Part shown: positions 1-64,000 of the stretch, one piece after another | Numbering within the stretch: position 1 is the stretch's first letter | Layout of the letters: each line of letters opens with the position of its first letter | Source: an uncultured Bacillota bacterium | Lineage (GTDB): Bacteria > Bacillota_I > Bacilli_A > RFN20 > CAG-826 | DNA length: 64,000 bases | Assembly (NCBI GenBank): GCA_949289845.1 | Contig: CASEPN010000001.1 | Location: 118,887 to 182,886 of the forward strand | Direction of reading: 5' to 3' | Notes under the pieces: model-generated | What the model was told of the DNA's origin: nothing | What the model saw: only the letters and a program-made list of their open reading frames with translations | Databases searched by the model: none | Position numbers and translations under genes: made by a program

Positions 1-1089
1 CGGATCCGCTCGACCCTCCGCTCCGCGAAGGCCTATAACGCAATCCGCGAGCTGACCCGCCAGGCCCGCCCGACCCTCCGCGTGAGGAAGTCCCACCTCG
101 ACCCCGAGGTGCTCCTGAACCCGAGGGACGGCGAGCCCGCCTACGAGGAGACCCAGGTCCCGGGAATCCTCTCCTACGTCGGGAAGTCGCCGCTCCGCCA
201 CCGCCAGGAATGGACCAACAACAACGTCTTCCTCGAGAAGATGGGCACCAAGCACGTCCTTGACCAGGTGGGCGTGGAGGACCCCGGCCAGATCCTCATG
301 TACGCCGACATCGAGGACTCGAGCGCCCTCCGCGAGCTCATCGAGACCTACATGGACACCGTCGGGCTGAACCTCGGCGTCCGCCTCCTCAGCGACCATC
401 TCGAGGTCAGGCGCATGATCCGCCGCGACCAGCTCAAGAACGTCAATCTCTTCGAGGCCGCCCCGGACGCCCTCGAGGCCTACGTCTCGCGCAAGCAGGA
501 GGCGGTCTTCGTCCTCCCGCGCTCGACCGGCTTCGACAACATCCCGAGCGCCCCGGACTACCTCCTCCGCCTGAAGGAAGAGGACGTCAAGGGCCTCGTC
601 GAGAGCCAGGCGAAGATGCTCGAGTCCCTGAGCGAGTACGTCGCCGACGAGGGAAAGCTCGTCTACATGGTCTACACGATCGACGCCCTCGAGGCCCAGG
701 ACCAGATCCGCTCCTTCCTTGAGAAGCACAGCGAGTACTACTGCCTCAAGGAGGAGCAGCTCCTCCCGCAGGAGAGCTACAGGACCGCCCTCTACTACGC
801 GATCCTCGTCAAGGGCGAGAAGCCCCAGTGGCTGATCGAGCAGGAGGAGGCCCAGAAGGCCGCCGAGGCGCTCGAGGAAGAGCGCCGCCGCGCCGAGAGG
901 GCCGCGAAGGAGAGCCCCGCCCCCAAGGCCGAGGAAGCCGCCCCTGAGACCCCTGCTGGAGAAGCTCCCGTCGTCGAAGAGGCCAAGGCTGAGGAGCCTG
1001 CTCCCGCCGAGGAGACCGCTCCCGCCCCCGAGGCCCTCGCGGAGGAGGTTCCCGCCGAGGAGAAGAAGGCCGAGGAGGCCGGGGAATAA
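1..1089 (+). CDS. RsmB/Sun-like 16S rRNA m5C methyltransferase homolog, 5'-partial (open to the window edge; GTG at 82 is the first in-window start). The catalytic motifs appear lost and the C-terminus is an Ala/Glu/Pro-rich tail.
   Basis: Frame 1 has no stop from nt 1 to 1089. The stretch 'EWTNNNVFLEKMG..VLDQVGVEDPGQILMYADIEDSSA' aligns to the RsmB region 'W..G.VxVQDxAS...PxPGExVLDxCAAPGGKT', but CAAPGGKT is replaced. 'VFVLPRSTGFDNIPSAPD' aligns to 'DAPCSGxGVxRRxPD' and 'GKLVYMVYTIDALE' to 'GGxLVYSTCSxxxEENE', with both catalytic Cys lost. It sits immediately upstream of rlmN, as in the Firmicutes yloM-yloN order. Confidence 0.45.
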   Translation, partial: RIRSTLRSAKAYNAIRELTRQARPTLRVRKSHLDPEVLLNPRDGEPAYEETQVPGILSYVGKSPLRHRQEWTNNNVFLEKMGTKHVLDQVGVEDPGQILMYADIEDSSALRELIETYMDTVGLNLGVRLLSDHLEVRRMIRRDQLKNVNLFEAAPDALEAYVSRKQEAVFVLPRSTGFDNIPSAPDYLLRLKEEDVKGLVESQAKMLESLSEYVADEGKLVYMVYTIDALEAQDQIRSFLEKHSEYYCLKEEQLLPQESYRTALYYAILVKGEKPQWLIEQEEAQKAAEALEEERRRAERAAKESPAPKAEEAAPETPAGEAPVVEEAKAEEPAPAEETAPAPEALAEEVPAEEKKAEEAGE

Positions 1090-1092
1090 GGG

Positions 1093-2145
1093 ATGGAGGG
1101 GGCTCTCCCCAACATCCTAGGATTGACGCTTCCCGAGCTCCGCGAGGCCTTCGAGGCCATGGGCGAGAAGCCCTATCGCGCGGAGCAGGTGTTCGATTGG
1201 CTTTACCTCAAGCGCGTCGACTCCTTCGAGGCGATGAGCAATCTTTCGAAGGCGCTCCGCGAGCGCCTTCTTTCCTCCTACTCCCTCTTCCTTCCGCGCA
1301 TCTTCCATGAGGAGCGCGCCAAGGACGGGACAATCAAGCTTCTCCTCGAGATGGTGGACGGGGCGAAGGTCGAGTCCGTATTGATGCGCTACGACTACGG
1401 GAACGCCCTCTGCGTATCCAGCGAAGTCGGCTGCTCGATGGGCTGCGCCTTCTGCGCCTCCGGCCTTCTTAGGAAGGAAAGAGGCCTCACTTCCGCGGAG
1501 ATGGTGGGCCAGCTCCTCGTCATGGACTCTCTCCTCAAGGAAGAGGGGGAGAGGGTGAGCCACGTCGTCGTGATGGGGACCGGGGAGCCTTTCGATAACT
1601 ATGACGAAGTGATGCGCTTCCTCCGGATCGCCAACGAGCAGAAGGGGCTTGCCATCGGGGCGAGGCACCTCACCGTGAGCACCTGCGGCCTCGTCGAGGG
1701 GATCAAGAGGTACGGGAAGGAAGGGCTCCAGCTGAACCTAGCGATTTCCCTTCATGCGCCGAACGACGAAATCCGCGCAAAAATCATGCCGATCGCCAGA
1801 AAATACCCGATGGACCAGCTATTGGAGGCCGTCAGGGAGTACGTGGAGGAGTCGGGGAGAAGGGTCACCTTCGAGTACATCATGATCAAAGGCCTGAACG
1901 ACTCCCTCGACTGCGCCCACGAGCTCGCGGAGAAGATCCGCGGGACGCTTGGCTACGTGAACCTCATACCCCTGAACCCGGTGGAGGAGAAGCCCTTCGA
2001 ACGCTCCCCGCGGAAGAACGTGGAGAAGTTCCGCGACTACCTGAACGCCCACGGGGTGAAGTGCACGATCCGCAAGGAGTTCGGCACGGATATCGACGGG
2101 GCCTGCGGGCAGCTCCGCGCCAAGTACGAGAGGAGGCGCTCCTGA
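1093..2145 (+). CDS. rlmN: 23S rRNA/tRNA m2A methyltransferase RlmN (radical SAM)
   Basis: CxxxCxxC radical-SAM motif 'CSMGCAFCAS'. Typical RlmN N-terminus ('YRAEQVFDWLY'). C-terminal 'GACGQL'. Confidence 0.9.
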   Translation: MEGALPNILGLTLPELREAFEAMGEKPYRAEQVFDWLYLKRVDSFEAMSNLSKALRERLLSSYSLFLPRIFHEERAKDGTIKLLLEMVDGAKVESVLMRYDYGNALCVSSEVGCSMGCAFCASGLLRKERGLTSAEMVGQLLVMDSLLKEEGERVSHVVVMGTGEPFDNYDEVMRFLRIANEQKGLAIGARHLTVSTCGLVEGIKRYGKEGLQLNLAISLHAPNDEIRAKIMPIARKYPMDQLLEAVREYVEESGRRVTFEYIMIKGLNDSLDCAHELAEKIRGTLGYVNLIPLNPVEEKPFERSPRKNVEKFRDYLNAHGVKCTIRKEFGTDIDGACGQLRAKYERRRS

Positions 2146-2146
2146 G

Positions 2147-2905
2147 ATGGGAAAGGTGTACCGCGGGGTTTACGCGGCCAGGACCGACAGGGGCCGGGTC
2201 AGGAGGGGGAACGAGGACCAGGCCTCGGCCTCGGTGAACGCGGACGACGAGGTCTTCCTCATCGTCGCCGACGGGGTCGGGGGTTTCAAGAGGGGCGAGC
2301 TCGCCTCCAAGATGGCGGTCGACTCCCTCCTTGAGAGCTTCCGGGCGAAGAGAAGGCACTGCCTTCCTTTCCTCGACCGCCTCTTCTTCCGCCGGGCGAT
2401 CAAGGAGGCGAACTCCCTTATCTTCGAGACCGCGCGCGGGAATGAGGATAACTGCGGGAACATGTCGACGACCCTGGTTTGCGCCCTCATCAGCGGCTCG
2501 CGCCTCTGGGTCGCCTCGATCGGCGATAGCAGGGCCTACCTCCTCCAGGACGGGAGGCTCGTCCCCCTCACCGAGGACGAGAGCTACGTCCAGGCGCTTG
2601 TCCGCGCCGGGAAGATCAGCGAGAAGGAGGCCCAGACCCATCCGAAGCGCCATATCATCCTGAACGCCCTCGGGGTGTACCCGAGCGTCTCCTTCACCCT
2701 TTCCCGTAGGAAATACCGGGGCGAGCCGATCCTCCTTTGCTCGGACGGGCTCTACACCCAGGTGAGGGAGGAGGACATCGCCCAGGTGCTCCTCACCGAC
2801 CAGCGCCCCGAGCAGAAGGCGATGTCCCTCATCCTCCAGGCGAACATGAACGGCGGCTCGGACAACGTCGCCATCAGCTACTGGGAGGCCTTCCCCCATG
2901 ATTGA
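2147..2905 (+). CDS. PP2C-family Ser/Thr protein phosphatase (PrpC/Stp-like)
   Basis: Motifs 'ADGVGG', 'GDSRAYL', 'LLCSDGL' and 'NGGSDN' are typical of bacterial PP2C. The start overlaps the rlmN stop (TGAGATG). It is followed by a kinase, as in prpC-prkC. Confidence 0.85.
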   Translation: MGKVYRGVYAARTDRGRVRRGNEDQASASVNADDEVFLIVADGVGGFKRGELASKMAVDSLLESFRAKRRHCLPFLDRLFFRRAIKEANSLIFETARGNEDNCGNMSTTLVCALISGSRLWVASIGDSRAYLLQDGRLVPLTEDESYVQALVRAGKISEKEAQTHPKRHIILNALGVYPSVSFTLSRRKYRGEPILLCSDGLYTQVREEDIAQVLLTDQRPEQKAMSLILQANMNGGSDNVAISYWEAFPHD

Positions 2906-3776
2906 GATCGGAAGCAAGGTCGACGGGCGCTACCGCATCATGGGCCGGATCGCCCATGGGGGCATGGCTGACATATACGAGGCCTACGACGTCGTCCTCC
3001 GCCTCCCCGTCGCCCTCAAGCTCATGCGGAGCGACATGATGGGGAAGAAGGAGAACCTCGAGCGCTTCCGCAGGGAATGCATCGCCGCGGCAAGCCTCAA
3101 CAACCCCTACATCGTGAAGGTGTATGGGTCGGGCGAGATCGACGGGCGCCCCTACATGGCGAACGAATACGTCGACGGGAGGACCGTCCGCGACAAGCTC
3201 AACATGACCGCGGGGCACTCCCTTTCGGCGCTTGAGTCCTGCGAGATCATGCTCCAGCTGACGAGCGGGGTGAGCTACATCCATTCCCACGGGCTCGTCC
3301 ACCGCGACCTCAAGCCGGACAACATCTTCTATCTCGCCGACGGCTCCATCAAGATCAGCGACTTCGGGATCGCGACGAGGCTCGGGGAACGGGCCGAGGG
3401 GGACAGGGTCCCTGGCACCATCTTCTACACCGCGCCGGAGACACTCCTTTCGGGGACGGCGATCGTCCAGAGCGACATCTACTCGATGGGCATCGTCTTC
3501 TTCGAGCTCCTGACCGGAAGGGTCCCTTTCGACGCCGGGAGGACGGAGGAGGTCGCTCTCGCCCACATAAACAAAAGGATGCCGGAGCCCAGCGCCTTCG
3601 CCCCGAGCGTGCCCCGCTCCCTGGACCGCATCGTCCTCAAGGCGACGAGGAAGAGGCCCCAGGACCGCTACCGCACCTCCGAGGAGATGCACCAGGCGAT
3701 CGAGGAGGCCCTAAGGAGCGGCAACGACTTCCAGGAAAGGAGAGGCTTCCTTTCGCGCCTCTTCGGTTTCAAGTGA
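2898..3776 (+). CDS. Hanks-type Ser/Thr protein kinase (catalytic domain only, no TM or PASTA)
   Basis: Motifs 'HRDLKPDNI', 'DFGIA', 'APE', and the Lys in 'ALKLM'. 292 aa and soluble. It overlaps the phosphatase by 8 nt. Confidence 0.85.
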   Translation: MIEIGSKVDGRYRIMGRIAHGGMADIYEAYDVVLRLPVALKLMRSDMMGKKENLERFRRECIAAASLNNPYIVKVYGSGEIDGRPYMANEYVDGRTVRDKLNMTAGHSLSALESCEIMLQLTSGVSYIHSHGLVHRDLKPDNIFYLADGSIKISDFGIATRLGERAEGDRVPGTIFYTAPETLLSGTAIVQSDIYSMGIVFFELLTGRVPFDAGRTEEVALAHINKRMPEPSAFAPSVPRSLDRIVLKATRKRPQDRYRTSEEMHQAIEEALRSGNDFQERRGFLSRLFGFK

Positions 3777-3777
3777 T

Positions 3778-4461
3778 ATGAAGATCGAGGAACTTAGGAC
3801 GCCTCTCGTCGCCCCTTCTCTCCTGGCGAGGAAAGGGGAGGGCCTTCTCGAGGCCGCGCTTTCCTTGGAGGGGCAGGGGATCCAGGCGCTTCATTTCGAC
3901 TTCATGCGCCCGCCCTACGTGGACGGGGAAGGCCTTTCCTACGAGGACTTCTCCCTTATTCACGGGAAGACCGGTCTCTTCGAGGACGTCCACGTGATGA
4001 GCGGCTCCCCCCTCGAGGACGGGAAGTGGTTCCTCGAGAAAGGGGCGGACGCGGTGACCGTCCACGGGGATTCCGGAAAAGAAAGGGAGATCCACGAGCT
4101 TTTCTCGCTCGCGCATTCCCTAGGCAAAGCCGCGGGGATCTCGATCAGCCCGCACGTTCCTCTCTCTTCGATCCTTCCTTTCCTCGATGAGGTCGAGCTT
4201 GTGCTTGTGATGGGCGTCGTTCCCGGCGCCTGCGGGAAGTCCTTCGACCCCAGGGGAGAGGAACATCTTCTTGAAATCTCCGCGATTCGCGGGGATTTCC
4301 TCCGAAAAGGGAAGAAAGGCTTCCTTATCTCCTTCGATGGGTCCGTGAACGGGGAGAACGGGAGGCGCCTCGTCAAAGAAGGCGCGGACATCCTCGTCAC
4401 AGGCTCGTACTACTTTAACGGCGATCCCAGGGAAAGGCTGGCCTCGCTTCTTGGAAGATGA
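3778..4461 (+). CDS. rpe: ribulose-phosphate 3-epimerase-like protein (divergent)
   Basis: Matches RPE motifs: 'HFDFMR' (HxD), 'DVHVM', 'VLVMGVVPGACGKSF' (SVxPGFGGQxF-like), 'FDGSVN' (DGG-like), 'GADILVTGS'. Its position after the kinase matches the Firmicutes order. Some motif residues diverge. Confidence 0.6.
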   Translation: MKIEELRTPLVAPSLLARKGEGLLEAALSLEGQGIQALHFDFMRPPYVDGEGLSYEDFSLIHGKTGLFEDVHVMSGSPLEDGKWFLEKGADAVTVHGDSGKEREIHELFSLAHSLGKAAGISISPHVPLSSILPFLDEVELVLVMGVVPGACGKSFDPRGEEHLLEISAIRGDFLRKGKKGFLISFDGSVNGENGRRLVKEGADILVTGSYYFNGDPRERLASLLGR

Positions 4462-5117
4462 ACGCCCTCTGGGGGCTCCTGCCCTTCTTCCTCGCCCTCC
4501 TGGGGCTTGTCCCGCCCCTTTTCCTGAAGGGGAAGGAGAGGCTCTCCCTCCTCAACCATTTCCCTTCCGAGACCCTGAGGGAGGAGCCAAGGAAGGTCCG
4601 GGCGATCTTCCTAATTCTTTCGACCCTTGCCCTCCTCCTCTTCCTCATGGTCCCTTCGATCCTCCTCGGGGAGACAAGCGAGGGAGGGACCCGCTCCTTC
4701 CTGCTTCTTTTCGTCTTCCTCGAGGCTCTTTATGCCTCCGGATACCTAGGGATCTCCGTCTATCATCCCTCGGAGAACCGTCTCCATTTCGCCTCGCTTG
4801 GCGCCCTTTCGATCAGCGGCTCGCTCCTCTCCCTCGTCCAGGGCCTCTACGTCCTCGCGGGGAGGGACTTCTCCTCTTCCTTCGAAGGCTCCATCGCCGG
4901 GGCATCCTTCCTCTTCCTCTTCGCCCTCCTTCCCCTTCTTCCTCTCCTCGATCCGCGGCTCCGTTCCTGGAGCAAGCTCGAGGCGGAGGCCGCCCCGGAC
5001 GGGAGCCACGCCTTCGTGAGGCCGAAGAGGATTCTTCTCGCCATCGTGGAGAGGATCCTTCCCTTCCTCCACCTTCTCTCGGAGCTCCTCTTCATCCTCC
5101 TCCTCGCCTTCCTTTGA
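4458..5117 (+). CDS. hypothetical polytopic membrane protein
   Basis: Five or more hydrophobic helices, e.g. 'AIFLILSTLALLLFLMVPSILL' and 'ASFLFLFALLPLLPLL'. ATGA overlap with the rpe stop. The competing Pro/Arg-rich frame 4451..5206 looks like a GC artefact. Confidence 0.4.
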   Translation: MNALWGLLPFFLALLGLVPPLFLKGKERLSLLNHFPSETLREEPRKVRAIFLILSTLALLLFLMVPSILLGETSEGGTRSFLLLFVFLEALYASGYLGISVYHPSENRLHFASLGALSISGSLLSLVQGLYVLAGRDFSSSFEGSIAGASFLFLFALLPLLPLLDPRLRSWSKLEAEAAPDGSHAFVRPKRILLAIVERILPFLHLLSELLFILLLAFL

Positions 5118-5142
5118 GCCAGGAAGGGGCATCCTCGCATGA

Positions 5143-5175
5143 GAAAAGGCGCCCCGCTTGGAGGCGCCTTTCTCT
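5143..5175. terminator. bidirectional rho-independent terminator between convergent genes
   Basis: The hairpin 'aaaaggcgcc'-loop-'ggcgccttt' is flanked by an A-run on one side and a T-run on the other. It lies between the + strand membrane gene and the - strand rpmB. Confidence 0.6.
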
Positions 5176-5183
5176 TCCTGGCC

Positions 5184-5375
5184 CTAGGCCTTCGCGCTCT
5201 TCTTGAGGGAACGGAACGCGCGGGCGCTCATCCTGAGCTCGACCACCTGCCCGTCGATCACGACCTTGTGCTTCTGGAGGTTGACGTTCCAGACGCGGCG
5301 CGTGGCACGGACGGAGTGCGAGCGGTTGTTGCCGCTCATGGGGCCCTTGCCCGTGTAGAAGCATTTCCTTGCCAT
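5184..5375 (-). CDS. rpmB: 50S ribosomal protein L28
   Basis: 'MARKCFYTGKGPMSGNNRSHS..TRRVWNVNLQK' is the canonical L28 sequence. Confidence 0.95.
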   Translation of the reverse strand: MARKCFYTGKGPMSGNNRSHSVRATRRVWNVNLQKHKVVIDGQVVELRMSARAFRSLKKSAKA

Positions 5376-5445
5376 AGTTATCTCCCTTGATCGACACCGT
5401 CTCTGACGGCGCGTGTGCGATTCTACCTCCAGCCCGGGAGGAGAT

Positions 5446-7095
5446 TCAACCGCGGATTACTCCGCGCCTTTCCCTCCACATCTCCACGGGGGCCTCGACA
5501 GTCTTCACGAGGGCGCTTCCGACGGGAAGGATCTCGAGCCTTCCAAGGAGCATCGCCACGGAGGTGAACCAGAGGAGGAGGTCGTAGTTCACCACCCCGT
5601 AGCTTTCCTCATAGGCGAAGAAATTGACGATCGTGAGTCCGGTGCCCGAGAGGGCGGAGGCGGTCGTGTAGAGCCCTTCCTGCACCCTTATCCCGGGAAG
5701 GAACATCATCATGAGGGCGATGACGAGGAGGACGGAAAGGTAGAGGAGCGAGAAGTTGGCGGCCTCCCTCACCTCCTTCTTCCCGATCTCCCTCGTCTCC
5801 CCGAGCCGGTAGACGGAATGGGGATGGATGAGGCGGGAGGGCCTCCTGGCGTCGCGGATCCACCAGTAGAGCTCCTTGGCGAGGATGGCGACCCTGTACT
5901 GCTTGATCGCCCCGGCGGTGGAACCCACCCCTCCTCCGATCACCATGAGGATGATCATGAGGAAGTAGGCGACCTCGCCAAGCTGCATGAGGTTCGCGCA
6001 GTTGCTGAAGCCGGTCGTCGCCAGCGAGCTGATGACGGTGAAGATCGAGTAGCGGAAGCTCGTCCCCCAGTCCAGGCCCACCATCGTCTCGAGGGAGGAG
6101 TCCGTGTAGAGGTAGGTCATCGAGCAGGTCATGAGTATGGTGAAGACGAGGATGAGGACCGCGGTCAGCTGGAACTCCACGTCCTTGAAGAAGTCCTTGA
6201 AGCGCCTCCGGAAGAGGAAGGTGTGGAGGATGAAGTTCGTCGCGCCGAGCACCATGAGGACCATCGCGATGACCTCGAAGGCGATCGGGCTCACCCAGGG
6301 GAGCGCCCCGAAGCCCTGGTAGGTCCCCAGGGCCGCCTGCTCCGCGTACCAGTAGAAGCCGGTGCTCCTCGTCGAGAAGCCTCCGGTCGCCAGGCCCGCG
6401 ATCGACTGGCAGAAGCCTTCGAAGGGATCCATCCCGGCGAGGAAGAAGGCGAGGGTGCCGAGGATGATGTAGGCGAAGTAGATGGCGAAGGTGAGCTTGG
6501 CCGACCTCCTCATGTTCGGGAGGAGGCGGTCGTTATGCCCCTCGGCGAAGTAGAGCTGGAGGTTGTAGCGGTCGCTGATGGCGCTCGTGATGATGAGGAC
6601 GAGCCCGATGCCGCCGAAGAAGTGGGTCGTTGCCCTATGGAACAAGTAAAGGTGCGCGCAGTAGTCGAGCGCCTTCGCCCCGTCGAGGAAGCCTTCGTTG
6701 GGGAAGACGGTGAAGCCCGTAGCCGAGTAGCCCGACATCGACTCGAAGAAGCTTTCCGTGAAGCTCATGGGCGCCTGCCCGAGGAAGCCCCCGATGAAGA
6801 AGGGGAAGGCCCCGACGGTCACCGCGGTCAGCCAGACGAGGGTCAGGAGGAGCGCGTCCTCCCTTTTCTTGAAGCGCGAGCGGGGCTTTCCGTGGACGAA
6901 GGGGAAGTAGAGGGCGAGACCGATGGCGATCGCGCATAGCCCCGGGATGAGGAAGGCCGGGAATGCCCGCCACTCGTCCCAGTAGAAGACGAGCATCGAA
7001 AGCGGCAGGAGCGTCACGATCCCCTCGAAGACGAGGAAGACCCCGAGGTAGCCCAGGATCAGCCGCCAGCCGCTAACGGGACTCGCCTGTTCCAT
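5446..7095 (-). CDS. trkH: TrkH/KtrB-family potassium uptake membrane protein
   Basis: Repeated selectivity-filter-like motifs 'SATGFT', 'ATGGFST', 'SLATTGFS' and 'LSGTGLT'. About 10 or more TM helices. Confidence 0.85.
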   Translation of the reverse strand: MEQASPVSGWRLILGYLGVFLVFEGIVTLLPLSMLVFYWDEWRAFPAFLIPGLCAIAIGLALYFPFVHGKPRSRFKKREDALLLTLVWLTAVTVGAFPFFIGGFLGQAPMSFTESFFESMSGYSATGFTVFPNEGFLDGAKALDYCAHLYLFHRATTHFFGGIGLVLIITSAISDRYNLQLYFAEGHNDRLLPNMRRSAKLTFAIYFAYIILGTLAFFLAGMDPFEGFCQSIAGLATGGFSTRSTGFYWYAEQAALGTYQGFGALPWVSPIAFEVIAMVLMVLGATNFILHTFLFRRRFKDFFKDVEFQLTAVLILVFTILMTCSMTYLYTDSSLETMVGLDWGTSFRYSIFTVISSLATTGFSNCANLMQLGEVAYFLMIILMVIGGGVGSTAGAIKQYRVAILAKELYWWIRDARRPSRLIHPHSVYRLGETREIGKKEVREAANFSLLYLSVLLVIALMMMFLPGIRVQEGLYTTASALSGTGLTIVNFFAYEESYGVVNYDLLLWFTSVAMLLGRLEILPVGSALVKTVEAPVEMWRERRGVIRG

Positions 7096-7756
7096 CCTTG
7101 CCTTCCTTGAGGAAGCCCATGAGGGCCTCCTCGTTCTCCCTCGCGGTCACCGTGTAAAGCTTGTCCCCGGGCAGGAGGTTGACCGAGCCGTTCGGGACGA
7201 TCATGCGGTCGAGGCGCACGATCGCGGCGATCGAGGCATAGGGCGGGAAGCCCATGTCCATGATCCTCATCCCGGCGATGCGGTCCTCCTCGCTGACGGT
7301 CGACTCCACCATCAGGAAGCTCTCGTCCTCCATGGCGAGCGACTTGATCATCTTGCGGAGGCTGCTCTCGCTCTTGACGGAGTTGGCCAAGAGGTAGGTC
7401 GAGCAGATGACCGCGTCGATCCCGAGCCCCTTGAAGAGCTCGACGTTGGCGGGGTTGTCGACGAGGCAGATCGTCTTCTTCACCCCGAAGAGGGACTTCG
7501 CCATCCGGCAGGAGGCGTAGTTGTCCATGTCGGAGGAGGAGAGGGCGATGAAGACGTCGGCCCCTTCCGCGCCCGCCTCCTCGAGGGCGAAGCGCCTCCA
7601 GGGCTTGCCGAAATAGACGTTCACCTGGTGGGCGATAGCGAGGTTCTCTGCGACCTCGTGCGAGGAGTTGATGACCACGAGCTCGTGGCCCTCGCTCCGG
7701 AACATGTCGATGATGTAGGCGGCCTGGTTGCTGCCCTCGGCGACGACGATTTTCAT
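7073..7756 (-). CDS. trkA: TrkA/KtrA potassium uptake regulatory protein (RCK N + C domains)
   Basis: N-terminal Rossmann 'MKIVVAEGSNQAAYIIDMF' and C-terminal RCK_C 'GSVNLLPGDKLYTVTARE'. It overlaps trkH by 23 nt. Confidence 0.8.
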   Translation of the reverse strand: MKIVVAEGSNQAAYIIDMFRSEGHELVVINSSHEVAENLAIAHQVNVYFGKPWRRFALEEAGAEGADVFIALSSSDMDNYASCRMAKSLFGVKKTICLVDNPANVELFKGLGIDAVICSTYLLANSVKSESSLRKMIKSLAMEDESFLMVESTVSEEDRIAGMRIMDMGFPPYASIAAIVRLDRMIVPNGSVNLLPGDKLYTVTARENEEALMGFLKEGKDGTGESR

Positions 7757-8187
7757 TCCTCGTCCTCCTTCTCGAGCTCCCCGAGCCTCTCCAGGGTCAG
7801 CTGGAAGGGCGAGATCGCCTTCACGCCCGGGAGCCCCTTCACGAGGAGGGCGCGGTCCGGGTCGTCGAAGCGGACGTAGATGCAGGGGATACGGAACGTC
7901 TTCGAGGCGAGCTCGGCGAGGAAGAGGTTGGCGTTGTCGTCCCCGGTCACGATGAAGAGCCGGCTCGCCGTCTCGATCGCGCAGCTCCTCCTGAGGAAGG
8001 CGACGTCCGTGGCCTCCCCTCTCTGGCGGTCGCCCGCGAAAAGCTGGTCGAGGCGGTCGAAGGCCTCCTCGTCCTTGTCGACGGCGATGACGTTGATGCC
8101 GCTCTCGCTATAGCGGTTGGCGATGGACGCGCCGAGCCTTCCGCATCCGAGGATGAGCACGTTCGTCCTAGCGTGGTTTGATGCCAT
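7753..8187 (-). CDS. TrkA-N (RCK N-terminal NAD-binding) domain protein
   Basis: 'NVLILGCGRLGASIANRY..INVIAVDKDEEAFDRL' has a GxGxxG Rossmann motif. ATGA overlap with trkA. Confidence 0.7.
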   Translation of the reverse strand: MASNHARTNVLILGCGRLGASIANRYSESGINVIAVDKDEEAFDRLDQLFAGDRQRGEATDVAFLRRSCAIETASRLFIVTGDDNANLFLAELASKTFRIPCIYVRFDDPDRALLVKGLPGVKAISPFQLTLERLGELEKEDEE

Positions 8188-8298
8188 AAGGTGCTGATAA
8201 GGCCTCCTGAGCGATGCGCATTATATCGAGTGCGCCCGAAACTTCTCTTTCTTTCGGAAAAGGCGGGCGCTCTCTCCACTTTGGAAGCGCTTACGGGA

Positions 8299-8304
8299 TA
8301 TAAT
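8299..8304 (+). promoter_or_regulatory. TATAAT -10-like hexamer upstream of glgC, in a divergent intergenic region with a strong hairpin (gcgcccg..cgggcgc) at about 8232-8275
   Basis: A perfect TATAAT lies 36 nt upstream of the glgC ATG. RBS 'aaaggagaaa' at 8325-8334. A 7-bp GC stem with an inner 'ccgaaa/tttcgg' stem lies further upstream. Confidence 0.3.
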
Positions 8305-8339
8305 CCTTCCAGAAGAGGCCAGAGAAAGGAGAAACGGGC

Positions 8340-9479
8340 ATGTCCACAAGGCTTGCGGCGATGATCCTCGCCGGCGGCAAGGGGACGCGCCTTCAGGCGC
8401 TGACCCGCAAGGTCGCCAAGCCCGCCGTCAGCTACGGCGGCAAGTACCGGATCATCGACTTCCCGCTCAGCAACTGCGCCAACACGGGGATCACCTCCGT
8501 CGGCGTCCTCACCCAGTACGAGTCGAGCGAGCTCAACACCTACGTCGGGAACGGCGAGAAATGGGGGCTGAACGGCGTGCGCTCCCTCACGAGCGTCCTC
8601 ACGCCGAAGCAGACGGAGGAAGGAAGCGCCTGGTACCTTGGGACGGCCGATGCCATCTACCAGAACATCGACTGGCTGGACCGGGTCGACCCCGAGTACG
8701 TGCTCATCCTTTCCGGGGACCACATCTACTCCTGCAGCTACGAGGCGATGCTGAGGACGCATCTTGAGAAGAAGGCGGACTGCACGATCAGCGCATACCC
8801 GGTCGCGATCGAGGAAGCCTCCCGCTTCGGGATCCTCGTCCCGGACGAGGAGGGGAACATCGTTGAGTTCGTCGAGAAGCCCCGCCGCCCAACCTCGAAC
8901 CTCGCCTCGATGGGCATCTACATCTTTACCTACAAGGTGCTCCGCGCCGAGCTCATCCAGGACGCGAAGGATCCGGAAAGCGAGCATGACTTCGGGAAGA
9001 ACATCATCCCGAAGATGCTCCGCGAGGGAAGGAGGATGGCCGTCCACCGCTATAGCGGCTACTGGCGGGATGTGGGGACCGTCGCCTCCCTCCACCAGGC
9101 GAACATGGACCTCCTGATGTCGGGCGGGGACAGCACGAACCTATACACCGTCCAGGGGCCGAACCGCATCTATAGCGAAGACCCCTTCAGCGTGCCCCAG
9201 TACATCGGGAATAAGGCCACCGTCCGCGACAGCCTCGTGAACCAGGGGGCGATCGTCGAGGGGATGATCGACCACTGCGTCGTCAGCGGCGGGGCCATCA
9301 TCGAGGAAGGCGCCATCTGCCGGAACTGCGTCATCATGAACGACGCCTGGATCCGGCGGGGCTCCCACGTCGAGAACTGCATCGTCGCCCCCCGCTCCGG
9401 GACGGAGGAAGGGGAGAACTTCAACGTCGGAGGCGAGAAGATCGACCTCCTGAGCAACAGCAAGGGGAGGAAGGACTGA
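8340..9479 (+). CDS. glgC: glucose-1-phosphate adenylyltransferase GlgC
   Basis: N-terminal 'AMILAGGKGTRL..LT...AKPAV.YGGKYRIIDF' is the canonical GlgC motif, with a left-handed beta-helix at the C-terminus. Confidence 0.9.
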   Translation: MSTRLAAMILAGGKGTRLQALTRKVAKPAVSYGGKYRIIDFPLSNCANTGITSVGVLTQYESSELNTYVGNGEKWGLNGVRSLTSVLTPKQTEEGSAWYLGTADAIYQNIDWLDRVDPEYVLILSGDHIYSCSYEAMLRTHLEKKADCTISAYPVAIEEASRFGILVPDEEGNIVEFVEKPRRPTSNLASMGIYIFTYKVLRAELIQDAKDPESEHDFGKNIIPKMLREGRRMAVHRYSGYWRDVGTVASLHQANMDLLMSGGDSTNLYTVQGPNRIYSEDPFSVPQYIGNKATVRDSLVNQGAIVEGMIDHCVVSGGAIIEEGAICRNCVIMNDAWIRRGSHVENCIVAPRSGTEEGENFNVGGEKIDLLSNSKGRKD

Positions 9480-10597
9480 TGAAGGACGTCATCGGGCTCG
9501 TCGACTGCCACACCTCGCCGCAGCTGGGGGAGCTGACCGCGCACCGCACGCTCGCCTCCACCAGCTTCCTCGGCCGCTACGCGTTCATCGACTTCGCGCT
9601 CTCCAACTTCTGCAACTCCGGCATCCCCGTCGTCGGGGTCCTCTGCCGCGACCACCAGCGCTCGCTCCTCAAGCACATGGGGAACATGCTCTCCTGGGTG
9701 AACAACACGAAGACCGGGCGCGTCCATATCTTCTACAACGAGAGGGGGATCCTGAACCCCGCCTACAACAGCGACATCGCCAACCTCCGGGTGAACGACT
9801 GGGTGCTCTACGACAGCGAGGCGAACTACGTCGTCTTCTGCTCGCCCCACATCCTCCTCAACATCGACCTCCAGCCGATCCTCGAGGAGCATATCGCCCG
9901 GCGGGAGGAGTGCACCCTCGTCTACAAGGAGATCGAGGACGCCGACAAGTCCTTCCTGGACGAGGACGTCCTTTCGCTCGACGAGGACGGCTACGTCGAG
10001 AGCATCCATCGGAACGACGGGACGAAGGCCAAGGCCCCCGTCTCCCTCGAGATCATCGTCATCAACCGCACGACGATGGCCGAGCTCACGCGCCGTCACC
10101 AGATGGTGGACGCCTCCTGGGGGATGAGGGAGATGCTCCCCTACTCCCTCCAGAACGGGCTCTTCAAGATCCACGCCAGGCGCTACGAGGGCTACGCCCG
10201 CTGCTTCGATTCCCTCAAGCACTACGTCGACTACAGCTTCGAGCTCCTCGACAGGAGGCTCGCCGACACCCTCTTCCTTCCCGACCGCCCCATCTACACC
10301 CTCACCCACGACACGCCCCCCGCCCTCTATGGCGAGGATTCCGTCGTGCGGAACTCCTTCGTCTCCAACGGCTGCCTCATCGAAGGCGAGGTCCAGGACT
10401 CGATCATCTGCCGGAACGTCCGCATCGGGAAGAAGGCGCGGGTCCGCCGCTCGATCGTGCTCTCGAACGTCGCCGTCGGGGATAGGGCCACCCTCCAGGA
10501 CGTCGTCGTCGACAAGTACGCCGTCGTCACCGCGCGCCACGGGGTCAAGGGCGACCCCGACAACCTCATCTACCTGCAGCAAGGAGCCATCCTATGA
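9479..10597 (+). CDS. glgD: glycogen biosynthesis protein GlgD (non-catalytic ADP-Glc pyrophosphorylase subunit)
   Basis: GlgC paralog lacking the G-rich catalytic loop ('VIGLVDCHTSPQLGELT'). Coupled to glgC (TGATG) and followed by glgA, as in Firmicutes glgCDA. Confidence 0.8.
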   Translation: MKDVIGLVDCHTSPQLGELTAHRTLASTSFLGRYAFIDFALSNFCNSGIPVVGVLCRDHQRSLLKHMGNMLSWVNNTKTGRVHIFYNERGILNPAYNSDIANLRVNDWVLYDSEANYVVFCSPHILLNIDLQPILEEHIARREECTLVYKEIEDADKSFLDEDVLSLDEDGYVESIHRNDGTKAKAPVSLEIIVINRTTMAELTRRHQMVDASWGMREMLPYSLQNGLFKIHARRYEGYARCFDSLKHYVDYSFELLDRRLADTLFLPDRPIYTLTHDTPPALYGEDSVVRNSFVSNGCLIEGEVQDSIICRNVRIGKKARVRRSIVLSNVAVGDRATLQDVVVDKYAVVTARHGVKGDPDNLIYLQQGAIL

Positions 10598-12030
10598 ACA
10601 TCGCGATGATCTCTAGCGAAGCCCTTCCCTTCTCCAAGAGCGGGGGCCTCGCCGACGTCGTCTACTCCCTCTCCAAGGCCCTCAAGGGCCTCCGCCAGAA
10701 CGTGGCGATCATCGTCCCCTTCTACCAGGCGAGCCTCGCCAAGGGGATCGACGCGGAGAAGGTCGCCGAGTTCGACGTCCGCATGTCCTGGCGCGACCAG
10801 AGGACCACCCTCTACAAGGCCGTGGCGGACGGGATCCTCTACTACCTCGTCGCCAACGACTACTACTTCCGGCGCGAGCGGATGTACGGGTACATGGACG
10901 ACGGGGAGCGCTTCGCCTTCTTCGCCCTGGCCGCGAGCGAGGCCCTCCGCCACCTCGAATGGAAGCCCGACGTCGTCCACGTCCACGACTGGCAGTCGGC
11001 GATCGTCCCGACCCTCGTGAGCGAGAACTACTACAACGACGACGCCTACAAGGGGATCCGCTTCGTCCTCACCATCCATAACCCCGCCTTCAAGGGGATG
11101 CTGGACCGCTACTTCCTCACTGACTTCTTCAACCTCCCCGACCACCTCTTCGACATCGGGAAGGTGCGCTTCGAGGGGATGTTCTCCACCCTCAAGAGCG
11201 GCATCGTCTATAGCGACCTCATCACCACCGTCTCGCCCACCCATCGGGAGGAGCTCCTCACCAGGGACGGGGGGCAGGGCCTCGACGGCGTCCTCGAGTA
11301 CCGCCGGGACGACTTCGTCGGGATCCTCAACGGGATCGACTACGGCGAGTGGAACCCCGAGAAGGACACCCGCATCGCGAAGACGTACGGGAAGGAGACC
11401 CTCGAGGAGGGGAAGCACCTCAACCAGAGCGACCTCCTGAAGGCGTACGGCCTCCACTGGTACGGCGGGCCCGTCTATGGGATCGTGAGCCGCCTCACGT
11501 GGCAGAAGGGGATCGACATCCTCCTCCCGGAGGCCCGCTCCATCCTCTCCAAGGGCGGGAACTTCGTCCTCCTCGGCTCCGGGGAGTACGAGCTCGAGCA
11601 GCGCTTCGAGGAGCTCCGGAGCCAGTACCCGGACACCTGCGGCATCTACATCGGCTACAACGACGCCCTCGCTCACAAGATCTACGCCGGCTCCGACTTC
11701 TTCATGATGCCCTCCCTCTTCGAGCCTTGCGGGCTCAGCCAGATGATCAGCCAGCGCTACGGGACGCTCCCGATCGTGCGCATGACCGGAGGACTCGCGG
11801 ACACCGTCCATCCCTACGACGGCATGATCACCGGGAACGAGGACGGCCTCGCCTTCCGCGACTATAATGTCGAGGGCCTCGACTACGCCGTCTATCGCGC
11901 GGAGGAGCTGTACCGGAACCAGGAGGGCTACTACAAGGTGGCCCGCGCCGCGATGGGACGGGACCACAGCTGGCGGACCTCCGCCCGCGGGTATCTCGCC
12001 GAGTACAAGAAGCTTCTCGCGAGGAAGTAG
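10594..12030 (+). CDS. glgA: glycogen synthase GlgA (GT5)
   Basis: 'MNIAMISSEALPFSKSGGLADVV' (KxGGL motif), 'VHVHDWQSA', 'PSLFEPCGLSQM'. Confidence 0.9.
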   Translation: MNIAMISSEALPFSKSGGLADVVYSLSKALKGLRQNVAIIVPFYQASLAKGIDAEKVAEFDVRMSWRDQRTTLYKAVADGILYYLVANDYYFRRERMYGYMDDGERFAFFALAASEALRHLEWKPDVVHVHDWQSAIVPTLVSENYYNDDAYKGIRFVLTIHNPAFKGMLDRYFLTDFFNLPDHLFDIGKVRFEGMFSTLKSGIVYSDLITTVSPTHREELLTRDGGQGLDGVLEYRRDDFVGILNGIDYGEWNPEKDTRIAKTYGKETLEEGKHLNQSDLLKAYGLHWYGGPVYGIVSRLTWQKGIDILLPEARSILSKGGNFVLLGSGEYELEQRFEELRSQYPDTCGIYIGYNDALAHKIYAGSDFFMMPSLFEPCGLSQMISQRYGTLPIVRMTGGLADTVHPYDGMITGNEDGLAFRDYNVEGLDYAVYRAEELYRNQEGYYKVARAAMGRDHSWRTSARGYLAEYKKLLARK

Positions 12031-12057
12031 CCACGGGGCCTCCAAGGAGGACCCTTT

Positions 12058-14460
12058 ATGTACGATCACAAGGCGATCGAGAGGAAGTGGAGGAAGCGCT
12101 GGGAGGAGGAGAAGACCTTCCGCTGCGACACGCACGACTTCTCGAAGCCGAAGTTCTACGCGCTCGACATGTTTCCCTTTCCTTCCGGGCAAGGGCTCCA
12201 CGTCGGGCATCCGGAGGGCTACACCGCGAGCGACATCGTCGCGCGCATGAAGAGGATGCAGGGCTATAACGTCCTCCATCCGATGGGCTGGGACGCCTTC
12301 GGGCTTCCCGCCGAGCAATACGCCATCGAGCATAACGAGCACCCCGAGATCTCGACGAGAAGGAACATCGACCATTTCCGCGAGCAGATCAAGTCGCTCG
12401 GGATGTCGATCGACTGGGACCGCGAGATCTCGACCATCGACCCTTCCTACTACAAGTGGACGCAGTGGATCTTCTGCCGCCTTTTCGAGCATGACCTCGC
12501 CTATCTCGCCGACGTCCCCGTGAACTTCTGTCCGGAGCTCGGGACCGTCCTCGCCAACGAGGAGGTGATCGACGGGAAGAGCGAGCGCGGGGGCTACCCC
12601 GTCGTAAGGATCCCGATGCGCCAGTGGATGCTCCGGATCACGCGCTACGCCGATAGGCTCGAGAAGGACCTCGAAGGACTCGACTGGCCGCGTTCGACGA
12701 TCGAGATGCAGAAGAACTGGATCGGCCGCTCCACGGGTGTGGAGATCCTTTTCAAGATCAAGGGAAGCGAGGAAAGCTTCCGCGTCTACACCACCAGGGT
12801 CGACACCCTCTACGGCTGCACCTACTGCTGCCTCGCCCCGGAGCACCCTCTCGTCAAGAAGCTCGCGACCCCGGAATGCCGGGAGGAGGTGGAGCGCTAC
12901 GTCAAGGAGAGCGCCAAGAAGAGCGACCTCGCCAGAACTGCCCTTTCCAAGGAAAAGACAGGGGTTCCGCTGGGGATTTTCGCGATCAATCCGATCAATG
13001 GCAAGGAAGTCCCGGTCTACGTCGCCGACTATGTCCTCGGCTCCTACGGGACGGGCGCCGTCATGGCGGTTCCCGCCCACGACCAGCGGGACTACGAGTT
13101 CGCGAAAGCCCACGGCCTTCCCATCGTCCAGGTGCTCGAGGGCGATGTCTCCGAGCATGCGATGGAGGATGACGCCCCCCACGTCCATTCCGGGGAGGCG
13201 GACGGGCTCCTCATCGAGGATGCCAAGAAGGTCATCGCCAGGAAGCTCAAGGAGATGGGCGCGGGCGAGGAGAAGGTGAACTACAAGCTCCGCGACTGGC
13301 TCTTCTCGAGGCAGCGCTACTGGGGCGAGCCGATCCCCGTCGTCCGGACCGAGGACGGGGAGGAAAGGATCCTTCCCGACGAGGAGCTACCCCTGGTCCT
13401 CCCCGAGCTCGGCGACTACACCCCGCGGAAGGACGGGAAGCCGCCCCTTTCCAAGGCTCCCGAGAGTTGGCTCCACGCGAAGGTGGACGGGATCGAGGGG
13501 GAGAGGGAGACGAACACCATGCCCCAGTGGGCGGGCTCCTGCTGGTACTACATCCGCTACATCGACCCTCATAACGAGAGCGCGATCGGGGAGAAGGAGC
13601 TCCTCGACCACTGGCTCCCGGTCGACCTTTACATCGGAGGCCAGGAGCACGCCGTCCTCCACCTCCTCTACGCCCGCTTCTGGCACAAGTTCCTCCACGA
13701 CATCGGGGTCCTTTCCTCCGAAGAGCCTTTCCAGCGCCTCTTCCACCAGGGGATGATCCTCGGGGCGAACGGGGAGAAGATGAGCAAGTCCCGGGGGAAC
13801 GTCGTGAACCCCGACGAAATCGTCGAGACCACGGGCGCCGACTCCCTCCGCCTCTTCGAGATGTTCGCCGGCCCCCTTTCCGACAGCAAGCCGTGGTCCA
13901 CGGAGGGCCTTAGGGGAGCCCGGCGCTTCATCGAGCGCGCCTTCCGCCTCGTCGACGGGGAAGAGGAGCGGGCCCGTTGGAGCGAGGAGGACTCCGGGGA
14001 GCTCAGCAAGGCCTACCACCAGATGGTGAAGAAATGCACCGAGGACTTCGAGTCGCTCGACTTCAACACCGGCATTTCCTCGATGATGGTGTTCGTTAAC
14101 GAGTGCTATAAGGCGAAGAGCCTCTACCGCCCTTACCTCGAGGGCTTCGCGAAGATCTTCTCCTGCGTCTGCCCCTTCGCCGGGGAGGAGATGTGGGAGA
14201 GGCTCGGCCACAACGGGACGATCGCCTACGAGAAGTGGCCTTCCTACGATGAGAAGGCGCTTCAGGTCGAGGAGGTCAAGGTCGCGCTCCAGGTGAACGG
14301 GAAGCTCCGCGACGTCCTTCTTCTCCGGAAGGACGCTTCCGAGGAGGAGGCGAAGGAAGCCGCCTTCGGGAGCGAGAAGGCGAAGCCCTTCCTCGAAGGG
14401 AAGACCCTCCGGAAGTTCGTCTACGTCCCTGGGAAGATCGTGAACGTCGTCGTCTCCTAG
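12058..14460 (+). CDS. leuS: leucyl-tRNA synthetase
   Basis: '[15 protein letters not shown]' (HIGH motif), 'KMSKSRGN' (KMSKS motif), 800 aa. Confidence 0.95.
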
Positions 14461-14479
14461 CCCTGATTCCCCTCCGAGG

Positions 14480-14509
14480 GCCCTCTTCCAGTGGAGGAGG
14501 GCTCTTTTT
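14480..14509 (+). terminator. rho-independent terminator after leuS
   Basis: A hairpin of about 10 bp 'gccctcttcc-agt-ggaggagggc' followed by 'tcttttt'. Confidence 0.7.
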
Positions 14510-14572
14510 CGTTCCATAATCCCTCTGCGGGACACCTTCGGAGAGAAGGGTTCCAGCTAAGGAGATAGCCTT

Positions 14573-15319
14573 ATGGACCTAGCGATCGACGTCGGGAATA
14601 CCCTGACGAAGTTCGGGCTCGGGGAAGGAGGGGAGATTCTCTCTTCCTACGAGTTCCAGACCGAGCCTTCGAGGAGAAGGGACGAGATCCGTTCCCGGAT
14701 CCTCGCCTTCCTCGCGGGGGAAAGGCCCCGGAAGGCGATTCTTTCCTCGGTCGTGCCTTCCCTCCTCGGGGAGTATCGCGCGGCCCTGGAAGGGATCGCG
14801 GGAAGGCTCATCGTCCTCGGGCCCGGGCTCAGGACGGGGCTCGTCCTTCATGTGGAGAACCCCAAGGAAGTGGGCTCCGACCTCGTCGCGGGCGCCTACG
14901 CGGCGAAGTCCCTCTTCGGGAAGAGCCTCTTCATCGCGGACTTCGGCACGGCGACGAAATACATTTATCTAGACCAAGAGGCGCGTTTTGCGGGGCTTTC
15001 GATCGCGCCGGGCCTTGAAATCTCCGCGAAGGCGCTTTCCAAGGACGCTTCCGCGCTTCCGGAGGTGTCCTTGGAGATCCCTCCCTCCCCAGTCGGGAGG
15101 AACACGGTCCATTGCATGCAGTCGGGGATCCTCTACGGGAGAGCGTACGAATGCCTCGGGTTCCTCGAGTCCTTCTCCAAGGAGGCGGGGGTCGCGCTCC
15201 GCCCTATCCTCACGGGAGGGAATGCCCGGCACATCCTTCCCCTCCTCCCGTGCTTCGAGCATGAGGAGAACCTCGTGCTGAAGGGGCTCCTTCTCATCGG
15301 GGAGGGCTTTTCCCTATGA
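14573..15319 (+). CDS. coaX: type III pantothenate kinase
   Basis: 'MDLAIDVGNTLTKFGL' (the DxGNT motif of CoaX/Bvg accessory factor), 'GSDL', 'IADFGTAT'. Confidence 0.85.
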   Translation: MDLAIDVGNTLTKFGLGEGGEILSSYEFQTEPSRRRDEIRSRILAFLAGERPRKAILSSVVPSLLGEYRAALEGIAGRLIVLGPGLRTGLVLHVENPKEVGSDLVAGAYAAKSLFGKSLFIADFGTATKYIYLDQEARFAGLSIAPGLEISAKALSKDASALPEVSLEIPPSPVGRNTVHCMQSGILYGRAYECLGFLESFSKEAGVALRPILTGGNARHILPLLPCFEHEENLVLKGLLLIGEGFSL

Positions 15320-16014
15320 ACTGGGCGACGATCCTCTTCTGGGTGCTCCTTGTCCTCCTTCTTGCCTTGTTTCTGTTCCTCTATTCCAGGGGCAGGAGGC
15401 ACGAGGGGACGACCGCGCGCACGATCGCCACGGACGGCATCTTCTCCGCGATCATCCTTCTCCTCGGGCTCGTGCCCCAGCTTGGCTACATCCAGCTTTT
15501 CCCAGGGATCTCGCTGACCTTGAGCCATATCCCCGTCCTCATCGGGGCCGCCCTCTTCGGCTGGAAGAGAGGGGCCTTGTACGGGCTCCTTTTCGGCATC
15601 ACCTCCCTCATCCAGGGGGCGATCAACGGGACAGGGCTCAACGTCCTCTTCGTCTACCCATGGGTGAGCATCCCTCCCCGGGTCCTCTTCGGCCTCATCG
15701 CTGGTCTTTGCTTTGCACCCGCGCGCAGGAATCCTAAGATATGGCGGAGCGCGTTCCTGGAGGGCCTCGTCGCCTTCCTCATGACGGCGCTTCATACGGC
15801 CCTGGTGTTCGGCGACCTCCTGGTCTTCTTCCCGGAGGAGACGCTCGCCCTTCTGAGGAGCGTGGAGCCCGTCGCCCAGGGCGTGGGCTTCGCCTTCCTG
15901 GGGGCGCTTCTCCTCGGGGCGCTCGGGGAAGCGACGCTTGCCGCGCTCATCGTGCCTGCCGTCGGGAAGGGGGCCGAAGGGATCCTCCATGGGAGAGAAA
16001 GGGAAAGAAGATGA
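15316..16014 (+). CDS. ECF-transporter substrate-specific (S) component-like membrane protein, possibly for pantothenate (inferred from coupling to coaX)
   Basis: Six-TM small membrane protein. 'TIATDGIFSAIILLLGLVP..IPVLIGAALFGWKRGALYGLLFGITSL' is typical of ECF S components. ATGA overlaps with coaX upstream and the peptidase downstream. Confidence 0.5.
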   Translation: MNWATILFWVLLVLLLALFLFLYSRGRRHEGTTARTIATDGIFSAIILLLGLVPQLGYIQLFPGISLTLSHIPVLIGAALFGWKRGALYGLLFGITSLIQGAINGTGLNVLFVYPWVSIPPRVLFGLIAGLCFAPARRNPKIWRSAFLEGLVAFLMTALHTALVFGDLLVFFPEETLALLRSVEPVAQGVGFAFLGALLLGALGEATLAALIVPAVGKGAEGILHGRERERR

Positions 16015-17366
16015 ACTACCGCAAGATCGCGTCGAAGTACCGGAAGGAGGCGCTCCTCGCCCTCCAGAAATGGATCCAGTGCGCCTCGCCCTACGACGAG
16101 GCCACCGTCAAGAAGGACGCCCCCTACGGGGAAGGCGTCAGGAAGTCGCTCCGCTACTTCGGGGAGCTCGGGAGGAAGAACGGCTTCGCGGTTGACTGGT
16201 GCGATGGCTACTGCACTGAGCTTTCTTTCGGGGACAAGGGCCCTCTCATCGGGATCTACGGTCACGGGGACGTCGTCCCTGCCGGGGACGGCTGGAAGCA
16301 CAAGCCTTACGCGGGGACTTATGAGGACGGCGTCATCTACGGTCGCGGGGCGACCGACGACAAGGGCCCGATGATCGCCGCCTTCTACGCGACTAAGGCT
16401 CTCAAGGATCTCGGCCTCATCGACGGCTTCCGCGTGAAGATCGTCTGCGGGGGCGATGAGGAGAGGGGGAGCAGCTGCCTCAAGCACTACTTCAAGGAAC
16501 ATAAGGGCGAGGCCCCTGTCTTCGGCTTCACTCCCGATAGCGACTGGCCCCTCATCTACGGGGAGAAGGGGATGCGGGGCTACGAGCTCACGCTTCCCCT
16601 CGACCTTTCCCCGATCGTCGCGATGGAAGGAGGAAGCGTCCCGAACGCCGTCTGCGACTCGCTCCTCGTGACGATGGCGAAGAACCCCTCCCTTGAGAGG
16701 AAGCTCGCTTCCTCCGGCATTTCCTACGACGATCTTGGGAACGAGGTCCTCACGATGATCCGCTTCAAGGGAAAGAGCGCCCATGGCTCCACCCCGGAGC
16801 TCGGGACGAATGCCGCGGGCATCGCCTTCCGCTTCCTCGGCGAGGCCCTTGGGAAGAAGGAAGTCAGAAATCTCGGGGAAATCATCCTTTCCCCGGACGG
16901 CGCTTCCTGGGGAGGCGCCCACTCCTCCAAGGAGCTCGGGAAGGCCACCTACAACTACGGGGTCGTCCGCTACGACGCGAAGGGGCTCAGTATCTCGCTC
17001 GACTTCCGTTTCGGGGAAGAGTGCGACCCGGACGCGCTCATCCGCACGCTCAAGGAGAAGTCCGGAATGGAGGCAAAGTCCCTCTCGGAACACCACCATC
17101 TCCTTTTCGACAAGAAGAGCCCCTTGGTGAAGACCCTCCTTTCCGCCTACCGGATGGAGGCGCGCGACTACTTCGCCAAGCCCCTCGCCATCGGAGGAGG
17201 GACGTACGCGAAGGAAGCCCCGAACACAGTCGCCTTCGGCGCCTGCTTCAAGGGACGGGACGGGAACATGCACGGGGCCGAGGAATATATTCTCGAGAAG
17301 GACCTCCTCCTCGACATCGCCATCTACATGCGGGCCATCCTCGCCCTGGGGAAGAAGGCCCGGTGA
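16011..17366 (+). CDS. M20-family dipeptidase (PepV-like)
   Basis: 'HGDVVPAGDGW' and 'GRGATDDKGP' are M20 signatures. Start chosen at the ATG overlapping the upstream stop (ATGA). The longer ORF from 15741 overlaps the membrane gene. Confidence 0.8.
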   Translation: MNYRKIASKYRKEALLALQKWIQCASPYDEATVKKDAPYGEGVRKSLRYFGELGRKNGFAVDWCDGYCTELSFGDKGPLIGIYGHGDVVPAGDGWKHKPYAGTYEDGVIYGRGATDDKGPMIAAFYATKALKDLGLIDGFRVKIVCGGDEERGSSCLKHYFKEHKGEAPVFGFTPDSDWPLIYGEKGMRGYELTLPLDLSPIVAMEGGSVPNAVCDSLLVTMAKNPSLERKLASSGISYDDLGNEVLTMIRFKGKSAHGSTPELGTNAAGIAFRFLGEALGKKEVRNLGEIILSPDGASWGGAHSSKELGKATYNYGVVRYDAKGLSISLDFRFGEECDPDALIRTLKEKSGMEAKSLSEHHHLLFDKKSPLVKTLLSAYRMEARDYFAKPLAIGGGTYAKEAPNTVAFGACFKGRDGNMHGAEEYILEKDLLLDIAIYMRAILALGKKAR

Positions 17367-17980
17367 GGGGACGTTTCAAAAGCTGGGCGCCCTCCCTCCT
17401 GGAGGCGCATCCGGAGAAGGGCGTCTCCGGGAAGGAGGATCCCTTCTTCTCCCTCAGCCCCGACCTTGAGATCGGCGGGGGCAAGGGAATGTTCGCCATA
17501 AGGATGGCGAGGAAGGGAAGGAAGGTCCTTTCCCTGGAGCGGGACGTCTCCTCCGCGGGGGCCTTCCTCAAGAGGCTCCTCGCCTTGGAAGAGGAAGGGG
17601 AATCCCTCCCCGTCCGCCTCCTGCGGAAGGATTTCGACGAGGCGGGGGGCATCCTCGAGGGGCATCTCTTCCCGCGGATCTACCTGAACTTTAGCGATCC
17701 CTGGCCCAAGAAGAGGCACGAGAAGAGGAGGCTCACCTTCCATCCGCGTCTCCTAAGGATCGCCTCCTTCCTCGCCCCGGGCGGGGAGATACGCTTCAAG
17801 AGCGACCAGCTTCCCCTCTATGAGTTCACCCTCGAGGAATGCGGGAAGGCCGGGCTCAAGGTCATCTCCGCGAAGGAGGACTACTCTCTCGACGAGGAAG
17901 AGGACGCCATGAGCGAGTACGAGGAGAACTTCCGCAAGGAAGGGAAGAAGATCCATCGAATCATTATCAGGAGGGACTAG
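17363..17980 (+). CDS. trmB: tRNA (guanine46-N7)-methyltransferase TrmB
   Basis: 'LEIGGGKGMF' SAM motif, 'FSDPWPKKRHEKRRL', 'GEIRFKSDQLPLYE'. Putative GTG start overlapping the pepV stop (GTGA). The N-terminal 'RGRFKSWAP' resembles B. subtilis TrmB 'RMRHKPWAD'. Confidence 0.7.
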   Translation: MRGRFKSWAPSLLEAHPEKGVSGKEDPFFSLSPDLEIGGGKGMFAIRMARKGRKVLSLERDVSSAGAFLKRLLALEEEGESLPVRLLRKDFDEAGGILEGHLFPRIYLNFSDPWPKKRHEKRRLTFHPRLLRIASFLAPGGEIRFKSDQLPLYEFTLEECGKAGLKVISAKEDYSLDEEEDAMSEYEENFRKEGKKIHRIIIRRD

Positions 17981-17981
17981 A

Positions 17982-18590
17982 GTGAGATACCGCCTTTTCT
18001 ATGAGCACAGGACCATCGGGGACATCCTGATGCTCGTCTATGAGCCAAGGCTTGTCCCGGACAGGGTCGAGGAAGGAAGGGAGGCCGCCCTCCTCTACCG
18101 GGGGGATGTCCTCGTGGGAGTGAACTTCCTCAACGTCTCCAGGGCCATCCGCCTCAGGGCGCACGGGATGATCGCCACCCCGGGGGAGGAGCTTCTCCAC
18201 GTGGTGAACGCGCTTCTGGAGGAGAACGGGATCGCCCCCCTCCCCCCGACCACGGACACGGGCTTCCACGTCCTTTCGGTCACGAAGGTGGAGGAGCATC
18301 CTCTCGACGAGCGCCTCTTCATCCTGACCCTTTCCGATGGGACGAAAGAGATTCCCACGGTGAGCGGGCTTTCTCCCTTCCGCGAGGGGGACAAGGTCGT
18401 CTGCGCCCTCCCCGGAACCATCCTCCGGGACGGCACTCTCTTCGAAGCGGGCAAGGACCACGGGATCCCCGTGGAGGCGAAGGTCCTCTCCCCAAGGGAC
18501 CTCGCCCTTGGGGAGGAGGAAGAGACTCCCTTCCGCCCGGAAGGATACGAGGACGGGGAGGACTTCTATCTCCCCAAGGAGGGCAAGTGA
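17982..18590 (+). CDS. YtpR-like putative tRNA-binding protein (DUF4479 + tRNA_bind/Myf domain)
   Basis: Aligns over its full length to B. subtilis YtpR: 'MRYRLFYEHRTIGDILMLVY' vs 'MNAFYNKEGVGDTLLISL', and 'VTKVEEHPLDERLFILTL' vs 'VESKEKHPNADKLSVCKV'. Confidence 0.65.
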   Translation: MRYRLFYEHRTIGDILMLVYEPRLVPDRVEEGREAALLYRGDVLVGVNFLNVSRAIRLRAHGMIATPGEELLHVVNALLEENGIAPLPPTTDTGFHVLSVTKVEEHPLDERLFILTLSDGTKEIPTVSGLSPFREGDKVVCALPGTILRDGTLFEAGKDHGIPVEAKVLSPRDLALGEEEETPFRPEGYEDGEDFYLPKEGK

Positions 18591-19693
18591 TGGAAGAGCT
18601 TGAGATCCATAGGAAGGAACGGGGCGAGATTGAGCGCCTCACGAACAGGACCTTTCAGTTCGACAAGCGCATCGGGGAAGGCTTCTATAGCGCCAATTAT
18701 TTCCTTAAAAGCCGCGCTATCGTTCGGAAAACGGCTCCCGGCCACATCGTCGAGGAGCAGTTCTTTCAGCGGCGCGAGGAAGCGATGGCGTGCGGGATCG
18801 ACGAGGCGATCGCCCTCCTCCAGGAGTTCGCGGACCATCCCGAGGAACTCAGGATCCTCGCCCTCGACGACGGGGACATCGTCGGCGCGGGGGAGCCGGT
18901 GCTCAAGATCGAGGGGCGCTACGAGGACTTTGGCTTCCTCGAGTCGATGATCGACGGGATTCTCGCCCGGCGCTCGAGCGTCGCGACGAACGTCCTCGAG
19001 GTCGTGAGGGCCCTCCGGGGCACCCCCTGCTTCTCGATGGCCGACCGCCAGGACGACTACCTCACCCAGGCGGGGGACGGCTACGCGACCTATGTCGCCG
19101 GGATCCGGAAGTTCTCCACCGACGCCCAGGGGTCCTGGGTAGGGGTCAAGGGGATGGGGACGATGCCGCACGCCCTCATCGAGATCGCCGGCGGGGACGT
19201 GGTCAAGGCCGCGAGGATGTACCACGAGTGCTTCCCCGAGGAGAAGGTAACCTGCCTCATCGATTACCACAACGACGTCGTCCGCGACTCCCTCAGGGCC
19301 GCGCGGGAGCTCGGGGACATCCTCGGGGGAGTGAGGGTCGACACCTCCAAGTCCCTCGTCGACCACTGGTTCGACGGCAAGGACACCTCCGGCTTCGACC
19401 CCCGTGGGGTGTGCAAGGAGCTCATATACGCCCTCCGGAAGGAGCTCGACAAGGCCGGCTTCCCGAACGTCCATATCACCGTCTCCAGCGGCTTCACCGC
19501 GGAGAAGATAGAGGAGTGGACGAGGATCGGGGTCCCCGTCGACATGTACGGGGTCGGCTCCTCGCTCATCCGCAACGACACGGTCGGCTTCACCGGGGAT
19601 CTCGTCAAGCTGGACGGCAGGCCCGAGGCCAAGGAAGGAAGGGCCGACGTCCCGAGCGACCGCCTCCGCCCGGTGCGGCTCCTCCCACGCTGA
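18590..19693 (+). CDS. nicotinate phosphoribosyltransferase family protein (short/archaeal-type NAPRTase)
   Basis: Family-level resemblance to NAPRTase/QPRTase (N-terminal 'Y..NYF' region and a C-terminal TIM-barrel-like segment 'GVGSSLIRN'). TGATG coupling with the ytpR-like gene. Confidence 0.55.
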   Translation: MEELEIHRKERGEIERLTNRTFQFDKRIGEGFYSANYFLKSRAIVRKTAPGHIVEEQFFQRREEAMACGIDEAIALLQEFADHPEELRILALDDGDIVGAGEPVLKIEGRYEDFGFLESMIDGILARRSSVATNVLEVVRALRGTPCFSMADRQDDYLTQAGDGYATYVAGIRKFSTDAQGSWVGVKGMGTMPHALIEIAGGDVVKAARMYHECFPEEKVTCLIDYHNDVVRDSLRAARELGDILGGVRVDTSKSLVDHWFDGKDTSGFDPRGVCKELIYALRKELDKAGFPNVHITVSSGFTAEKIEEWTRIGVPVDMYGVGSSLIRNDTVGFTGDLVKLDGRPEAKEGRADVPSDRLRPVRLLPR

Positions 19694-19711
19694 AAAGGTA
19701 AGGACACGAAC

Positions 19712-19742
19712 GAACGTCCTCTTCTGGGAAGGGGACGTTTTT
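19712..19742 (+). terminator. rho-independent terminator ending the coaX..pncB block
   Basis: Hairpin 'acgtcctcttc..gaaggggacgt' followed by TTTTT. An unusually AT-rich intergenic region follows. Confidence 0.6.
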
Positions 19743-19889
19743 CATCTTTAAGAAACCGCTTTCTTCCGTGGCATACAACAATTACCGATTTACCAGTAAA
19801 CACATTACATCCGATTTCATGAAAGTTTCCGTTTCCTAGGTGAAATTTTCATTAGATTTTGCTATTAAAAGCCCTTCCAGGTTGGGATA

Positions 19890-20921
19890 ATGACAACCAG
19901 AAAAAGGGGGTTCCAAAGGGCCATGAGGAATACGAAGGAAAGAGTGACGATCTACCAGGTCGCGAAGAAGGCGCAGGTTTCACTCGCGACGGTGAGCCGC
20001 GTCATCAACAAGAAGGGGAACGTGACGGAGGGAACCCGCCTCCGCGTGGAGGCGGCGATCAAGGAGCTGGGCTACAAGCCGAGCGGGCTCGCCCAGGCGC
20101 TTGCCACCAACAAGACCACTAACATCGCGCTCATCATCCCGAGCGCCAACTACGTCTACATCGCGAACCTCCTCAACGGCATCACCGAGGTGACGAAGGA
20201 GAAGGGCTTCACCCTCACCGTCTTCACCACCTCCCATAGCCGCGAGGAGGCGCTCCAGACGCTGGAGAAGGTCATCGTCACCCACGTGGACGGGGCGATC
20301 GTCTTCGACGACGAGCTTTCGGAAGAGGATGTCATGAACCTCAACTCCTATAGCGTCCCCACCATCGTCATCAACAAGAACATCCAGGGGGACAGGACGG
20401 GCTCCGTCCTCCTTTCCTACGGAAGCCTCCTCACTAAGATCATCGAGGAGCACTACCAGCGGAGCGACAGGAGGATGACCTTCCTCCACGTCCATGACGG
20501 CGGGCGCCTCCTCTCCCATTGCGAGAAGGTGTTCTGCGAGGCGCACCGGAACCTCGGCCGCCCCTACCAGATCGTGAATGTCGACGACAGCTACAAGCGG
20601 ACCTACTACGACTTCGCCCAGCGCTTCCGCGAGGAGAAGGAGGGCTACTACATCGCCTACCGCGACTCCATCGCCGCCGCTGTGGAGAACGCCGCCACCG
20701 ACCAGGGGCTTTCCGTCCCCGAGAACGTCGAGGTCCTCTCCCTCGTCGGCACCAAGTACGCGAACATCGTCCGCCCCACCCTCACGAGCCTCGAGATCGA
20801 CATGGCGGAGGTCGGACGGAGGGCGATGTACATGCTGATCGACCTCATCGACGGCTCGCTCTTCGAGAAGAGCTATCGCTTCGACGCGAGGCTCCAGCTC
20901 CGCGCCTCGACCAGGCGCTAG
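19890..20921 (+). CDS. LacI-family transcriptional regulator
   Basis: HTH 'VTIYQVAKKAQVSLATVSRVINKK' followed by a periplasmic-binding-fold domain. The true start may be the internal ATG at 19923 ('MRNTKERVTIYQV'). Confidence 0.8.
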   Translation: MTTRKRGFQRAMRNTKERVTIYQVAKKAQVSLATVSRVINKKGNVTEGTRLRVEAAIKELGYKPSGLAQALATNKTTNIALIIPSANYVYIANLLNGITEVTKEKGFTLTVFTTSHSREEALQTLEKVIVTHVDGAIVFDDELSEEDVMNLNSYSVPTIVINKNIQGDRTGSVLLSYGSLLTKIIEEHYQRSDRRMTFLHVHDGGRLLSHCEKVFCEAHRNLGRPYQIVNVDDSYKRTYYDFAQRFREEKEGYYIAYRDSIAAAVENAATDQGLSVPENVEVLSLVGTKYANIVRPTLTSLEIDMAEVGRRAMYMLIDLIDGSLFEKSYRFDARLQLRASTRR

Positions 20922-20976
20922 GGAAGGCCGTTGCCAGGGAGTCCCCGCCGGGGGCTCCCTTTTCCTGTCCCGGCTT

Positions 20977-22194
20977 TTGTGCAATAGTCCCTATATGGCG
21001 AAGAGAAGCTACCTTCTCGGGCTCTTCCATCTTTCCGTGGACTTCCTTTCGCTCGCGCCCTTGACCCTGCTCATCGTCGGGAGCGAGTACGGGATCGACA
21101 GCGTCGAGATCGCCATCATCTACTTTCTCTACCTCGCCTTCGCCTTCCTCTTCCAGGCGCCCCTGGGGGCCATCATGGACCGCCGGGGGAAGGGGGACGG
21201 GAGGAAGGCCGCCTGGCTCTCGGTTCCCCTCCTTCTCCTCGGAGGGCTCCTCGTCTCGCTTCCTTCCTTGTCCGTGCTTCTGCCTCCTTGGGGCGGGGAG
21301 GCTGGCCTGAAGCTCACCGTCCATCTCCTCGGGACGATGGTTTTAGGAGCGGGGAACGCCCTCTTCCACGTCGGGGCGGGACGCCACCTCCTCACCCTCG
21401 GGGCCGGGCCCTCCGAACTAGGCGCCTTCATTTCCTTCGGGACGATCGCCGTCTGCCTCACCTCCATCCCCTTCGTCCTTCTCACGAGGATCGTCGAATT
21501 TCTCCTGCCTATCCTTTATCTCCTATTCGGAATCGTCGCAATCTCGCTCTCAGTCTGGCTCTTCCTTGCGGACCCCAAGCCTTCCGAAAAACGAATATCC
21601 TCGTTGGAAACCCCTTCGTTTTCAGGAAATCTCGCTGAACTCGCCTATCTTGCCCTCTTCATCGGGCTTTCCGTCTTCCTCCGCGGGTTCCTTGGCGACT
21701 ACAAGGAATCCTCGGAAGGGATCGTCTATATTCTTGCCATGCTCGGGATGTTCCTCGGGAAGCTTCTCGGGGGATACATGGCGAAGTATCTCGGGAGCCT
21801 TTCCCTCGTCATCCTTTCGGGGGTGACATACGTCCTGGGCATCCTTTTCCCTTCCCATGGAGGGATGGTCCCGGCCTTTTTCCTCGCCTTCGGGACGAAC
21901 CTTCCGATGGGACTCACCCTTTCCCTTTCGGGACGGGCCTTCGGGAAAGGGAAGGAAGGCCTTGCCTTCGGCTTCCTTTCCACGCTCCTGGGCTTCGGGA
22001 CGGGGCTGGGCGCCTATCTCGCCCCGCTGGGGACGGATTCCCGCATCTCCCAAGGGCTCATGATGTTGAATCTCGTCTTCCTTCTCCTGTCCCTCCTCCT
22101 CATCGGGAAGGGGAACATGAGGCGGGAACTATTCCCATCGTTCCGAGGAAGAAATTCACCCAAGAGATACGATAGCAAGGAGGATCTCCTATGA
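20977..22194 (+). CDS. MFS-type transporter
   Basis: About 12 TM helices. MFS motif-A-like 'GAIMDRRGKGDGRK'. Confidence 0.55.
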   Translation: MCNSPYMAKRSYLLGLFHLSVDFLSLAPLTLLIVGSEYGIDSVEIAIIYFLYLAFAFLFQAPLGAIMDRRGKGDGRKAAWLSVPLLLLGGLLVSLPSLSVLLPPWGGEAGLKLTVHLLGTMVLGAGNALFHVGAGRHLLTLGAGPSELGAFISFGTIAVCLTSIPFVLLTRIVEFLLPILYLLFGIVAISLSVWLFLADPKPSEKRISSLETPSFSGNLAELAYLALFIGLSVFLRGFLGDYKESSEGIVYILAMLGMFLGKLLGGYMAKYLGSLSLVILSGVTYVLGILFPSHGGMVPAFFLAFGTNLPMGLTLSLSGRAFGKGKEGLAFGFLSTLLGFGTGLGAYLAPLGTDSRISQGLMMLNLVFLLLSLLLIGKGNMRRELFPSFRGRNSPKRYDSKEDLL

Positions 22195-22364
22195 ATTTGC
22201 TCGACGTGCCGTCCTGGCCGATGCTCCTTTTCCCGGGGCTCCTCTTCCTTCTTCTCTTCGTTGCCGTAGGCGCGATCATCGCGGCCATCATCATCGCCGT
22301 GAGGCGGAAGAAAAGGAAGGATGAGGTCGGGCCCTGGGACAAGGACGAGGGGAAGAAGGGATGA
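22191..22364 (+). CDS. small single-pass membrane protein (57 aa), paralog 1
   Basis: Translated by eye as 'MNLLDVPSWPMLLFPGLLFLLLFVAVGAIIAAIIIAVRRKKRKDEVGPWDKDEGKKG'. ATGA overlap with the MFS stop. Below the ORF-track length cutoff. Confidence 0.4.
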   Translation: MNLLDVPSWPMLLFPGLLFLLLFVAVGAIIAAIIIAVRRKKRKDEVGPWDKDEGKKG

Positions 22365-22552
22365 GTCCCGGGCTTCTCGACGTCGCGATCGTCGTCCCGC
22401 CGAACATGATGCTCCTCGCGGCGGTCCTGGTGCTCATCGTCCTCGCGCTCCTCGCCCTTCTTCTTGCCCTCGTCCTGGCCTTCCGGAAGAAAAGGAAGGG
22501 CAGGATTAGCCAGGCGGAACCCCTCGCGGAGGATGTCTCACGCAAGGAATGA
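22361..22552 (+). CDS. small single-pass membrane protein (63 aa), paralog 2
   Basis: 'MSPGLLDVAIVVPPNMMLLAAVLVLIVLALLALLLALVLAFRKKRKGR..' has the same architecture (LLDV..TM..RKKRK) as the preceding gene. ATGA overlap. Confidence 0.45.
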   Translation: MSPGLLDVAIVVPPNMMLLAAVLVLIVLALLALLLALVLAFRKKRKGRISQAEPLAEDVSRKE

Positions 22553-22908
22553 GCCCTTTTTCGAACCTCCTCCGCCTGATATCCGCGCTGATCCTTACCC
22601 TTTTGGTGGAAATTCCTTTCTATTCCCTCTTCCCTTCCCTTAGAAAAAGAAGCTTTCTCAGGTCCGCCTTGCTGGCGAACGTCCTCTCGAACCTGACCCT
22701 CAACCTCTTCCTCCTCCCGATGGAAGGGTCCCTCGGCGATCCTTGGATCTATTTGTTCCTCCTATTCGGCGAGATCCTCGTCTTCCTCTTCGAGTGGGCC
22801 TTCCTCTCTTATAAAAGGGGACTAGGGCCCTCCTTCCCCTTCCTCGTCCTTGCGGCGAACTCCCTTTCCCTCCTGGCGGGGCTCCTTCTTTCCCCTCTGG
22901 CTGGTTAA
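22549..22908 (+). CDS. hypothetical small membrane protein (3-4 TM)
   Basis: ATGA overlap with the previous gene. Hydrophobic segments throughout. Confidence 0.4.
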   Translation: MSPFSNLLRLISALILTLLVEIPFYSLFPSLRKRSFLRSALLANVLSNLTLNLFLLPMEGSLGDPWIYLFLLFGEILVFLFEWAFLSYKRGLGPSFPFLVLAANSLSLLAGLLLSPLAG

Positions 22909-23004
22909 GCGCTTTCATACCCGCCCCAATCGTTTCATTTTCCCTACTACAACAAGGGGCGGGGACGGACTAGAATTCCCCCAAAGGAAACGGGACAACA
23001 AAGA

Positions 23005-24309
23005 ATGATTGCGAAAGCGCGTCACATCGAGCTGCCCAACGTCCTCCTCGCCCATCAGGAACTGGAAGAGGCGCCTTTGCCAAAGTACTGCTACGTCGCA
23101 GGCACGAATGGCCGCTGCGCCTCCTATGAGCTCACGGTGAAGGAGGGGGACCATGTGAGGGTCGGGGAGCGCCTCGGCCTCCGGAAGGGACCCTTCTTCG
23201 AGCAGCCGATCGTATCCACCTGCTCCGGCACCTACCTCGGGATCGAGAAGCACCTCCACCACACGGGGAAGGAGTGCGAGTTCCTGAAGATCGAGAACGA
23301 CTTCAAGGACGAGCCGGATCCTTCCGCGAAGGAGAGGAGCGAGGAGGAGCTCAAGGCCCTGACGAAGGAGGATGTCCTCGCCATCATGCGGGACATGGCC
23401 CTCGTCGGCCTCGGCGGCTCTTCCTTCCCGAGCTACGTGAAGCTCCAGGGGGACCATCAGATCCACACCATCGTCATCAACGGGGTCGAGTGCGAGCCCT
23501 CGCTCGCGAGCGACCACCGCCTCATGCTCGAGCACCCCCACGAGATCATCGAGGGGCTCCGCCTCCTCATGAGGGCCACCGGCGCCAAGGAGGGGAAGAT
23601 CTGCGCGAAGTGGATCTACAAGGACCTCGCGGAATGCTGGTCGAGCGCCCTCGCCGGCGAGGAGGGCTCCGGCATCTCCTTCGCCCCGGTCTGGAACTTC
23701 TATCCCCAGGGATGGGAGGTCGCCTGCATCAAGACCGCGACCGGAATCGACATCCCGAGCGGCCATCTCCCTGCGGAGTTCGGGATCCTCGAGTACAACG
23801 TCGCCACCATCTACTCCCTCTACCTCGCCGCGAAGAAGAGGATGCCCCTCCTCACCCGCTACGTGCAGATCCACGGGGACGGGGTGAAGGAGCAGAAGTT
23901 CCTCAAGGCGAGGATCGGGACCCCTCTCAGGGACCTTCTCCCCCTCGCCGGAGGCTACACCGATTCCGGGAAGAAGAAGCGCATCATCATGGGCGGCCCC
24001 ATGATGGGGAACACCGTGGCAGATGACGACATCATCCTCACCCCCACCGTCACCTCCATCCTCGTGATGGACGAGGAGGTGTGGACCGCCGATAGCTGCG
24101 TCCGCTGCGGCTCCTGCGTCTACAGCTGCCCGACCCACCTCATGCCCGTCCTCATCGCCCAGGCGGTGAAGAGCGGGAACAAGGAGCGGGTCAAGGCGCT
24201 CCACCCCGAGCGCTGCGTCGAATGCGGGCTCTGCGCCTATAGCTGCACGAGCCGCATCAACGTCACCGAGTACGTAAGGAGGGCAAAGCGCATCGCGCGT
24301 CTTTCATGA
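23005..24309 (+). CDS. rnfC: Rnf electron transport complex subunit C
   Basis: 'VGLGGSSFPS' (NADH/FMN-binding region). Two 4Fe-4S motifs, 'CVRCGSCVYSCP' and 'CVECGLCAYSC'. Confidence 0.9.
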   Translation: MIAKARHIELPNVLLAHQELEEAPLPKYCYVAGTNGRCASYELTVKEGDHVRVGERLGLRKGPFFEQPIVSTCSGTYLGIEKHLHHTGKECEFLKIENDFKDEPDPSAKERSEEELKALTKEDVLAIMRDMALVGLGGSSFPSYVKLQGDHQIHTIVINGVECEPSLASDHRLMLEHPHEIIEGLRLLMRATGAKEGKICAKWIYKDLAECWSSALAGEEGSGISFAPVWNFYPQGWEVACIKTATGIDIPSGHLPAEFGILEYNVATIYSLYLAAKKRMPLLTRYVQIHGDGVKEQKFLKARIGTPLRDLLPLAGGYTDSGKKKRIIMGGPMMGNTVADDDIILTPTVTSILVMDEEVWTADSCVRCGSCVYSCPTHLMPVLIAQAVKSGNKERVKALHPERCVECGLCAYSCTSRINVTEYVRRAKRIARLS

Positions 24310-25448
24310 GCGAAGAGAACACCATGCGGCTCCTCCAGGAGCCAAGCCCGCACGTCCGGAGGAAGGACAGCGCCACGAGGATGATGCTTGACGTCCTCCT
24401 CGCCCTGCTCCCTCTCCTCATCTTCTCCTTCATCGTCTACCGCCTCGACGCCCTCAAGGTGTTCGGGATTGCGGTCCCGGCGATGATGATCGCCGAATGG
24501 GTTTTCGTCATGATCAAGGGACGGATGCCCTACGACGGGGAGAAGCATCCCTTCAAGGAGAAGTTCCTCCACGCCCTGAAGCTATACCGCCCGGTGAACG
24601 CCGTGGCCCCCGCCGTCTCTGCCCTCATCTTCGGGATGTGCCTCCCGCCCAGCACGAGCTGGTGGGGCGTCCTCGTCGGGGCGCTCGCCGGCATCATCTT
24701 CGGGAAGCTCCTCTTCGGGGGCCTCGGGCAGAACATCTTCAACCCCGCCGCCGTGGGCATGATCCTCACGCGTCTCAGCTTCTCCAACACGATGAGCTAC
24801 CCCGCCATCCCTTGGGGCGAGGGCACGATGGTCGACGTCGTCACCGGGGGCACCGTCCTTTCCGGCACAATCCAGGGCGGCTACTCCTCCCTCATGGACG
24901 TCTCCCTCCTCGACCTCTTCCTGGGCAGGACCCAGGGGGCGATGGGAGAAGTCTGCAAGGTCCTCATCCTCGTCGGGCTCCTCTATCTCCTGCTTCGCCA
25001 GGCGATCGACTGGCGGGTGACCTTCACCTATATCGGCGCCTTCACCGCCCTCATCGCCATCGCCGGCATCGCCATCGCCGGGGGCGGCATCGTCAAGGAC
25101 TTCGACATCTGGCACTTCATCGGGGTCGAGTTCCTCGCGGGAGGCATGCTCTTCGGGGCGACCTTCATGCTGACCGACCCGGTCACGATGCCGGCGACGA
25201 AGCCGGGGCGCTACATCTACGCCCTCTCCGCCGCCTCCCTCACCGTCCTCATCCGTCTCTTCGCCTCCGCTCCCGAGGGGGTCGGCTACTCGATCCTCCT
25301 CGCCAATCTCATCACGCCGGTCCTCGACCACCACAAGGTGGCCTCGTCCCGGTGGACGTGGAAGAAGTGGCTGACCATCGGCCTCATCCTCCTCGCCGAC
25401 ATCCTCTTCATCGTCATCGGAATCATCTTCGGAGGTAAAGTCAAATGA
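24306..25448 (+). CDS. rnfD: Rnf complex subunit D (NqrB/RnfD family)
   Basis: Polytopic. 'FMLTDPVTMPATKPG' carries the conserved Thr used for covalent FMN. ATGA coupling. Confidence 0.9.
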   Translation: MSEENTMRLLQEPSPHVRRKDSATRMMLDVLLALLPLLIFSFIVYRLDALKVFGIAVPAMMIAEWVFVMIKGRMPYDGEKHPFKEKFLHALKLYRPVNAVAPAVSALIFGMCLPPSTSWWGVLVGALAGIIFGKLLFGGLGQNIFNPAAVGMILTRLSFSNTMSYPAIPWGEGTMVDVVTGGTVLSGTIQGGYSSLMDVSLLDLFLGRTQGAMGEVCKVLILVGLLYLLLRQAIDWRVTFTYIGAFTALIAIAGIAIAGGGIVKDFDIWHFIGVEFLAGGMLFGATFMLTDPVTMPATKPGRYIYALSAASLTVLIRLFASAPEGVGYSILLANLITPVLDHHKVASSRWTWKKWLTIGLILLADILFIVIGIIFGGKVK

Positions 25449-28400
25449 AGATCAAGCTCGACGCAAAGCACGTTCTCTCGGTCGTCGCCGTCCTCGCCCT
25501 CATCGGCGGCGGGGCGGGCGCCCTCATCGGGACGGTGAACTACTTCACCAGCCCTGTCATCAGCGAGAATGACGACAAGAAGGAGAACGAGGCCTACTAC
25601 AAGTGCTTTCCGGACGCGGCCTCCTTCAGCGATGAGACCGAGGTCTCCAGCGGCACTTACATCGAGACGTACAAGAGCGCCCTCGACGCCTCCGGGAACG
25701 AGATCGGCAAGGTGTACCATGCGGTGGGCGCGACCGGCTTCGGCGCGAACGTCGACCTCCTGATTGGCGTCGACGCTGACGGGCTCGCCCACATCGAGAT
25801 CGTCGCCTACGGCCCGGATAACACCGGAGGCAACAACAAGACCGTAGAGGATTGGATCGACTCCATCAACGACGGGAGCGAGACGATCGACGGGGGCACC
25901 ACCACCGGGGCGACCAACACCGCCTCTGTCGTGAGGGCGATGGTCGCCGAGGCCCTCGATCTCTATGAGAACGGCGACGTGACGCCCCCGCCCGTTACCG
26001 GCGGCGAGAAGTACTACAACCTCTTCGAAGGCGGCGCCTCCGCAGGGGACAAGGTGAGCGTTGCCTCTGGAAGCCTCGACCACTACCGCGAGGTGAAGGA
26101 TGCCTCAGGGAACATCCTTGGACGCGCCTACTACGGCGGCGGGCTCAACGTCTTCGGCGTCAGCATCAACGTCATCGTCGGCGTCACCCCCGAGGGGGAG
26201 GTCACGAAGCTCTACCTCGACGCGTACTCGGGCGGCGAGCAGATGGGGACCGACACCACGATCAAGAACTGGATCGACGAGGTCAACAGCGGTGACAGGG
26301 AGTGGACCGCCGGTCCTAGCGCAGGCGCCTCCTATGAGGTTATCAAGGGCGTCATCGACGAGGCTATCGCGCACTATACCTCCGCTGCCCCTGCGCCGAC
26401 CTACGAGGAGTCCGTCTACCTCGGCCTCTTTGAGGGCGCGAGCTCTATCGGCGCCTTCCGCGAGCTGGGCGGGAACTACCTCACAGGGCGCGTGGATGTC
26501 CTGGACGCGGACGGGGAAGTCCTCGGCTACGCCTATGAGGGCGAGGGCAAGAACAGCTACAACGTCCACATTGCCCTCGTCGTCGGCGTGAAGACGGACG
26601 GGACTGTGACGAAGCTCTACCTCGGCGACTACTCTGGTGGGAACCCTGCGGGCACCGAGACGAGCGTCAATGAATGGATCGACAAGGTCAACGACGGCAC
26701 CGGCTCCATCGAGGCCGGCCCGAGCGCGACCTATTCCTACCAGGTCATCAAGGGCATCATCGACGAGGCCGTCGGCTACGCGACCGGCGCCATCGTCGAC
26801 CCGAGTGAGAACTACCTCGAGCTCTTCGAGGGGGCCTCTTCCCTTGGCGAGGAAGTCGAGCTGACCGGCGACTACGAGTACATCGCCTCCTATCGCGAGG
26901 TGAAGGGCAGCTCTGGCGCGGTGCTCGGAAGAGGCTACATCACGAACACCACGAACGTCGGGGATAGGTGGGGCAACCTCCAGCTTCTCATCGGCGTATA
27001 TCCCGACGGCACCATCTCCAAGGTCATCGCCCTTACCGACGAACAGAGCCGCCCGGACGGGACGAACGAGTACATCGAATCCGTGAATGGCGGCGGCGAC
27101 TACGAGGATATCTTCGGCTACGAGGCCTCGAGCGGAACCGTCGGAATTGAGATAACCCATGACGCGATTGCCGAGGCGATCGGGGACTACACCGGCGTGG
27201 CGAACCTCCCTGCCGAAATCACGAAGGCCATGGCGAGCATTCTTCCTGATGCCGCCGGCTGGGGCCAACCCACTGTCGTCAACGAGGGCTACATCATCGG
27301 AAGGATGCCCGTCCTTGACGAGGACGGCGTCGAGACGGGCGCTTCCTACTATCTCTCGGGCGCCGCGAGCGACGGGGAATATGATCTCGTAATCCTCGTC
27401 AAGGAGGATGGGTCCTTCACCCTTAGCCTAGTGAGCGGCGACTGGGACAGCGCCTACCTCGCCGGTGTCGAGGCGTGGATCGCCAAGATCAACGACGGGA
27501 GCGCCCACTACCGTGACGACATCAAGGACTCGGGCGTCAACCAGGCGGCTTATGCGATCGCCGCCAACATCGAGGCGGTCCTCGCCTACGAAACGGAAAC
27601 CACCGAGTCTCCCTACCTCGCCCTTTGGGACGGTTCCTATTCCGTGAGCTCCTCCCAGGCCGTCGAAGGCGGGACCTACCTCCACTCCTACCGCGAGGTG
27701 CGGGACGGCGCCGGGAAGGTCCTCGGAAGGGGCTACCTCACCAAGGTGACCTCCGTCCCGAGCAGTCGCGGGAGCTATGGGGATATCCAGGCCCTCATCG
27801 CGGTCAACAAAGACGGCACCATCAAGGAGGTGACGCTTCTTCAGAACACCCAGTCCATCCCCGGTTCCACCGACGAGTACGCCGGGTTCGTCAATGGCGG
27901 CGGGAACTACGAGGAGGTGCCTGAATATAGCGGCGGCACCATCGGCGTCGACATCCTCAAGGACATGATCGGGGAGGCGCTTACCCACTACGAGCAGAAC
28001 CCCGATCAGGTCGTCGATCCTGCCGAGCCCGTCGTTCCGACCAACATCCCCGAGGCCGTGAAGGCGCTCATCCCGGAGGCCCACTCCTGGAACGCCTTCG
28101 TTGAGCTTTCCGCCGTCTGGCAGGCGACCGGCTACTGGAGCGCCCTTGATGAAAGCGAGGCCGAGATCGGCCGCGTCTACGAGTTCAAGGCCGGGAGCAC
28201 GGGCGATGACAACCTCTACTACGTCGCTCTCGACGAAGACGCCGAGATCATCCAGCTCGAGGTCGTGAATACGACGCTCGAGGGCGAGAACCTGACCGCC
28301 CTCACCACATGGGTCGAGCAGCTGAACACGGGCAAGGCCATCCCGGAGATTCCTTCGGATAGCCCCATCGCCTCCGAGCTCGGATGGGTCGAGTCCGGGA

Positions 28401-28789
28401 TCGAGGACGCCCAGGCCGACTACCTTGGCGACGTCCCCGCCGCGGTGGAGGAGAAGGTCGCTTCCTTCGTCACGGAGAGCTTCGGCGAGAACGCCAAGTT
28501 CGACATGCCTTCCTCTGTCTCCAACGAGGACATCCCCGAGGTCACCAACCGCTATAACGTCTACGTTCCTTCGGACGATCCGACGGGCGGGACCCCGACC
28601 TACCCGGGCGACGTCTGGCTCGCCCATGTCAAGACCGATTCCTATGACGCCTACGTCCTCATCGCCGTCGGCGACCTCATCACGGACGACGTCGACACGG
28701 ATGCGGCCCGCTACCTCGTATGCTCCGAGGAGGGGACCAGGGACACGGAAGCCATCGACGCAGTCGTGGAGGCGCTCCTCGCGCTCTAG
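25445..28789 (+). CDS. rnfG: Rnf complex subunit G, hugely expanded: N-terminal TM anchor plus about 8 tandem FMN-binding-domain-like repeats (1114 aa)
   Basis: N-terminal 'VLSVVAVLALIGGGAGALIG' anchor as in RnfG. Repeat 1, 'DASGNEIGKVYHAVGATGFGANVDLLIGVDADGLAHIEIVAYGPDNTGGN..IDGGTTTGATNTASVVRAM', aligns to canonical RnfG/FMN_bind 'GYGG.I.LLVGID.DGKI.GV.IL.H.ETPGLG....DAITGATITSRAV'. Seven further units of about 130 aa have the same pattern (e.g. 'NVIVGVTPEGEVTKLYL', 'ALVVGVKTDGTVTKLYL', 'LLIGVYPDGTISKVIAL', 'ALIAVNKDGTIKEVTLL') with variant flavinylation motifs (SAGAS, SAT, SSGT, SGGT). Confidence 0.8.
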   Translation: MKIKLDAKHVLSVVAVLALIGGGAGALIGTVNYFTSPVISENDDKKENEAYYKCFPDAASFSDETEVSSGTYIETYKSALDASGNEIGKVYHAVGATGFGANVDLLIGVDADGLAHIEIVAYGPDNTGGNNKTVEDWIDSINDGSETIDGGTTTGATNTASVVRAMVAEALDLYENGDVTPPPVTGGEKYYNLFEGGASAGDKVSVASGSLDHYREVKDASGNILGRAYYGGGLNVFGVSINVIVGVTPEGEVTKLYLDAYSGGEQMGTDTTIKNWIDEVNSGDREWTAGPSAGASYEVIKGVIDEAIAHYTSAAPAPTYEESVYLGLFEGASSIGAFRELGGNYLTGRVDVLDADGEVLGYAYEGEGKNSYNVHIALVVGVKTDGTVTKLYLGDYSGGNPAGTETSVNEWIDKVNDGTGSIEAGPSATYSYQVIKGIIDEAVGYATGAIVDPSENYLELFEGASSLGEEVELTGDYEYIASYREVKGSSGAVLGRGYITNTTNVGDRWGNLQLLIGVYPDGTISKVIALTDEQSRPDGTNEYIESVNGGGDYEDIFGYEASSGTVGIEITHDAIAEAIGDYTGVANLPAEITKAMASILPDAAGWGQPTVVNEGYIIGRMPVLDEDGVETGASYYLSGAASDGEYDLVILVKEDGSFTLSLVSGDWDSAYLAGVEAWIAKINDGSAHYRDDIKDSGVNQAAYAIAANIEAVLAYETETTESPYLALWDGSYSVSSSQAVEGGTYLHSYREVRDGAGKVLGRGYLTKVTSVPSSRGSYGDIQALIAVNKDGTIKEVTLLQNTQSIPGSTDEYAGFVNGGGNYEEVPEYSGGTIGVDILKDMIGEALTHYEQNPDQVVDPAEPVVPTNIPEAVKALIPEAHSWNAFVELSAVWQATGYWSALDESEAEIGRVYEFKAGSTGDDNLYYVALDEDAEIIQLEVVNTTLEGENLTALTTWVEQLNTGKAIPEIPSDSPIASELGWVESGIEDAQADYLGDVPAAVEEKVASFVTESFGENAKFDMPSSVSNEDIPEVTNRYNVYVPSDDPTGGTPTYPGDVWLAHVKTDSYDAYVLIAVGDLITDDVDTDAARYLVCSEEGTRDTEAIDAVVEALLAL

Positions 28790-28792
28790 GAT

Positions 28793-29518
28793 ATGGCGGA
28801 CAAGGCCATCGACATGCGGGGAGAGAGGAAGGAGGCCTTCGTCTCCGGAATCTGGAAGGCCAACCCCCTCTTCGTCTCCCTCCTGGGCTTCTGCCCGGCC
28901 CTCGCCGTCACGACCTCCTTCGAGAGCGCCTTCGGGATGGCGATCCTCTTCACCTTGGTGCTCCTGGGGTCGAACGTCTGCGTCTCGCTCCTCCGGAAGC
29001 TCATCCCGGAAGAGATCACGACGCCCTGCTACATCGTCATCATCGCCACCTTCGTCACGGTGGTGAAGATGCTCTGCGAGGCCTTCCTCCCGGAGCTATA
29101 CACCTCGCTCGGCGTCTTCCTCTCCCTCCTCGTCGTGAACTGCATCGTGCTCGGGAGGAGCGAGGCCTACGCCTCGAAGAACACGGTGCTCAACAGCACC
29201 CTCGACGCCCTCGGGAACGGCATCGGCTTCGGCTGGGCCATCTGCCTCATCGCCCTGGTGAGGGAGGTCCTCGGGACGGGGCAGCTCACCTTCGGGAAGG
29301 TGTTCACCTTCATCCCGGAGTACTCGCTCCCGCTCCTGAAGGTCGACGGGGTCTACGACCTCTCCATCGAGTTCTTCCAGCGTTCGATCGGGGGCTTCCT
29401 CGTGCTGGGGATCGCCCTTGCTATCATCGCCGCGATCGACATCCATAAGAAGGACAAGGCGAGGGTGGACGCCCTCCTCGCCAAGAAGAGGGCCGCGGCC
29501 CAGGAAGGAGCGAACTAG
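28793..29518 (+). CDS. rnfE: Rnf complex subunit E
   Basis: NqrD/RnfE family: 'NPLFVSLLGFCPALAVTTS', 'LGNGIGFG'. Confidence 0.9.
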   Translation: MADKAIDMRGERKEAFVSGIWKANPLFVSLLGFCPALAVTTSFESAFGMAILFTLVLLGSNVCVSLLRKLIPEEITTPCYIVIIATFVTVVKMLCEAFLPELYTSLGVFLSLLVVNCIVLGRSEAYASKNTVLNSTLDALGNGIGFGWAICLIALVREVLGTGQLTFGKVFTFIPEYSLPLLKVDGVYDLSIEFFQRSIGGFLVLGIALAIIAAIDIHKKDKARVDALLAKKRAAAQEGAN

Positions 29519-29521
29519 CCC

Positions 29522-30106
29522 ATGGAATACATCGTCGCCTTCCTCCTCGCCGTATTGACGAGCTCCCTCATCGACAATGTCGTCCTCGCCCGCTTCTACG
29601 GGATCTGCAGCTTCCTCGGGACCGGGAACAAGGTCAAGCCGGCCTTTTCGATGGGGCTTGCGGTGACCTTCGTCATCGTGCTGGCGAGCCTCGTCTGCTG
29701 GCCCCTTTATAACTACGTCCTCGTCCCGGCGAAGATGGAGTTCCTCGACACCATCGTCTACATCCTCGTCATCGCCTCCCTCGTGCAGCTGGTCGGGATC
29801 TTCGTCAAGAAGACCTCGCCCGCCCTCTACAAGGGACTGGGGATCTACCTCCCCCTCATCACCACCAACTGCGCGGTCCTCGGGGTCGCCCAGGGGAACA
29901 CCGACCAGGGGCTCGACTTCCTGAGCTCGATGGGGAACGCGATCGGGACCTCGCTCGGCTACCTCCTCGTGATCGTCCTCTTCGCCCTCATCCGCGAGAG
30001 GCTGGAGAGCGCCGAGACCCCCCGCGCCCTCAAGGGCATCCCCATCGCGATGGTGACCGCCGCCCTCATGGCGCTCGCCTTCATGGGGCTCCAGGGCATC
30101 GCCTAG
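29522..30106 (+). CDS. rnfA: Rnf complex subunit A
   Basis: NqrE/RnfA family: 'NVVLARFYGICSFLG', 'ITTNCAVLGVA'. Confidence 0.9.
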   Translation: MEYIVAFLLAVLTSSLIDNVVLARFYGICSFLGTGNKVKPAFSMGLAVTFVIVLASLVCWPLYNYVLVPAKMEFLDTIVYILVIASLVQLVGIFVKKTSPALYKGLGIYLPLITTNCAVLGVAQGNTDQGLDFLSSMGNAIGTSLGYLLVIVLFALIRERLESAETPRALKGIPIAMVTAALMALAFMGLQGIA

Positions 30107-30322
30107 ATGGACGAGGCCACGGCCAGGGGCCTGGCGATCGCCCTCGTCGTCCTCCTCGCCCTCCTCTTCCTCGGGAGCTTCGTCTGGTACATGAGGACGA
30201 AGCCTCCCAAGGGATGCGAGAGGGTGCGGAAGGACGAGACGGACTGCATCGGCTGCAAGAACGCCGGCTGCCGGCTCTACCGGCCCAAGGAAAATCCCCC
30301 CGAAGAGGGGAAGAAGGAGTGA
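30107..30322 (+). CDS. mini RnfB-like protein: TM anchor plus partial Fe-S (RnfB N-domain-like) motif
   Basis: 'GCERVRKDETDCIGCKNAGC' has 4 Cys with the C-x2-C-x4-C spacing of the RnfB N-terminal Fe-S domain. 71 aa. Confidence 0.45.
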   Translation: MDEATARGLAIALVVLLALLFLGSFVWYMRTKPPKGCERVRKDETDCIGCKNAGCRLYRPKENPPEEGKKE

Positions 30323-30325
30323 GAC

Positions 30326-30673
30326 ATGGACATGAGCCTGCTGGACATGGCCTTCGACAACGGGATGGCGATCCTTTATAGCTTCCTGGTGCTTCTCGCC
30401 CTCGGGGCGATCTTCGCCTTCCTCCTCTGTCTCTTCAGCGTCGTCTTCAAGGTGAAGGAGGACAAGAGGGTAGGGGTGGTGAGGAAGCTCCTCCCCGGGA
30501 TCGACTGCGGGGCATGCGGGAACGCGGGCTGCCAGGAGATGGCGGAGAAGCTCGTCTCGGGCGAAGTCAAGGACCCCGCCCTCTGCCGCCCGGGGAAGAA
30601 GGAGAAGAACTTCGACCCCATCCTCGCCTATCTCAAGGAACACCCCGAGCCCATATACGAGGACGAGGAGTGA
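30326..30673 (+). CDS. rnfB: RnfB N-terminal Fe-S domain protein (truncated RnfB lacking ferredoxin domains)
   Basis: 'LLPGIDCGACGNAGCQEMAEKLVSGEVKDPALCRPGKKE' aligns closely to E. coli RnfB '[38 protein letters not shown]'. An N-terminal TM helix is present and no C-terminal 2x[4Fe-4S] ferredoxin domain is present. Confidence 0.65.
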   Translation: MDMSLLDMAFDNGMAILYSFLVLLALGAIFAFLLCLFSVVFKVKEDKRVGVVRKLLPGIDCGACGNAGCQEMAEKLVSGEVKDPALCRPGKKEKNFDPILAYLKEHPEPIYEDEE

Positions 30674-30763
30674 GCAAGAGGCCTTCCGGAAGGGAGGCCT
30701 TTTCCTTCGCCTTTTCCTCCCTATTCCCGCCCTCCGTTGAGAAACAGACGGGGAGAAACTAGA

Positions 30764-31873
30764 ATGCGCCCCATGAAGAAATGGCTTCCTTTCCTTTTCT
30801 TGCCCCTGCTCCTTGCTTCCTGCGGTTCTCCTGAGGGAGCCTCGGGATCCTTGTCCGGGGACGAGGCTTCGTCCGGGAACGGGGCGACGATCGTCCCGAG
30901 CGGGGACTTCGAGCTCGTCCGCTACCAGGACTTCCTTTCCTTCGGCGCCTATAGCGACCTCCGCTTCTACCAAAGGGAAGGGGAGGATCATGTCGCCCTT
31001 TTCGAAAGCCTCGTGGAGGTATTCGAGCTTCTTTCCCATTACATGGAGACGGACCTTCCCTATGCGGATGTCTCGGGGAAGACGACCGCGAAGACCTTGA
31101 GCGAGGAAGAGGGGGCCTTTCCTCTCGACGAGACGATGGCGGGACTCCTTTCCTTCGCGATCGACGCCCGTTCGATCACCGGAGGCTCGATCGACATCCT
31201 TTCCGGCGGGCTCAACGACCTCTGGAAGGATTCCTATTTGCTGAACAAGGAGGACCCCGTCCTCCCGAGCCAAGCGGACATCTCCCGCGAAATCGCGAGG
31301 ATATCCTCCTCCTCGCTTTCCCTCGCCAAGGATTGGGACGGCTCCTATGAGGTCGAGAAGACAGGAAACGCCCTCCTCGACTTCGGCTCGATGGGGAAGG
31401 GCTACGCGGTGGCGCGCCTCGGGGAGGCGCTCCGCGAGGAAGGGATCGGCTATTTCCTTCTGAACGCCGGGACGAGCTCGATCCTCATCGGGCAGAACCC
31501 CAACAGCGAGGACGGGACCTTCAAGATCGGCTTCTCCGACATCGAAGGAGTCACCTTCCAGGCGAAGGACGTGGCGATCGGCACCTCGAGCGTGACGAAC
31601 CAGCACCGCGTGGACGAGGCCACCGGAACCCTCTATAGCCACGTGATCGACCCCAAGACAGGGAGCGCGGTGCCTTCCCTGACCACCGCGATCGTGATCG
31701 GGGAGGACGCCGGGATGTGCGACGTCTTCTCGACATGGCTCCTCATGAAAGGGGAGGAGGCCGATGTCGGGCTCATCGAAAGCATGGGCTACTCGGTCCT
31801 TCTTTACGACTACCGGAGGGCGACTCCCTTCGTCCACCTGAGCGAGTCCTTCCCCCCGCTGGAAGGGAAGTAG
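30764..31873 (+). CDS. apbE: FAD:protein FMN transferase ApbE, lipoprotein (extracytosolic)
   Basis: Signal peptide with lipobox 'LLLASCGS'. ApbE signature 'DFGSMGKGYAVARLGEAL' and a 'DPKTG' region. Confidence 0.85.
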   Translation: MRPMKKWLPFLFLPLLLASCGSPEGASGSLSGDEASSGNGATIVPSGDFELVRYQDFLSFGAYSDLRFYQREGEDHVALFESLVEVFELLSHYMETDLPYADVSGKTTAKTLSEEEGAFPLDETMAGLLSFAIDARSITGGSIDILSGGLNDLWKDSYLLNKEDPVLPSQADISREIARISSSSLSLAKDWDGSYEVEKTGNALLDFGSMGKGYAVARLGEALREEGIGYFLLNAGTSSILIGQNPNSEDGTFKIGFSDIEGVTFQAKDVAIGTSSVTNQHRVDEATGTLYSHVIDPKTGSAVPSLTTAIVIGEDAGMCDVFSTWLLMKGEEADVGLIESMGYSVLLYDYRRATPFVHLSESFPPLEGK

Positions 31874-32341
31874 ATGGCCTTCCGGGAGAATGTCCGCCGC
31901 CACCTTGGGGACATCCTCCTTTTCCTCGTCCTCTTCCTCGGGCTTCTCGTCGGGACGATCCTCGCCTTCCTCCTCCCGGGCGAGAAGGCCTCTGAGGCCC
32001 TCTTCTACCGGGACGACGCCCTCCTCCTCCGGATCGATCTCGTCCATCCCGAGAAGTCCGTTCCCTACGAGGACACGGAGAAGATCGAAGATCCCTCCTC
32101 CTACGGGGAAGAGGTCATCCTCGCCTACATCATCCAGGGGGAAATGACCCCGATGACCGTCGCCCTTTCCGCGGAAGGGGTTGCCGTCCTCGAGTCGGGG
32201 TGCCCCTCACAGTACTGCGTCGGCCTCGGCTACACGATGGACGTGAGGCGTCCGATCGTCTGCGCCTATAACCACGTCCACGTCGAGTACCAAGGAGCGG
32301 CCGCGGAGGATTCCTCTTCCGGGCCGGACATCATCCTATGA
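31874..32341 (+). CDS. small membrane-anchored protein, possibly NusG-domain-II-like (flavinylation-cluster associated)
   Basis: N-terminal TM 'ILLFLVLFLGLLVGTILAFLL' plus a roughly 110-aa soluble beta-rich domain. Family assignment is from recollection of ApbE-associated clusters and was not verified. Overlaps the next gene (ATGA). Confidence 0.35.
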   Translation: MAFRENVRRHLGDILLFLVLFLGLLVGTILAFLLPGEKASEALFYRDDALLLRIDLVHPEKSVPYEDTEKIEDPSSYGEEVILAYIIQGEMTPMTVALSAEGVAVLESGCPSQYCVGLGYTMDVRRPIVCAYNHVHVEYQGAAAEDSSSGPDIIL

Positions 32342-32862
32342 GAGGCACGGTAAGGAGGATGGCGGCCGACGCGGCGATGCTCGCCCTCGCCCTCGCCCTT
32401 TCGATCGCCGAGAGCTTCATCCCCATATCCGCGGTCCCGGGCTTCAAGCCGGGGCTCGCGAACATCGTGATCCTCCTCCTCATATACCAGTTCTCGTGGA
32501 AGGAGGCGCTCATCGTCGACCTCGGGAGGATTTTCCTCGCCTCCCTCATGACAGGGAGGATCCTCAGCTTCCCCTTCTACATGTCCCTTGCCGGAGGGGT
32601 CCTTTCCTATCTCGGGATGGTCCTGGTGAAGTCCCTCCTTTCGAAGGTATTCACCATATACGGGGCCTCCCTCCTCGGGGCCTTCCTCCATTCCCTGGGC
32701 CAGATCCTAGTCGCGATCCCCCTTCTGGGCACTTCCGCGGTCCTTTGGTACTTCCCCCTCATGGGCCTCACGAGCCTTCTCACGGGCCTAGCGACGGGCT
32801 TCCTCGCGGACAGGATCATCAAGACGAGGGTGTTCGAGTTCCTGAGGATCACGGGAAGATAG
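32338..32862 (+). CDS. Gx-transporter-family membrane protein (PF07456, mis-named 'heptaprenyl diphosphate synthase component I'-like)
   Basis: 'AMLALALALSIAESFIPISAVPGFKPGLANIVILLLIY' resembles the conserved N-terminus of this family. 4-5 TM, 174 aa. Confidence 0.45.
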   Translation: MRGTVRRMAADAAMLALALALSIAESFIPISAVPGFKPGLANIVILLLIYQFSWKEALIVDLGRIFLASLMTGRILSFPFYMSLAGGVLSYLGMVLVKSLLSKVFTIYGASLLGAFLHSLGQILVAIPLLGTSAVLWYFPLMGLTSLLTGLATGFLADRIIKTRVFEFLRITGR

Positions 32863-32899
32863 CCGTTATTTCACCGTTATCTTCATATAATTCCATCAG

Positions 32900-33904
32900 G
32901 TGAACCCCATGACCGGAGGGAGGACGAAGAGCGCCTTCCTTATCGCTTCCCCTTCCGCAGTCCTTTTGCTCTGGCTTTTCGAACTATTGATCAGCGGGAC
33001 TTCCTACGACGCGATGATCGCCCTTCTTTCCATTGGGCTCGGCATCCTCTTCTCCCTGTTCCTTGCCTGGCTCTCCCTGAGGGGCGGGGGTTGGAGGAGG
33101 GCCTCCTCCTTCCTTCCCCTTCTTGTCTTCGTCTTTGAGGCGGCGACCCTCATCGCCCTCCTCCTTGAGGCGGGATTCTCCTATGGGGCGAGGATCGACG
33201 GAGGCTTCTTCCTCGTCGGGAAGGGAATCCGCCTCGTCGGGACAGGGCAGGCCGTCCCTTACCCCGGTGGCGAGGAATGGATGTACGGGATGGACCTATA
33301 TTCCTATCCCTTCCGGTTCGACGTCCCCGTCGCCTTCCTCATCCTTCTCGTCCTCCTCGTTTTTTATAGGAAGAAAGCGAAGGGATGGCTCCTCCGCTTC
33401 CTGAGGATGGACGGGGAGGGGCTCCTGGCGCTCGTGCTCATCCTTCCCTTCGCCCTCGTCTCCATGTCCCGCCTCCTCGGGGCCTTCTATCTCCCCGCGG
33501 AGGGATATCTCCGGGTCCTCTTCCTGGGGTTCCTCCTGGAGGCCCTCCTCTTCTTCCTTGCCCTTTGGAGGGGACAGGCGACGCCATCCCTCATCGCCCT
33601 CGCCCTCGCCCTCGCCTTCCTCGAGGAACATATGAGGCAGGGGTCATCCATCCCTTCTTCCCAGGACGCCTTATTCCTACTACATGGCTTTGGATCCCTT
33701 CAGGGGGAGTGGTATCGCTACGTCGGCACGGGAGAGGTTCCCTTCTCCCTCTTCGCCGATTCCTGGGTCCTGGAGTCCTCGAAGAACATGGGGATCCTCT
33801 CCTGGGAGCTCCTATGGACGCCTGCTGCCGCCCTTCTTTCCTTGCCCCTCCTCCTTTTCTACCCGGAAGAAAGGAAGCGTTTCCTTCTTCCTCAACGTTT
33901 CTAA
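32900..33904 (+). CDS. hypothetical polytopic membrane protein
   Basis: Multiple TM helices. No recognisable motif. Confidence 0.35.
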   Translation: MNPMTGGRTKSAFLIASPSAVLLLWLFELLISGTSYDAMIALLSIGLGILFSLFLAWLSLRGGGWRRASSFLPLLVFVFEAATLIALLLEAGFSYGARIDGGFFLVGKGIRLVGTGQAVPYPGGEEWMYGMDLYSYPFRFDVPVAFLILLVLLVFYRKKAKGWLLRFLRMDGEGLLALVLILPFALVSMSRLLGAFYLPAEGYLRVLFLGFLLEALLFFLALWRGQATPSLIALALALAFLEEHMRQGSSIPSSQDALFLLHGFGSLQGEWYRYVGTGEVPFSLFADSWVLESSKNMGILSWELLWTPAAALLSLPLLLFYPEERKRFLLPQRF

Positions 33905-33995
33905 TAGCGATACTTCATCATTTCGTTGACAAAACTAGATAGCCTGCCATAGTGGGCTCACGAGCCAACCCGCGACAATCCGAGGACGATTCAAG

Positions 33996-34853
33996 ATGAA
34001 GAAAATCGCTATTTCGGTGGAAAGCACCGCCGACCTACCCAAGGAAGTCCTTTCCGAGCACGGCTTCTTCTCCCTTCCCTTCCATCTCACGATGGGGGAG
34101 GAGACGTATCTTGACGGAGAGAAGACGAACGAGGACATCTTCGAGTATGGGAACACCCATCCCGACCTTGCCAGGACGAGCGCTCCGAACGTGAGCGAGT
34201 ACCGGGCGCACTTCCAGAGGATCAAGGAGCAAGGCTACGAGGGGATCGTCCACTTCTCGATCTCGAGCCTCCTTTCCGGGGGATACAGGAACGCCCTCGC
34301 GGCGAAAGGAGAAGACGACTCCATCGAGATCGTTGACTCCGGCCAGTTCTCCCTCGGGATCGCGATGCTCGCCTTCGAGGCCGAGCGCCTCCTCAAGGAA
34401 GGGGTCACCGACGACATCCATGAGCTGAAGCGCCTCTCCCTCCCGGTGAAGGACCGGGAGGACGTCTCCCTCATGATCAGCGACCTCAAGTTCATGGCCA
34501 AGGGCGGGCGTTGCCCCTCCCTCGTCGCGAAGCTCCTCTCGCCCCTTCCTCTCAAGGTCAGCGTCTACACGAAGGAGGGGAAGCTCTCCCTCGCCCCGAC
34601 CCTCCTCCTGGGGAACATGGGGAAGGCGGTCCGGAAGTACATCGACTCCAGGCTCCGCCTCCACGAAGGGAAGATTGACTTTAGCCTCGCCGCCCTCGGC
34701 TACACGAGCGCCACGAAGGACGGGGTGGAGGAGGCCGTCAACCACCTGAAGTCCCGCGGCTTCCAGGAGGTCCTCGCCGTCCCAACGAACGCGACGGACG
34801 CCTGCCACGGAGGGCCCGACGTCATCGGCTTCGCCTTCCGCTTCCTCGACTAG
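33996..34853 (+). CDS. DegV-family fatty-acid-binding protein
   Basis: 'MKKIAISVESTADLP..EHG' N-terminus. 'IVHFSISSLLSGGYRNA' (the DegV 'SS.LSG' motif). About 285 aa. Confidence 0.8.
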   Translation: MKKIAISVESTADLPKEVLSEHGFFSLPFHLTMGEETYLDGEKTNEDIFEYGNTHPDLARTSAPNVSEYRAHFQRIKEQGYEGIVHFSISSLLSGGYRNALAAKGEDDSIEIVDSGQFSLGIAMLAFEAERLLKEGVTDDIHELKRLSLPVKDREDVSLMISDLKFMAKGGRCPSLVAKLLSPLPLKVSVYTKEGKLSLAPTLLLGNMGKAVRKYIDSRLRLHEGKIDFSLAALGYTSATKDGVEEAVNHLKSRGFQEVLAVPTNATDACHGGPDVIGFAFRFLD

Positions 34854-34857
34854 AAAC

Positions 34858-34945
34858 CGGTAAATCGGTAAATCCCTTGGTCGATACTTGATTTCGCTTG
34901 ACTTATCCCAATAATACGTGCCCGAAAGAAGGGATAGAAAACACA
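34858..34945 (+). promoter_or_regulatory. AT-rich promoter region with direct repeat cggtaaat-cggtaaat and a TTGATT-N17-ATAATA sigma70-like promoter
   Basis: 'ccggtaaatcggtaaat' (34858-34873), then 'ttgatt'-17 nt-'ataata' ahead of RBS 'agaaggga' and the ATG at 34946. The 13-mer ggtaaatcggtaa recurs in reverse complement upstream of the LacI gene (19782-19794). Confidence 0.35.
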
Positions 34946-35851
34946 ATGAAGAAACCCATTCTCCTGACCGCCGCGATCGCGGCCGCCACCCTCCTCGCCT
35001 CCTGCGGCGACGGATCCACCTGCAGCTCCTGCCCCGCCGGGAGCGAGGGCGCCAACATCACCCCGATCACCTTCGCGCAGCAGTGCGAGGCCGAGGGCAT
35101 CGACTTCACCTACGAGGACCCGAACGCGGCCTACTACATCCCCGAGGCGCTCCCGAGCAACACCGACGACATCGACCTCGAGCTCGGCGGCTCCACCGAT
35201 GCCGCCGGCAATCCGGCTGACAACGAGAGCGAGACCTCCTCTTCTTACTACACCATCGACTACGCGATGAGCAGGCTCACCACCTACTGGACGACCTACA
35301 CTTGGGCCGAGGCCGCCGCGGACGACACCGCGACCGCCTCCACCATCGCCGAGGCCGCTGCGCTCGAGAATGCCAAGTACGTCACCGATCTCTTCCCGAA
35401 CGATGGCAAGGAGTACGTCATCGAGTCCCAGAGGGGCTGGCCCTATGCCGCCGTCTCCTACTCCACCGTCGACGAGGACGGCACCCCCCGCGTCTCCACC
35501 GCCATCCCTGGCGCCAGGAAGGGCGAGGACGGCATCTGGAGGATGACCGGCTACATCACCATGAAGGACATGGTCTACAACATGGTCCGCACCGGCGAGG
35601 CCATGGCGCTCCTCTATGAGTGGCACCCCGAGGCCAGCGCCTGCTACGGCGGCCGCCTTGCCCTCGAGGTCGACTTCGACGCCACCTACGCCAGCGTCCC
35701 GGCCACGGAAGAGGGCGGCTCCCCGACCCAGGTCAAGCTCACCAAGGGCATGACCAAGGAAGAGCTCCCCGCCAACGCCAGCTACGTCGTCTTCAGCCTC
35801 AAGGTGACCCACCTCTACTCGATGGGCTACGCCAACGACTGGACGAAGTAA
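34946..35851 (+). CDS. hypothetical lipoprotein
   Basis: 'MKKPILLTAAIAAATLLASCGDG' signal peptide with lipobox. Acidic and Thr/Tyr-rich. Confidence 0.5.
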   Translation: MKKPILLTAAIAAATLLASCGDGSTCSSCPAGSEGANITPITFAQQCEAEGIDFTYEDPNAAYYIPEALPSNTDDIDLELGGSTDAAGNPADNESETSSSYYTIDYAMSRLTTYWTTYTWAEAAADDTATASTIAEAAALENAKYVTDLFPNDGKEYVIESQRGWPYAAVSYSTVDEDGTPRVSTAIPGARKGEDGIWRMTGYITMKDMVYNMVRTGEAMALLYEWHPEASACYGGRLALEVDFDATYASVPATEEGGSPTQVKLTKGMTKEELPANASYVVFSLKVTHLYSMGYANDWTK

Positions 35852-35881
35852 GTCCGTCCTCGGAGAAAGAAAGATCGGGAA

Positions 35882-35909
35882 GGCCTCGCGGGAACGCGGG
35901 GCCTTTCTT
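35882..35909 (+). terminator. rho-independent terminator
   Basis: 'ggcctcgcg-ggaa-cgcggggcc' hairpin followed by 'tttctt'. Confidence 0.5.
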
Positions 35910-36021
35910 CATCCCTCATCCACGCTCCTAAGGACCGCAAGCCGGGGCCATGGGAATCTCTACCCGCGTGGTGGAATTATTCGATGGCCCCTGCATCTTT
36001 CGCGGAGCGTGCCCTTGCCCC

Positions 36022-36050
36022 TTGATGCCCCCATGGGGAAGTGCTATATT
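36022..36050 (+). promoter_or_regulatory. sigma70-like promoter for the tRNA cluster (TTGATG-N17-TATATT)
   Basis: Hexamers at 36022-27 and 36045-50. tRNA-Ala starts 22 nt downstream. Confidence 0.45.
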
Positions 36051-36071
36051 CCGCGATGCCGCGAGGCGGCA

Positions 36072-36147
36072 CGGGGCATTAGCTCAGCGGTAGAGCACCT
36101 GCTTTGCAAGCAGGGGGTCGGGGGTTCGAGACCCCTATGCTCCACCA
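36072..36147 (+). tRNA. tRNA-Ala (anticodon TGC)
   Basis: Cloverleaf with 7-bp acceptor stem including the G3:U70 Ala identity pair. Anticodon loop 'tttgcaa'. T-arm 'gggggttcgagacccc'. CCA encoded. Confidence 0.9.
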
Positions 36148-36164
36148 GGAAGATGCCCGCGGAT

Positions 36165-36241
36165 GGCTGAGTAGCCCAGCTGGTCAGAGCGATCGGTTCA
36201 TACCCGACAGGTCGGGGGTTCAAGTCCCTCCTCAGCCACCA
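36165..36241 (+). tRNA. tRNA-Met (anticodon CAT), elongator type (G1:C72)
   Basis: Acceptor 'ggctgag/ctcagcc'. D-arm 'tagcccagctggtcagagc' like E. coli tRNA-Met(m). Anticodon loop 'ttcatac'. CCA encoded. Confidence 0.8.
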
Positions 36242-36336
36242 TCGAGATAGGGAGCCCGGAAGGGCTCTTTTCCGTTCCAGGGAAAAGGAGGGAAAGGCTT
36301 GCAAGAAGCCTTCCCAAGCGCTTAACTTCCCCCGCC

Positions 36337-36412
36337 GGACCATTAGCGCAGCGGTTAGCGCGGGCCCCTTATAAGAGCTAGGTCGCAGGTTCAAATCCTG
36401 CATGGTCCACCA
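36337..36412 (+). tRNA. tRNA-Ile-like with anticodon TAT (UAU)
   Basis: Perfect acceptor 'ggaccat/atggtcc'. Anticodon loop 'cttataa' (34-36 = TAT). The body ('ttagcgcagcggttagcgc', 'aggtcgcaggttcaaatcctgc') closely resembles bacterial tRNA-Ile2, with CAT replaced by TAT. CCA encoded. Confidence 0.7.
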
Positions 36413-36419
36413 GGAGAGC

Positions 36420-36446
36420 GCGCCCGGCGTGAGCCGGGCTTTTCTT
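36420..36446 (+). terminator. rho-independent terminator after the tRNA cluster
   Basis: 'gcccggc-gtga-gccgggc' followed by 'ttttctt'. Nearly the same structure follows tRNA-fMet at 51884. Confidence 0.65.
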
Positions 36447-36490
36447 CTCGCTCCCATATGGATTCCACCCCCCCATGCTAGAATCAGGGC

Positions 36491-38026
36491 ATGAGAAAAG
36501 CATGGTCCCTCCTCCTTCCTCTTCTCGCCCTTTCCTCCTGCGTCCCCGAAGGGACGACGGGGGATTCTTCCTCGACGAAGGAGGAGCCTTCCTCTAGTTC
36601 CTCGGAAGAGATCGAGGGGGGTTTCTGGATCGAAGGCCCTTCCTTGCTCGACATCGGGGAACGGGGGCGCTACGAGCTCATGGGGGACGTCCCCGAGGGC
36701 GAGATCCATTGGGAAGTCGAGGGCGAGAGCCTCGTCGAGCCCTATGAGTACCCCAACCCCCTCTACTACGGCCTCACGGGGCTATATGAGGGAGAGGTCG
36801 TCCTCAAGGCGATGTTAGGGGACAAGGTCCTCTTCCCTTTCGAGATCGAGGTGAAGGACGTCGACTCGGGCTTCCTCGTGGACGCGGGGACCGGGAAGCT
36901 CGCGCTCGGAGGGAAGATGGAGCTTTCCTTCTCGCTTGATGGGGAGCCCCTTCCTGCGAAGGAACTCTCCTCCGTCTCGATCACGACGCTTTCCTCGCCT
37001 TCGGGGAAGGGGCTCGTCTCCTCCTATGAGGACGAAGGCCTCTTCCTACTCGGGGAGGAGCTCGGGAGCTTCCGCGCGGTCGCTTCCTACGAGGGCCTTC
37101 TCTCCAACCCCTTCGAGATCGAGGTGATTCCTTCCGTCGAGGGGAAGACGTACCTCCTGGAGGTGCTTCTTGAAGACGGGACGCCCGCGGAAGAGAACAC
37201 CATCCCGACCTCTTCCACGGTCACCTTCGTCCTCCGGGACGAGGAAGGGGAGGACTATCCCTTCCAGTGGGGCGTGGAGCTCCTCGAAGGGGACTCCTGG
37301 GTCCTCCAGGAGACAGAGGATCCCCATGTCTACGAGACCTACATCTGGTCCGAGGAGAGGCTCCTAATCGCTCCTGCCTTCCCCGGGGAAGCGCCCGCGC
37401 TCGCGGCGGAGGCCCTCGAACTATACGTGATGCACGAAGGGGACACCCCTCTTCTGGACTTCCATCTCGAGGATGAGGCTGGGAACGAGGTCGAGACGCT
37501 CTTCGTCAGCCCTGACGGGAGCACGAGGCTCCATATCGTCCCGGAGCGAGAGACGGACTACCTCGGCACCGCGAACGTCCACTGCGAGGACGAGAGGCTC
37601 AACCCCGGCCAGGAATGGGGCGAGGAGGGAGGGCGCTACCTCATCTTCGCCCCCGAGGAGGGAGGGAGCTACTCCCTTCTCGTCAGGTTCACGTTCGTGA
37701 AGAAGGAGTTCCCGGTCCACGTTATGCCGGAGGAGGCCGCCCTCGAGCTTGAGATCATGGGGACGGGCACGATGGACGGGGAGAAGTACTACGTCGGACA
37801 TACGGGCTCGATCACGGGAGGGTTCCCTTGGGAGGGGCCCATCTACTGCGACCTCGTCGACTACGACGTCGAGTACGTCTTCCTTGAGGGCGAGGACCTC
37901 GTCCGCATCGGGGAGGGACGGGACATTCATTTCCTTTCCCCTGGCACGGTGAGCCTATATGCGCAGATCAGGAACACCGAGGTCAAGAGCAACACCTTCG
38001 CCTTCGAGATCGAGCCCGAGGAATAG
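36491..38026 (+). CDS. acidic secreted lipoprotein, hypothetical (Ig-like repeats likely)
   Basis: 'LLLPLLALSSCVPEG' lipobox. Glu-rich, beta-rich repeats. Confidence 0.5.
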   Translation: MRKAWSLLLPLLALSSCVPEGTTGDSSSTKEEPSSSSSEEIEGGFWIEGPSLLDIGERGRYELMGDVPEGEIHWEVEGESLVEPYEYPNPLYYGLTGLYEGEVVLKAMLGDKVLFPFEIEVKDVDSGFLVDAGTGKLALGGKMELSFSLDGEPLPAKELSSVSITTLSSPSGKGLVSSYEDEGLFLLGEELGSFRAVASYEGLLSNPFEIEVIPSVEGKTYLLEVLLEDGTPAEENTIPTSSTVTFVLRDEEGEDYPFQWGVELLEGDSWVLQETEDPHVYETYIWSEERLLIAPAFPGEAPALAAEALELYVMHEGDTPLLDFHLEDEAGNEVETLFVSPDGSTRLHIVPERETDYLGTANVHCEDERLNPGQEWGEEGGRYLIFAPEEGGSYSLLVRFTFVKKEFPVHVMPEEAALELEIMGTGTMDGEKYYVGHTGSITGGFPWEGPIYCDLVDYDVEYVFLEGEDLVRIGEGRDIHFLSPGTVSLYAQIRNTEVKSNTFAFEIEPEE

Positions 38027-38070
38027 CGTTCCTGGAAACGATGAAGGGAACATCCGCGTAATACCAACAT

Positions 38071-40326
38071 ATGAGAAGACCGTTCCTTGCCCTTTTCCTA
38101 TCTCTCTTCCTTCTTGCCTCCTGCGAGGAGCAGGGGGATCCCCTCGTGCCCCCCGAGCCCGCGGACGAGTTCTCCTTCGTCACCGAGGGCGGCGTCCTCG
38201 ACATCGGGGAGACAAGGGAGATCTTCTTTTTTCCCCGGAACGGGGCGAAGCCTACCTTCGAGATCGAGGGAAAGGGGGCGAGGATCCTCGACGTCGGGGA
38301 GGACTCCCTCCTCGTCCAGGGGATTGCGGAAGGGGGCTTCCTCCTGGAGGAGGCGAATAGCGGCGTCTCCCTTTCCCTATCGGTCGAGGACTTGTGGAGC
38401 GGATACTACCTCGAGGCGGACGCCATCTCCCTCATGGAAGGGGAGCGGGCCTCCCTCGCCCTCCATGGCCCCGGGGACGAGCTCCTTCCCTTGGAAGAGG
38501 GCATGCTCCGCCTTCTCCCCGGGAGCGCAGAGGCCTCCTTCCCCCTGGACGAGTTCGGGACCCCATCCCTCCAGGCGGACGGGACCGGGGAGATCCTCCT
38601 TTTCGCCGAGATGGAGGACGGGTCCGTCACGGACGTCCTTTCGATAAAAAGCACCATGTTCCTTGAGCCTCTCTATCTTTCCCTTGAAGGAGGGAACGGC
38701 GACTTCCGCCCCGGGGAGAAAAGGGAGCTCTCCCTCATGGACCGCTGGGGCGATCCTTATGAAGGGGACTGGGAGCCGACCATCAGGAACCTCGACATGT
38801 TTTCCACGCCTTTCGCCTTGGAAGGAAAGGAAATATCCGCGCTTTCCTCTGGGGAATGCGAGGTTTCCGCGAAAGTTGAGGAGGATGGATACGAAGTCCA
38901 GCCCCTCCGTCTCCTCTCCGCGGAGGAAGGGGAGAAGCGCCCCTACGAGCTCCGCCTCGTGAACGCCTATAACGAAAGCGACTGGGACGAGGACGGGCTC
39001 TGGATGAACCTCCAGGACGGGTATGGCTACGGCTTCTCTCTCTGGACGGACGTGGACGGCCCCAAGGGCTCGATCCAGGTCGAGTGTCTCGCCGGGGATC
39101 CCGAGGCCGTCCTTTTCGAAGTGGAAGAGGACTTCGGCTCCGGGCATATGGCCGATTGCTCCGTCCGTCCCATCAAGGAAGGCTCGGCGACCTACCGCGT
39201 GCGGATCGGGAGCCTATATAGCGAGGAGTACACCTTCCATGCGCTTCCTGGATGGAACTCCCGTCCTTCCCTTTCCCTGGAGGACGATGAGATCCCGGTG
39301 GGAGGGAAGACGAGGCTCCTCCCTTCCGTGGAAGGATCGGAAGGCGAGTACCTCTTCGACTATGTGGTCGTGGACGGGGAAGGGACCGCGAAGCTTCTCG
39401 AGGGCGGGGTCCTCGCCGGGGAGCGGGTCGGCTCGATGACCATCCAGGTGCGCCTCAGGGGAGAGCGCGGGCTTTGGGGCGAGTCGGTCGTCCTCGACGT
39501 AACGGAGGAAGGGAGCGGCGACCCCTACGTCGGGATGAGCCCGGAGGAGTTCTACCGGGACTACGAGCAGGCGGAGACGCTCCTGGACAGCTACTACCGC
39601 ACGAGGCACGGCTTCCTCTCGGGCTCGCTCGAGGTCCCGGGCCAGTACGCGGAGCTTTCCGAGGACCGCCCCATGGAGGACGGGCTATACGTCAAGAACA
39701 CATCCCTTTCCTTCTCCGAGGGCGGGTCCGCCTATACGGTGAGGGATAGCCAGGGGAACGAGTCGTTCACCATCTTCGAGGGCGGGGGCTACATCACCCT
39801 CGAGGAGGTCGCCGCCTATCTCTTCGCCTTCGGGGACGTCCCTGCCAACTATTGGGAGGACCGCTACGACTACCCTTCCCCTTCCTCAAGCGAGTGGGGC
39901 GAGTACCTCAGGCTCAACAACTCCTACTTCTCCGGGGACCAGGAGAGCTACCCTTACGAGCCCGCCCTTCCGGATATCTCCGGGATCGAAGGCGGGAGGA
40001 GCGACTACTATGAGGTCGACGTCGGGACGACGGGGACCTATACGGGTCCCTCCTTTCCCGTGAGGCCCTATAACGACGGCTACTCGATCACCCGCGGAGG
40101 GGCGAGGCTCGTCTACATGCGCTATACGGACGGGGAGGAAAGCCAGGCTCCCGCCCGGAAGGTGTTCTACACCTGGAACCACTACAACGACTTCCGCGAG
40201 TACCTGAACTACGAAGGGGGCTGGGGCGAGGCCTTCGGGAACGTGACCGCGGGGGGCGAGGTCGACGTCGTCGCCCCGGGAGGGCCGTCCCCTTACGTTC
40301 CAGTGGCGGAGAAGGGTCTTTTCTAA
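38071..40326 (+). CDS. secreted lipoprotein with C-terminal barnase/RNase-Sa-family ribonuclease domain
   Basis: Lipobox 'LLASCEEQ'. The C-terminal segment 'YYEVDVG..RGGARLVYMRYTDG..VFYTWNHYNDF' aligns to barnase 'TWREADINY..GFRNSDRILYSSD..IYKTTDHYQTF' with catalytic Glu, Arg, Arg and His conserved. The preceding 'ITLEEVAAYLFAFGDVPANYWEDR' matches barnase 'VADYLQTYHKLPDNYITKSE'. Confidence 0.6.
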   Translation: MRRPFLALFLSLFLLASCEEQGDPLVPPEPADEFSFVTEGGVLDIGETREIFFFPRNGAKPTFEIEGKGARILDVGEDSLLVQGIAEGGFLLEEANSGVSLSLSVEDLWSGYYLEADAISLMEGERASLALHGPGDELLPLEEGMLRLLPGSAEASFPLDEFGTPSLQADGTGEILLFAEMEDGSVTDVLSIKSTMFLEPLYLSLEGGNGDFRPGEKRELSLMDRWGDPYEGDWEPTIRNLDMFSTPFALEGKEISALSSGECEVSAKVEEDGYEVQPLRLLSAEEGEKRPYELRLVNAYNESDWDEDGLWMNLQDGYGYGFSLWTDVDGPKGSIQVECLAGDPEAVLFEVEEDFGSGHMADCSVRPIKEGSATYRVRIGSLYSEEYTFHALPGWNSRPSLSLEDDEIPVGGKTRLLPSVEGSEGEYLFDYVVVDGEGTAKLLEGGVLAGERVGSMTIQVRLRGERGLWGESVVLDVTEEGSGDPYVGMSPEEFYRDYEQAETLLDSYYRTRHGFLSGSLEVPGQYAELSEDRPMEDGLYVKNTSLSFSEGGSAYTVRDSQGNESFTIFEGGGYITLEEVAAYLFAFGDVPANYWEDRYDYPSPSSSEWGEYLRLNNSYFSGDQESYPYEPALPDISGIEGGRSDYYEVDVGTTGTYTGPSFPVRPYNDGYSITRGGARLVYMRYTDGEESQAPARKVFYTWNHYNDFREYLNYEGGWGEAFGNVTAGGEVDVVAPGGPSPYVPVAEKGLF

Positions 40327-40384
40327 ACAAGATTAATCCTCGATTTCTTGGCCCGTTCCAGCGGAATAGCCTTATCATTCGCCT

Positions 40385-43120
40385 ATGGAGATGGACATTT
40401 CGGAACGCGAAGGGCTGAGGGCCGACGGCCTTTCCCTTCGCTACAAGGACACCGGCAGGGTTGGTGTCGACTCTCTTTCCCTGGAACTTCCGGAGAACGG
40501 GCTCGTCCTGCTGACAGGCCCGTCCGGATGCGGGAAGTCCACCTTTCTATCCTTGGTCGGTTCCTTCGACAGCCCTGATAGGGGGTCCGTTTCCTTCAAG
40601 GGCTGGGAGATCACCTCTCTTAAAGGGAAGGGGCTCAGGGAGTTTCGGCGAGAGGTTCTCGGTGTCTGCTTCCAGGAGGCGAATCTTCTTCCAGGATTGA
40701 CGGTCAGGGAGAACCTTGCGCCCTACTGGAGGAGAAAGGACTCCGAGCGCATCATCCAGGAGCTCGGGCTCGCCAACCTTCTCGATACCCCCGCGCGATC
40801 CCTCTCCGGGGGAGAGGCGGAGCGCGTCGCGGTAGCAAGGGCGATCCTCAAAGGATCGTCACTTATCCTCGTGGATGAGCCGACGGCATCGCTCGACGGG
40901 GAGAACGGAGCCCAGGTAGCCAAGGTCTTGAAGGAGGCTTCCCGGAGCGCCCTTGTGATCGTGGCCTCCCATGACATAAGCCTTTTCGAGCCTTTCGCCG
41001 ATGTCCTCGTTCGCCTCAGGGACGGGAAACTCGTTTCCGCGGAAAGGCTGCAGGAACCGTTGCCTTATGAGGACGCGGAGTCGGCGGAACCCCCTTTTGA
41101 TCTCCGGAGGGAAGCCCGGACATTGCTCAAGGACCTTAAGAGGAGCCTCCCCTCCCACCCGGCGCGCCTTGTGTCGGGACTTCTTCTTTCGTTCCTCTCC
41201 CTCGCCGCCTGCTTCTCTTCCTTCTCTCTCCTCATGAGGGACGACGGATCGATCTCAAAGGATCTCGCGGTCTCCGGAAGTGAAACTTCTGTCCTAGGGA
41301 TGTCAAACCCTAATGCTCGTCTTTATCGGTCTGACCTTCCGGAAAGTTCTGTCCCTTTTTGCTCGGTTCCATCTAGTCCTCCTTGCATTCTCACTTCGTA
41401 TTTCATCGAGACATCAAGTTCCAGTTATAGCTTTGAGAGCTTGTTAGGTCCCTTTTTGACTGAATCAGTCGCCCCATACTCGCGTTCGGCTGAAGACGCC
41501 TTCCCCCTCCTTGCGGGAACATCCCCTTCCTCCGCATCAGAAGCGCTTATCTCCGACACGATGTTCCGTCAATACCAGGCATTTGGATTCGAAAATGATG
41601 GAATACGTCTTCCAGCCGGGTCATTCGATATCGATGGTTTCCTTGCCGCGGGACCCGAACTGATGCTCAGCTATCCGGTGAGGACGAGCGTCCGGGTCGT
41701 CGGCGTGTTCAAAGATGGATATGGTGATTTCTTCGACGCCTTCCGCGAGCAATGCGGGGATAGTCCGGTTGAGGTGAATTCCTCGCAGTACTGGCTTATG
41801 GAAGCGGCTGGTCGCGGAGCGCCTGGAGCCATTTTTCTTTCCGAGGACGCGTTCGGCCAGACAGTCGATATGCCGGACTCCTTCTGGGTCGGCAATAAGG
41901 AAAGGACAATGCTTTCGCTCTGGCGCGAAGAAACAGAGTTTCAATTCACCTATGTTGAAACACAACTTCCCCTTAACGTCGTCTATCCTTTCCAAAAGGA
42001 TGGGGGAGCCATTTTGCCCTACCCCTTGTTCCTGGAAATCTATTCGGAAACCCCTATCGGACACAAAGGGATCAAAGACTTCCGGTCGTTTGAAATTGGA
42101 GATTCCTGCAAGGACTATTCTTTATATTTTCCTGGAAATGCCTCTATCGGCGATTTGCTGAATGCAGATGTCCTTAAGTTTGCCGCTCTTTATTACCTTG
42201 ATAAGCATGGAGTGCCGGAAGGCGTGGATGTATCTGAGTATCTGGAGAAAGCGGAAAGAGATTTTCCGGATGTTGATTTTCATAAGGAGGGAGCCTTGGA
42301 AGCCTACTGGGCTCTATTAGTGTCCTCCTATAGCAGTTCCAATTATAAATGGGCTTTTTTGGAAGCGTTGATTTCGGATTTGTTCGAGGGCGAAGAACCA
42401 CTTGTTGCCAAGATTGCATCGGCTTCACGGAGTGTTGCTGCGTCAAGATTCGAGCCAATCGAGGTAACAATCTGCGGATATTCCCCTTTACTCGGGTATT
42501 CGCCCGCCGGCATATTCGTTTATCCCGGGGAGCAGGCATCCGAGACCATATGGGACAGCCTCTCGCAGGAAGATGTCGCCTACTTCCTTCCTCCTGAGGG
42601 GGAGAAGGACCGTCTGATGGACGAAGGGCTCAATGAGCGCTCTCTCATGGCGTTCAGCCCTTCCCTCGCCTCTTGGCAGGCGTTCACCATCTCCTCGTAC
42701 GGAACGCCCGGCCTAGGCATTTTAATAGGCATCATCGCCGTCTTCGCCGCTTTCGTTATGTTCCTATCGCTCGTTAGCGTCCTCTCCGGGTCGAATGCTC
42801 TTCTTGCGGGCGAGGACGCCCTCAGGAAGTCCCTAGGGGAGGGTATCGGAAGGGCTTACCTCCGCGGCTTCCTGGAAGCCTCGTTGGTCACGCTGATCGG
42901 CGGGATTCCGGCGCTCGTCGCGGCCGCCATCGTCTTCGCCGGGATGAACGGAGTTGCCGCTTCCGTCTTCCTGAATTCACTTTCCTACTATTCGCTGGAC
43001 GCGCTTGCTGTCATTGGCGCATTCGCCCTCTTCCTTCTCCTGAGCGCGCTCCTCGCGCTCCTCCTCCTTCCCTCCGGGGAGAAGAAGAGAATAGCCGCTC
43101 TTAAAAACAGATTTCGTTGA
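40385..43120 (+). CDS. ABC transporter, fused ATPase + FtsX/MacB-type permease with large extracytoplasmic domain
   Basis: Walker A 'GPSGCGKST', signature 'LSGGEAERVAVARAI', Walker B 'LILVDEPTASLD'. The C-terminal permease has FtsX-like TM helices. The internal region 41230-42560 has markedly lower GC. Confidence 0.8.
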   Translation: MEMDISEREGLRADGLSLRYKDTGRVGVDSLSLELPENGLVLLTGPSGCGKSTFLSLVGSFDSPDRGSVSFKGWEITSLKGKGLREFRREVLGVCFQEANLLPGLTVRENLAPYWRRKDSERIIQELGLANLLDTPARSLSGGEAERVAVARAILKGSSLILVDEPTASLDGENGAQVAKVLKEASRSALVIVASHDISLFEPFADVLVRLRDGKLVSAERLQEPLPYEDAESAEPPFDLRREARTLLKDLKRSLPSHPARLVSGLLLSFLSLAACFSSFSLLMRDDGSISKDLAVSGSETSVLGMSNPNARLYRSDLPESSVPFCSVPSSPPCILTSYFIETSSSSYSFESLLGPFLTESVAPYSRSAEDAFPLLAGTSPSSASEALISDTMFRQYQAFGFENDGIRLPAGSFDIDGFLAAGPELMLSYPVRTSVRVVGVFKDGYGDFFDAFREQCGDSPVEVNSSQYWLMEAAGRGAPGAIFLSEDAFGQTVDMPDSFWVGNKERTMLSLWREETEFQFTYVETQLPLNVVYPFQKDGGAILPYPLFLEIYSETPIGHKGIKDFRSFEIGDSCKDYSLYFPGNASIGDLLNADVLKFAALYYLDKHGVPEGVDVSEYLEKAERDFPDVDFHKEGALEAYWALLVSSYSSSNYKWAFLEALISDLFEGEEPLVAKIASASRSVAASRFEPIEVTICGYSPLLGYSPAGIFVYPGEQASETIWDSLSQEDVAYFLPPEGEKDRLMDEGLNERSLMAFSPSLASWQAFTISSYGTPGLGILIGIIAVFAAFVMFLSLVSVLSGSNALLAGEDALRKSLGEGIGRAYLRGFLEASLVTLIGGIPALVAAAIVFAGMNGVAASVFLNSLSYYSLDALAVIGAFALFLLLSALLALLLLPSGEKKRIAALKNRFR

Positions 43121-43309
43121 ATTTGCTGTCGTTCTGCATAGTTATCGCAGGCTGATTTACCATTCTCTCCATAGTTTCCGGCATAGGAGTGATCTTCCTG
43201 TCTCATTGAGGGAGGCACGAAACGGACGGGGTTTGTTGGCTTTTCGCCCAATATCCTGAATTTCCTGCATTTTCCCGGGAAATAACCTTTCCCATCGACT
43301 ACAATTCCC

Positions 43310-45034
43310 TTGATGACCGCGTGGGTGTTCGTCCTCCTTGTCTTCGGGCTCGTGATCGCGCTCTCGGTCTTTGCCTCGCGCTTCCTGACGAAACTCCGTC
43401 TTCCTTCCATCGTCCTCTTCATCGCCCTCGGCCTTCTCTTCGGGCTTCTGTTCAGGGCGACGCCCATAGGGAACTTCACCGACTATGGCTTCGGGAACGT
43501 CGTCTCTTCGATCGCCCTCCTCTTCATCATCTTCTACGGGGGGTACGGCACCCGCTTCAAGGAGGCGAGGCCCGTCCTTGGGAAGGCGATCGTCCTTTCT
43601 TCCGCGGGAACGCTTCTCACCGCCCTCATCCTCGGAAGCCTCGTCTACGTCGCCTACCTCGTCCTGCCCTTCGGGGAGGTGGCCTTCGCCCCATGCCTCC
43701 TATTGGCCGCGGTGATGGCGTCCACGGACGCCGCCTCGGTGTTCGACATCCTCCGCACCAGGAAGCTCGGCCTTCGGGAGAACACGGCCTCCCTCCTTGA
43801 GATGGAATCCGGCTCGAACGATCCTTTCGCGTATGTGCTGACGACGCTTCTCGTCGCGATCGTCGCCGGCGCGGGCGGGAATCCCTGGTCCTTGACCGCG
43901 GAGGTCGCCATTTCCTTCTTCTGCCAGATCGGCATCGGCGTCGCGGGGGGCGCCCTCTTCGGGCTCCTTGGCATCTTCCTCCTCCGGAAGTTCGGCTTCC
44001 GCCTGGGGCAAGGGGCGCCGATCCTCGTCCTTGCCCTCGCGATCCTTTCCTATGTCATCCCTTCCCTTCCTCCCGCCCCCTACACGGGGAACGGGTATCT
44101 TTCCGCCTATATCGCCGGGATCCTCATCGGGAACGCGAAGCTTCCGGAGAAGAAGTCCTCGGTCCTCTTCATGGGGTCGATCTCCGACATCTGCCAGATG
44201 GTCGTGTTCTTCCTCATGGGCCTTTTGGCCACGCCGGAGCATCTCTTCCTCCCGGAGACGATCGTCGTCGCCCTCATCGTCTTCCTTCTCATCACCTTCG
44301 TCGCGAGGCCCCTCGCGGTCACCTTGCTCCTCCTCCCTTTCAAGGCGAGCAAGGGGCAGATCCTCCTGACCTCCGCGGCGGGGCTACGGGGCGTCGCCTC
44401 GATGGTCTTCGCCATCTTCGCCCTCACCTCCGTCGGGGAAGGCGCCCTGCCCTTCGACATCTTCTCCATCGTCTTCCTCGTCATGGTGTTCTCTCTTGTC
44501 CTGGAAGGGTCCGCCCTTCCTGCCCTGGCGAAGTGGTTCGGGATGGTCGACCTGACGAGCGACGTCATGCGCACCTTCAACGACTACCTCGAGGAAGAGG
44601 AGGTGAGCTTCCTCCGCCTCTCGATCGGGGAGAGGCACCCCTGGAACGGGAAGCCCCTCCGGGAGTGCGAGACGCCCGACGGCTTCCTCTTCCTTCTTGT
44701 CACGAGGGACGGCAAAAGCTTCGTCCCGGACGGCTCCACGGTGTTCCAGGGAGGGGACGTCCTCATCGCCTCAGGTCCTTCCTTCGAGGGAAGCGAGGCC
44801 GCGGACGTCGACGAGGAGTCGATCGGCCTCGGGTCCACCCTCGCGGGGAAGAAGGTCCGGGAGCTCGGCTATCCCAAGGGCACGATCCTCGCCCTCATCA
44901 AAAGGGGTGGGGGCGTCATCGTCCCAAACGGCCATACGGTCCTCCAGCAGGGGGACGTCCTCGTGAAGATGAGGGTGAAGGAAGGGGAGGCCGTTCCCGA
45001 GGAAGAAGCCCAAAAAGAGGAAGGCGGGGAATAG
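43310..45034 (+). CDS. CPA1-family cation/H+ antiporter (NhaP2/CvrA-like) with two C-terminal RCK_C (TrkA-C) domains
   Basis: About 12 TM helices, then 'GKPLRECETPDGFLFLLVTRDGKSFVPDGSTVFQGGDVLIASG' and 'GKKVRELGYPKGTILALIKRGGGVIVPNGHTVLQQGDVLVKM'. Confidence 0.7.
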   Translation: MMTAWVFVLLVFGLVIALSVFASRFLTKLRLPSIVLFIALGLLFGLLFRATPIGNFTDYGFGNVVSSIALLFIIFYGGYGTRFKEARPVLGKAIVLSSAGTLLTALILGSLVYVAYLVLPFGEVAFAPCLLLAAVMASTDAASVFDILRTRKLGLRENTASLLEMESGSNDPFAYVLTTLLVAIVAGAGGNPWSLTAEVAISFFCQIGIGVAGGALFGLLGIFLLRKFGFRLGQGAPILVLALAILSYVIPSLPPAPYTGNGYLSAYIAGILIGNAKLPEKKSSVLFMGSISDICQMVVFFLMGLLATPEHLFLPETIVVALIVFLLITFVARPLAVTLLLLPFKASKGQILLTSAAGLRGVASMVFAIFALTSVGEGALPFDIFSIVFLVMVFSLVLEGSALPALAKWFGMVDLTSDVMRTFNDYLEEEEVSFLRLSIGERHPWNGKPLRECETPDGFLFLLVTRDGKSFVPDGSTVFQGGDVLIASGPSFEGSEAADVDEESIGLGSTLAGKKVRELGYPKGTILALIKRGGGVIVPNGHTVLQQGDVLVKMRVKEGEAVPEEEAQKEEGGE

Positions 45035-45044
45035 CCTTCCTTCC

Positions 45045-45653
45045 CTAGAACGGGAGGACGCCCAGGTGGTCGAGGAGGATCTTGAGCCCGACCAGCATCA
45101 GGACGATTCCTCCCAGAATCTCGGCGATCTCGACGTGCCCCTTCAGGAAGCGCGAGATCCCTTTCCCGAGGAACACCCCGAGGAGGCATAGGAGGAAGGT
45201 CACGAGGGCGATCAAGAGGAGCCCGAGCCAGACGTTGAAGGGGGCGATGGAACTTTCCAGGGTGATCCCCACGGCGAAGGCGTCGATCGCCGTCGCGAGC
45301 GCCTGGAGGAGGACGAGGCGGAAGGTGAAGGGACGTTCCTCCTCTTCCTCCTTCCCCTTCCTCTTCTCCCAGGCTTCCTTCCCCCCGTCGAAGATCATCT
45401 TCCCCCCGATGAGGAGAAGAAGCGCGAAGGCGATCCAGTGGTCGAACTCCTCGATGTAGGACATGAAGGTCGTCCCGAGAAGATGGCCAAGAAGCGGCAG
45501 GAGTCCCTGGAAGAGACCGAAGGCGAGGGCGATGAAGGCCGCCTTAGGCTTCGTGAGCCCCTTCAGGGAAAGGCCGTCCACGATGGAGACCGCGAAGGCG
45601 TCCATCGCGAGGCTGAGGGCGATGACGAACGTCGTGACGATAGCAGAGCCCAT
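45045..45653 (-). CDS. mntP: manganese efflux pump MntP (DUF204)
   Basis: 'IALSLAMDAFAVS' and the repeated half 'ATAIDAFAVGITL' are the MntP signature. 202 aa. Confidence 0.75.
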   Translation of the reverse strand: MGSAIVTTFVIALSLAMDAFAVSIVDGLSLKGLTKPKAAFIALAFGLFQGLLPLLGHLLGTTFMSYIEEFDHWIAFALLLLIGGKMIFDGGKEAWEKRKGKEEEEERPFTFRLVLLQALATAIDAFAVGITLESSIAPFNVWLGLLLIALVTFLLCLLGVFLGKGISRFLKGHVEIAEILGGIVLMLVGLKILLDHLGVLPF

Positions 45654-45732
45654 CTGGCCGCCCTCCTGAAACGGGAGGCATTATCCTCTCCTCCGGGACA
45701 GGATGGGAAGGCTTGGCTATAATCCTCGGGAC

Positions 45733-45823
45733 GGAGGCATACCCAAGCGGCTGAAGGGGCCGGTCTTGAAAACCGGAAGCGGGTCTTTGCCCGGCGGGAG
45801 TTCGAATCTCCCTGCCTCCGCCA
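45733..45823 (+). tRNA. tRNA-Ser (anticodon TGA)
   Basis: Acceptor 'ggaggca/tgcctcc'. Anticodon loop 'cttgaaa'. Long variable arm 'aagcgggtctttgcccggc'. CCA encoded. TATAAT at 45718-45723. Confidence 0.9.
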
Positions 45824-46393
45824 AGCCTTTCCGTCCCGCGAGGGGTTTCGCGAACTAAGCCTTATTAGCCCAAGTCATGCGCAAGGCGCTTTGCGGATGG
45901 CTGAGGCCTAAGTTTCTTCCTCTCCTCGCTCTCGCATCTAAGACGGACCGCGTCCATCTTTTTATATGGGCGCAGGGCCGCTCTGTACGCCATTTAAAGG
46001 TCTATGAGGACCGCGTCCCCGGGGATCTCCGCCCGCGAAGAAGCTTCGAGGGAGGCTGGCTCTGGGCGAATGGGTTCATCAGGTTGCCCGAGGTAAGGAA
46101 GGCCATCCTCCTTTTCCGTCAGGCGGCGATGGAGTAGGGAAGGGAGGGAATCCCGTCGCCTGGGCCTGGCAAGGGCGCTCGCCCACGAGACGAGCTCCCT
46201 TCATTGCGGGCGCCACGCGATGGGGGCCTTCTATGGGCTTAGTGCGCTTTATTATCTTGAAAACCCAGCAGAACCGAATTCCTTTTATCGAAAAAGAAAG
46301 CGCCATGCTCCTTGAGGAACTCATGGAGGCCAGGCGCATTCACCTTGAGCCGAACGAATGGGCGCCCTTCCTAAGGAAGGAGATCCTGTCTTC

Positions 46394-47185
46394 CTAGGAA
46401 ACGATTCCGAAGTGACGGAGCGCCTTTGCAAGGCCGTCCTTTTCAATCTGGTCGGTCACGTAGAAGGCGGCTTCCTTGGCTTCTTCCTTCCCGTTCCCCA
46501 TGCAGATTCCGTACTTCACCATCCGGAACATCGGGATGTCGTTCAAGTCGTCCCCGAAGGCCATCGCCTCCTCGGGCTTGAGGCCGAGGTGGTGGTACAT
46601 TGTCAGCACGCCCTTGCTCTTGAGGAATTCTGTCGCGGTCAGTTCCACCGCGTTATTGGCGAAACGATCGAAATGGAGCCCGTGCTTCCGGCAAATGGCC
46701 TTGAGGCCTTCGTCTTCTTCCCTCCCCATGAGCGCCTGGGTGGCGAGGGCCTTCTCTCCCTTGTACTCGCTGATCGGGCGGGGGTATGGCTCGTACCAGA
46801 CCGAATAGAAGTCCTTGATGATCGCGGGGTCCCTTTCCTGGATATAGGAGTCGAACTGGCAGATGAGGTTATATCCGATTCCTCTTTCGTCCAGGTAGCG
46901 GATGACCTCTTCCTTCGCCTCGTCTTCCATGAAGTCCGCGTAGAGGGTCTTCTCCTTTGTGAAAGCGGCCCCTCCGTTGGAGACGACGAACCCGTCGAAG
47001 GGGATCTTCTCGAACGTCCCGAGCCCGCGGAGGGAGTGGTATGTCCTCGCCGAGTCGATGATGAGGAGGATCCCCTTCTCATGAGCCTCGTTGAGCGCCT
47101 TGACGCCTGCCTCGTTGAAGCTCCGTGTCTTGTGGTCGAATAGCGTCCAGTCGAAGTCGAGGAAGATTGCCTTGATGCTGTCCAT
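46394..47185 (-). CDS. Cof-type HAD-IIB family hydrolase (sugar-phosphatase-like)
   Basis: 'IKAIFLDFDWTLFDH' (DxD motif), 'LIIDSARTY', 'GDDLNDIPMF'. Start chosen at the ATG (47185) rather than the upstream TTG. Confidence 0.7.
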   Translation of the reverse strand: MDSIKAIFLDFDWTLFDHKTRSFNEAGVKALNEAHEKGILLIIDSARTYHSLRGLGTFEKIPFDGFVVSNGGAAFTKEKTLYADFMEDEAKEEVIRYLDERGIGYNLICQFDSYIQERDPAIIKDFYSVWYEPYPRPISEYKGEKALATQALMGREEDEGLKAICRKHGLHFDRFANNAVELTATEFLKSKGVLTMYHHLGLKPEEAMAFGDDLNDIPMFRMVKYGICMGNGKEEAKEAAFYVTDQIEKDGLAKALRHFGIVS

Positions 47186-47251
47186 AGGCAAGATTATAGG
47201 GAGGGAGAATTCCCTCCTGAAGGTATAATGGGAGCGCTTGGAGGACAATCT

Positions 47252-48301
47252 ATGCGAAAGAACGCCGCCTTGGCCTTCCTCGTCCCTCTCTTCGCCCTCG
47301 CTTCCTGCGGAGGGGAGGAGATCTCAAGCGCCCCGCGCCATGCCATCGACTGGGAGGAAGGAGAGGGCTACCTCATCACGAACCTTCCCGAAAGCGCGAT
47401 GGAGGGCGACCCCGTCTACTTCGATCTCGAGGTGCTCAGCGTCTTTTATAAGGTGGACGCCGTCTACATGAACGGGGAGGAGATCTTCGACACAGGGATC
47501 GGCTACCGCTTCACGATGCCCACGGAGGACGCCCTCGTCACGGTCGAGACGAGCCTCATCGAAAACTACGACGATCCCGAGGACAACCTTTCCTGGGGAA
47601 CTTCCTTCGACGGGAGGATCTCCGAGGCGAGCGAGTCGGACAAGGGCGCGAGCTGGGACGTGACGACGGAAATCCCGCTTCTCTTCCATAACATCAGCTC
47701 CGGGAGCTACGTCAGCTCGATCGAGGCGACCATCGACGTCAGCGATCCCGATGTCATTCCTCTGGACGCGATCGAGTTCGTCCCGGTGACCGCCTCCATG
47801 AGCAGCTCCATCGTCGGCGGCTACCTCGAGGTGGACCTCAAAGAGGTCAAGGCGGGGGAATGCCTCGTCTATGTCTCGCTTGATCCGAACAACGGCAGCC
47901 TCGGGACCCTCATCCGCAAGATCGAGGTGGTCCCCTACGGGGAGCTCAAGGTCGAGACGATGGAAGTCGAGGCGACCTTCGAGAACCGCTCCTCCTACCA
48001 AAGCGGAGTCTTCGTGAACATCAGCGACCAGGACTATATCTATGGCTCCGACACCAAGGAGATCCACACCGTCTGGCTGGACGAGCTGACGGACGGAACC
48101 TATGCCTTCGACTACGCGATCGGGCACACCTATCTCGTGAGCGCCGCCTACTATCCCGATGGCGCGACCACGATGGTCGGCCTCCACGTGAACGACTGGG
48201 TGGGCACGAACGAGGGAGGGGCGAGCAACCATATCCTGGACGGCTACCTCGTGCTCGAGACCCCGGGCGCTTCCCCGGCCATCGTCCTTGCGGACGACTG
48301 A
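47252..48301 (+). CDS. hypothetical lipoprotein
   Basis: 'MRKNAALAFLVPLFALASCGGEE' lipobox. RBS 'ggagga' 8 nt upstream. Confidence 0.5.
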   Translation: MRKNAALAFLVPLFALASCGGEEISSAPRHAIDWEEGEGYLITNLPESAMEGDPVYFDLEVLSVFYKVDAVYMNGEEIFDTGIGYRFTMPTEDALVTVETSLIENYDDPEDNLSWGTSFDGRISEASESDKGASWDVTTEIPLLFHNISSGSYVSSIEATIDVSDPDVIPLDAIEFVPVTASMSSSIVGGYLEVDLKEVKAGECLVYVSLDPNNGSLGTLIRKIEVVPYGELKVETMEVEATFENRSSYQSGVFVNISDQDYIYGSDTKEIHTVWLDELTDGTYAFDYAIGHTYLVSAAYYPDGATTMVGLHVNDWVGTNEGGASNHILDGYLVLETPGASPAIVLADD

Positions 48302-48359
48302 GAAGGGCGCATGAAGAAAGGCGGGGCCAGTTTATAAGCCCCGCCTTTTCTTTCCTTGC

Positions 48360-49775
48360 CTAGAGGGAGGAGACCACGAAGCTTGCCAGGAAGATCGCCC
48401 CCATCACGTAGACGGGGATCGAGATTTCCTTCGCTTTTCCCTCGAAGAGGCGCATCACGATGTAGCAGAGGATCCCGATGGCAAGGCCGTTCGAGAGGGA
48501 ATAGGTCAGGATCATCGAAAGGAAGAGGAGGATGCCCGACACAAGGGTGGTCGCGTCTTCCTTCGCAAGCTCGGGCAGGGACCCGGACATGATGAGGAGG
48601 CCGACGCCCGCTAGGGCGACCGCGTTCACCGAGCTATAGGAGAAGACGGAGAAGATGGGGAAGGCGAGCCCCGAGACGAGGAAGAGGAAGCCGGCGAGGA
48701 CGGCGCTCAACCCGGTCTTCGCCCCGAGGGAGATGCCGATCGTGCTTTCGGCGAAGGAGGTGACCGTTGAGGTGCCCAAGGGACCGCAGACGAGCGCCCC
48801 GAAGGCATCGGCGACCATCGCCTTCCTCCCTCCTTTCAGTTCCCCGTCCTCCCCGATGAGCCCGCAGTGCTTCCCGGCGGTGAGCATCGTCGCGGTCGTG
48901 TCGAACATGTTGACGAAGATAAGGGTGAAGACGGCGACGTAGGTCTGGGGATTGGCAAGGAGCGAGACGATCTTCTCCCCGTAGTCGACGCTTCCGTTGG
49001 CGGGGTCGAGCGCCCCGAAGAAGAGCACTTTGTCGAACCCGCTTACGCCCCAGAAGGCGGAAGGGTCTTCCCAAGGGGCGAGAGGAAGGCCCGAAAGGGC
49101 GGCGAACTCGCCTCTCCCCGAGGCCCCTAGGCTCAAGGAGGCGATGACCCCGACGACCGCGGTCACGACGATCGAGATAGGAATTGCTAGTTGAGAGAGG
49201 AGAGGAATCTTCTTGAACGCCATGAGCCCGGCGGCGAGGAGAATCCCGAAGGAGGCCAGGAGCACCCCAGGGGAGCTGAAGTCCCCGAGTGTCACGAGGG
49301 TGCTGCTGTCGGCGATGATCCCCGCGCCCTGGAGTCCGACGAAGAGGATGAATCCCCCTAGCCCGATCGAGATCGCCGAGCGAAGTCCCTTGGGGATCGC
49401 GTTCACGATCCAAGCGCGGAGCGGGGTGAGGGTGAGGACCATGAAGAGGACTCCGTTCACGGTGAGGAGCATCATCGCCTCGATCCAGTCGAAGCCCATC
49501 GTTCCGCAGATGGTGTAGCTGAGATAGGCGTTCATCCCCATCCCAGCGCTCAGGGCGAGCGGGTAGTTCGCCAGGAAGCCCATGAGAAGGCAGCAGAGGA
49601 AGCTCACGAGGGCGGTCGCGAAGAATACGCCGCCGGAGTCCATCCCGGTGCTCGATAGGAGGGCGGCGTTCACCGGGAGGATGTAGACGATGGAGGCGAA
49701 GGTGACGAGGCCTCCGATGAGCTCGCCCTTGAGGGAAGAGCCCCTTTCCTTCAGACGGAAGATCCGCTCAAGCAT
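48360..49775 (-). CDS. pbuG: NCS2/AzgA-family guanine/hypoxanthine permease
   Basis: 'MLERIFRLKERGSSLKGELIGGLVTFASIVYILPVN' is nearly identical in pattern to B. subtilis PbuG/PbuO 'MLERIFKLKENGTT..EIIAGLTTF'. Confidence 0.8.
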   Translation of the reverse strand: MLERIFRLKERGSSLKGELIGGLVTFASIVYILPVNAALLSSTGMDSGGVFFATALVSFLCCLLMGFLANYPLALSAGMGMNAYLSYTICGTMGFDWIEAMMLLTVNGVLFMVLTLTPLRAWIVNAIPKGLRSAISIGLGGFILFVGLQGAGIIADSSTLVTLGDFSSPGVLLASFGILLAAGLMAFKKIPLLSQLAIPISIVVTAVVGVIASLSLGASGRGEFAALSGLPLAPWEDPSAFWGVSGFDKVLFFGALDPANGSVDYGEKIVSLLANPQTYVAVFTLIFVNMFDTTATMLTAGKHCGLIGEDGELKGGRKAMVADAFGALVCGPLGTSTVTSFAESTIGISLGAKTGLSAVLAGFLFLVSGLAFPIFSVFSYSSVNAVALAGVGLLIMSGSLPELAKEDATTLVSGILLFLSMILTYSLSNGLAIGILCYIVMRLFEGKAKEISIPVYVMGAIFLASFVVSSL

Positions 49776-50538
49776 CGATGTCCGCCTCCATGACGACCGG
49801 GCAGTGGTCGGAGCCCATCACTTCGTCCAGGATCCGGATGTCGCTGACGAGGGGGACGAGCCCTTCGCTCAGGACGAAGTAGTCGATCCTCCAGCCAATG
49901 TTCTTCTCACGGGCGTGGAAGCGATAGCTCCACCAGCTGTATTGGGCCCGGTCGGGATTGCGTTCCCTCCAGACGTCGTGGTAGCCGTTCTGGAGGAGGC
50001 GCGAGAAGGAGTCTCTTTCTTCCTTCGTATAGCCGGGATTTCCTTCGTTCTGCTTTGGGTTCCTTAGGTCGATTGGCTCATGTGCGACGTTCAAATCCCC
50101 GCAATAAACGATTGGTTTCTTGGATTTCAGGGAATTCAGGTAATCTAGAAGATCGATTTCGTACTGCATCCGGAAGGAAAGTCTCTTCAGCCCGTCTCCG
50201 GCGTTGGGGACATAGGCGGCGACGAAATAGAAGGAGGGATACTCAAGGGTGATCACCCTTCCTTCTTCGTCATACTTTCCGTCGAGGAGCCCGTAATGGA
50301 CGGAAAGGGGCTTTTTCCTTGCGAATACGGCGACCCCGGAGTAGCCCTTCCTGGCCTTGGAGTTCGTGAAGTAGGTTTCGTAACCCTCTGGCTGGAATGG
50401 GAAGGAGCCGGGGGAGTCGTCGCTCCACTTGGTTTCGTTGAGGGCGAAGAGGTCCGCGTCGATCGCGCGGAAGGCATCGGCGAACCCCTTCCCGAGGATC
50501 GCGCGGATGCCATTCACGTTGAATGTGGCGAATTTCAT
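49768..50538 (-). CDS. xth: exodeoxyribonuclease III (AP endonuclease, Xth family)
   Basis: 'MKFATFNVNGIRA', 'LNETK', 'GDLNVAHEPIDL', 'SDHCPV'. Confidence 0.9.
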   Translation of the reverse strand: MKFATFNVNGIRAILGKGFADAFRAIDADLFALNETKWSDDSPGSFPFQPEGYETYFTNSKARKGYSGVAVFARKKPLSVHYGLLDGKYDEEGRVITLEYPSFYFVAAYVPNAGDGLKRLSFRMQYEIDLLDYLNSLKSKKPIVYCGDLNVAHEPIDLRNPKQNEGNPGYTKEERDSFSRLLQNGYHDVWRERNPDRAQYSWWSYRFHAREKNIGWRIDYFVLSEGLVPLVSDIRILDEVMGSDHCPVVMEADIDA

Positions 50539-50600
50539 GCTGGAGCCATTATATCGATGGCGGTGTAACTTCCGCAGTCATCTCGCTATATAGTGTCTCC

Positions 50601-50933
50601 ATGAGCGATATCAAGGACATGATCCAGAATCTTCGGGAGTTCACCGCGGAAAGGGACTGGGACCAGTTCCATTCTCCGGAGAACCTTGCCAAGTCCGTCG
50701 CCATCGAGGCGGGGGAGCTGCTCGAATGCTTCCAGTGGTCGGGCGAGGCCGACAAAGAACGTGTCGCGGAGGAGGCCTCCGACGTCCTCGCCTATCTTCT
50801 CCAGCTCTTCGACAAGATGGGCATCGACCCCGTCGAGGCGTTTCAAAAGAAGATGCAAAAGAACCGGGAGAAGTATCCTCCGGAGCTTGCCAGGGGATCG
50901 GCCCTCAAGTACGACCGCCTGAAGAAGAGCTAG
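50601..50933 (+). CDS. MazG-like nucleotide pyrophosphohydrolase (small all-alpha NTP-PPase)
   Basis: 'FTAERDWDQFHSPENLAKSVAIEAGELLECFQW' and 'EEASDVLAYLLQL' fit the MazG-type EExxE/D motifs. Start at the internal ATG 50601, because the annotated ORF start overlaps xth. Confidence 0.7.
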   Translation: MSDIKDMIQNLREFTAERDWDQFHSPENLAKSVAIEAGELLECFQWSGEADKERVAEEASDVLAYLLQLFDKMGIDPVEAFQKKMQKNREKYPPELARGSALKYDRLKKS

Positions 50934-50981
50934 CCTATTAGAGACATTGTTCGGGTTTCTTATTGTCTGCCAAGTCCAGCC

Positions 50982-51641
50982 TTGTTAGAGGCGCTTATGA
51001 ACGAAACGAAGGACGCGGTTGCCGAAATCCCGTACAAAGGCCTCGGATTCTTGATTTTCAAAGACGAGAAAAGAGGCTTTCCCGCAGAGCCGGAGGGCTT
51101 CGAGGAGAAACTGCCGCTCATGCGCCTTTCGCTTGGAGATAACGACATCAGGGCAACGGCTGGCATGCCGAAATGATGCTTCTTGGCGGGGAATAGGACG
51201 ACGCCTTAGAATCCTTCCGCAAACATCCCGAACACCTCAAGGCGCTATCGGAAGGACCTCAAAAGCGATCTTCTCCGGACATTCCATCATGAGTCCCTTA
51301 TGGGGGCGAAAGTTCCAGGGATCGCTGTTCGCAACGCTGCATTCTGGCATGACCTCGGCTTGAAGACCGCCGCGATTCCCGGTTTGGTGACCATTATCGA
51401 GCCCTTCGCCTTCGATATGTGCGAGCGCCTTGAGTCCGAGAAGCCTTCCTCCTCGCTCAAGTCAATCCTCTATCCGACTTTTGGGAGCAGCGCCAGACTT
51501 CTTGAGATCAAGATTCCATCGTCTGTCTCTTATGTCGGCCCGCTGGCCTTCAGGGGCTGCGATTCCCATTCGATCCGTTGCTGTGCCAGCGCCAAGCCTG
51601 AGGGGTGGGATATCCTTTGGAATCTCGACAATCGTCCGTGA
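50982..51641 (+). pseudogene. remnant of a BspA-like leucine-rich-repeat (LRR_5) surface protein gene, disrupted by in-frame stops
   Basis: 'IPGLVTIIEPFAFDMCERL..IKIPSSVSYVGPLAFRGCDSH' fits the 'IPxSVTxIGxxAFxxCxxL' repeat. The upstream ORF 50982..51176 is in the same frame and is separated by TGA/TAG codons. The segment has low GC. Confidence 0.35.
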
Positions 51642-51798
51642 AGCAAAGAAAGAGGCTCTTCGGCCGGTTGCCAACCCGTTCCTTGCGGCTTTGCCCTTGG
51701 CCGCCCTGCTTAAGGCGCCTTCACTTTCGTCAAGTTGGGGGGTTGCGTCGGCCAGGGGCGAGGTATAAACTCGCGGGGCTTTCGAAAGAAGGCGTTGT

Positions 51799-51875
51799 CG
51801 CGGGGTAGAGCAGCCTGGTAGCTCGTCAGGCCCATAACCTGAAGGCCGGTGGTTCAAATCCATCCCCCGCAACCA
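51799..51875 (+). tRNA. initiator tRNA-fMet (anticodon CAT)
   Basis: Near-identical to E. coli tRNA-fMet: C1xA72 mismatch ('cgcgggg..ccccgca a cca'), anticodon stem/loop 'tcaggcccataacctga'. Confidence 0.9.
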
Positions 51876-51883
51876 AAGGGAAC

Positions 51884-51910
51884 ACGCCCGGCTCCGGCCG
51901 GGCTTTTGTT
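51884..51910 (+). terminator. rho-independent terminator after tRNA-fMet
   Basis: 'gcccggc-tccg-gccgggc' followed by 'ttttgttt'. Confidence 0.65.
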
Positions 51911-52246
51911 TCGCATGGAGCCTCCCTCTTCAAGCAAGACGACGAAGGGAGCATTGCCCTGTCCGCTTACAAGGCCCTGCAGGGATTGCGTGAATCGGCA
52001 TTTTCCATAGCCGCAGGTTTGCGTTGCTTCTCGAGGAGGAAGCCTGGCCCATAGCGATTTCCTTAGAGTTGGAACTCATGGACTCTCCAGTTTGGAGAAT
52101 ATGTTTTTCCCGCGACGCACTAGGGTGTTTTCCTGTCTCTCTACGAAAACGATTGTCTAAGTAGAGTTTTCTCTTGTCTTTCTATCCTGCCGTTCATGGG
52201 ACTGAGGGCACCGTTACATTACGATGTCCTTCGTGGAGGAACCTTT

Positions 52247-53425
52247 ATGATCGTCACCGTGGTCGCAGACGTCCTCGGGGAGCAGAGCAATGGGATCACC
52301 ATCTGCGCGCTGAACCTCATCCAAGCCCTGAGCGACGCCGGGCATACCGTCCGGGTCCTCTGCGCGGACAAGGACAAGAAGAACAAGGAAGGCTACTACG
52401 TGCTGCCCGCCATCAACGTTGGGCCTTTCCAGCATATCGTCGACGAGAACGGCATCGTTATGGCGAAGCCTGACGCGATGGAGATCGGACGGGCCCTCAA
52501 GGGCAGCGATCTGGTGCATGTCATGGCGCCGTTCCCTATGGGGAGGGTCGCGGTGAAGATGGCTAACTCCTTTGGGATACCCGTGACCGCCGGCTTCCAT
52601 GTCCAGCCGAAGAACGTCACCGCCCATTTCGCCGGGACCTTCAACTCCCGTTTCTGGAACGACTTTCTCTTCAAGGACTTCTGGAAGCACTTCTACGCGC
52701 ACGTGGACGCCGTCCACTATCCCATCCAGTTCATCCGCGACATGTTCGAGAGGAGCTGCGGGCATAAGACGAACGGGTACGTCATCAGCAACGGCACCCC
52801 CAAGGATTTCCTCCCTCGCGAGGTCGAGAGGCCCGAGGAGTGGAAGGGGAAGTTCCTCATTGTCTGCACGGGCCGCTACTCGAAGGAGAAGAAGCAGATC
52901 CTCCTCCTCAAGGCGCTCACCCATTCCAAGCACAGGGACGAGATCCTTCCCGTCTTCCCCGGCCAGGGAAGGAAGGAGAAGGAGCTAAGGCGCTATAGCG
53001 AGCGCCACGGGCTCAGCCCCATATTCCGTCTTTTCGGAAGGGAGGAGATGAGCGACCTTCTCAACATGGCGGACCTCTACGTGCTCTCCAGCGAGGTCGA
53101 GATCGAGTCCGTCGCCTGCCTCGAGGCGATGACCTGCGGGGCGGTCCCGGTGATGAACGACTCCCCGTACAACGGGAACCGCAGCTATGCGCTTCACCCG
53201 GAGAACCTCTTCGCGATGAACAACCCCAGGGACCTCGCGAGGAAGATCGACTGGTGGATCGAGCATCCGGAGGTGCTCAAGACCACGAGGGAGCAGTACA
53301 TCCGCTTCTCCGAGGGGATGTCCATCGACAAGTCCATGAGGAAGATGGTCGCGATGGTGGAGGAAGTCGCTCGCACGAAGAAGGAGCCGCGCTGCCGGAA
53401 CGCCGCGCGGAAGAAGTGTGCCTAA
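52247..53425 (+). CDS. GT4-family glycosyltransferase, likely membrane glycolipid (diacylglycerol glycosyl) synthase
   Basis: N-terminal Rossmann 'MIVTVVADVLGEQSNGIT'. C-terminal GT4 E-x7-E region 'EVEIESVACLEAMTCGAVPV'. Followed by, and overlapping, an acyltransferase. Confidence 0.7.
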   Translation: MIVTVVADVLGEQSNGITICALNLIQALSDAGHTVRVLCADKDKKNKEGYYVLPAINVGPFQHIVDENGIVMAKPDAMEIGRALKGSDLVHVMAPFPMGRVAVKMANSFGIPVTAGFHVQPKNVTAHFAGTFNSRFWNDFLFKDFWKHFYAHVDAVHYPIQFIRDMFERSCGHKTNGYVISNGTPKDFLPREVERPEEWKGKFLIVCTGRYSKEKKQILLLKALTHSKHRDEILPVFPGQGRKEKELRRYSERHGLSPIFRLFGREEMSDLLNMADLYVLSSEVEIESVACLEAMTCGAVPVMNDSPYNGNRSYALHPENLFAMNNPRDLARKIDWWIEHPEVLKTTREQYIRFSEGMSIDKSMRKMVAMVEEVARTKKEPRCRNAARKKCA

Positions 53426-54287
53426 GAAGACCGTCCACTACGAATCGCTGACCCAGGAATTCGCCGCGACCAAGGACTGGAAGAGGGTCGACCTCCCGGA
53501 TGGGTACCGCTACGTGCGGACCAACCCCTTCTATCGCGCCTGGAGCTGGTTCCTTTACTACGTCGTCGCCATCCCCCTCGCCTTCCTTGTCCTCAAGGTC
53601 GGGACGCTTTACCGGGTCAAGGGGAAGAAGAAGCTCCGCTCCGCCAGAAAGAAAGGCGGGCTCTTCCTTTACATGAACCACACCGCGATCCTCGCGGACG
53701 TGACGATCCCGCTTGTCTCGGTCGGCTTCCCGCGGAGGGTGCGGATCATCTGCAACCGCGAGGCGGTGAGCAAGCCCGTGATCCGCTCGATCGTGAGCTG
53801 CCTCGCGGGGCTGCCCCTCCCTGGGGAGGACGTCCGCCAGGGAAAGGACTTCATGGATGCCGTCGAGCATTTCATCGGGAAAGGGGAGGACATCCTCGTC
53901 TTTCCCGAGGCCCACATCTGGCCTCGCTGCACCTTCATCCGCCCTTTCGCGCCTCATGCCTTCGTCTACCCCGCGAGGATGGGCCGCCCGGTGCTCGCCG
54001 CGGTCACCACGTACAAGAAGAGGAAGGTACTCCGATTCCTTCCCCCGACCCCCGTCATCCACCTGGGAGGGCCTTTCCTCCCGGACATGAGCCTGCCCCT
54101 TTCCGAGAGGACGAGGCTCCTCGAGGAGGAGGTCCGCTCCTTCATGGAGGAGAAGGCCGCCTCCCTGGATAACTACGAGTCCATCGAATACGTCCCTATG
54201 GAGAAGATTTCCGAAGCGTCTTCCTCCACTTCTTCCTCGGGGGACCCTATAATCGAGGCAACAACAAGGAGACCAGAAAGCAAATGA
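53418..54287 (+). CDS. lysophospholipid acyltransferase (PlsC-like) family protein
   Basis: '[11 protein letters not shown]' (HxxxxD motif) and '[11 protein letters not shown]' (FPEGTR-like). N-terminal TM helix. Confidence 0.65.
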
Positions 54288-54829
54288 AGTCACTCAAGGG
54301 AACCCAGACCGAGAAGAACCTCCAGGCCGCCTTCGCCGGCGAGAGCCAGGCCCGCAACAAGTACACCTACTTCGCGAGCAAGGCGAAGAAGGAAGGCTAC
54401 GAGCAGATCGCCGCGATCTTCCAGGAGACCGCCGACAACGAGAAGGAGCACGCCAAGCTCTGGTTCAAGTACCTCGAGGGCGGGGACATCAAGGGCACGA
54501 TCGAGAACCTCGAGGCGGCCGCCGCGGGCGAGAACTACGAGTGGACCGACATGTACGCCACCTTCGCGAAGGTCGCGCGCGAGGAGGGCTTCGACGAGAT
54601 CGCCCTCAAGTTCGAGATGGTCGCCGCCATCGAGAAGCACCACGAGGAGCGCTACCTCAAGCTTCTCGAGAACGTGAAGAACGGCGTCGTCTTCATCGGC
54701 GACAGCGATCACGCCGTCTGGAAGTGCCGCAACTGCGGTCACATCGTCATCGGGAAGTACGCGCCCCAGATCTGCCCGGTGTGCAACCATCCGCAGAGCT
54801 ACTTCGAGCTCCGCGCCACGAACTACTGA
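54284..54829 (+). CDS. rbr: rubrerythrin (ferritin-like diiron domain + C-terminal rubredoxin-like domain)
   Basis: '[23 protein letters not shown]', 'EKEHAKLW', 'CRNCGH..CPVCNHP'. Confidence 0.9.
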
Positions 54830-54848
54830 TCCTAAGGAAGGGATCATC

Positions 54849-54878
54849 GGGCTCCTCCTCGCGGGGAGCCCTTTCCTT
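54849..54878 (+). terminator. putative rho-independent terminator after rbr
   Basis: 'gggctcc'-9 nt loop-'ggagccc' followed by 'tttcctt'. Confidence 0.5.
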
Positions 54879-54899
54879 ATCCTTCCCAAAGGAGAGGGA

Positions 54900-55586
54900 A
54901 TGGGGGACACTATGGTCATGCGCGAGATGTTGCTGTCCCTGTTGCCCGGCAACCGGAAGATGTATTCCCCGCTTGCCCTCAAGGGAGACCCTTCCTCCCC
55001 TCTTATGGGAGAGAGCATGCTTTTCCTTGGGAGCTCTGTCACCAGGGGATACGGGTCCCTCGGGGAAGCCTTCCCGGAATGCTTCCATTGGATGGACGGG
55101 GCGATCTTCACGAAAGAGGCTGTGGACGGGACGACGCTCGCCGACATGGATGACCGTTCCTACCTCGCGAGGCTCAGGAAGCATGAGGGGGAGTCCTTCG
55201 AATACATGTTCGTCCAGCTTTCGACCAACGACGCGTGGCAGAAGGCGCCCCTGGGGGACAAGGATTCCCAGGATACCGGGACTACGTTCGGGTCCCTCAA
55301 CGAGATCCTTCGCATCGGATCTTCTATATCAAGTACGCTTCCGATTGTATGGAGCAATCCGTATTTCAAGAACGACCGATATCGCGAAATGGTCTCGATT
55401 TGCAAGGAAATCTCTGCAGAAGGCCGGTGCTTGTTCCTTAATTTTTACGAAGACCCCGAAGTGAACTCCATCAGCAAGAAGGAAAGGCGCCTCTACCTCA
55501 TGGACGAAATCCATCCCACGCGGGCGGGTTACAGGGACTGGCTATTCCCGTATCTTCGGGATTTCGTCCTCGGTTCTTGTGATTAG
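54900..55586 (+). CDS. SGNH/GDSL-like hydrolase family protein
   Basis: 'MLFLGSSVTRGYG' is a GDS(L)-like block I, with a C-terminal 'DEIHPTRAGY' (DxxH block V). Confidence 0.45.
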   Translation: MGDTMVMREMLLSLLPGNRKMYSPLALKGDPSSPLMGESMLFLGSSVTRGYGSLGEAFPECFHWMDGAIFTKEAVDGTTLADMDDRSYLARLRKHEGESFEYMFVQLSTNDAWQKAPLGDKDSQDTGTTFGSLNEILRIGSSISSTLPIVWSNPYFKNDRYREMVSICKEISAEGRCLFLNFYEDPEVNSISKKERRLYLMDEIHPTRAGYRDWLFPYLRDFVLGSCD

Positions 55587-55680
55587 TTTCTTATCAACGA
55601 ATATCGTATGACACTCACTATTAATCAAAAAACATTATATATAGTTAAAATCTAAGATAAGGATATCAGAAACTCAGTTT

Positions 55681-57039
55681 TTGGAGATATTAGTATCTTT
55701 CTTAGTTTCAATCCTTCATAATCTTGGCATGGATCGTGGGGTGGAAATCAAAAGAGATTCTTATCTTCGGAAACTTATTTCGAGGGCAGGGGATGGCCAG
55801 GTCAAGGTACTTACCGGTCTTCGGCGTTCGGGGAAGTCTTACCTTCTTTTCCGTCTTTTCCGTGATTTTCTCGTTTCATCCGGGGTCAAAGACGATCACA
55901 TCATCGCACTTGCCTTGGACGATCTGAGGAACCGTAAGTACTGGAATCCCATTGACCTAGACGACTATGTCCGGTCCCGCATCATGGAAGATGGTGAGAT
56001 GACCTATGTCTTCATCGATGAGATTCAGTTTGTCCGTCCCGTTCCGAATTCTTATGTCGATGATGCGAAGGTTGGCTTCGAAAACGCCGTCCTTGGATGG
56101 CTCGGAATCCCCGGTGTCGACGTTTATGTAACCGGAAGCAATTCCAGGATGCTCTCAAGTGATATCGCGACCGAGTTCCGCGGTCGGCTTGATAATATTG
56201 AAGTTCGGCCCCTGTCCTTCCGGGAACTAAAGGAGGCTTATCCTGAGAACCAACGCCTTCTTGACGAATACTTTATTTTCGGCGGGATGCCTTTTCTGGC
56301 CAGGCTTAAGGAAAGCTCCGAGAGGAGGCGCTATCTAAGAGATCTGGTCCAGCAAATATACCTGAGGGACATCCTTGAGCGGAATTCAATCCGCGGCGAC
56401 AAGGGGACGCTGGATGCATTATTGCGTGCCATTGCCTCCTCCGTCGGATCCCTGACGAGCCTGCGACGCCTCTCCAATATGTTCCTTTCTTTAGAGGGGA
56501 AGACCATCCTGCCCGGGACCGTCGAGCGTTATATCGACTATTTTGCTGACTCTTTCCTCCTGGAACCGGCTGTCAGGCTCGATGTGAAGGGGAACCGGCA
56601 CATTGCTGGTCTCCGAAAGTTCTACTTCATGGACCCCGGCCTTCGGAATGCCCTGCTCGATTTCTCTGAAATCGAACAAGCGCATGCTTTAGAGAACATT
56701 GTCTACAACGAGCTGCGGTCCCGCGGGTTGGACGTTCGCGTGGGCAGCCTTTCCGCGGACTTCCGTGATTCGAGCGGTGAAATCGAGCGGAAGACTCTGG
56801 AAATTGACTTCGTCGCGACGGACGGAAACGGGAAGGCGTACATCCAGTGTGCCTATGACCTTGCGGGCGAAGGAAAGCGCGAGCAGGAAATCCGGGGCCT
56901 CCTTCGCATCAAGGACGGATTCCGGAGGCTTGTTGTCTCGAGGGACATCGTCGTTCCCAGATATGACCGCAACGGAATTCTTTACGTGGGACTTGAGGAT
57001 TTTCTCCTGGGAGACTACCTCGGGCTCTCTAAGGATTGA
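55681..57039 (+). CDS. AAA-family ATPase with DUF4143 (AAA_14-type)
   Basis: Walker A 'GLRRSGKSYLL'. Walker B 'YVFIDEIQ'. C-terminal DUF4143-like region. Lower GC than the core genome and preceded by a very AT-rich stretch. Confidence 0.65.
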   Translation: MEILVSFLVSILHNLGMDRGVEIKRDSYLRKLISRAGDGQVKVLTGLRRSGKSYLLFRLFRDFLVSSGVKDDHIIALALDDLRNRKYWNPIDLDDYVRSRIMEDGEMTYVFIDEIQFVRPVPNSYVDDAKVGFENAVLGWLGIPGVDVYVTGSNSRMLSSDIATEFRGRLDNIEVRPLSFRELKEAYPENQRLLDEYFIFGGMPFLARLKESSERRRYLRDLVQQIYLRDILERNSIRGDKGTLDALLRAIASSVGSLTSLRRLSNMFLSLEGKTILPGTVERYIDYFADSFLLEPAVRLDVKGNRHIAGLRKFYFMDPGLRNALLDFSEIEQAHALENIVYNELRSRGLDVRVGSLSADFRDSSGEIERKTLEIDFVATDGNGKAYIQCAYDLAGEGKREQEIRGLLRIKDGFRRLVVSRDIVVPRYDRNGILYVGLEDFLLGDYLGLSKD

Positions 57040-57633
57040 TTCCGCATCTATTTTTGACTTTTTCGCTTTCGCTTTTGCCCTATCACATGCCTCATGGATT
57101 TCCTTAGGAAGATACCGCTCTATGATCTTCGCCATATTTGCTACTGAACCTAGTTCATTGTGATCTGGGAATCGAACGTAGTGACCTTGGTCGGCAACCA
57201 TACCAAGCACCGAGGCTTTACAGGGGAGGGCAAAGACCTAGGGACGAATTGCGTCCGGCGGAGCGCAACTCTCCCGATCCCGCCGGCATTGCTACTTTGT
57301 TTTGAAGGCATCTTGCAAGAAGGACCGCATGCCGGAAGTGTCCTGGGCAAAAGGGTCATTCTTGACCTTTATGCCTGTGGCCACACTCGATACCAGGTAG
57401 TTCCGCTCAGTCCCACACTATAGACATGCCATTTACTCCTACAGGGCCGGGAATTCCTCGACGGCCTCGTTTTTTGTACAGCCAAGAAAGACGGGCGGCG
57501 TTCCCGCGTTTACACAAGATTCTGTTTATCTCCCAAAGCAAGATTCAGTTGAAGTTTGACAATGAATCCCCAGCAAAACCTTTTTTAAATCCCATAATTT
57601 TAAAGGGATCGAGTAGAGCGCATCTGGCGTCAT

Positions 57634-58371
57634 TCAACCATGGAGGGTTCCGCGTCTCGTTGGACGAGGTACGGCCTTCCCGCCTTTCCTGATCGAGTCT
57701 TTTGTGTTGGCGGGATCCTTGAGGTCCGGGATCGCCCCTCCTGCGATCTCCCATAGGTAGAGGCTCGCTACGCTGCAGCAGGGGCTGAACTTCCGCCGGT
57801 ATTTCTCGAAGATTCTCCTGCTGATTTTCTTGTGATCGTAGACCATCCTCAGTCCCCTCTGGAGGGCAAGGTCGTCATAGCTGAAGACATTAGGCCTTTC
57901 GAGGCAGAAGAGGAGGATCATCTCCGCCGTCCATGTGCCGATGCCCTTGATGGAACGGAGCCTCTCGATCGCCTCTTGGTCTGGAAGGGAGGCGACTTCG
58001 TCCAGGGGAAATTCTCCATCCATGACCTTGGAAGCGAACTCCTTTATGTAGCTCGCCTTCCGGAAGCTCATCCCGAAGGACTGGAGTTCCTGGATGCCCG
58101 CTTCCGCGACCTTCCTAGGCGTCACCTCGCTGAATCCTTCCCTCATCCTTGCCCAGATCGTGCTGAGGGCCTTGGTGGAAATCTGCTGCCCGATTATCTG
58201 ATGGACGACCGAAGAGAAGAGATCCGGGTCCCTCTCGCGCCAGACGTGCCCGATCTGGTCGATGACCTCGCCAAGCCGCGGATCCCTGGACTTCAGGTAG
58301 TCGGTCTCCTTCTCGCCGTAGCGGAAGCAGATGTTCTCCCTTTCCTCATGCATCCTCTTAGTTTCTACCAC
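57634..58371 (-). CDS. alkA: DNA-3-methyladenine glycosylase II (AlkA/HhH-GPD family)
   Basis: HhH-GPD: 'IIGQQISTKALSTIWARM', 'GIGTWTAEMILLFCL', catalytic Asp in 'YDDLALQRG'. Confidence 0.75.
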   Translation of the reverse strand: MVETKRMHEERENICFRYGEKETDYLKSRDPRLGEVIDQIGHVWRERDPDLFSSVVHQIIGQQISTKALSTIWARMREGFSEVTPRKVAEAGIQELQSFGMSFRKASYIKEFASKVMDGEFPLDEVASLPDQEAIERLRSIKGIGTWTAEMILLFCLERPNVFSYDDLALQRGLRMVYDHKKISRRIFEKYRRKFSPCCSVASLYLWEIAGGAIPDLKDPANTKDSIRKGGKAVPRPTRRGTLHG

Positions 58372-58495
58372 AGAGGGCTCCGGGGATACAGGCAGGAAGA
58401 CGCTGCCTTCGCCGTTTCCGGAATTAACTTCCCGAAAAGCGCAAAAGCGGGAACTTAAATAAAAAACTTACTCACTTCTGCTACTTGAAATTCTT

Positions 58496-58504
58496 GGGGG
58501 GGGG
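58496..58504. repeat. poly-G homopolymeric tract (9 G) in the divergent promoter region
   Basis: Read directly: 'ttcttgggggggggtactct'. It lies between the alkA start (58371, minus) and the small repeat-protein gene (58538), next to a TTGAAA -35-like hexamer. Confidence 0.9.
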
Positions 58505-58537
58505 GTACTCTGAGGAAAATAAGAGGAGGTAGGTGGC

Positions 58538-58771
58538 ATGCCTATGTCGGATGAAGAGATTCTTGTTTGGTACTTCGGAGGGAGTCCCCAGTATTCCGGA
58601 AATAAACTGACGAAGATCGGGGAGCTTAGAGTGGAATACTCCGGATCGCGCCTCTCTAAGGTTGGTGGCGCTCGGATTGAGTATTCGGGAAACAAGCTCT
58701 ACAGAATCAACGGCCAGCGCGTCGAGTGGTCAGGCGACCGGATCACCAAGATCGGCAATCGCAAGATGTAG
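58538..58771 (+). CDS. small protein (77 aa) made of four 15-aa repeats [x-Y/W-S-G-x-K/R-L/I-x-K-I/V-G-x-x-R-V/I]
   Basis: 'QYSGNKLTKIGELRV / EYSGSRLSKVGGARI / EYSGNKLYRINGQRV / EWSGDRITKIGNRKM'. Strong RBS 'aggagg'. The stop lies 3 nt before the next ATG. Confidence 0.45.
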   Translation: MPMSDEEILVWYFGGSPQYSGNKLTKIGELRVEYSGSRLSKVGGARIEYSGNKLYRINGQRVEWSGDRITKIGNRKM

Positions 58772-58774
58772 CCC

Positions 58775-59539
58775 ATGATTCGCGAGTTCAGCAAGGAAAC
58801 CGCTGAGAAGCTTCGCCACTACGTTTACCGACTGGTCGACCCTAGAACCGGCGAGACTTTCTACGTAGGGGAAGGATGCGGGAACCGCGTCTTCGCACAT
58901 GCGAACGCCCTTGGGATGTCCTTCTACGATGCCGGGAATCAGTTCCTGACGGACCGTGACGTCCCGACAGAGGAGGACGAGGATCCGGCGAAGGTCCGGA
59001 AGATCGCCGATATACGGAGGTGCGGGCTCGAGCCCATCCATATCATCCAGCGATGGGGCATGGACAAGAAGACGGCATTCGAGGTCGAAGCGGCTTTCAT
59101 CGACTTCTTCGGCATGGACCACCTCACGAACAAGGCCAGGGGACAAGGGAAGGACCGCGGCATGCGTTGGGCCGATGAACTCGAGCTCGAGTTGACCGCC
59201 AGGGAGTTCCCTGACTACCCCGATTGCCCCGAGTTCATTCTCATAAAGATCAACGACCACAATATCGGCAGGGCAGGGAGCGTCTACGAGGCCGTCCGTG
59301 GGTACTGGAAGCTTCGGCCGAGCCATGCGAACAAGTATCGCTATGTCCTTGCGGTTCGCCACGGGATCGTCATCGGGGTCTACGAAGTCAATAAGGACGG
59401 CTGGAAACCGACAGACGATGCGAAGCGCGCCTACTTCGACGGGAAGGAAGCGCCTAAGGAAACCCAGGATATCTTCCTCAACAAGAAGATACCCGCCCGC
59501 TTCCGCAGGAGGCAGAACCCCGCTACCTACTGCGATTGA
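58775..59539 (+). CDS. GIY-YIG nuclease-domain protein with an uncharacterised C-terminal domain
   Basis: 'HYVYRLVDPRTGETFYVGEGCGNRVFAH' is a GIY-YIG core (Y-V-Y ... Y-V-G ... R ... H), with a downstream conserved 'E' region. The C-terminal 120 aa ('VRGYWKLRP..YRYVLAVRHGIVIGVYEV') is unassigned, possibly PUA/EVE-like. Confidence 0.55.
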   Translation: MIREFSKETAEKLRHYVYRLVDPRTGETFYVGEGCGNRVFAHANALGMSFYDAGNQFLTDRDVPTEEDEDPAKVRKIADIRRCGLEPIHIIQRWGMDKKTAFEVEAAFIDFFGMDHLTNKARGQGKDRGMRWADELELELTAREFPDYPDCPEFILIKINDHNIGRAGSVYEAVRGYWKLRPSHANKYRYVLAVRHGIVIGVYEVNKDGWKPTDDAKRAYFDGKEAPKETQDIFLNKKIPARFRRRQNPATYCD

Positions 59540-59980
59540 AATGCCCCTTGTCCGCTTCGTCGGGAAGATGGTGCCGGTTGTCCCCATTGAGCAGGGCGCG
59601 TTTCGGACTGTTTGCGACTGGAGTCGGTGAAGAACATCCTCATGCCCTCAATCCATTGGGTAGGAGGCGTTTTGCGTGTCCCATTCCCTGGAGAAGATGC
59701 CGATACCATTATCCGTCGCCAAGATCGCCCATGCGCCTTTGTTCCGTGCCTTTCCCTAAGCCGTCCTGATTTCCTCATCCGTTGAAAGCGTTGGCCCACA
59801 TGCCTTTGAAGGCAGGGAAATCGCCCTATATTTTGAAGCGCCCTCGTACCCCAGAAGGCTCGCCGCATGGGACGATAAAGCCTGGCCCGTCTGCCATTTT
59901 CTCGTTGCTCCAGGCCGGTGATGTTTTTATCCTCTCATGGGCAGGGAGGTCCTTCACGCGCCTGACCAAGGGAGGATGCC

Positions 59981-60376
59981 ATGGCCCAATTGGGAGAAAA
60001 AGATATTGAGCTGATAGAGAAGGCAAAGGATGCGATCGCCCGGAACTACGACGGCGAGCGCTTCCTCCATACGGTGGGCGCCGCCCTCCGGACGAAGGAG
60101 GGGAAGGTCTACGTCGGCGTGAACGTCTATTCAGTCCATGGGGCGTGCGCGGAGCTCATCGCCCTGGGCGCCGCCATCACCGCGGGGGAGAGAGAGTTCG
60201 AGACGATCGTCGCGGTGAACGGGGAGAGCGGCGAGCCCATGCCCCCCTGCGGAAACTGCCGGCAGATGCTCTCCGACTACGCCCCGGACTGCTGGGTGGT
60301 CATTCAAGGGGAAGGAAATCTCTGTAAAGTCCCTGCGAAATCGCTGATACCGCACTCCTATCACGCGCAGTACTGA
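59981..60376 (+). CDS. cytidine-deaminase-fold protein, blasticidin-S deaminase (BSD)-like
   Basis: Zinc motifs 'HGACAELIA' (C/H-A-E) and 'PCGNCRQ'. About 130 aa. Confidence 0.65.
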   Translation: MAQLGEKDIELIEKAKDAIARNYDGERFLHTVGAALRTKEGKVYVGVNVYSVHGACAELIALGAAITAGEREFETIVAVNGESGEPMPPCGNCRQMLSDYAPDCWVVIQGEGNLCKVPAKSLIPHSYHAQY

Positions 60377-60586
60377 GACGTGCCAAAGGCTCCTTCGACT
60401 AGGGGCCTCGTTATTTCTGCTTTCTTCCGCTCCCTTTGCTTGCGCTTTCTTTCCTTCTCGTCCTTTGCTTCGGATTCGTGACGTTCACAAGGCTCACTCC
60501 CACCAGGAACGTGGCTTGGGCCACGGACGTTCGTCCGAATCGGGGAGGCGATCCCGGAGGACAAGGAAGAAGGGGACGTCCTTTGC

Positions 60587-60880
60587 GTGGACATGCCCCG
60601 CGGCATGTACCTTGATCTCGACGTCCTTCCCGAGTTCCCCTACGCGGGGTACCACTCCGTCCATGCCTCCCAGTTCGTCCCGGAGATGCTCGACCTCCTC
60701 GCCGACTACATCGTTGAGGAAGCGGACTGGATGCTCGTCAACGGCGCTCCTTACGAGCACCCGGAGCTCGCCGCCTTATATTCCACGGAGGAGTTTTCGC
60801 TGGCGTTCCAGGAAGGAGGGTTCCTCCTTCGCGATGATTTTTCGATCGAAGGGCTTGTCCTTGTCTACGAGAGAACCTAG
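60587..60880 (+). CDS. hypothetical protein
   Basis: ORF only. Acidic. No motif recognised. Confidence 0.25.
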   Translation: MDMPRGMYLDLDVLPEFPYAGYHSVHASQFVPEMLDLLADYIVEEADWMLVNGAPYEHPELAALYSTEEFSLAFQEGGFLLRDDFSIEGLVLVYERT

Positions 60881-61026
60881 CGCGCTTTAAAGGCATCGCT
60901 CGACCCCTGTGATGTTTTCTCGTGGATGGGCGATAACTTCTCTTTTAGCCAGAGCGACTAACGGAAGAGCGCCAACTTGGCAATCGAAAACCAGCCAAAT
61001 TGAACAACGGGGCAGGACGACCGCCT

Positions 61027-62445
61027 TCACCGCGGATCGCGTTCCCCAAGCATTTCCTCGAGGCCGACAAGATGCAAATTCTCCTCTGCGGGCTCAAAGA
61101 GCATGCGATCGAAGCCGCTCGCGCCGAAAAGGTAGAACTCCTTTTCCCGATAGTCCCGGAATGGGGGCACCGAGACATCCTCGAGCATGTCGAGGTAGTC
61201 CTGGTAGCCACGTTTTTTTGAGGAGAACTTGCATTCCGCGACAAGGAGATGGTCGCCTTTCCCGGCGCAGCAATCGAGCTCGATGCTCCTTCCGAGCTCC
61301 GAGCCCTCGCGCACATAGTGAGAGAATTCCGGATAGTAGGCCCCGAGCCTCCCTTCCCGGTTAAGCGCCTCGAGATAGTCCATCGCGAGGAATTCGAACC
61401 GGCGATGAAGAAATCCTTCGATCGCGTTCCTTTCGCTTTGGAAGATGGCCTCGCCCTCGCCCAGGCGGATCCGTTCCGCATATGGCTTGATGAAGCGGAA
61501 GTAGAAAGCGAGGATAGGGTCCTCGATCTCGAGTCTGACCCCCCTCCGCGAGTGGAAACGGTAGCGCTTCCTGATGACGCCTAGCTCCTCGAGGGAGCGG
61601 ATGTGCTTGGAAAGATCCGCGGATTCCATGGCGAGCGACTTCCTTAGGGTCTCGTACTCTTCCTTGCCCTCGGCGATCCCGCGGAGGATCGAGGTAAAGA
61701 AGCCGCCGGAAAGTATGTCGCTCGTGATGAGGCTCTCGGGATAGAGAAGAAAGGGGGACTGCGGCTCGAAGAATAGCGACCTCGCGTTTTCGAGGACGCT
61801 TTTCCCAGGCTCGATGAAGGAAAGATAGAACGGATAGGTCGAGGTCAGCAGAAGAACCGAGGCCCGCTCTTTTGTTCCCTTGATATCCGCCAGCGCCTCG
61901 TTCGCTTCCTTGAGGGAAAAGCGCCCGAGGGGCAGGGCGAAGTCTGCCCTTCCGAAAAGAGGGGCTCGGCTGTCCTGGATTTCTCGTTCGACGAGGGAGA
62001 CGCTGCTCCCGGTCAGCAGAAGAAGGAACTTCTGCTTCCTGAAGCTGAGGTCGATGGCGCGCTGAAGCGTGGAGGAGAAGGATGACTTCCTCCTTCTCCC
62101 GAGACGATCGTAGGTGATGAGGGGGAATTCATCGATGCTCACCACGCCCTTCTCATCCCCGAAGTAGGCCGAGATGGCCTTGAAGAAGGCTGCCCAGTCC
62201 GGGAAAGAGGGCGGATAAGGAAGGCCTGCCTGCTCCGCGAAGGAAGAGGCGAAGTCCTTTAGAAGGCTGGCCTCGTCCGTGTCGATCGCATAGAAGGAAA
62301 GATGCTTCTTTCCCTCAGAGAACATCTCCACGAGGGTCGTCTTTCCGATTCGTCGCTGGCCATAGACGTAGCCAAATCGGAAAGTCCCCTTATTGAACTG
62401 TTCTTGAAGGGCGTCCATCTCTCTTTTTCGACTGATAAGTCGCAT
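61027..62445 (-). CDS. ATP-binding protein (archaeal-ATPase-like AAA + DUF234)
   Basis: Walker A 'GQRRIGKTTL'. Walker B 'VVSIDEF'. Length and C-terminal winged-helix-like region are typical of PF01637/DUF234 proteins. Confidence 0.6.
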   Translation of the reverse strand: MRLISRKREMDALQEQFNKGTFRFGYVYGQRRIGKTTLVEMFSEGKKHLSFYAIDTDEASLLKDFASSFAEQAGLPYPPSFPDWAAFFKAISAYFGDEKGVVSIDEFPLITYDRLGRRRKSSFSSTLQRAIDLSFRKQKFLLLLTGSSVSLVEREIQDSRAPLFGRADFALPLGRFSLKEANEALADIKGTKERASVLLLTSTYPFYLSFIEPGKSVLENARSLFFEPQSPFLLYPESLITSDILSGGFFTSILRGIAEGKEEYETLRKSLAMESADLSKHIRSLEELGVIRKRYRFHSRRGVRLEIEDPILAFYFRFIKPYAERIRLGEGEAIFQSERNAIEGFLHRRFEFLAMDYLEALNREGRLGAYYPEFSHYVREGSELGRSIELDCCAGKGDHLLVAECKFSSKKRGYQDYLDMLEDVSVPPFRDYREKEFYLFGASGFDRMLFEPAEENLHLVGLEEMLGERDPR

Positions 62446-62628
62446 TTCTCTACCTTCCTATGTATTACCTGAAGACGTCGGCAGGTAAAGTATACCAAAC
62501 GATCTGGGAAGGAAAAGGATGGCAAGTTTCAGTCAAACTATTATAGACATGTCCCATTTAATATGTAACCGCTTTCAAAATGACGGTTCCGTCCTATGAT
62601 TCTCTTGCCATAAGGCAAGGAGAAAGGA

Positions 62629-63819
62629 ATGGGGAAGAGCTACAGGATCGGCACTCCCGAGGCGCAGGAATACATGCGCCAGTACCGGAACGCGCCCAAG
62701 GGACTCAGCTCCTTCGAGCCGGGGGTCATCGCCTCCGACGCGAAGGAAGTGGTCGCCTTCAACATCGCCAAGTCCTTCTACCAGGTGCACCCGGAGGCGT
62801 TCAACCTCCGCCTGGTCGAGGGGAAGACGGGCATCAAGCCGGAGGAAGCGCGGAAGCGCCTCCTCAGGATGTACCAGGAGAAGCGCTTCATGCTGGTCAA
62901 GAACAGCGCGGTGAACGTCTCCGGCTTCGCCCTCTACTACTGGGCCGTGAAGCTCAGGGAGGACACGACCCCCGAGGAACGGAAGGACCTCATGGAGTGG
63001 TTCCAGGAGAACGACCAGATCTGCACCGGCTACATGATGGAGGAGGGCGGGGACTTCGCCGTCTGGAACGGGAACCACATGCGGAACCTCGACAACCTCA
63101 TCTACGGCGTCCTCGACAAGTTCCGTTTCCGGAGGTGCGTGGAATGGGTCCACGTCTGCCCGATCCGGCGGCTCCTCCGCGAGTCGAGCGTCAACCAGTT
63201 CGACACCCTGCCGGACCGCTACCGCCATTACGCCCTCACGGAAGAGGCCGAGAAGAAGATCGCCGCCCTCAGGCGGGGCGTCGACGAGAAGGACCTCGCG
63301 ATCCTGGGCGCGCTCAATCGCGCTCCCTCGGGGGCGGACCTCTTCGACTACGAGGTCCTCGCCCGCCTCTCCGGACTTGATCCCAAGGAGATGGAGAAGG
63401 ACTTCCGCTACGCCGTGGACGAGGCGCGGGTCTTGATCCCGATGCTTTACCTCAACTACGCCTCCCTCGGCCTGAAGCAGCGCTTCTACCTCGTCTCCCT
63501 TTTCGAGAACACCCCCACCTTCCGCGAGGACGAGATCGGGGACGAGCTCGAGAAGGACGACCGCTTCGTGAACATCTTCGAGATCGCCGACGCCCACCAC
63601 GCCTTCCTCCTCTCCTCCTACGAGGGGATCGAGGACGGGGAGGGCATCCGGCGGAAGCTCCTCTCCTACGGGGAGGTGAAGGAGGTGCTCCTCGCCACGA
63701 GCCCCAGGCAGTTCCGGCGCTGGACGTGCCGGCTGGACGAAAGGCTTTACGAGGAATGCGTCTTCACCGACGACGTGCTCCTCGACCGGAGCGAGGAGGC
63801 CTCCCATGAAGATCAGTGA
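62629..63819 (+). CDS. hypothetical protein with internal duplication
   Basis: Two similar halves, e.g. 'RFMLVKNSAVNVSGFALYYWAVKL' and 'LYLNYASLGLKQRFYLVSLFE'. ATGA-coupled to the downstream acyl-CoA synthetase. Confidence 0.3.
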   Translation: MGKSYRIGTPEAQEYMRQYRNAPKGLSSFEPGVIASDAKEVVAFNIAKSFYQVHPEAFNLRLVEGKTGIKPEEARKRLLRMYQEKRFMLVKNSAVNVSGFALYYWAVKLREDTTPEERKDLMEWFQENDQICTGYMMEEGGDFAVWNGNHMRNLDNLIYGVLDKFRFRRCVEWVHVCPIRRLLRESSVNQFDTLPDRYRHYALTEEAEKKIAALRRGVDEKDLAILGALNRAPSGADLFDYEVLARLSGLDPKEMEKDFRYAVDEARVLIPMLYLNYASLGLKQRFYLVSLFENTPTFREDEIGDELEKDDRFVNIFEIADAHHAFLLSSYEGIEDGEGIRRKLLSYGEVKEVLLATSPRQFRRWTCRLDERLYEECVFTDDVLLDRSEEASHEDQ

Positions 63820-64000
63820 GGCAAGGCCCTACGTCGTCGAGAGGCTCAAGTACGCGCTCAACCCGCGCTCGATCGCGGTGGTGGGAGCCTCCCGCTACCC
63901 GACGAAGGTGGGGAACAAGGTCGTCGCCGAGCTCATGGAGTGGGGCTACGCGGGCACCATCTACCCGGTGAACCCAAGGGCTACGGAAGTCCTCGGGCTC
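63816..64000 (+). CDS. acetyl/acyl-CoA synthetase (ADP-forming) alpha domain, 3'-partial
   Basis: 'LNPRSIAVVGASRYPTKVGNKVVAELMEWGYAGTIYPVNP' is the CoA-binding N-terminus of NDP-forming acyl-CoA synthetases. Runs off the window. Confidence 0.6.

Follow-up and report, generated by a model that had tools for sequence, protein, structure and literature searches.

rRNA methyltransferases are nearly universal, yet their knockouts are usually mild, and it is a long-standing question whether these enzymes are kept for the methyl group or for the protein. The gene at the start of the window, the whole 64-kb stretch of DNA that was analyzed, raises this question for RsmB. An earlier note on this DNA had described it as a probable pseudo-enzyme, located in the rsmB (yloM) position upstream of rlmN and retained with its catalytic motifs replaced. 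We asked whether the protein is indeed a dead RsmB and, if so, what it is kept for.

Frame 1 is open from the first base of the window, and the gene, here called pseudo-RsmB, is therefore cut by the window start (Table 1). The full-length protein, P0001, is 506 aa long, 99% identical and encoded on the ENA contig L005, which reaches further upstream. Residue R145 of P0001 corresponds to residue 1 of the window-encoded part, and the window thus carries the C-terminal 362 residues. Since pseudo-RsmB and the genes for RlmN, the PP2C phosphatase, the kinase and Rpe are separated by gaps or overlaps of a few bases, we conclude that they form one operon. The gene order gmk-priA-X-[pseudo-RsmB]-rlmN-PP2C-STK-(rsgA)-rpe-...-rpmB was found in the window, in the loci L001-L006, in 56 GTDB species loci and in two distant members. 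The gene rlmN was located downstream of pseudo-RsmB in all loci compared, and rsgA was part of the operon in the basal members. This neighbourhood matches the rsmB region of B. subtilis, which reads priA-def-fmt-rsmB-rlmN-prpC-prkC-cpgA-rpe. Pseudo-RsmB is therefore the positional orthologue of rsmB and not a stray paralogue, and the conserved gene order supports the position first assigned to it. The window also carries an au/GC/GC variant initiator tRNA, and it contains no rRNA.

Table 1. Coordinates of the pseudo-RsmB gene, its segments and its operon partners in the window.
Feature	Position	Strand	Remarks
pseudo-RsmB gene, 3' part	1..1089	+	362 codons + stop; frame 1 open, TAA at 1087-1089
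Degenerate motif I	298..327	+	MYADIEDSSA for the SAM-binding glycine-rich loop, E. coli DLCAAPGGKT
Degenerate motif IV	511..537	+	VLPRSTGFD for LDAPCSATG; Pro-Cys cysteine replaced by Ser
Degenerate motif VI	658..693	+	LVYMVYTIDALE for LVYATCSVLPEE; nucleophile cysteine gone
Charged E/R/K/A-rich C-terminal helix	826..909	+	P0001 420-447; predicted with high confidence as a 29-residue DSSP helix (420-448), block pLDDT 95-98
Disordered acidic A/E/P-rich tail	910..1086	+	59 aa, P0001 448-506, predicted disorder, pLDDT 47-68
rlmN, radical-SAM 23S rRNA/tRNA methyltransferase	1093..2145	+	PF21016, PF04055; 3 nt after pseudo-RsmB
PP2C phosphatase, prpC-like	2147..2905	+	operon context
Ser/Thr protein kinase, prkC-like, kinase domain only	2898..3776	+	operon context
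rpe, ribulose-phosphate 3-epimerase	3778..4461	+	operon context

The similarity to RsmB was evaluated with Pfam and NCBIfam models, with a family profile and with a predicted structure. The alignment to PF01189 that the earlier note had asked for was borderline, with 27.7 bits against a cut-off of 27 and ~68 residues covered. Among the NCBIfam RsmB equivalogs compared (TIGR00563, PRK14902 and PRK10901, with cut-offs of 269-540), the best scored 46.5 bits against a cut-off of 319 and TIGR00563 scored 31.1 bits against 269, and the curated thresholds were not reached. The sole match in a phmmer search of PDB sequences was the P. horikoshii Fmu homologue 2YXL (E 7e-4). The profile of 135 family members aligned by hhalign to residues 9-429 of E. 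coli RsmB, over 396 columns and with a probability of 98.8% (E 8e-17). Judged by these comparisons, the homology to RsmB is weak when based on the sequence alone and becomes unambiguous, from end to end, with the family profile.

The AlphaFold2 model of P0001, built on the family alignment, had a mean pLDDT of 92 and a pTM of 0.85. Its best PDB matches in Foldseek were the structures 1SQF/1SQG of E. coli Fmu/RsmB (target-normalised TM 0.83, 14% identity, ~440 columns), followed by PH0851, Nop2 in pre-60S particles, RsmF, Trm4, NSUN6 and NSUN4. All three RsmB domains are therefore kept, namely the NusB-like N-domain, the ferredoxin-like central domain and the Rossmann methyltransferase domain. 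The similarity initially noticed for the methyltransferase core thus extends over the whole protein, both in the hhalign alignment and in the fold match.

The catalytic motifs were compared in three independent alignments, obtained by phmmer to 2YXL, by MAFFT with E. coli RsmB and by hhalign. At motif I, MYADIEDSSALR is located opposite DLCAAPGGKTTH of E. coli RsmB, with ADIEDSSA in place of the SAM loop CAAPGGKT. Motif II reads GLNLGV opposite VAVDID, showing that the acidic SAM ligand is gone. Motif IV reads FVLPRSTGFD opposite LLDAPCSATG, such that DAPCS is changed to LPRST and the aspartate of DAPC to leucine. Motif VI reads LVYMVYT opposite LVYATCS, with VYT for TCS. The members of the pseudo-RsmB family contain two extra residues ahead of the invariant threonine of motif VI, which places the nucleophile position at either Y369 or I371. 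This ambiguity of two residues is immaterial, because the only cysteines of P0001 are C138 and C392; the composition of the full sequence confirmed that there is no cysteine from residue 139 to 391. With the SAM glycine loop, the acidic SAM ligands and both catalytic cysteines lost, the protein cannot produce m5C by the known mechanism. The three alignments agree with the claim that the SAM motif is replaced and both cysteines are substituted, and none of the three preserves them.

Sequence errors, which the earlier note had named as a possible source of the substitutions, were examined and rejected, as the same substitutions are present in independent assemblies from ENA, NCBI, JGI and Logan. 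Clades of RFN20 reassign AGG or CGG codons (PMC8629427). An alternative genetic code was rejected as the cause, with AGG aligning to conserved arginine positions in pseudo-RsmB; code reassignment is furthermore irrelevant to the loss of the motifs, because no reassignment creates Cys or Gly codons. A pseudogene was likewise rejected, since the open reading frame is intact here and in every relative. The dN/dS ratio (Nei-Gojobori, residues 1-418) was 0.146 in comparison with L008 (95% identical) and 0.193 in comparison with L009 (83%), and was below 0.32 in every sub-domain. We conclude from the intact reading frame and dN/dS values of 0.15-0.19 that pseudo-RsmB evolves under purifying selection.

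The orthologue comparison that had been proposed in the earlier note was performed at two scales. A scan of one genome per GTDB species identified 56 loci with pseudo-RsmB at 24-95% identity, and the same degeneration of the catalytic motifs was observed in 56 of 56. These loci are named as MAGs of uncultured Bacilli, Firmicutes, Erysipelotrichaceae or 'Ca. Enteromonas', from rumen and gut. At the second scale, 1.84 billion cluster representatives were searched exhaustively with HMMER; 161 clusters reached E<=1e-30, and 586 reached E<=1e-10. A word-indexed search with a four-sequence alignment returned only 6 proteins, and the low-complexity tail probably dominated the word candidates. Of the best 150 representative clusters, 135 provided a full-length sequence, and these sequences made up the family alignment. 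All 135 are degenerate, and the glycine-rich motif I was found in none of them. With the loss conserved in this way and the selection described above, the description as a probable pseudo-enzyme that has been retained is borne out. Two of the criteria for a pseudoenzyme, catalytic loss across species and purifying selection on an intact reading frame, were thus observed, and the place in the operon and the invariant neighbour X (see below) give contextual hints of a non-catalytic function.

In the 30 clusters sampled, the NCBI name was 'hypothetical protein', whereas IMG often used 'RsmB', i.e. '16S rRNA (cytosine967-C5)-methyltransferase'. No cultured organism was present among these 30 clusters; all sources were MAGs of uncultured Bacilli, some of the order RFN20. 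'Ca. Enteromonas' corresponds to the GTDB genus UBA733 in family CAG-826 of this order (PMC8035907). RFN20 is a lineage with reduced genomes beside Mycoplasmatales, and the family CAG-826 is predicted to lack peptidoglycan (PMC10868615).

Conservation is unevenly distributed along the protein. The motif I loop is shortened in 122 of the 135 members and variable across the family, and the motif IV cysteine column contains S in 96 sequences, N in 29, C in 8 and G in 2. The aligned nucleophile column is unconstrained (P in 46, N in 21, D in 19, Y in 11, and others), and the candidate nucleophile columns of motif VI are either variable (P/N/D/Y) or hydrophobic (L/I/M). P0109 is the one member with T-C-S at motif VI; this protein and the eight members with a motif IV cysteine may be intermediates. 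The least conserved stretch, residues 240-300, is the former SAM-binding half of the domain. The best conserved stretch extends from motif IV towards the C-terminus (residues 300-415) and represents the former RNA/cytosine-binding half. It follows a new consensus, P-x-S-S-x-F-D-x-I-R-x-x-P-D ... G-G-x-L-x-Y-x-V-x-T-[LI]-[NS]-K-K-E-G, with T370 and E375 as invariant positions and high conservation of S319/S320 and D330. An N-x-P-x-W motif and an L-R-H motif of the N-domain are also well conserved. This pattern fits a protein that would have lost cofactor binding and kept a surface for binding a macromolecule.

The charge of the protein differs from that of RsmB. The folded part is acidic (pI 5.5, net charge -14), and the NusB-like N-domain has a net charge of -4, as compared to +7 in E. 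coli RsmB; the central domain alone is still basic (+4). The last 59 residues consist of 32% E, 29% A and 17% P (78% A/E/P) and have a net charge of -15. An acidic body combined with such a tail would not be expected for a simple RNA binder. The Ala/Glu/Pro-rich tail had been estimated at about 70 aa; it is real, and the measured length is close enough to that figure. No comparable stretch was found in the 47 other window proteins, in which no 40-aa stretch exceeded 47% A/E/P, nor did any 58-aa stretch exceed 40% in 12 of these 47.

The extension of roughly 100 aa that is made up of the helix and the A/E/P tail is confined to the clade with 64-65% GC, which comprises the window, L008 and L009. 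P0004 likewise has a long A/E/P/K tail. The charged helix is limited to the window clade and its low-GC sister species, and these sister species, with 37-39% GC, have shorter tails rich in S/K/E. The composition of the tail therefore follows the GC content. In the 56 loci, most of the proteins end in an unrelated extension of ~30 aa, and the most basal ones lack any extension. Even between relatives with 95% identity the tail sequence is reshuffled and its length changed, and the tail DNA contains short imperfect repeats only. The tail is thus a young, fast-evolving low-complexity expansion of the high-GC sub-clade and not a family-defining feature. It is not central to the conserved function.

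Directly upstream of pseudo-RsmB, a gene that we call X was present wherever the locus reached far enough upstream, also in the most distant members, L064 and L065; the gap between the two genes is 3 nt in L005. X is a single gene of 150-197 aa that takes the place of def-fmt. It encodes a conserved N-terminal domain of 118 residues, a linker that is acidic and in many cases rich in His/Cys, and, at the C-terminus, a short motif that is also conserved. Across loci, X is 41-70% identical over the 118-residue domain, as compared to 24-58% for pseudo-RsmB. A few X homologues matched PF08921, and the AlphaFold2 model of X matched the DUF1904 structure 4M1A (TM 0.82) and also tautomerase/MIF-fold proteins. 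This DUF1904-type fold rules out that X is a degenerate Def or Fmt. When E. coli Def, Fmt and RsmB served as tblastn queries, the window and all 60+ loci gave only weak matches to pseudo-RsmB itself, and Pfam scans of about 45 window proteins gave no PF01189. The check for a second intact rsmB, which the earlier note had also suggested, covered the 64-kb window and ~13 kb around each relative and found none.

We consider it rather probable that pseudo-RsmB is a dead rsmB orthologue of wall-less-type gut Bacilli that has been kept to bind, most likely as a factor for the 30S subunit or its 16S rRNA. We infer that the protein acts by binding rather than by catalysis. It would serve as a maturation or quality-control factor of the 30S subunit or of the 16S rRNA in the helix 31 region, possibly together with the adjacent DUF1904-fold protein X. 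By analogy with the methyltransferases discussed below, a methylation-independent role in small-subunit maturation would be the most economical and most likely model.

The tight conservation of X beside pseudo-RsmB may also indicate that the real partner is a protein and not rRNA. Pseudo-RsmB could then be a neofunctionalised scaffold with no role on rRNA, forming a protein-protein module with X in which the old active-site cleft is the binding surface, for example as a regulator, a chaperone for basic proteins or a metal-linked factor. X lies upstream in every locus with enough sequence and is the better conserved of the two, the body and the tail of pseudo-RsmB are both acidic, and the region from motif IV to VI is conserved in a new consensus, all of which is consistent with such a module. 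However, adjacency alone shows no complex, and a link to the ribosome is indicated both by the operon, with rlmN and, in basal members, rsgA, and by the full RsmB architecture, in which the two domains for RNA recognition, N-terminal and central, are kept. We therefore hold this explanation to be doubtful, while keeping it in mind.

Less probable still is that, in this Mollicutes-like clade of Bacilli, the ancient and initiation-linked def-fmt-rsmB cassette has been rebuilt as a pair of X and dead RsmB, which would act on the 30S P-site (helix 31) or in initiator-tRNA selection without methylation. Such a module might accompany the loss of Met-tRNA formylation and the variant initiator tRNA of the window. 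If true, X and dead RsmB would constitute a new kind of bacterial factor for initiation or for the maturation of the small subunit, with its origin in an rRNA methyltransferase.

A quite improbable alternative is a NusB-like role, in rRNA transcription antitermination or in the binding of BoxA-type RNA, with the dead methyltransferase domain as ballast. The RsmB N-domain was reportedly recognized as a NusB homologue by Foster et al. in 2003; the N-terminal helical domain of pseudo-RsmB is predicted at pLDDT 94-98, and G47, L50, R51 and H52 are conserved across the family. However, there is no Pfam NusB match, the positive charge of the N-domain is lost, and conservation in the family is highest in the C-terminal half of the methyltransferase domain and not in the N-domain.

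It is very improbable that the protein is still an RNA methyltransferase, or another enzyme, with non-canonical cofactor binding and a mechanism that does not use cysteine. The intact Rossmann fold of the predicted model, the conserved T370, E375, S319/S320 and D330, and the cysteines retained at motif IV in 8 of the 135 members and in the T-C-S string of P0109 would be compatible with residual chemistry. Against it speak the variable glycine-rich loop, which has been shortened or deleted, the loss of both the motif IV aspartate and the acidic ribose ligand where strand 2 ends, and a nucleophile column that is unconstrained. The conserved threonine and glutamate are structural and not a new catalytic set, because canonical RsmB (TCS...EE) also conserves them. 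Finally, a pseudogene in decay or an error of assembly or sequencing, to which the very weak scores against the curated RsmB models and the low-complexity tail in high-GC, MAG-type sequence might have pointed, is effectively refuted by the intact reading frames in all relatives, the agreement of independent assemblies, the dN/dS of 0.15-0.19 and a fold predicted at high confidence.

The preferred reading, a dead RsmB kept for binding, bears on the question posed at the outset. The clade represents a natural experiment, in which RsmB lost its chemistry but neither its fold nor its place in the operon, and in which the protein is still maintained by purifying selection. This argues for a function of RsmB that is independent of methylation and visible to selection. 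The methyltransferase label in IMG would lead to wrong conclusions about the rRNA modifications made by gut bacteria of the RFN20 type, and the invariant pairing with a DUF1904-fold protein provides a testable lead on a domain of unknown function. Pseudoenzymes that descend from rRNA methyltransferases are a concept established elsewhere and not a new category, and in our literature searches we came across no bacterial RsmB described as catalytically dead (naturally inactive).

Natural pseudo-methyltransferases include METTL14 and the yeast mitochondrial Mtf1/mtTFB, which is derived from KsgA-type rRNA dimethylases. As in pseudo-RsmB, the Rossmann methyltransferase fold has been kept for binding or scaffolding and the cofactor or catalytic residues have been lost, but these proteins belong to other methyltransferase families and have other partners.

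The closest active relative is RsmB/Fmu/Sun/YloM, the 16S rRNA m5C967 methyltransferase (1SQF/1SQG, TIGR00563, PF01189), which occupies the same slot and has the same three domains. The two proteins share the hP-x-W motif, the R-x-x-P-D loop after motif IV and the T...E of motif VI. At 14% identity, pseudo-RsmB differs from RsmB in lacking the SAM loop, the acidic residues of motifs II and IV and the catalytic cysteines, and in having an acidic N-domain, an added C-terminal helix and a disordered acidic tail. The methyl group as such is dispensable: loss of RsmB is mild in E. coli, where initiation from most codons is unaffected by RsmB deficiency (PMC3643588), and the enzyme is dispensable to the extent that its gene has been lost in many Mollicutes (PMC4014445).

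As a functional model for pseudo-RsmB we propose NOP2/NSUN1 (yeast Nop2, human p120), a large-subunit m5C methyltransferase of the RsmB family that shares the NSUN fold and contributes to ribosome biogenesis in a way that depends little on catalysis (PMC9561284). NOP2 keeps all catalytic motifs and methylates, whereas pseudo-RsmB has lost catalysis in evolution and its presumed target is the small subunit. Methylation-independent roles in assembly have also been described for E. coli RlmB and RlmKL, with catalytically dead RlmB and RlmL acting in this way (PMC11194073), and for KsgA (PMC3534330). The binding of an rRNA methyltransferase can in itself aid subunit assembly, and selection can therefore keep the protein after its activity has been lost. 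RlmB, RlmKL and KsgA are active enzymes that have been made inactive by mutation in the laboratory, whereas the inactive form represented by pseudo-RsmB has been fixed naturally throughout a clade.

The cysteine of methyltransferase motif IV, catalytic in canonical RsmB, is retained in eight of the 135 full-length pseudo-RsmB family members from the best 150 representative clusters (P0036, P0063, P0065, P0081, P0099, P0104, P0109 and P0125). In P0109, a T-C-S string is additionally present at motif VI, and the SAM loop is missing in all eight. These proteins may represent intermediate stages in the evolutionary loss of enzyme function. The genomic GC content of the species with pseudo-RsmB (loci L008-L063) ranges from 32% to 65%. 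The clade of the window is at 64-65% GC, as compared to 37-39% in sister species with 51-58% protein identity, a very large compositional shift inside a narrow lineage.

On its upstream side, pseudo-RsmB is always adjoined by a conserved gene of 150-197 aa, here called gene X, both in L005 (the contig with a nearly identical full-length protein) and in the relatives L008-L065. The N-terminal 118 aa of protein X display a DUF1904/tautomerase-like fold without an N-terminal proline. Towards the C-terminus the protein is acidic, and in many species this region is also rich in His and Cys (HHHHHH and CDCD runs). Its homologues fall into 1513 clusters, all of which are labeled "hypothetical protein". 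The slot of gene X is the site of def-fmt in other Bacilli. Neither def (peptide deformylase) nor fmt (Met-tRNA formyltransferase) was found at the expected place or elsewhere in the window (1-64000) and loci L001-L065. Loss of these two genes is known from some Mollicutes (PMC4014445). The gene for the 30S assembly GTPase, rsgA (cpgA), is located between the kinase gene and rpe in the most distant family members, L064 and L065, and is missing from this place in the window, where 1 nt separates the kinase stop from the rpe start (3776-3778).

Features in the window and in related loci
Feature	Location	Remark
Gene X	L005:9509-9997	directly 5' of window start; same position in L008-L065
rsgA (cpgA)	L064:7442-8332	
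rsgA (cpgA)	L065:7350-8219	
Giant acidic protein	window 25445-28789	RnfG position
Acidic protein	window 36491-38026	511 aa
Acidic protein	window 38071-40326	751 aa
Acidic protein	window 47228-48301	357 aa
tRNA-Ile	window 36337-36412	anticodon TAT (UAU)
tRNA-Met	window 51799-51875	initiator type

The rnf cluster of the window has the order rnfC-rnfD-...-rnfE-rnfA-(rnfB-like)-apbE, and its RnfG position is occupied by a very acidic protein of 1114 aa (pI 4.05) with one FMN_bind domain (residues 778-846) and no Pfam match outside this domain. Three other window proteins are likewise very acidic (pI 4.05-4.13) and showed no Pfam match.

A tRNA-Ile with a UAU anticodon is rare among bacteria. The one in the window adjoins tRNA-Ala and an elongator tRNA-Met, and its anticodon suggests that AUA is decoded without lysidine (TilS). 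The initiator-type tRNA-Met retains the C1xA72 mismatch, and in its run of three normally conserved G:C pairs the first is replaced by A29:U41, giving the au/GC/GC variant. A link between this variant and loss of P-site methylation is speculative. The same variant is known in alpha-proteobacteria and a few mycoplasmas (PMC5389676).

Follow-up and report, generated by a model that had tools for sequence, protein, structure and literature searches.

The window analyzed here, a stretch of 64,000 nucleotides from an uncultured, high-GC Bacilli lineage of probable herbivore gut origin, contains an rnf operon in which the rnfG position is occupied by an open reading frame of 1114 amino acids. Canonical RnfG and NqrC proteins (Rnf structures 7ZC6, 9ERI and 8AHX; NQR structures 7XK3 and 4XHF) are ~175-210 aa long and have one domain, whereas this protein appears to have eight. 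A preliminary description of the same DNA proposed that a membrane anchor is followed by eight FMN-binding domains that form a chain of flavins for electron transfer. The question raised by the locus is how many of these domains can carry a flavin, and what an arm composed of them could do for the Rnf pump. The role of multi-flavinylated proteins was described as still enigmatic in a 2025 review (PMC12052999).

Identity of the protein and its operon

The operon lies on the forward strand and consists of the following features.

23005..24309, +: rnfC, 434 aa (Pfam Complex1_51K, E 2.7e-34, plus RnfC_N, SLBB and Fer4)
24306..25448, +: rnfD, 380 aa (Pfam NQR2_RnfD_RnfE, E 4e-76), with a covalent-FMN site D-V-V-T-G-G-T at aa 177-183, a "GGT" variant (motif scan)
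25445..28789, +: expanded rnfG, 1114 aa, membrane anchor plus eight RnfG-type units (self-BLAST, AlphaFold, Foldseek)
28793..29518, +: rnfE, 241 aa (Pfam Rnf-Nqr, E 2e-56)
29522..30106, +: rnfA, 194 aa (Pfam Rnf-Nqr, E 6e-56)
30107..30322, +: conserved 71-aa open reading frame, membrane helix plus C-x10-C-x2-C-x4-C (sequence)
30326..30673, +: mini-rnfB, 115 aa, with a membrane helix and, as its sole domain, the PF04060 Fe-S domain (Pfam FeS, E 1.9e-10)
30737..31873, +: apbE flavin transferase, a lipoprotein (…LLLASC↓GS; Pfam ApbE, E 2e-34; lipobox in the translation)
31874..32862, +: two conserved trailing genes, encoding a protein with a NusG_II domain (31874-32341) and a membrane protein with PF07456 (32338-32862) (Pfam)

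Pfam identifies RnfC (the NADH-side subunit), RnfD, RnfE and RnfA of the six-subunit Rnf complex, and RnfD has its flavinylation site by motif scan. The expanded rnfG sits between rnfD and rnfE, as in the definition of RnfG. It is flanked by rnfD (PF03116, E 4e-76) and rnfE/rnfA (PF02508), with rnfC upstream, and the gene order rnfC-rnfD-G-rnfE-rnfA is kept in 13 related loci. The 1114-aa frame was found as previously described: it is uninterrupted, has a ribosome binding site (GGAGG, 9 nt 5' of the ATG start) and is translationally coupled to rnfD, whose stop codon its ATG overlaps.

Evidence that the protein is an RnfG also came from its N-terminus. Residues ~10-32 are the sole strongly hydrophobic stretch by hydropathy, and the N-terminus aligns with the solved RnfG chains 7zc6_G and 9eri_G, transmembrane region included (residues 15-126 align to 7zc6_G). 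These data bear out the RnfG-like anchor of the preliminary description, and by this topology the protein is extracytosolic. The anchor together with the first unit, R1, matched 9eri_G and 7zc6_G over their full length in Foldseek (probability 1.00). The TIGR01947 rnfG model matched with an E-value of 8e-8 over model positions 3-115 only, and the score of 32.5 bits is far below the curated cutoff of 102; judged by sequence, the protein is a divergent member of RnfG. It is extremely acidic, with 181 D/E versus 54 K/R.

The description of the operon as otherwise canonical has to be revised. RnfB is a 115-aa stub that aligns with no more than the first ~80 of the 190-293 positions in RnfB models; Pfam finds no Fer4 match in it, and the ferredoxin-type 4Fe-4S domains are absent. 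The stub is the sole RnfB-like gene, and the same stub occurs in all related operons. An Rnf variant of this kind puts in question where ferredoxin docks on the complex. Co-evolution of the stub with RnfG expansion was considered and rejected, since operons with a single-unit RnfG carry the same stub. The Cys-rich 71-aa frame before mini-rnfB has no significant Pfam or NCBIfam match and is conserved in position in L001, L003, L004, L006 and L008-L013; its sequence is that of a possible extra Fe-S mini-subunit. The two trailing genes are syntenic in L001, L003, L004 and L006-L012. The lipoprotein ApbE downstream, part of the earlier account, is in the rnf operon and has the lipobox LLLASC. The window encodes no acceptor enzyme, partner flavoprotein, cytochrome or second flavinylation substrate, and no Ndh2 or Eet genes.

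Repeat units and their fold

The expanded RnfG is divided as follows, all on the forward strand.

25445..25561, +: N-terminal anchor, aa 1-39, rich in K at its start, then a hydrophobic helix at ~10-32 where hydropathy peaks (residues 10-28)
25562..25999, +: R1, aa 40-185, the RnfG domain proper; TGAT, acceptor T157 (nt 25913-25915) (TIGR01947, Foldseek, orthologs)
26000..26398, +: R2, aa 186-318, class B; Gly294 in the acceptor column, Ser296 conserved two residues on ("SAGAS")
26399..26794, +: R3, aa 319-450, class B; "PSAT", T429 in the acceptor column
26795..27208, +: R4, aa 451-588, class C; "SSGT", acceptor T565 (nt 27137-27139)
27209..27598, +: R5, aa 589-718, class D; "SGVN", Asn/Glu in the acceptor column
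27599..28030, +: R6, aa 719-862, class C; "SGGT", acceptor T832 (nt 27938-27940) (Pfam FMN_bind, 23.9 bits)
28031..28429, +: R7, aa 863-995, class E; "SPIAS", without acceptor; degenerate, RnfG fold
28430..28786, +: R8, aa 996-1114, C-terminal domain without middle helix or canonical site (predicted topology)

Repeats were detected by BLASTP of protein fragments against the masked rest of RnfG. Internal matches with a period of ~135 aa and E-values of 1e-5 to 1e-35 define R1 to R7; in these comparisons R2 and R3 are 52% identical and R4 and R6 40%, and R5 is homologous to R1 (E 9e-8 to 3e-10). The units are ~130 aa long and 23-52% identical, belong to at least five classes and are joined helix-to-helix. 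A search with the unit profile recovers canonical single-unit RnfGs of ~175 aa over their whole length. Modeling with AF2 predicted eight helix-β4-helix-loop-helix units with pLDDT mostly 70-90, although the site loop of R4 is of low confidence, and in the model the RnfG/FMN_bind fold is kept in units that have no acceptor residue. Operon position, matches to RnfG structures and internal homology thus agree with the proposal that RnfG has been expanded by tandem domains of its own type.

The claim of eight repeats with the FMN_bind fold holds for fold and for the homology of R1 to R7, but for R8 it extends to topology only. In sequence, R8 resembles none of the other units significantly (hhalign probability 0.2%, or only shared boundary residues). 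Its predicted topology, helix-four strands-helix, is as in the other units, and it is counted as a putative unit by this predicted topology only. The domain count with Pfam FMN_bind (PF04205) that was proposed in the preliminary description gave a different picture. A whole-protein scan found one stretch, R6; with units scanned singly, R6 scored 23.9 bits (cutoff 22), R1 fell below the cutoff at 18.6 bits, and the other six had no match. Fold and internal homology give seven or eight units, versus one or two by Pfam, so a pipeline based on Pfam counts would under-call the protein.

Candidate flavinylation sites

The acceptor column was located by comparison with 11 canonical RnfGs and 48 units of the family. 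The motifs quoted in the preliminary description were all found in the translation: the canonical DGGTTTGATNTAS of R1 (T157), and the variants SAGAS (R2), SAT (T429 in R3), SSGT (T565 in R4) and SGGT (T832 in R6). An acceptor Thr conserved across orthologs is present in R1, R4 and R6 only. The TGAT of R1 aligns to the GAT of the 11 canonical RnfGs and its acceptor is kept in all orthologs, as are T565 of R4 and T832 of R6. At least two units have a Ser/Thr acceptor in a motif resembling the consensus [S/T]GA[S/T] (R1 TGAT, R4 SSGT, R6 SGGT), and SSGT and SGGT depart from that consensus. In published mutagenesis, T→A eliminated flavinylation, whereas ~50% was retained when the G or A positions were changed (PMC12052999). 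Since the essential native RnfD site itself reads DVVTGGT, the cognate ApbE should accept the G-G-T variant at R4 and R6. Both R4 and R6 are likely to be flavinylated.

The remaining units differ in what is left of the site. T429 of R3 is replaced by Ala in close orthologs (P0002), making R3 a possible, weak flavinylation site. R2 has Gly in the acceptor column and is probably flavin-free or ambiguous. No Ser/Thr occupies this column in R5 (Asn), R7 (Ala) or R8, and no covalent flavin is expected in R5. The site loops of R2, R5 and R7 are the most diverged part of these units. One exposed loop of R8, D-P-x-G-G-T-P-T-Y-P-G (T1050, nt 28592-28594), is invariant, and a strict motif scan matches there. 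Judged from these motifs, three or four units still look able to carry flavin; more than one plausible site has been kept, as was previously suggested, but a set of eight has not.

Variation among related operons

The same operon occurs in related Bacilli metagenome-assembled genomes with 1 to 12 RnfG units in proteins of up to 1988 aa, which provides the comparison of rnfG lengths suggested in the preliminary description. Close relatives have a single-unit RnfG in the same operon type and work with it, and the multi-unit arm is therefore accessory. An 8-unit, 1114-aa protein on record (P0001; longest contig 61.5 kb) is 98% identical to the expanded RnfG, and orthologs with 6-8 units are found in four species-representative genomes with GC contents of 0.38 to 0.64. 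Whole units have been swapped, gained or lost between genomes whose RnfD proteins are 95-99% identical: R6 is absent from L002, and R8 is missing in L001, P0003 and P0004. In other lineages, most added units keep a canonical GAT (P0011, P0023, P0008). The family comprises roughly 375 members.

Relative to L001 and L002, dN is 0.03-0.51 per RnfG unit and 0.002-0.025 in rnfC, rnfD, rnfE and rnfA. For all units, where orthologous, dN/dS is 0.17-0.35. The gene is a fast-evolving mosaic in which every unit is under purifying selection, which persists even though half of the units have lost the flavin site.

Possible roles of the arm

The data are better explained by a flexible arm bearing three or four flavins than by a wire of eight. 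We consider it reasonably probable that the expanded RnfG is a pump subunit with a partly flavinylated, flexible extracytosolic arm that provides a side branch. A single extracytosolic RnfG domain would have become eight on one anchor by tandem duplication and unit shuffling. R1, with T157 in its TGAT, would do the ordinary job of RnfG in the pump, moving electrons between the RnfA/E center and the RnfD flavin, and R2-R8 would extend to the outside as a flexible and very acidic arm. FMN attachment by the lipoprotein ApbE of the same operon would be most likely at R4 (T565) and R6 (T832), and ApbE may act also on R3 (T429) and the invariant GGT loop of R8; R2, R5 and R7, having lost the acceptor residue, would be conserved spacer or docking modules. 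We infer that RnfG-flavin electrons could leave along the arm to extracytosolic partners, or enter from them, with transfer by collision of tethered flavin domains instead of via a rigid wire. Flavin-free units of about the size of RnfG lie between the flavin-bearing ones, so that in a static chain the flavins would be far beyond a tunneling distance of about 14 Å or less; because of this, electrons could move along the arm only with domain motion or with flavins bound non-covalently. A more ambitious version treats the operon, with its stub RnfB, 71-aa Cys-rich subunit, ApbE and hypervariable multi-unit RnfG, as a dedicated machine that couples cytoplasmic NADH/ferredoxin with extracytosolic acceptors or uptake, its flexible arm alternating flavin-bearing and conserved flavin-free docking units, with the invariant GGTPTYPG loop at its end in this lineage as a possible non-canonical distal flavin or partner site, and with unit swaps between strains and free-standing paralogs in sister strains tuning the choice of partners. 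This fuller scheme is speculative and unlikely to be right as a whole.

The original proposal of a rigid conduit, in which all eight units hold covalent FMN and form a wire across the envelope like a multihaem cytochrome, would account for the eight tandem units of RnfG fold and for the apbE in the operon, and has a nanowire analogy in the literature (PMC8238504). Against it, R5, R7 and R8 are without a Ser/Thr acceptor, R2 has Gly and the Thr of R3 is not conserved, and T→A is known to abolish flavinylation (PMC12052999). Moreover, pTM is 0.30 for the full-length AF2 model (0.55 for R7+R8), so no rigid flavin stack is predicted, and Pfam FMN_bind finds R6 and, weakly, R1 only. Eight covalent flavins in a rigid wire are accordingly very improbable. 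Slightly better placed, but still improbable, is an arm for flavin capture or storage, where degenerate units would bind free flavin non-covalently, either near the pump or ApbE or as shuttles between covalent sites. This is attractive in that acceptor-less units are predicted to keep the RnfG/FMN_bind fold, flavinylated domains can arise from ancestors that bind flavin non-covalently (PMC11334425), and shuttling would solve the distance problem among R1, R4 and R6. While these points are consistent with flavin capture, R2, R5 and R7 show no sign of a kept flavin pocket, and their site loops are what has diverged most.

A surface arm that is mainly non-redox, with units 2-8 as a hypervariable structural, adhesive or shielding stalk on which flavins are incidental, is a more serious contender, though an unlikely one. 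The evolutionary data favor it most: a mosaic, fast-evolving rnfG within a nearly invariant operon, exchange of whole units between genomes with near-identical RnfD, and purifying selection on units of which half are without a flavin site. The extreme acidity and the sufficiency of a single-unit RnfG in relatives are also compatible with a stalk. Yet the acceptor Thr of R4 and R6 is kept in all orthologs, most added units of other lineages retain the canonical GAT, and Pfam and NCBIfam find no adhesin, cell-wall-binding or sorting domain in RnfG. A spacer, a protein docking platform and a decoy against phage or host factors are examples of what such an arm could be. Finally, the sequence is metagenome-derived and repetitive at the protein level, and the repeat number might be wrong or the frame not expressed as one protein. 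An assembly artefact or pseudogene is extremely improbable: the DNA repeats are at most 81% identical, over stretches of at most 68 nt, the frame is intact and coupled to rnfD behind its own ribosome binding site, the 98%-identical P0001 has eight units, orthologs with 6-8 units come from four species-representative genomes, and dN/dS is below 0.35. Repeat collapse or expansion in the assembly was rejected on the DNA divergence and the orthologs in other assemblies.

Multi-flavinylated proteins are widespread, and at this locus a count of domains gives too high a number of flavins. In this family, units with and without a flavin are intermingled and selection maintains both kinds, an arrangement that speaks for a mechanism of tethering or docking and against a simple wire. 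Should the arm carry electrons, Rnf would link fermentative ferredoxin/NADH pools directly with extracellular redox chemistry, in organisms that are abundant uncultured gut Bacilli.

Comparison with known systems

Fusion of a flavin chain to Rnf was thought unusual in the preliminary description. Multi-flavinylated RnfGs in RNF clusters had already been reported by Méheust et al. 2021 (eLife, PMC8238504), who proposed a branched second electron path and found such proteins enriched in Gram-positive lineages; larger versions, such as the 12-unit, 1988-aa protein, occur in the same operon type as here. The expanded RnfG belongs to this reported, uncharacterized kind, sharing with it more than one FMN-binding domain and an rnf operon with ApbE. 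The survey statement comes without anatomy, whereas in the expanded RnfG about half of the units can be seen to have lost the acceptor residue. Also unlike that description are the stub RnfB, the 71-aa Cys-rich frame and an rnfG that is a mosaic hot spot. The portion of the Méheust et al. 2021 supplement text that was available makes no mention of RFN20, Enteromonas or UBA1624.

In the multi-FMN proteins SaFMN3 and CbFMN4, flavinylation of all GAT sites has been demonstrated by experiment (Tong et al. 2023, PMC10339131; PDB 8P2A, 8P2B). The two proteins are not part of Rnf and consist of 3-4 near-identical (>80%) domains of ~85 aa, all with GAT and joined by flexible Gly/Ser-rich linkers (PMC10339131), in contrast to the ~130-aa full RnfG domains described here, which are 23-52% identical and in several cases without a site. 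The Rnf of Methanosarcina acetivorans with MmcA (Holmes et al. 2019, PMC6703419) is alike in concept, as an operon-encoded, multi-cofactor extracytosolic module that branches to extracellular acceptors, but MmcA is archaeal and carries haem c on a separate subunit, whereas here FMN-type domains are fused to RnfG. PplA, an extracytosolic lipoprotein of a Gram-positive bacterium, has two FMN_bind domains flavinylated by an ApbE (FmnB) and passes electrons outward (2018, cited in PMC8238504); its electrons come from Ndh2, demethylmenaquinone and EetAB and not from Rnf. A PplA-like trait is visible in the class C units of the expanded RnfG, in that R6 shares 47% identity with P0030, a free-standing lipoprotein with the motif IGGT.

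The expanded rnfG and its operon

The preliminary description had placed a 1114-aa ORF at the rnfG position, and this gene is real: a GGAGG ribosome-binding site precedes it, its start codon (ATG) overlaps the stop codon of rnfD, and Pfam identifies rnfC and rnfD upstream and rnfE and rnfA downstream. The lipoprotein ApbE gene described downstream is also present. The operon is not "otherwise canonical", however, as its RnfB is a stub.

Genes of the rnf operon (window coordinates)
23005-24309: rnfC, upstream of rnfG (Pfam)
24306-25448: rnfD, upstream of rnfG (Pfam)
25445-28789, + strand: expanded rnfG, 1114 aa
28793-29518: rnfE, downstream of rnfG (Pfam)
29522-30106: rnfA, downstream of rnfG (Pfam)
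30107-30322: conserved 71-aa ORF, first after rnfA, membrane/Cys-rich, C-x10-C-x2-C-x4-C
30326-30673: mini-RnfB, 115 aa, membrane helix and PF04060 Fe-S domain only
30737-31873: lipoprotein ApbE, lipobox LLLASC
after apbE: NusG_II protein, then PF07456 membrane protein (Pfam)

Mini-RnfB matches RnfB models over the first ~80 positions only and lacks ferredoxin-type domains, raising the question of ferredoxin coupling to this Rnf variant. In the giant RnfG, residues ~10-32 form the sole strongly hydrophobic segment, residues 15-126 can be aligned to two RnfG chains of known structure, 7zc6_G (E 2e-4) and 9eri_G, and residues 16-119 match NCBIfam TIGR01947 (rnfG) with an E of 8e-8, at a score far under the curated cutoff.

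Repeat units and fold

Plain self-BLAST of the protein was uninformative on repeats. BLAST of 140-aa fragments against the remaining protein revealed a ~135-aa periodicity (E 1e-5 to 1e-35), which delimits R1-R7; R8 is the remaining C-terminal stretch. Identity is 52% between R2 and R3, 40% between R4 and R6, and 23-40% for the remaining pairs. No other unit matches R8 significantly in sequence (hhalign probability 0.2%), so the protein consists of seven statistically supported repeats and one C-terminal domain.

Units of the giant RnfG (residues; motif; acceptor column, i.e. the alignment position of the flavin-accepting Thr/Ser; status)
Anchor: 1-39
R1: 40-185; TGAT; T157; conserved
R2: 186-318; SAGAS; G294; ambiguous
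R3: 319-450; PSAT; T429; replaced by Ala in P0002, a close ortholog; weak site possible
R4: 451-588; SSGT; T565; conserved in all orthologs
R5: 589-718; SGVN; N699; Asn/Glu in orthologs, no site
R6: 719-862; SGGT; T832; conserved in all orthologs
R7: 863-995; SPIAS; A976; no site
R8: 996-1114; no motif; no acceptor; no canonical site

Eight FMN_bind domains had been proposed. By domain count (PF04205) the proposal holds for R6 (23.9 bits, cutoff 22) and, below threshold, for R1 (18.6 bits), but R2, R3, R4, R5, R7 and R8 have no Pfam FMN_bind match. A profile built from the units, however, retrieves ordinary ~175-aa single-unit RnfGs end to end, so each unit exceeds the 77-position Pfam core and represents a whole RnfG extracytosolic domain. 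Structural evidence upholds an FMN_bind-type fold, and no alternative such as Ig was found: structure comparison gave scores of 11.5 for RnfG 7zc6_G (2.8 Å over 121 residues), 9.8 for RnfG 8ahx_G, 8.1 for the putative RnfG 3dcz, 8.0 for domain 1 of CbFMN4 and 7.5-7.6 for NqrC, with Foldseek in agreement. AlphaFold2 predicts eight units built on one helix-β4-helix-loop-helix pattern, with pLDDT at 70-90 for the most part; R7 and R8, the most degenerate region, were predicted together at pLDDT 83.5. R8 is predicted to share the common topology, but with no middle helix and no loop for the canonical site. Full-length pTM was only 0.30, so neither rigid nor compact packing is predicted.

Candidate flavinylation sites

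ApbE recognizes D-x-x-[S/T]-G-A-[S/T]; flavinylation is lost when the terminal Thr is removed, while about half remains after changes at the G or A position (PMC12052999). Sites were assigned from three alignments: 48 units of the window protein and six homologs, the window's units with 11 canonical RnfGs, and the units of 21 family members with the unit profile. The flavinylation motifs of the preliminary description thus stand as conserved candidates in R1, R4 and R6 and are doubtful in R2 and R3, while R5, R7 and R8 have no canonical site. The tally is three well-supported candidates, one or two that are doubtful, and three units lacking a canonical site. In orthologs of class B, the unit class holding R2 and R3, the acceptor column varies (G, M, V, T, S) and a Ser/Thr two residues downstream is conserved.

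At the essential flavin site, the window's RnfD reads D-V-V-T-G-G-T, which indicates that the cognate ApbE can handle the G-G-T variant of R4 and R6. A strict scan of every window ORF for D-x-x-[S/T]-G-[A/G]-[S/T] returned only this RnfD site and D-D-P-T-G-G-T in R8 (residues 1044-1050), within a hairpin loop that AlphaFold2 places exposed and at low confidence. The loop, D-P-x-G-G-T-P-T-Y-P-G (window 28580-28603, aa 1044-1053), has a core, GGTPTYPG, that stays unchanged even in orthologs with ~41% identity. A role in non-canonical distal flavin attachment or in (partner) binding is possible.

Related loci and mosaic evolution of rnfG

An RnfD scan of species-representative genomes detected nine loci in MAGs of uncultured Firmicutes/Bacilli, of which those more distantly related are labelled Enteromonas, Erysipelotrichaceae (rumen RUG bin) and Bacillales UBA1624. 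Operon order is unchanged wherever the locus is long enough (complete in L001, L003, L004 and L006-L009; L002 and L005 stop inside the operon), and the gene following rnfD is the variable one. The close loci L001-L004 (RnfD 73-99% identical) encode RnfGs of 976-1118 aa with 6-8 units; the distant L006-L009 (RnfD ~44%) encode RnfGs of 473-496 aa with about three units, with GAT in the first and last (ANAT in the last of L008). L003 and L004 (RnfD 73-74% identical, same operon) have a GC content of 0.38-0.40 vs 0.62-0.64 here, a very large shift within one lineage.

Searched exhaustively with a profile, a set of 1.84 billion representative proteins yielded 375 relatives, spanning single-unit RnfGs, many 2-4-unit proteins and giants of 1353-1988 aa in which 8-12 units were matched; the window's RnfG is a mid-sized member. 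A recurrent pattern in other lineages is that membrane-proximal units have a canonical GAT, those mid-protein are degenerate, and the final unit is frequently canonical again. Mini-RnfB and the 71-aa ORF occur in every related operon examined, irrespective of RnfG size. The 1988-aa RnfG (GCA_020025015.1) lies in an identical operon, 71-aa ORF and 115-aa FeS stub included; two single-unit relatives share the operon type and stub RnfB, and a 969-aa, 8-unit relative retains the stub in a shorter operon version. A stub RnfB thus characterises the clade, whether or not RnfG has expanded.

Among genomes with RnfD 95-99% identical, units are swapped, gained or lost whole (window 25445-28789 vs L001 11140-14187 and L002 11140-14070). 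In L001 (RnfD 99% identical), units only ~50% identical, one with a full TGAT, stand in place of R2 and R3, and R8 is missing; L002 lacks R6. In comparisons with these two genomes, per-unit dN in rnfG is 0.03-0.51 vs 0.002-0.025 in rnfC/D/E/A, and dS is likewise raised several-fold over the flanking genes. The rnfG gene is a mosaic hot spot within a nearly invariant operon. From orthologous units only (window vs L002 and L001), dN/dS is 0.17-0.35 in every unit, the flavin-free R5, R7 and R8 included, so all units are maintained by selection.

Electron transfer models

The preliminary description read the protein as an eight-flavin, wire-like conduit and allowed for repeat collapse or expansion. 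An assembly artefact is ruled out, since the units are just 60-81% identical at the DNA level, over stretches of ≤68 nt, and P0001, an 8-unit protein 98% identical to the window's RnfG, is on record. Eight units do exist, but flavin-free units lie between flavin-bearing ones and the structure prediction gives no rigid packing, making a static flavin wire unlikely. The best-supported picture is instead a flexible tethered arm. R1 serves as the pump's working RnfG domain, and units 2-8 make up a strongly acidic arm outside the cytosol (181 D/E vs 54 K/R in the whole protein), in which Pfam and NCBIfam detect no sorting or wall-binding signal. The lipoprotein ApbE can reach the arm, with R4 and R6 its likely substrates and perhaps R3 and R8 too. 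Flavin domains would swap electrons by collision, forming a side branch from the RnfG node to or from external partners, with flavin-free units as spacers or docking modules. Among the window's ORFs, no gene for such a partner was found near the rnf operon.

Two other readings compete with the tethered electron-transfer arm. The arm, hypervariable among close relatives, could be mainly structural or adhesive. Alternatively, the degenerate units could bind flavin non-covalently. Multi-flavinylated RnfGs have been reported in RNF clusters (Méheust et al. 2021, PMC8238504), full flavinylation has been shown for proteins with 3 and 4 domains (Tong et al. 2023, PMC10339131), and multi-flavinylated proteins were modelled mostly as beads on a string in a 2024 follow-up (PMC11334425). 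None of these three studies describes mixed flavin-bearing and flavin-free RnfG units, RnfG mosaicism or a stub RnfB, so the window's RnfG is a divergent addition to a known, experimentally uncharacterised kind.

Other features of the window

A sister-strain contig, L014, is 96% identical in nucleotide sequence to window 48354-55573. Outside the rnf operon, at 7546-9044, it has two further genes: one encodes P0030, a free-standing RnfG-type lipoprotein that carries IGGT as its site and shares 47% identity with R6, and the other is a second gene of the multi-unit type. Both are absent from the window at the corresponding position, where a lower-GC stretch (0.53-0.56) instead carries AAA_14/DUF4143 ATPase genes (55.7-57.0 kb and 61.0-62.4 kb). 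This stretch thus looks like a strain-variable island.

A 983-aa antisense ORF from rnfE to apbE (29096-32047, - strand), with an Asp/Glu/Arg/Gly/Pro-rich translation, was rejected as a gene and taken for a shadow ORF of the kind usual in high-GC DNA. ORFs of 511 and 751 aa (36491-40326) and 334 aa (32900-33904) have no Pfam or NCBIfam match; the last is conserved only in part in L001. A PP2C phosphatase and a 292-aa Ser/Thr kinase, with the kinase domain alone by Pfam, are encoded at 2147-3776. A glycogen synthesis cluster adjoins leuS at 8340-12030, with two NTP_transferase/GlmU-like genes (glgC/glgD-like) followed by a starch-synthase-type glgA.

Follow-up and report, generated by a model that had tools for sequence, protein, structure and literature searches.

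How do electrons enter an Rnf complex whose RnfB lacks the domain that is thought to receive them from ferredoxin? This question is raised by a stretch of DNA from an uncultured Bacillota bacterium (64,000 nucleotides, hereafter the window) that carries an rnf operon in which the position of rnfB is occupied by two tandem small genes. Their products are small membrane-anchored proteins of 71 and 115 amino acids, as had been described in an earlier sequence-only reading of this DNA, and our analysis confirmed the coordinates and the strand of both genes. Here, we ask what each of the two proteins is, how widely the arrangement is distributed, and how such a complex may accept its electrons.

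The rnf operon

The rnf genes form a compact operon on the + strand, rnfCDGEA-ORF1-rnfB, which is followed by a hairpin and by the genes for an ApbE, a NusG_II and an Hpre_diP_synt_I protein (see Table 1); the 71-aa protein and its gene are referred to as ORF1. Apart from RnfB, the Rnf core is complete and intact. The rnfC product matches the Pfam families Complex1_51K, RnfC_N, SLBB and Fer4_7, and it is the sole carrier of CxxCxxCxxxC motifs among the proteins of the 64 kb window. RnfD has the flavinylation-type motif TGGT at residue 180. In the giant RnfG protein, TIGR01947 covers residues 16-119 and PF04205 residues 778-846, and a self-comparison places the starts of the repeats near residues 49, 188, 321, 455, 594, 735 and 870. 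The position of the apbE gene is shared with the loci L001, L002 and L085, and the synteny of the downstream NusG_II/Hpre_diP_synt_I pair is kept in the same three loci. The true start of the ApbE ORF is probably the ATG near 30763. With respect to RNA genes, the only Rfam matches in the window are five tRNAs.

Table 1. Features of the rnf operon and of the genes that follow it (positions in the window)
Feature	Position	Strand	Description and evidence
rnfC	23005..24309	+	NADH/FMN module with 2x[4Fe-4S], intact; TIGR01945, 311.6 bits vs cutoff 246
rnfD	24306..25448	+	PF03116, E 4e-76
rnfG, giant, 1114 aa	25445..28789	+	Membrane anchor and ~7 tandem FMN_bind-like modules of ~137 aa each
rnfE	28793..29518	+	PF02508, E 2e-56; NF009070, 227 bits vs cutoff 184
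rnfA	29522..30106	+	TIGR01943, 235.7 bits vs cutoff 229.3
ORF1, 71-aa single-pass membrane protein with Cys motif	30107..30322	+	Start codon directly after the rnfA stop
ORF1 transmembrane helix, ~residues 8-30, then basic RTKPPK	30128..30196	+	AF2
ORF1 Cys motif C37-x9-C47-x2-C50-x4-C55	30215..30271	+	Alignments A3, A4
rnfB, short, one-cluster, 115 aa	30326..30673	+	PF04060, no Fer4
RnfB transmembrane helix, ~residues 14-41	30365..30448	+	Aligned to the N-terminal helix of 9ERI_B, 7ZC6_B and 8AHX_B
PF04060 [4Fe-4S]-type domain, C61, C64, C69, C87	30491..30592	+	Pfam
RnfB C-terminal tail helix (NFDPILAYLKEHP)	30602..30646	+	Conserved in short RnfBs
Terminator-like hairpin with T-rich tail, 3' of rnfB	30683..30716	+	Consensus scan only
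ApbE-type flavin transferase, lipoprotein (LLASCG)	30737..31873	+	PF02424, E 2e-34
NusG_II-domain protein and Hpre_diP_synt_I-family membrane protein	31874..32862	+	PF07009, PF07456

Both small genes have the codon usage of their surroundings. The GC content of the genome is 61%, and the GC3 of real genes is about 0.9; it reaches 0.92 in ORF1 and 0.91 in the 115-aa ORF, the same as in the neighbouring rnf genes. For a comparison at the codon level, we used the 97%-identical MAG of an 'uncultured Firmicutes bacterium' (L003): ORF1 differs from its counterpart by five synonymous codons, one non-synonymous codon and an in-frame indel of two codons, and the short rnfB by 14 synonymous and five non-synonymous codons. 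ORF1 and the short rnfB are real coding genes under purifying selection.

A short, one-cluster RnfB

The second protein had been regarded as the N-terminal cysteine cluster region of RnfB, and this assignment held: Residues 56-89 match the Pfam family PF04060 'FeS' (E 1.9e-10), and the protein aligns to positions 1-80 of all NCBIfam RnfB models, always below the cutoffs for full-length proteins (46.0 bits vs a cutoff of 68.7 for TIGR01944; the scores for all PRK07118 variants are far below the cutoff). The search with the PF04060 profile, which had been proposed as a check, found the 115-aa protein and gave no match in ORF1. The C-terminal ferredoxin domains are indeed absent, as had been noticed: Pfam finds no Fer4 domain in the 115-aa protein, the CxxCxxCxxxC motif is absent too, and there is no relic of such a domain in the 64 kb window (see below).

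The part of the protein that has been retained is highly conserved. In the alignment A1, three of the cysteines (C61, C64, C69) show no variation, and the fourth one, C87, is conserved in at least 90% of the sequences. The C-terminal tail NFDPILAYLxEHP, with its invariant residues Y102, L103 and P107, is a feature of short RnfBs only and falls into a region that is unmatched by the solved RnfB chains. In the AF2 model (pLDDT 75), a helix of residues 3-40 is followed by a small domain and by a second helix of residues 93-105. The best structural match to this model in a Foldseek search was the N-terminal 4Fe-4S domain of the corrinoid iron-sulfur protein (probability 0.95-0.97 at weak E values of 0.2-0.4). 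This domain of the large subunit (2YCL, 4DJD) is itself a PF04060 domain; unlike the short RnfB, however, the 440-aa corrinoid protein is soluble, has no membrane anchor and belongs to the acetyl-CoA pathway. All 21 of the 21 close homologues of the short RnfB have a length of 98-126 aa and contain only PF04060, and an exact-sequence look-up found no record identical to the 115-aa protein of the window.

The canonical RnfB proteins of A. woodii (9ERI_B), C. tetanomorphum (7ZC6_B) and A. vinelandii (8AHX_B) are encoded at the same operon position, and their residues ~3-78 align to the short form (E 1e-12 to 6e-19); the profile of the short-RnfB family covers only this part of the three chains. 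Beyond it, the canonical proteins continue into a C-terminal domain, the presumed acceptor of electrons from ferredoxin, which houses 2-7 additional [4Fe-4S] clusters; the RnfB of the window has no such domain. According to a recent review, the small N-terminal domain of RnfB acts as a flexible shuttle from the C-terminal ferredoxin-like domain, which holds two to seven clusters, to the intramembrane [2Fe-2S] centre of RnfA/E (2025, PMC12174285). In the solved complexes, this centre lies between RnfA and RnfE and receives its electrons from the small domain. Of the features that define an RnfB, the window protein has the N-terminal transmembrane helix, the PF04060 pattern CxxCx4C...C and the location in an rnf operon by rnfA; it lacks the ferredoxin-like C-terminal domain with at least two clusters and does not reach the cutoff of the curated models. 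It is an intact RnfB that is made up of the membrane anchor, the small flexible domain with its four cysteines for an Fe-S cluster and, at the end, a short helix that is conserved.

Such a protein is neither degraded nor unusual, it belongs to an already known and biochemically validated type, that of T. maritima. The RnfB of this organism has a mass of 10.56 kDa and one predicted 4Fe-4S centre (Kuhns et al. 2020, PMC7414866). Kuhns et al. posed the question whether this RnfB would accept clostridial ferredoxin, and the purified T. maritima Rnf complex accepts the ferredoxin of C. pasteurianum, oxidises ferredoxin and transports Na+ (PMC7414866). As in the window, T. maritima rnfB is the last gene of the operon (rnfCDGEAB), and its product has only one cluster domain, of the PF04060 type, between the membrane anchor and a short tail; ferredoxin-like domains are absent. 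The window protein conforms to this type in its size (~10-13 kDa), its one predicted cluster and its short tail; it differs from the Thermotogota form by a longer N-terminus and by the clade-typical NFDPILAYLxEHP tail.

Distribution of the short RnfB

In a survey of 80 GTDB loci from species-representative genomes, 37 encoded a short and 43 a long RnfB, and the distribution of lengths was bimodal: One group of proteins measures 95-135 aa and lacks the CxxCxxCxxxC motif; the other has a length of 264 aa or more and contains it. The short form was found in Acholeplasmataceae, 'Tenericutes bacterium MO-XQ', Xianfuyuplasma, Anaeroplasma and Erysipelotrichaceae, as well as in Solobacterium, Bulleidia, Onthovivens and unnamed Bacilli. 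At all these loci, the short rnfB follows rnfCDGEA, and loci at 73% and at 43% identity have their genes in the identical order, with the small ORF upstream of rnfB.

A neighbour-joining tree of RnfA, calculated without bootstrap, places 35 of the 37 short-RnfB operons in one pure clade that comprises Acholeplasma, Izemoplasma, Anaeroplasma, Erysipelotrichaceae and their relatives. The remaining two, from a Thermotogota MAG (L037) and from a member of the Bacillota (L065), sit among the long-RnfB operons of this tree, which implies that truncation or transfer took place independently at least two more times. The Thermotogota locus encodes a short RnfB of the same type (~95 aa) and has no ORF1; since its operon lies outside the clade of the window, the truncation in Thermotogota is probably independent. 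The short RnfB is typical of this lineage, and it probably serves there as a minimal module for electron input.

A conserved small gene upstream of the short rnfB

ORF1 had been interpreted as a further-degraded duplicate of RnfB. Our work leads to another view: ORF1 is a separate conserved gene, and its family was previously undescribed and unannotated. No Pfam or NCBIfam family annotates the protein. If sequences are clustered at 50% identity, the family comprises 406 or more clusters, as an exhaustive profile search showed; 117 of them were retrieved at E<=1e-10, and the proteins have a length of 51-95 aa in all 150 matches listed. They share a common plan, i. e. one membrane helix, a basic stretch, usually the motif [KR]TPxP[KE]GCE, and an invariant CxxCx4-6C motif. 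P34 and the three cysteines C47, C50 and C55 are invariant in the alignments A3 and A4; four cysteines are present in 123 of 147 representatives, and CxxCx4C alone in 20 (~14%). Since the family is so conserved, the term 'degraded' is wrong for ORF1. The AF2 model contains a helix of residues 3-30 that is predicted as a block with pLDDT 87-97, and the cysteine region has a pLDDT below 50. By the positive-inside rule, the C-terminal cysteine motif would be cytoplasmic, on the same side of the membrane as the RnfB cluster. In the literature on RnfB in Acholeplasma, on truncated RnfB and on extra subunits (rnfX, rnfH), neither ORF1 nor the short RnfB of this clade is described.

The gene is strictly linked to the short rnfB. 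When the HMM of the ORF1 family was run over every ORF of 86 loci, members were detected at 29 of the 37 short-RnfB loci and at none of the 43 long-RnfB loci, and all matches were located directly upstream of a short rnfB and nowhere else; L001 and L002 have their homologues at this very position. Eight short-RnfB loci, the Thermotogota locus among them, have no ORF1, and six of these form one subclade of the RnfA tree, suggesting a single loss. Three further members of the family were looked up in their assemblies: In two cases, the gene abuts rnfA on one side and a short rnfB on the other, and in the third case, ORF1 is fused to RnfB and directly follows rnfA. This natural fusion, the 135-aa protein P0067, joins ORF1 to the soluble part of RnfB; its value as Rosetta-stone evidence was downgraded, as its scaffold (L083) contains an N-gap and a split rnfE.

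Is ORF1 a copy of RnfB? The profiles of the two families align with a probability of 93% in hhalign if the whole proteins are compared, and with 78% if only the membrane helices are used; for the soluble parts, the value falls to 12.7% over 11 columns. The likeness at the family level thus consists of the membrane helix and an 11-column match of CxxCx4C, and the idea of a duplicate was rejected. The 'NAGC' that ORF1 and RnfB have in common in the window is not conserved across the ORF1 family. Moreover, the fourth cysteine of ORF1 lies upstream of the CxxCx4C motif, whereas it lies downstream in PF04060; with no Pfam match and the low hhalign value of its soluble part, ORF1 does not qualify as a PF04060 protein. 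Common descent of ORF1 and RnfB is possible, judging by their sequences, but not demonstrable.

Two other families of small membrane proteins resemble ORF1 in their architecture. Like ORF1, the FeoB-associated proteins of PF12669 consist of a membrane helix and a short Cys-rich tail, and this is the only recurrent Pfam match of the ORF1 family (seven of 22 members, best E 0.0029, ~14-16 bits vs 27). ORF1 itself scores 13.8 bits against the gathering cutoff of 27, there is no feoB in the window, and ORF1 was not assigned to this family. The second one is NqrM (DUF539), the maturation factor of Na+-NQR, which similarly is a small single-pass Cys protein encoded in a pump operon near apbE; this likeness concerns the architecture only. 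NqrM goes together with NQR, a homologous pump that has no RnfB, whereas ORF1 occurs only with short-RnfB Rnf operons. No NqrM/DUF539 model was among the hits shown for the ORF1 family at E<=1 (22 members) or E<=10 (10 members), in searches whose sensitivity is limited by the HMMER filters. With matches that are either missing or below threshold, homology of ORF1 to NqrM or to the FeoB-associated proteins was rejected.

Electron input and the role of ORF1

We consider it quite probable, by analogy with the T. maritima enzyme, that the operon encodes a working ferredoxin:NAD+ Rnf complex with a minimal input module, in which ferredoxin would pass its electrons straight to the only cluster of RnfB; ORF1 would be a small protein specific to Rnf that binds a metal or an Fe-S centre. 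Soluble reduced ferredoxin would dock on, or beside, the single cluster of RnfB, and the electrons would pass from RnfB to the [2Fe-2S] centre of RnfA/E, the FMN of RnfG, RnfD, RnfC and finally NAD+, coupled to ion pumping, or they would take the reverse path. In this picture, ORF1 would be a membrane neighbour of RnfB and RnfA/E, with such a centre bound to it; it may serve as a second redox or docking element and partially substitute for the lost ferredoxin-like domain, or it may help to build the complex. Genes for ferredoxin, flavodoxin, PFOR or hydrogenases are not present in the 64 kb window; PFOR and ferredoxin-linked hydrogenases have been reported in genome papers on related lineages (Izemoplasmatales, RFN20/RF39). 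As Izemoplasma genomes have been reported to contain two Rnf complexes, a second rnf operon with a long RnfB is possible in the source genome.

ORF1 is probably either an extra small metal or Fe-S subunit of Rnf or an NqrM-like factor for assembly or maturation. Its exclusive association with the short RnfB and its placement abutting both rnfA and rnfB suggest the role of a subunit. It is tempting to speculate that ORF1 is a previously unrecognised seventh subunit of Rnf in which a cysteine knuckle, tethered to the membrane, binds a further Fe-S or metal centre. ORF1 and the one-cluster RnfB would then share the docking of ferredoxin as the two halves of a minimal module that is specific for the Acholeplasma/Izemoplasma/Erysipelotrichaceae radiation; in this full form, the proposal is a tentative one that we regard as rather doubtful. 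If T. maritima has no ORF1, as the Thermotogota locus suggests, the protein is dispensable for a working one-cluster RnfB.

Alternatively, ORF1 might be a maturation factor rather than a permanent subunit and deliver iron or Fe-S clusters to the [2Fe-2S] centre of RnfA/E or to RnfB during assembly, with NqrM as the model. Kostyrko et al. (2016) reportedly described NqrM as a protein with only one membrane helix, behind which conserved cysteines lie on the cytoplasmic side, and ORF1 has the same architecture. The apbE gene belongs to the same operon and is located two genes downstream of ORF1, some lineages manage without ORF1, and a chaperone would tolerate the variable spacing of the cysteines, and the loss of one of them in some members, more readily than a fixed redox centre would. 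On the other hand, the Pfam searches reported no similarity of ORF1 to NqrM/DUF539 even at E<=10, and ORF1 is missing from all of the long-RnfB operons, which nevertheless require the same [2Fe-2S] centre. Moreover, a gene that abuts rnfA and rnfB suggests stoichiometric co-production. A role in maturation is a possibility that we consider less likely than not.

The sequence-only reading had questioned the identity of the cytoplasmic electron donor and suggested a rewired complex. In such a complex, the RnfB branch would be idle or serve another partner, and the main electron flow would start at NADH, run through RnfC, RnfD and the multi-module RnfG, and end on acceptors outside the cell. The ~7 FMN_bind-like modules of RnfG fit this idea, as does the lack of a ferredoxin gene in the window, and for multi-flavinylated RnfG proteins, an additional electron path that leads to the outside has been proposed (PMC8238504). 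However, the T. maritima complex with its one-cluster RnfB has ferredoxin:NAD+ activity, takes up the electrons of clostridial ferredoxin and pumps Na+ (PMC7414866). This precedent indicates that ferredoxin can donate to a complex with a one-cluster RnfB, and no rewiring is needed. The strict conservation of the RnfB cluster ligands argues against an idle branch, and the canonical TGAT flavinylation motif is present in module 1 of RnfG only. Finally, the truncation had been tied to the expanded RnfG, and this connection did not stand up: The interval between rnfD and rnfE in short-RnfB loci ranges from ~0.5 kb, the ordinary size of rnfG, to more than 3 kb, and many relatives combine the short RnfB and ORF1 with an interval of only ~0.5-0.7 kb. 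At the other extreme, the rnfG gene of L002 has 4.6 kb and encodes an RnfG of 1543 aa, again together with a short RnfB and ORF1. The truncation of RnfB is thus independent of the expansion of RnfG, and a rewired complex is improbable.

That the two ORFs are a frameshifted, truncated or decayed full-length rnfB, with ORF1 as its functionless degraded duplicate, is extremely improbable: The similar motifs in the window ('DCIGCKNAGC' in ORF1 and 'DCGACGNAGC' in RnfB) and the high hhalign probability for the whole proteins would fit such a decay, but the two families are hardly alike in their soluble parts, synonymous differences exceed non-synonymous ones in both genes, and the order, the length and the cysteine positions of both genes are kept from 97% down to ~20-40% identity across hundreds of clusters. 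A frameshift or sequencing error, by which the sequence-only reading saw itself open to refutation, was not found either. In a tblastn comparison of more than 30 full-length RnfB proteins from other genomes with the six reading frames of the window, their residues 1-80 matched 30365-30607, and their Fer4 parts matched only the C-terminus of RnfC (24025-24330). As the matches are confined to these two regions, the 64 kb window contains neither a frameshift nor a relic of Fer4 nor another rnfB, and the interpretation as a relic of a long rnfB was ruled out. Only 63 nt separate the stop codon of the short rnfB from the ApbE ORF.

Implications

One-cluster RnfB proteins were already known; what is new is the pairing of the short RnfB with a conserved, unannotated Cys-rich membrane protein. 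The ORF1 family is a widespread family of unannotated small proteins with a strict genomic link to the short rnfB, and annotation pipelines probably miss its members or label them 'hypothetical'. NqrM has proved indispensable for the heterologous production of NQR. ORF1 is thus worth checking when the Rnf complex of these organisms is expressed or purified. The clade with the short RnfB demonstrates that, like T. maritima, a large group of bacteria from gut, rumen and sediment manages without the ferredoxin-accepting domain of RnfB. As these bacteria have no C-terminal domain, their complexes are a natural minimal system for locating the site at which ferredoxin docks on Rnf.

FMN_bind-like modules of RnfG and the flavinylation-type motif of RnfD

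The RnfG protein of the window is composed of about seven tandem modules that share 24-46% pairwise identity. The canonical flavinylation motif TGAT is present only in module 1; module 5 has TGAS and module 6 has SGGT. Across related loci, the size of the rnfG gene ranges from about 0.5 to 4.6 kb. RnfD also carries a flavinylation-type motif: around residue 180 we found VVTGGTVL, i.e. TGGT rather than the usual TGAT.

Table. Coordinates of features in the window and in the compared rnf locus L083
Feature	Coordinates	Properties
rnfD	window 24306-25448
rnfG	window 25445-28789	1114 aa; ~7 FMN_bind-like modules of ~137 aa each
ApbE lipoprotein, NusG_II-domain protein, Hpre_diP_synt_I-family membrane protein	window 30737-32862	3' of the rnf operon
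Three sizeable ORFs	window 34898-35851, 36491-38026, 38071-40326	no Pfam family; coding GC3
Five tRNA genes	window 36073-36409, 45733-45820, 51799-51872
Low-GC stretches	window 54000-60000, 40000-44000, 50000-52000	GC 0.53-0.58 (~0.63 elsewhere)
P0067	L083 5177-5584	135 aa

Apparent RnfB fusions and short RnfB proteins in other loci

P0067 begins with an N-terminus of the ORF1 type (membrane helix and Cys motif) and continues as the soluble portion of a short-type RnfB. This fusion may be an assembly artefact, since the L083 scaffold contains an N-gap and a split rnfE. Longer single ORFs (456-484 aa) that appear to be RnfA fused to full-length RnfB occur at three GTDB loci (L059, L064, L040; some Clostridia, Omnitrophota and Spirochaetales MAGs).

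Short RnfB proteins of 95-98 aa without ORF1 are encoded at two GTDB loci, L037 (a Thermotogota MAG) and L065 (a Bacillota MAG). The RnfA proteins of both cluster with operons encoding long RnfB, which points to independent truncations. The contigs L014 ("Sodaliphilus sp.") and L039 ("Methanomethylophilaceae archaeon") are assigned to bins with a Bacteroidota and an archaeal name, respectively, yet the rnf operon on each is of the Bacilli type and encodes ORF1 and a short RnfB; they are probably mis-binned.

Surroundings of the rnf operon

At least two of the three Pfam-less ORFs start with lipoprotein-like signals (…LLASCG, …LALSSCV). Three of the five tRNA genes form a cluster just 3' of the rnf region; beyond tRNAs, the window gave no Rfam hits, and it has no rRNA. 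ORFs with the high-GC3 signature of the genome are nearly absent from the low-GC stretches, which may therefore be foreign or non-coding segments.

The three genes for the ApbE lipoprotein, the NusG_II-domain protein and the Hpre_diP_synt_I-family membrane protein also follow the rnf operon in the distant relatives L001, L002 and L085, and this recurrence suggests that they constitute a conserved flavinylation or flavin-supply module.
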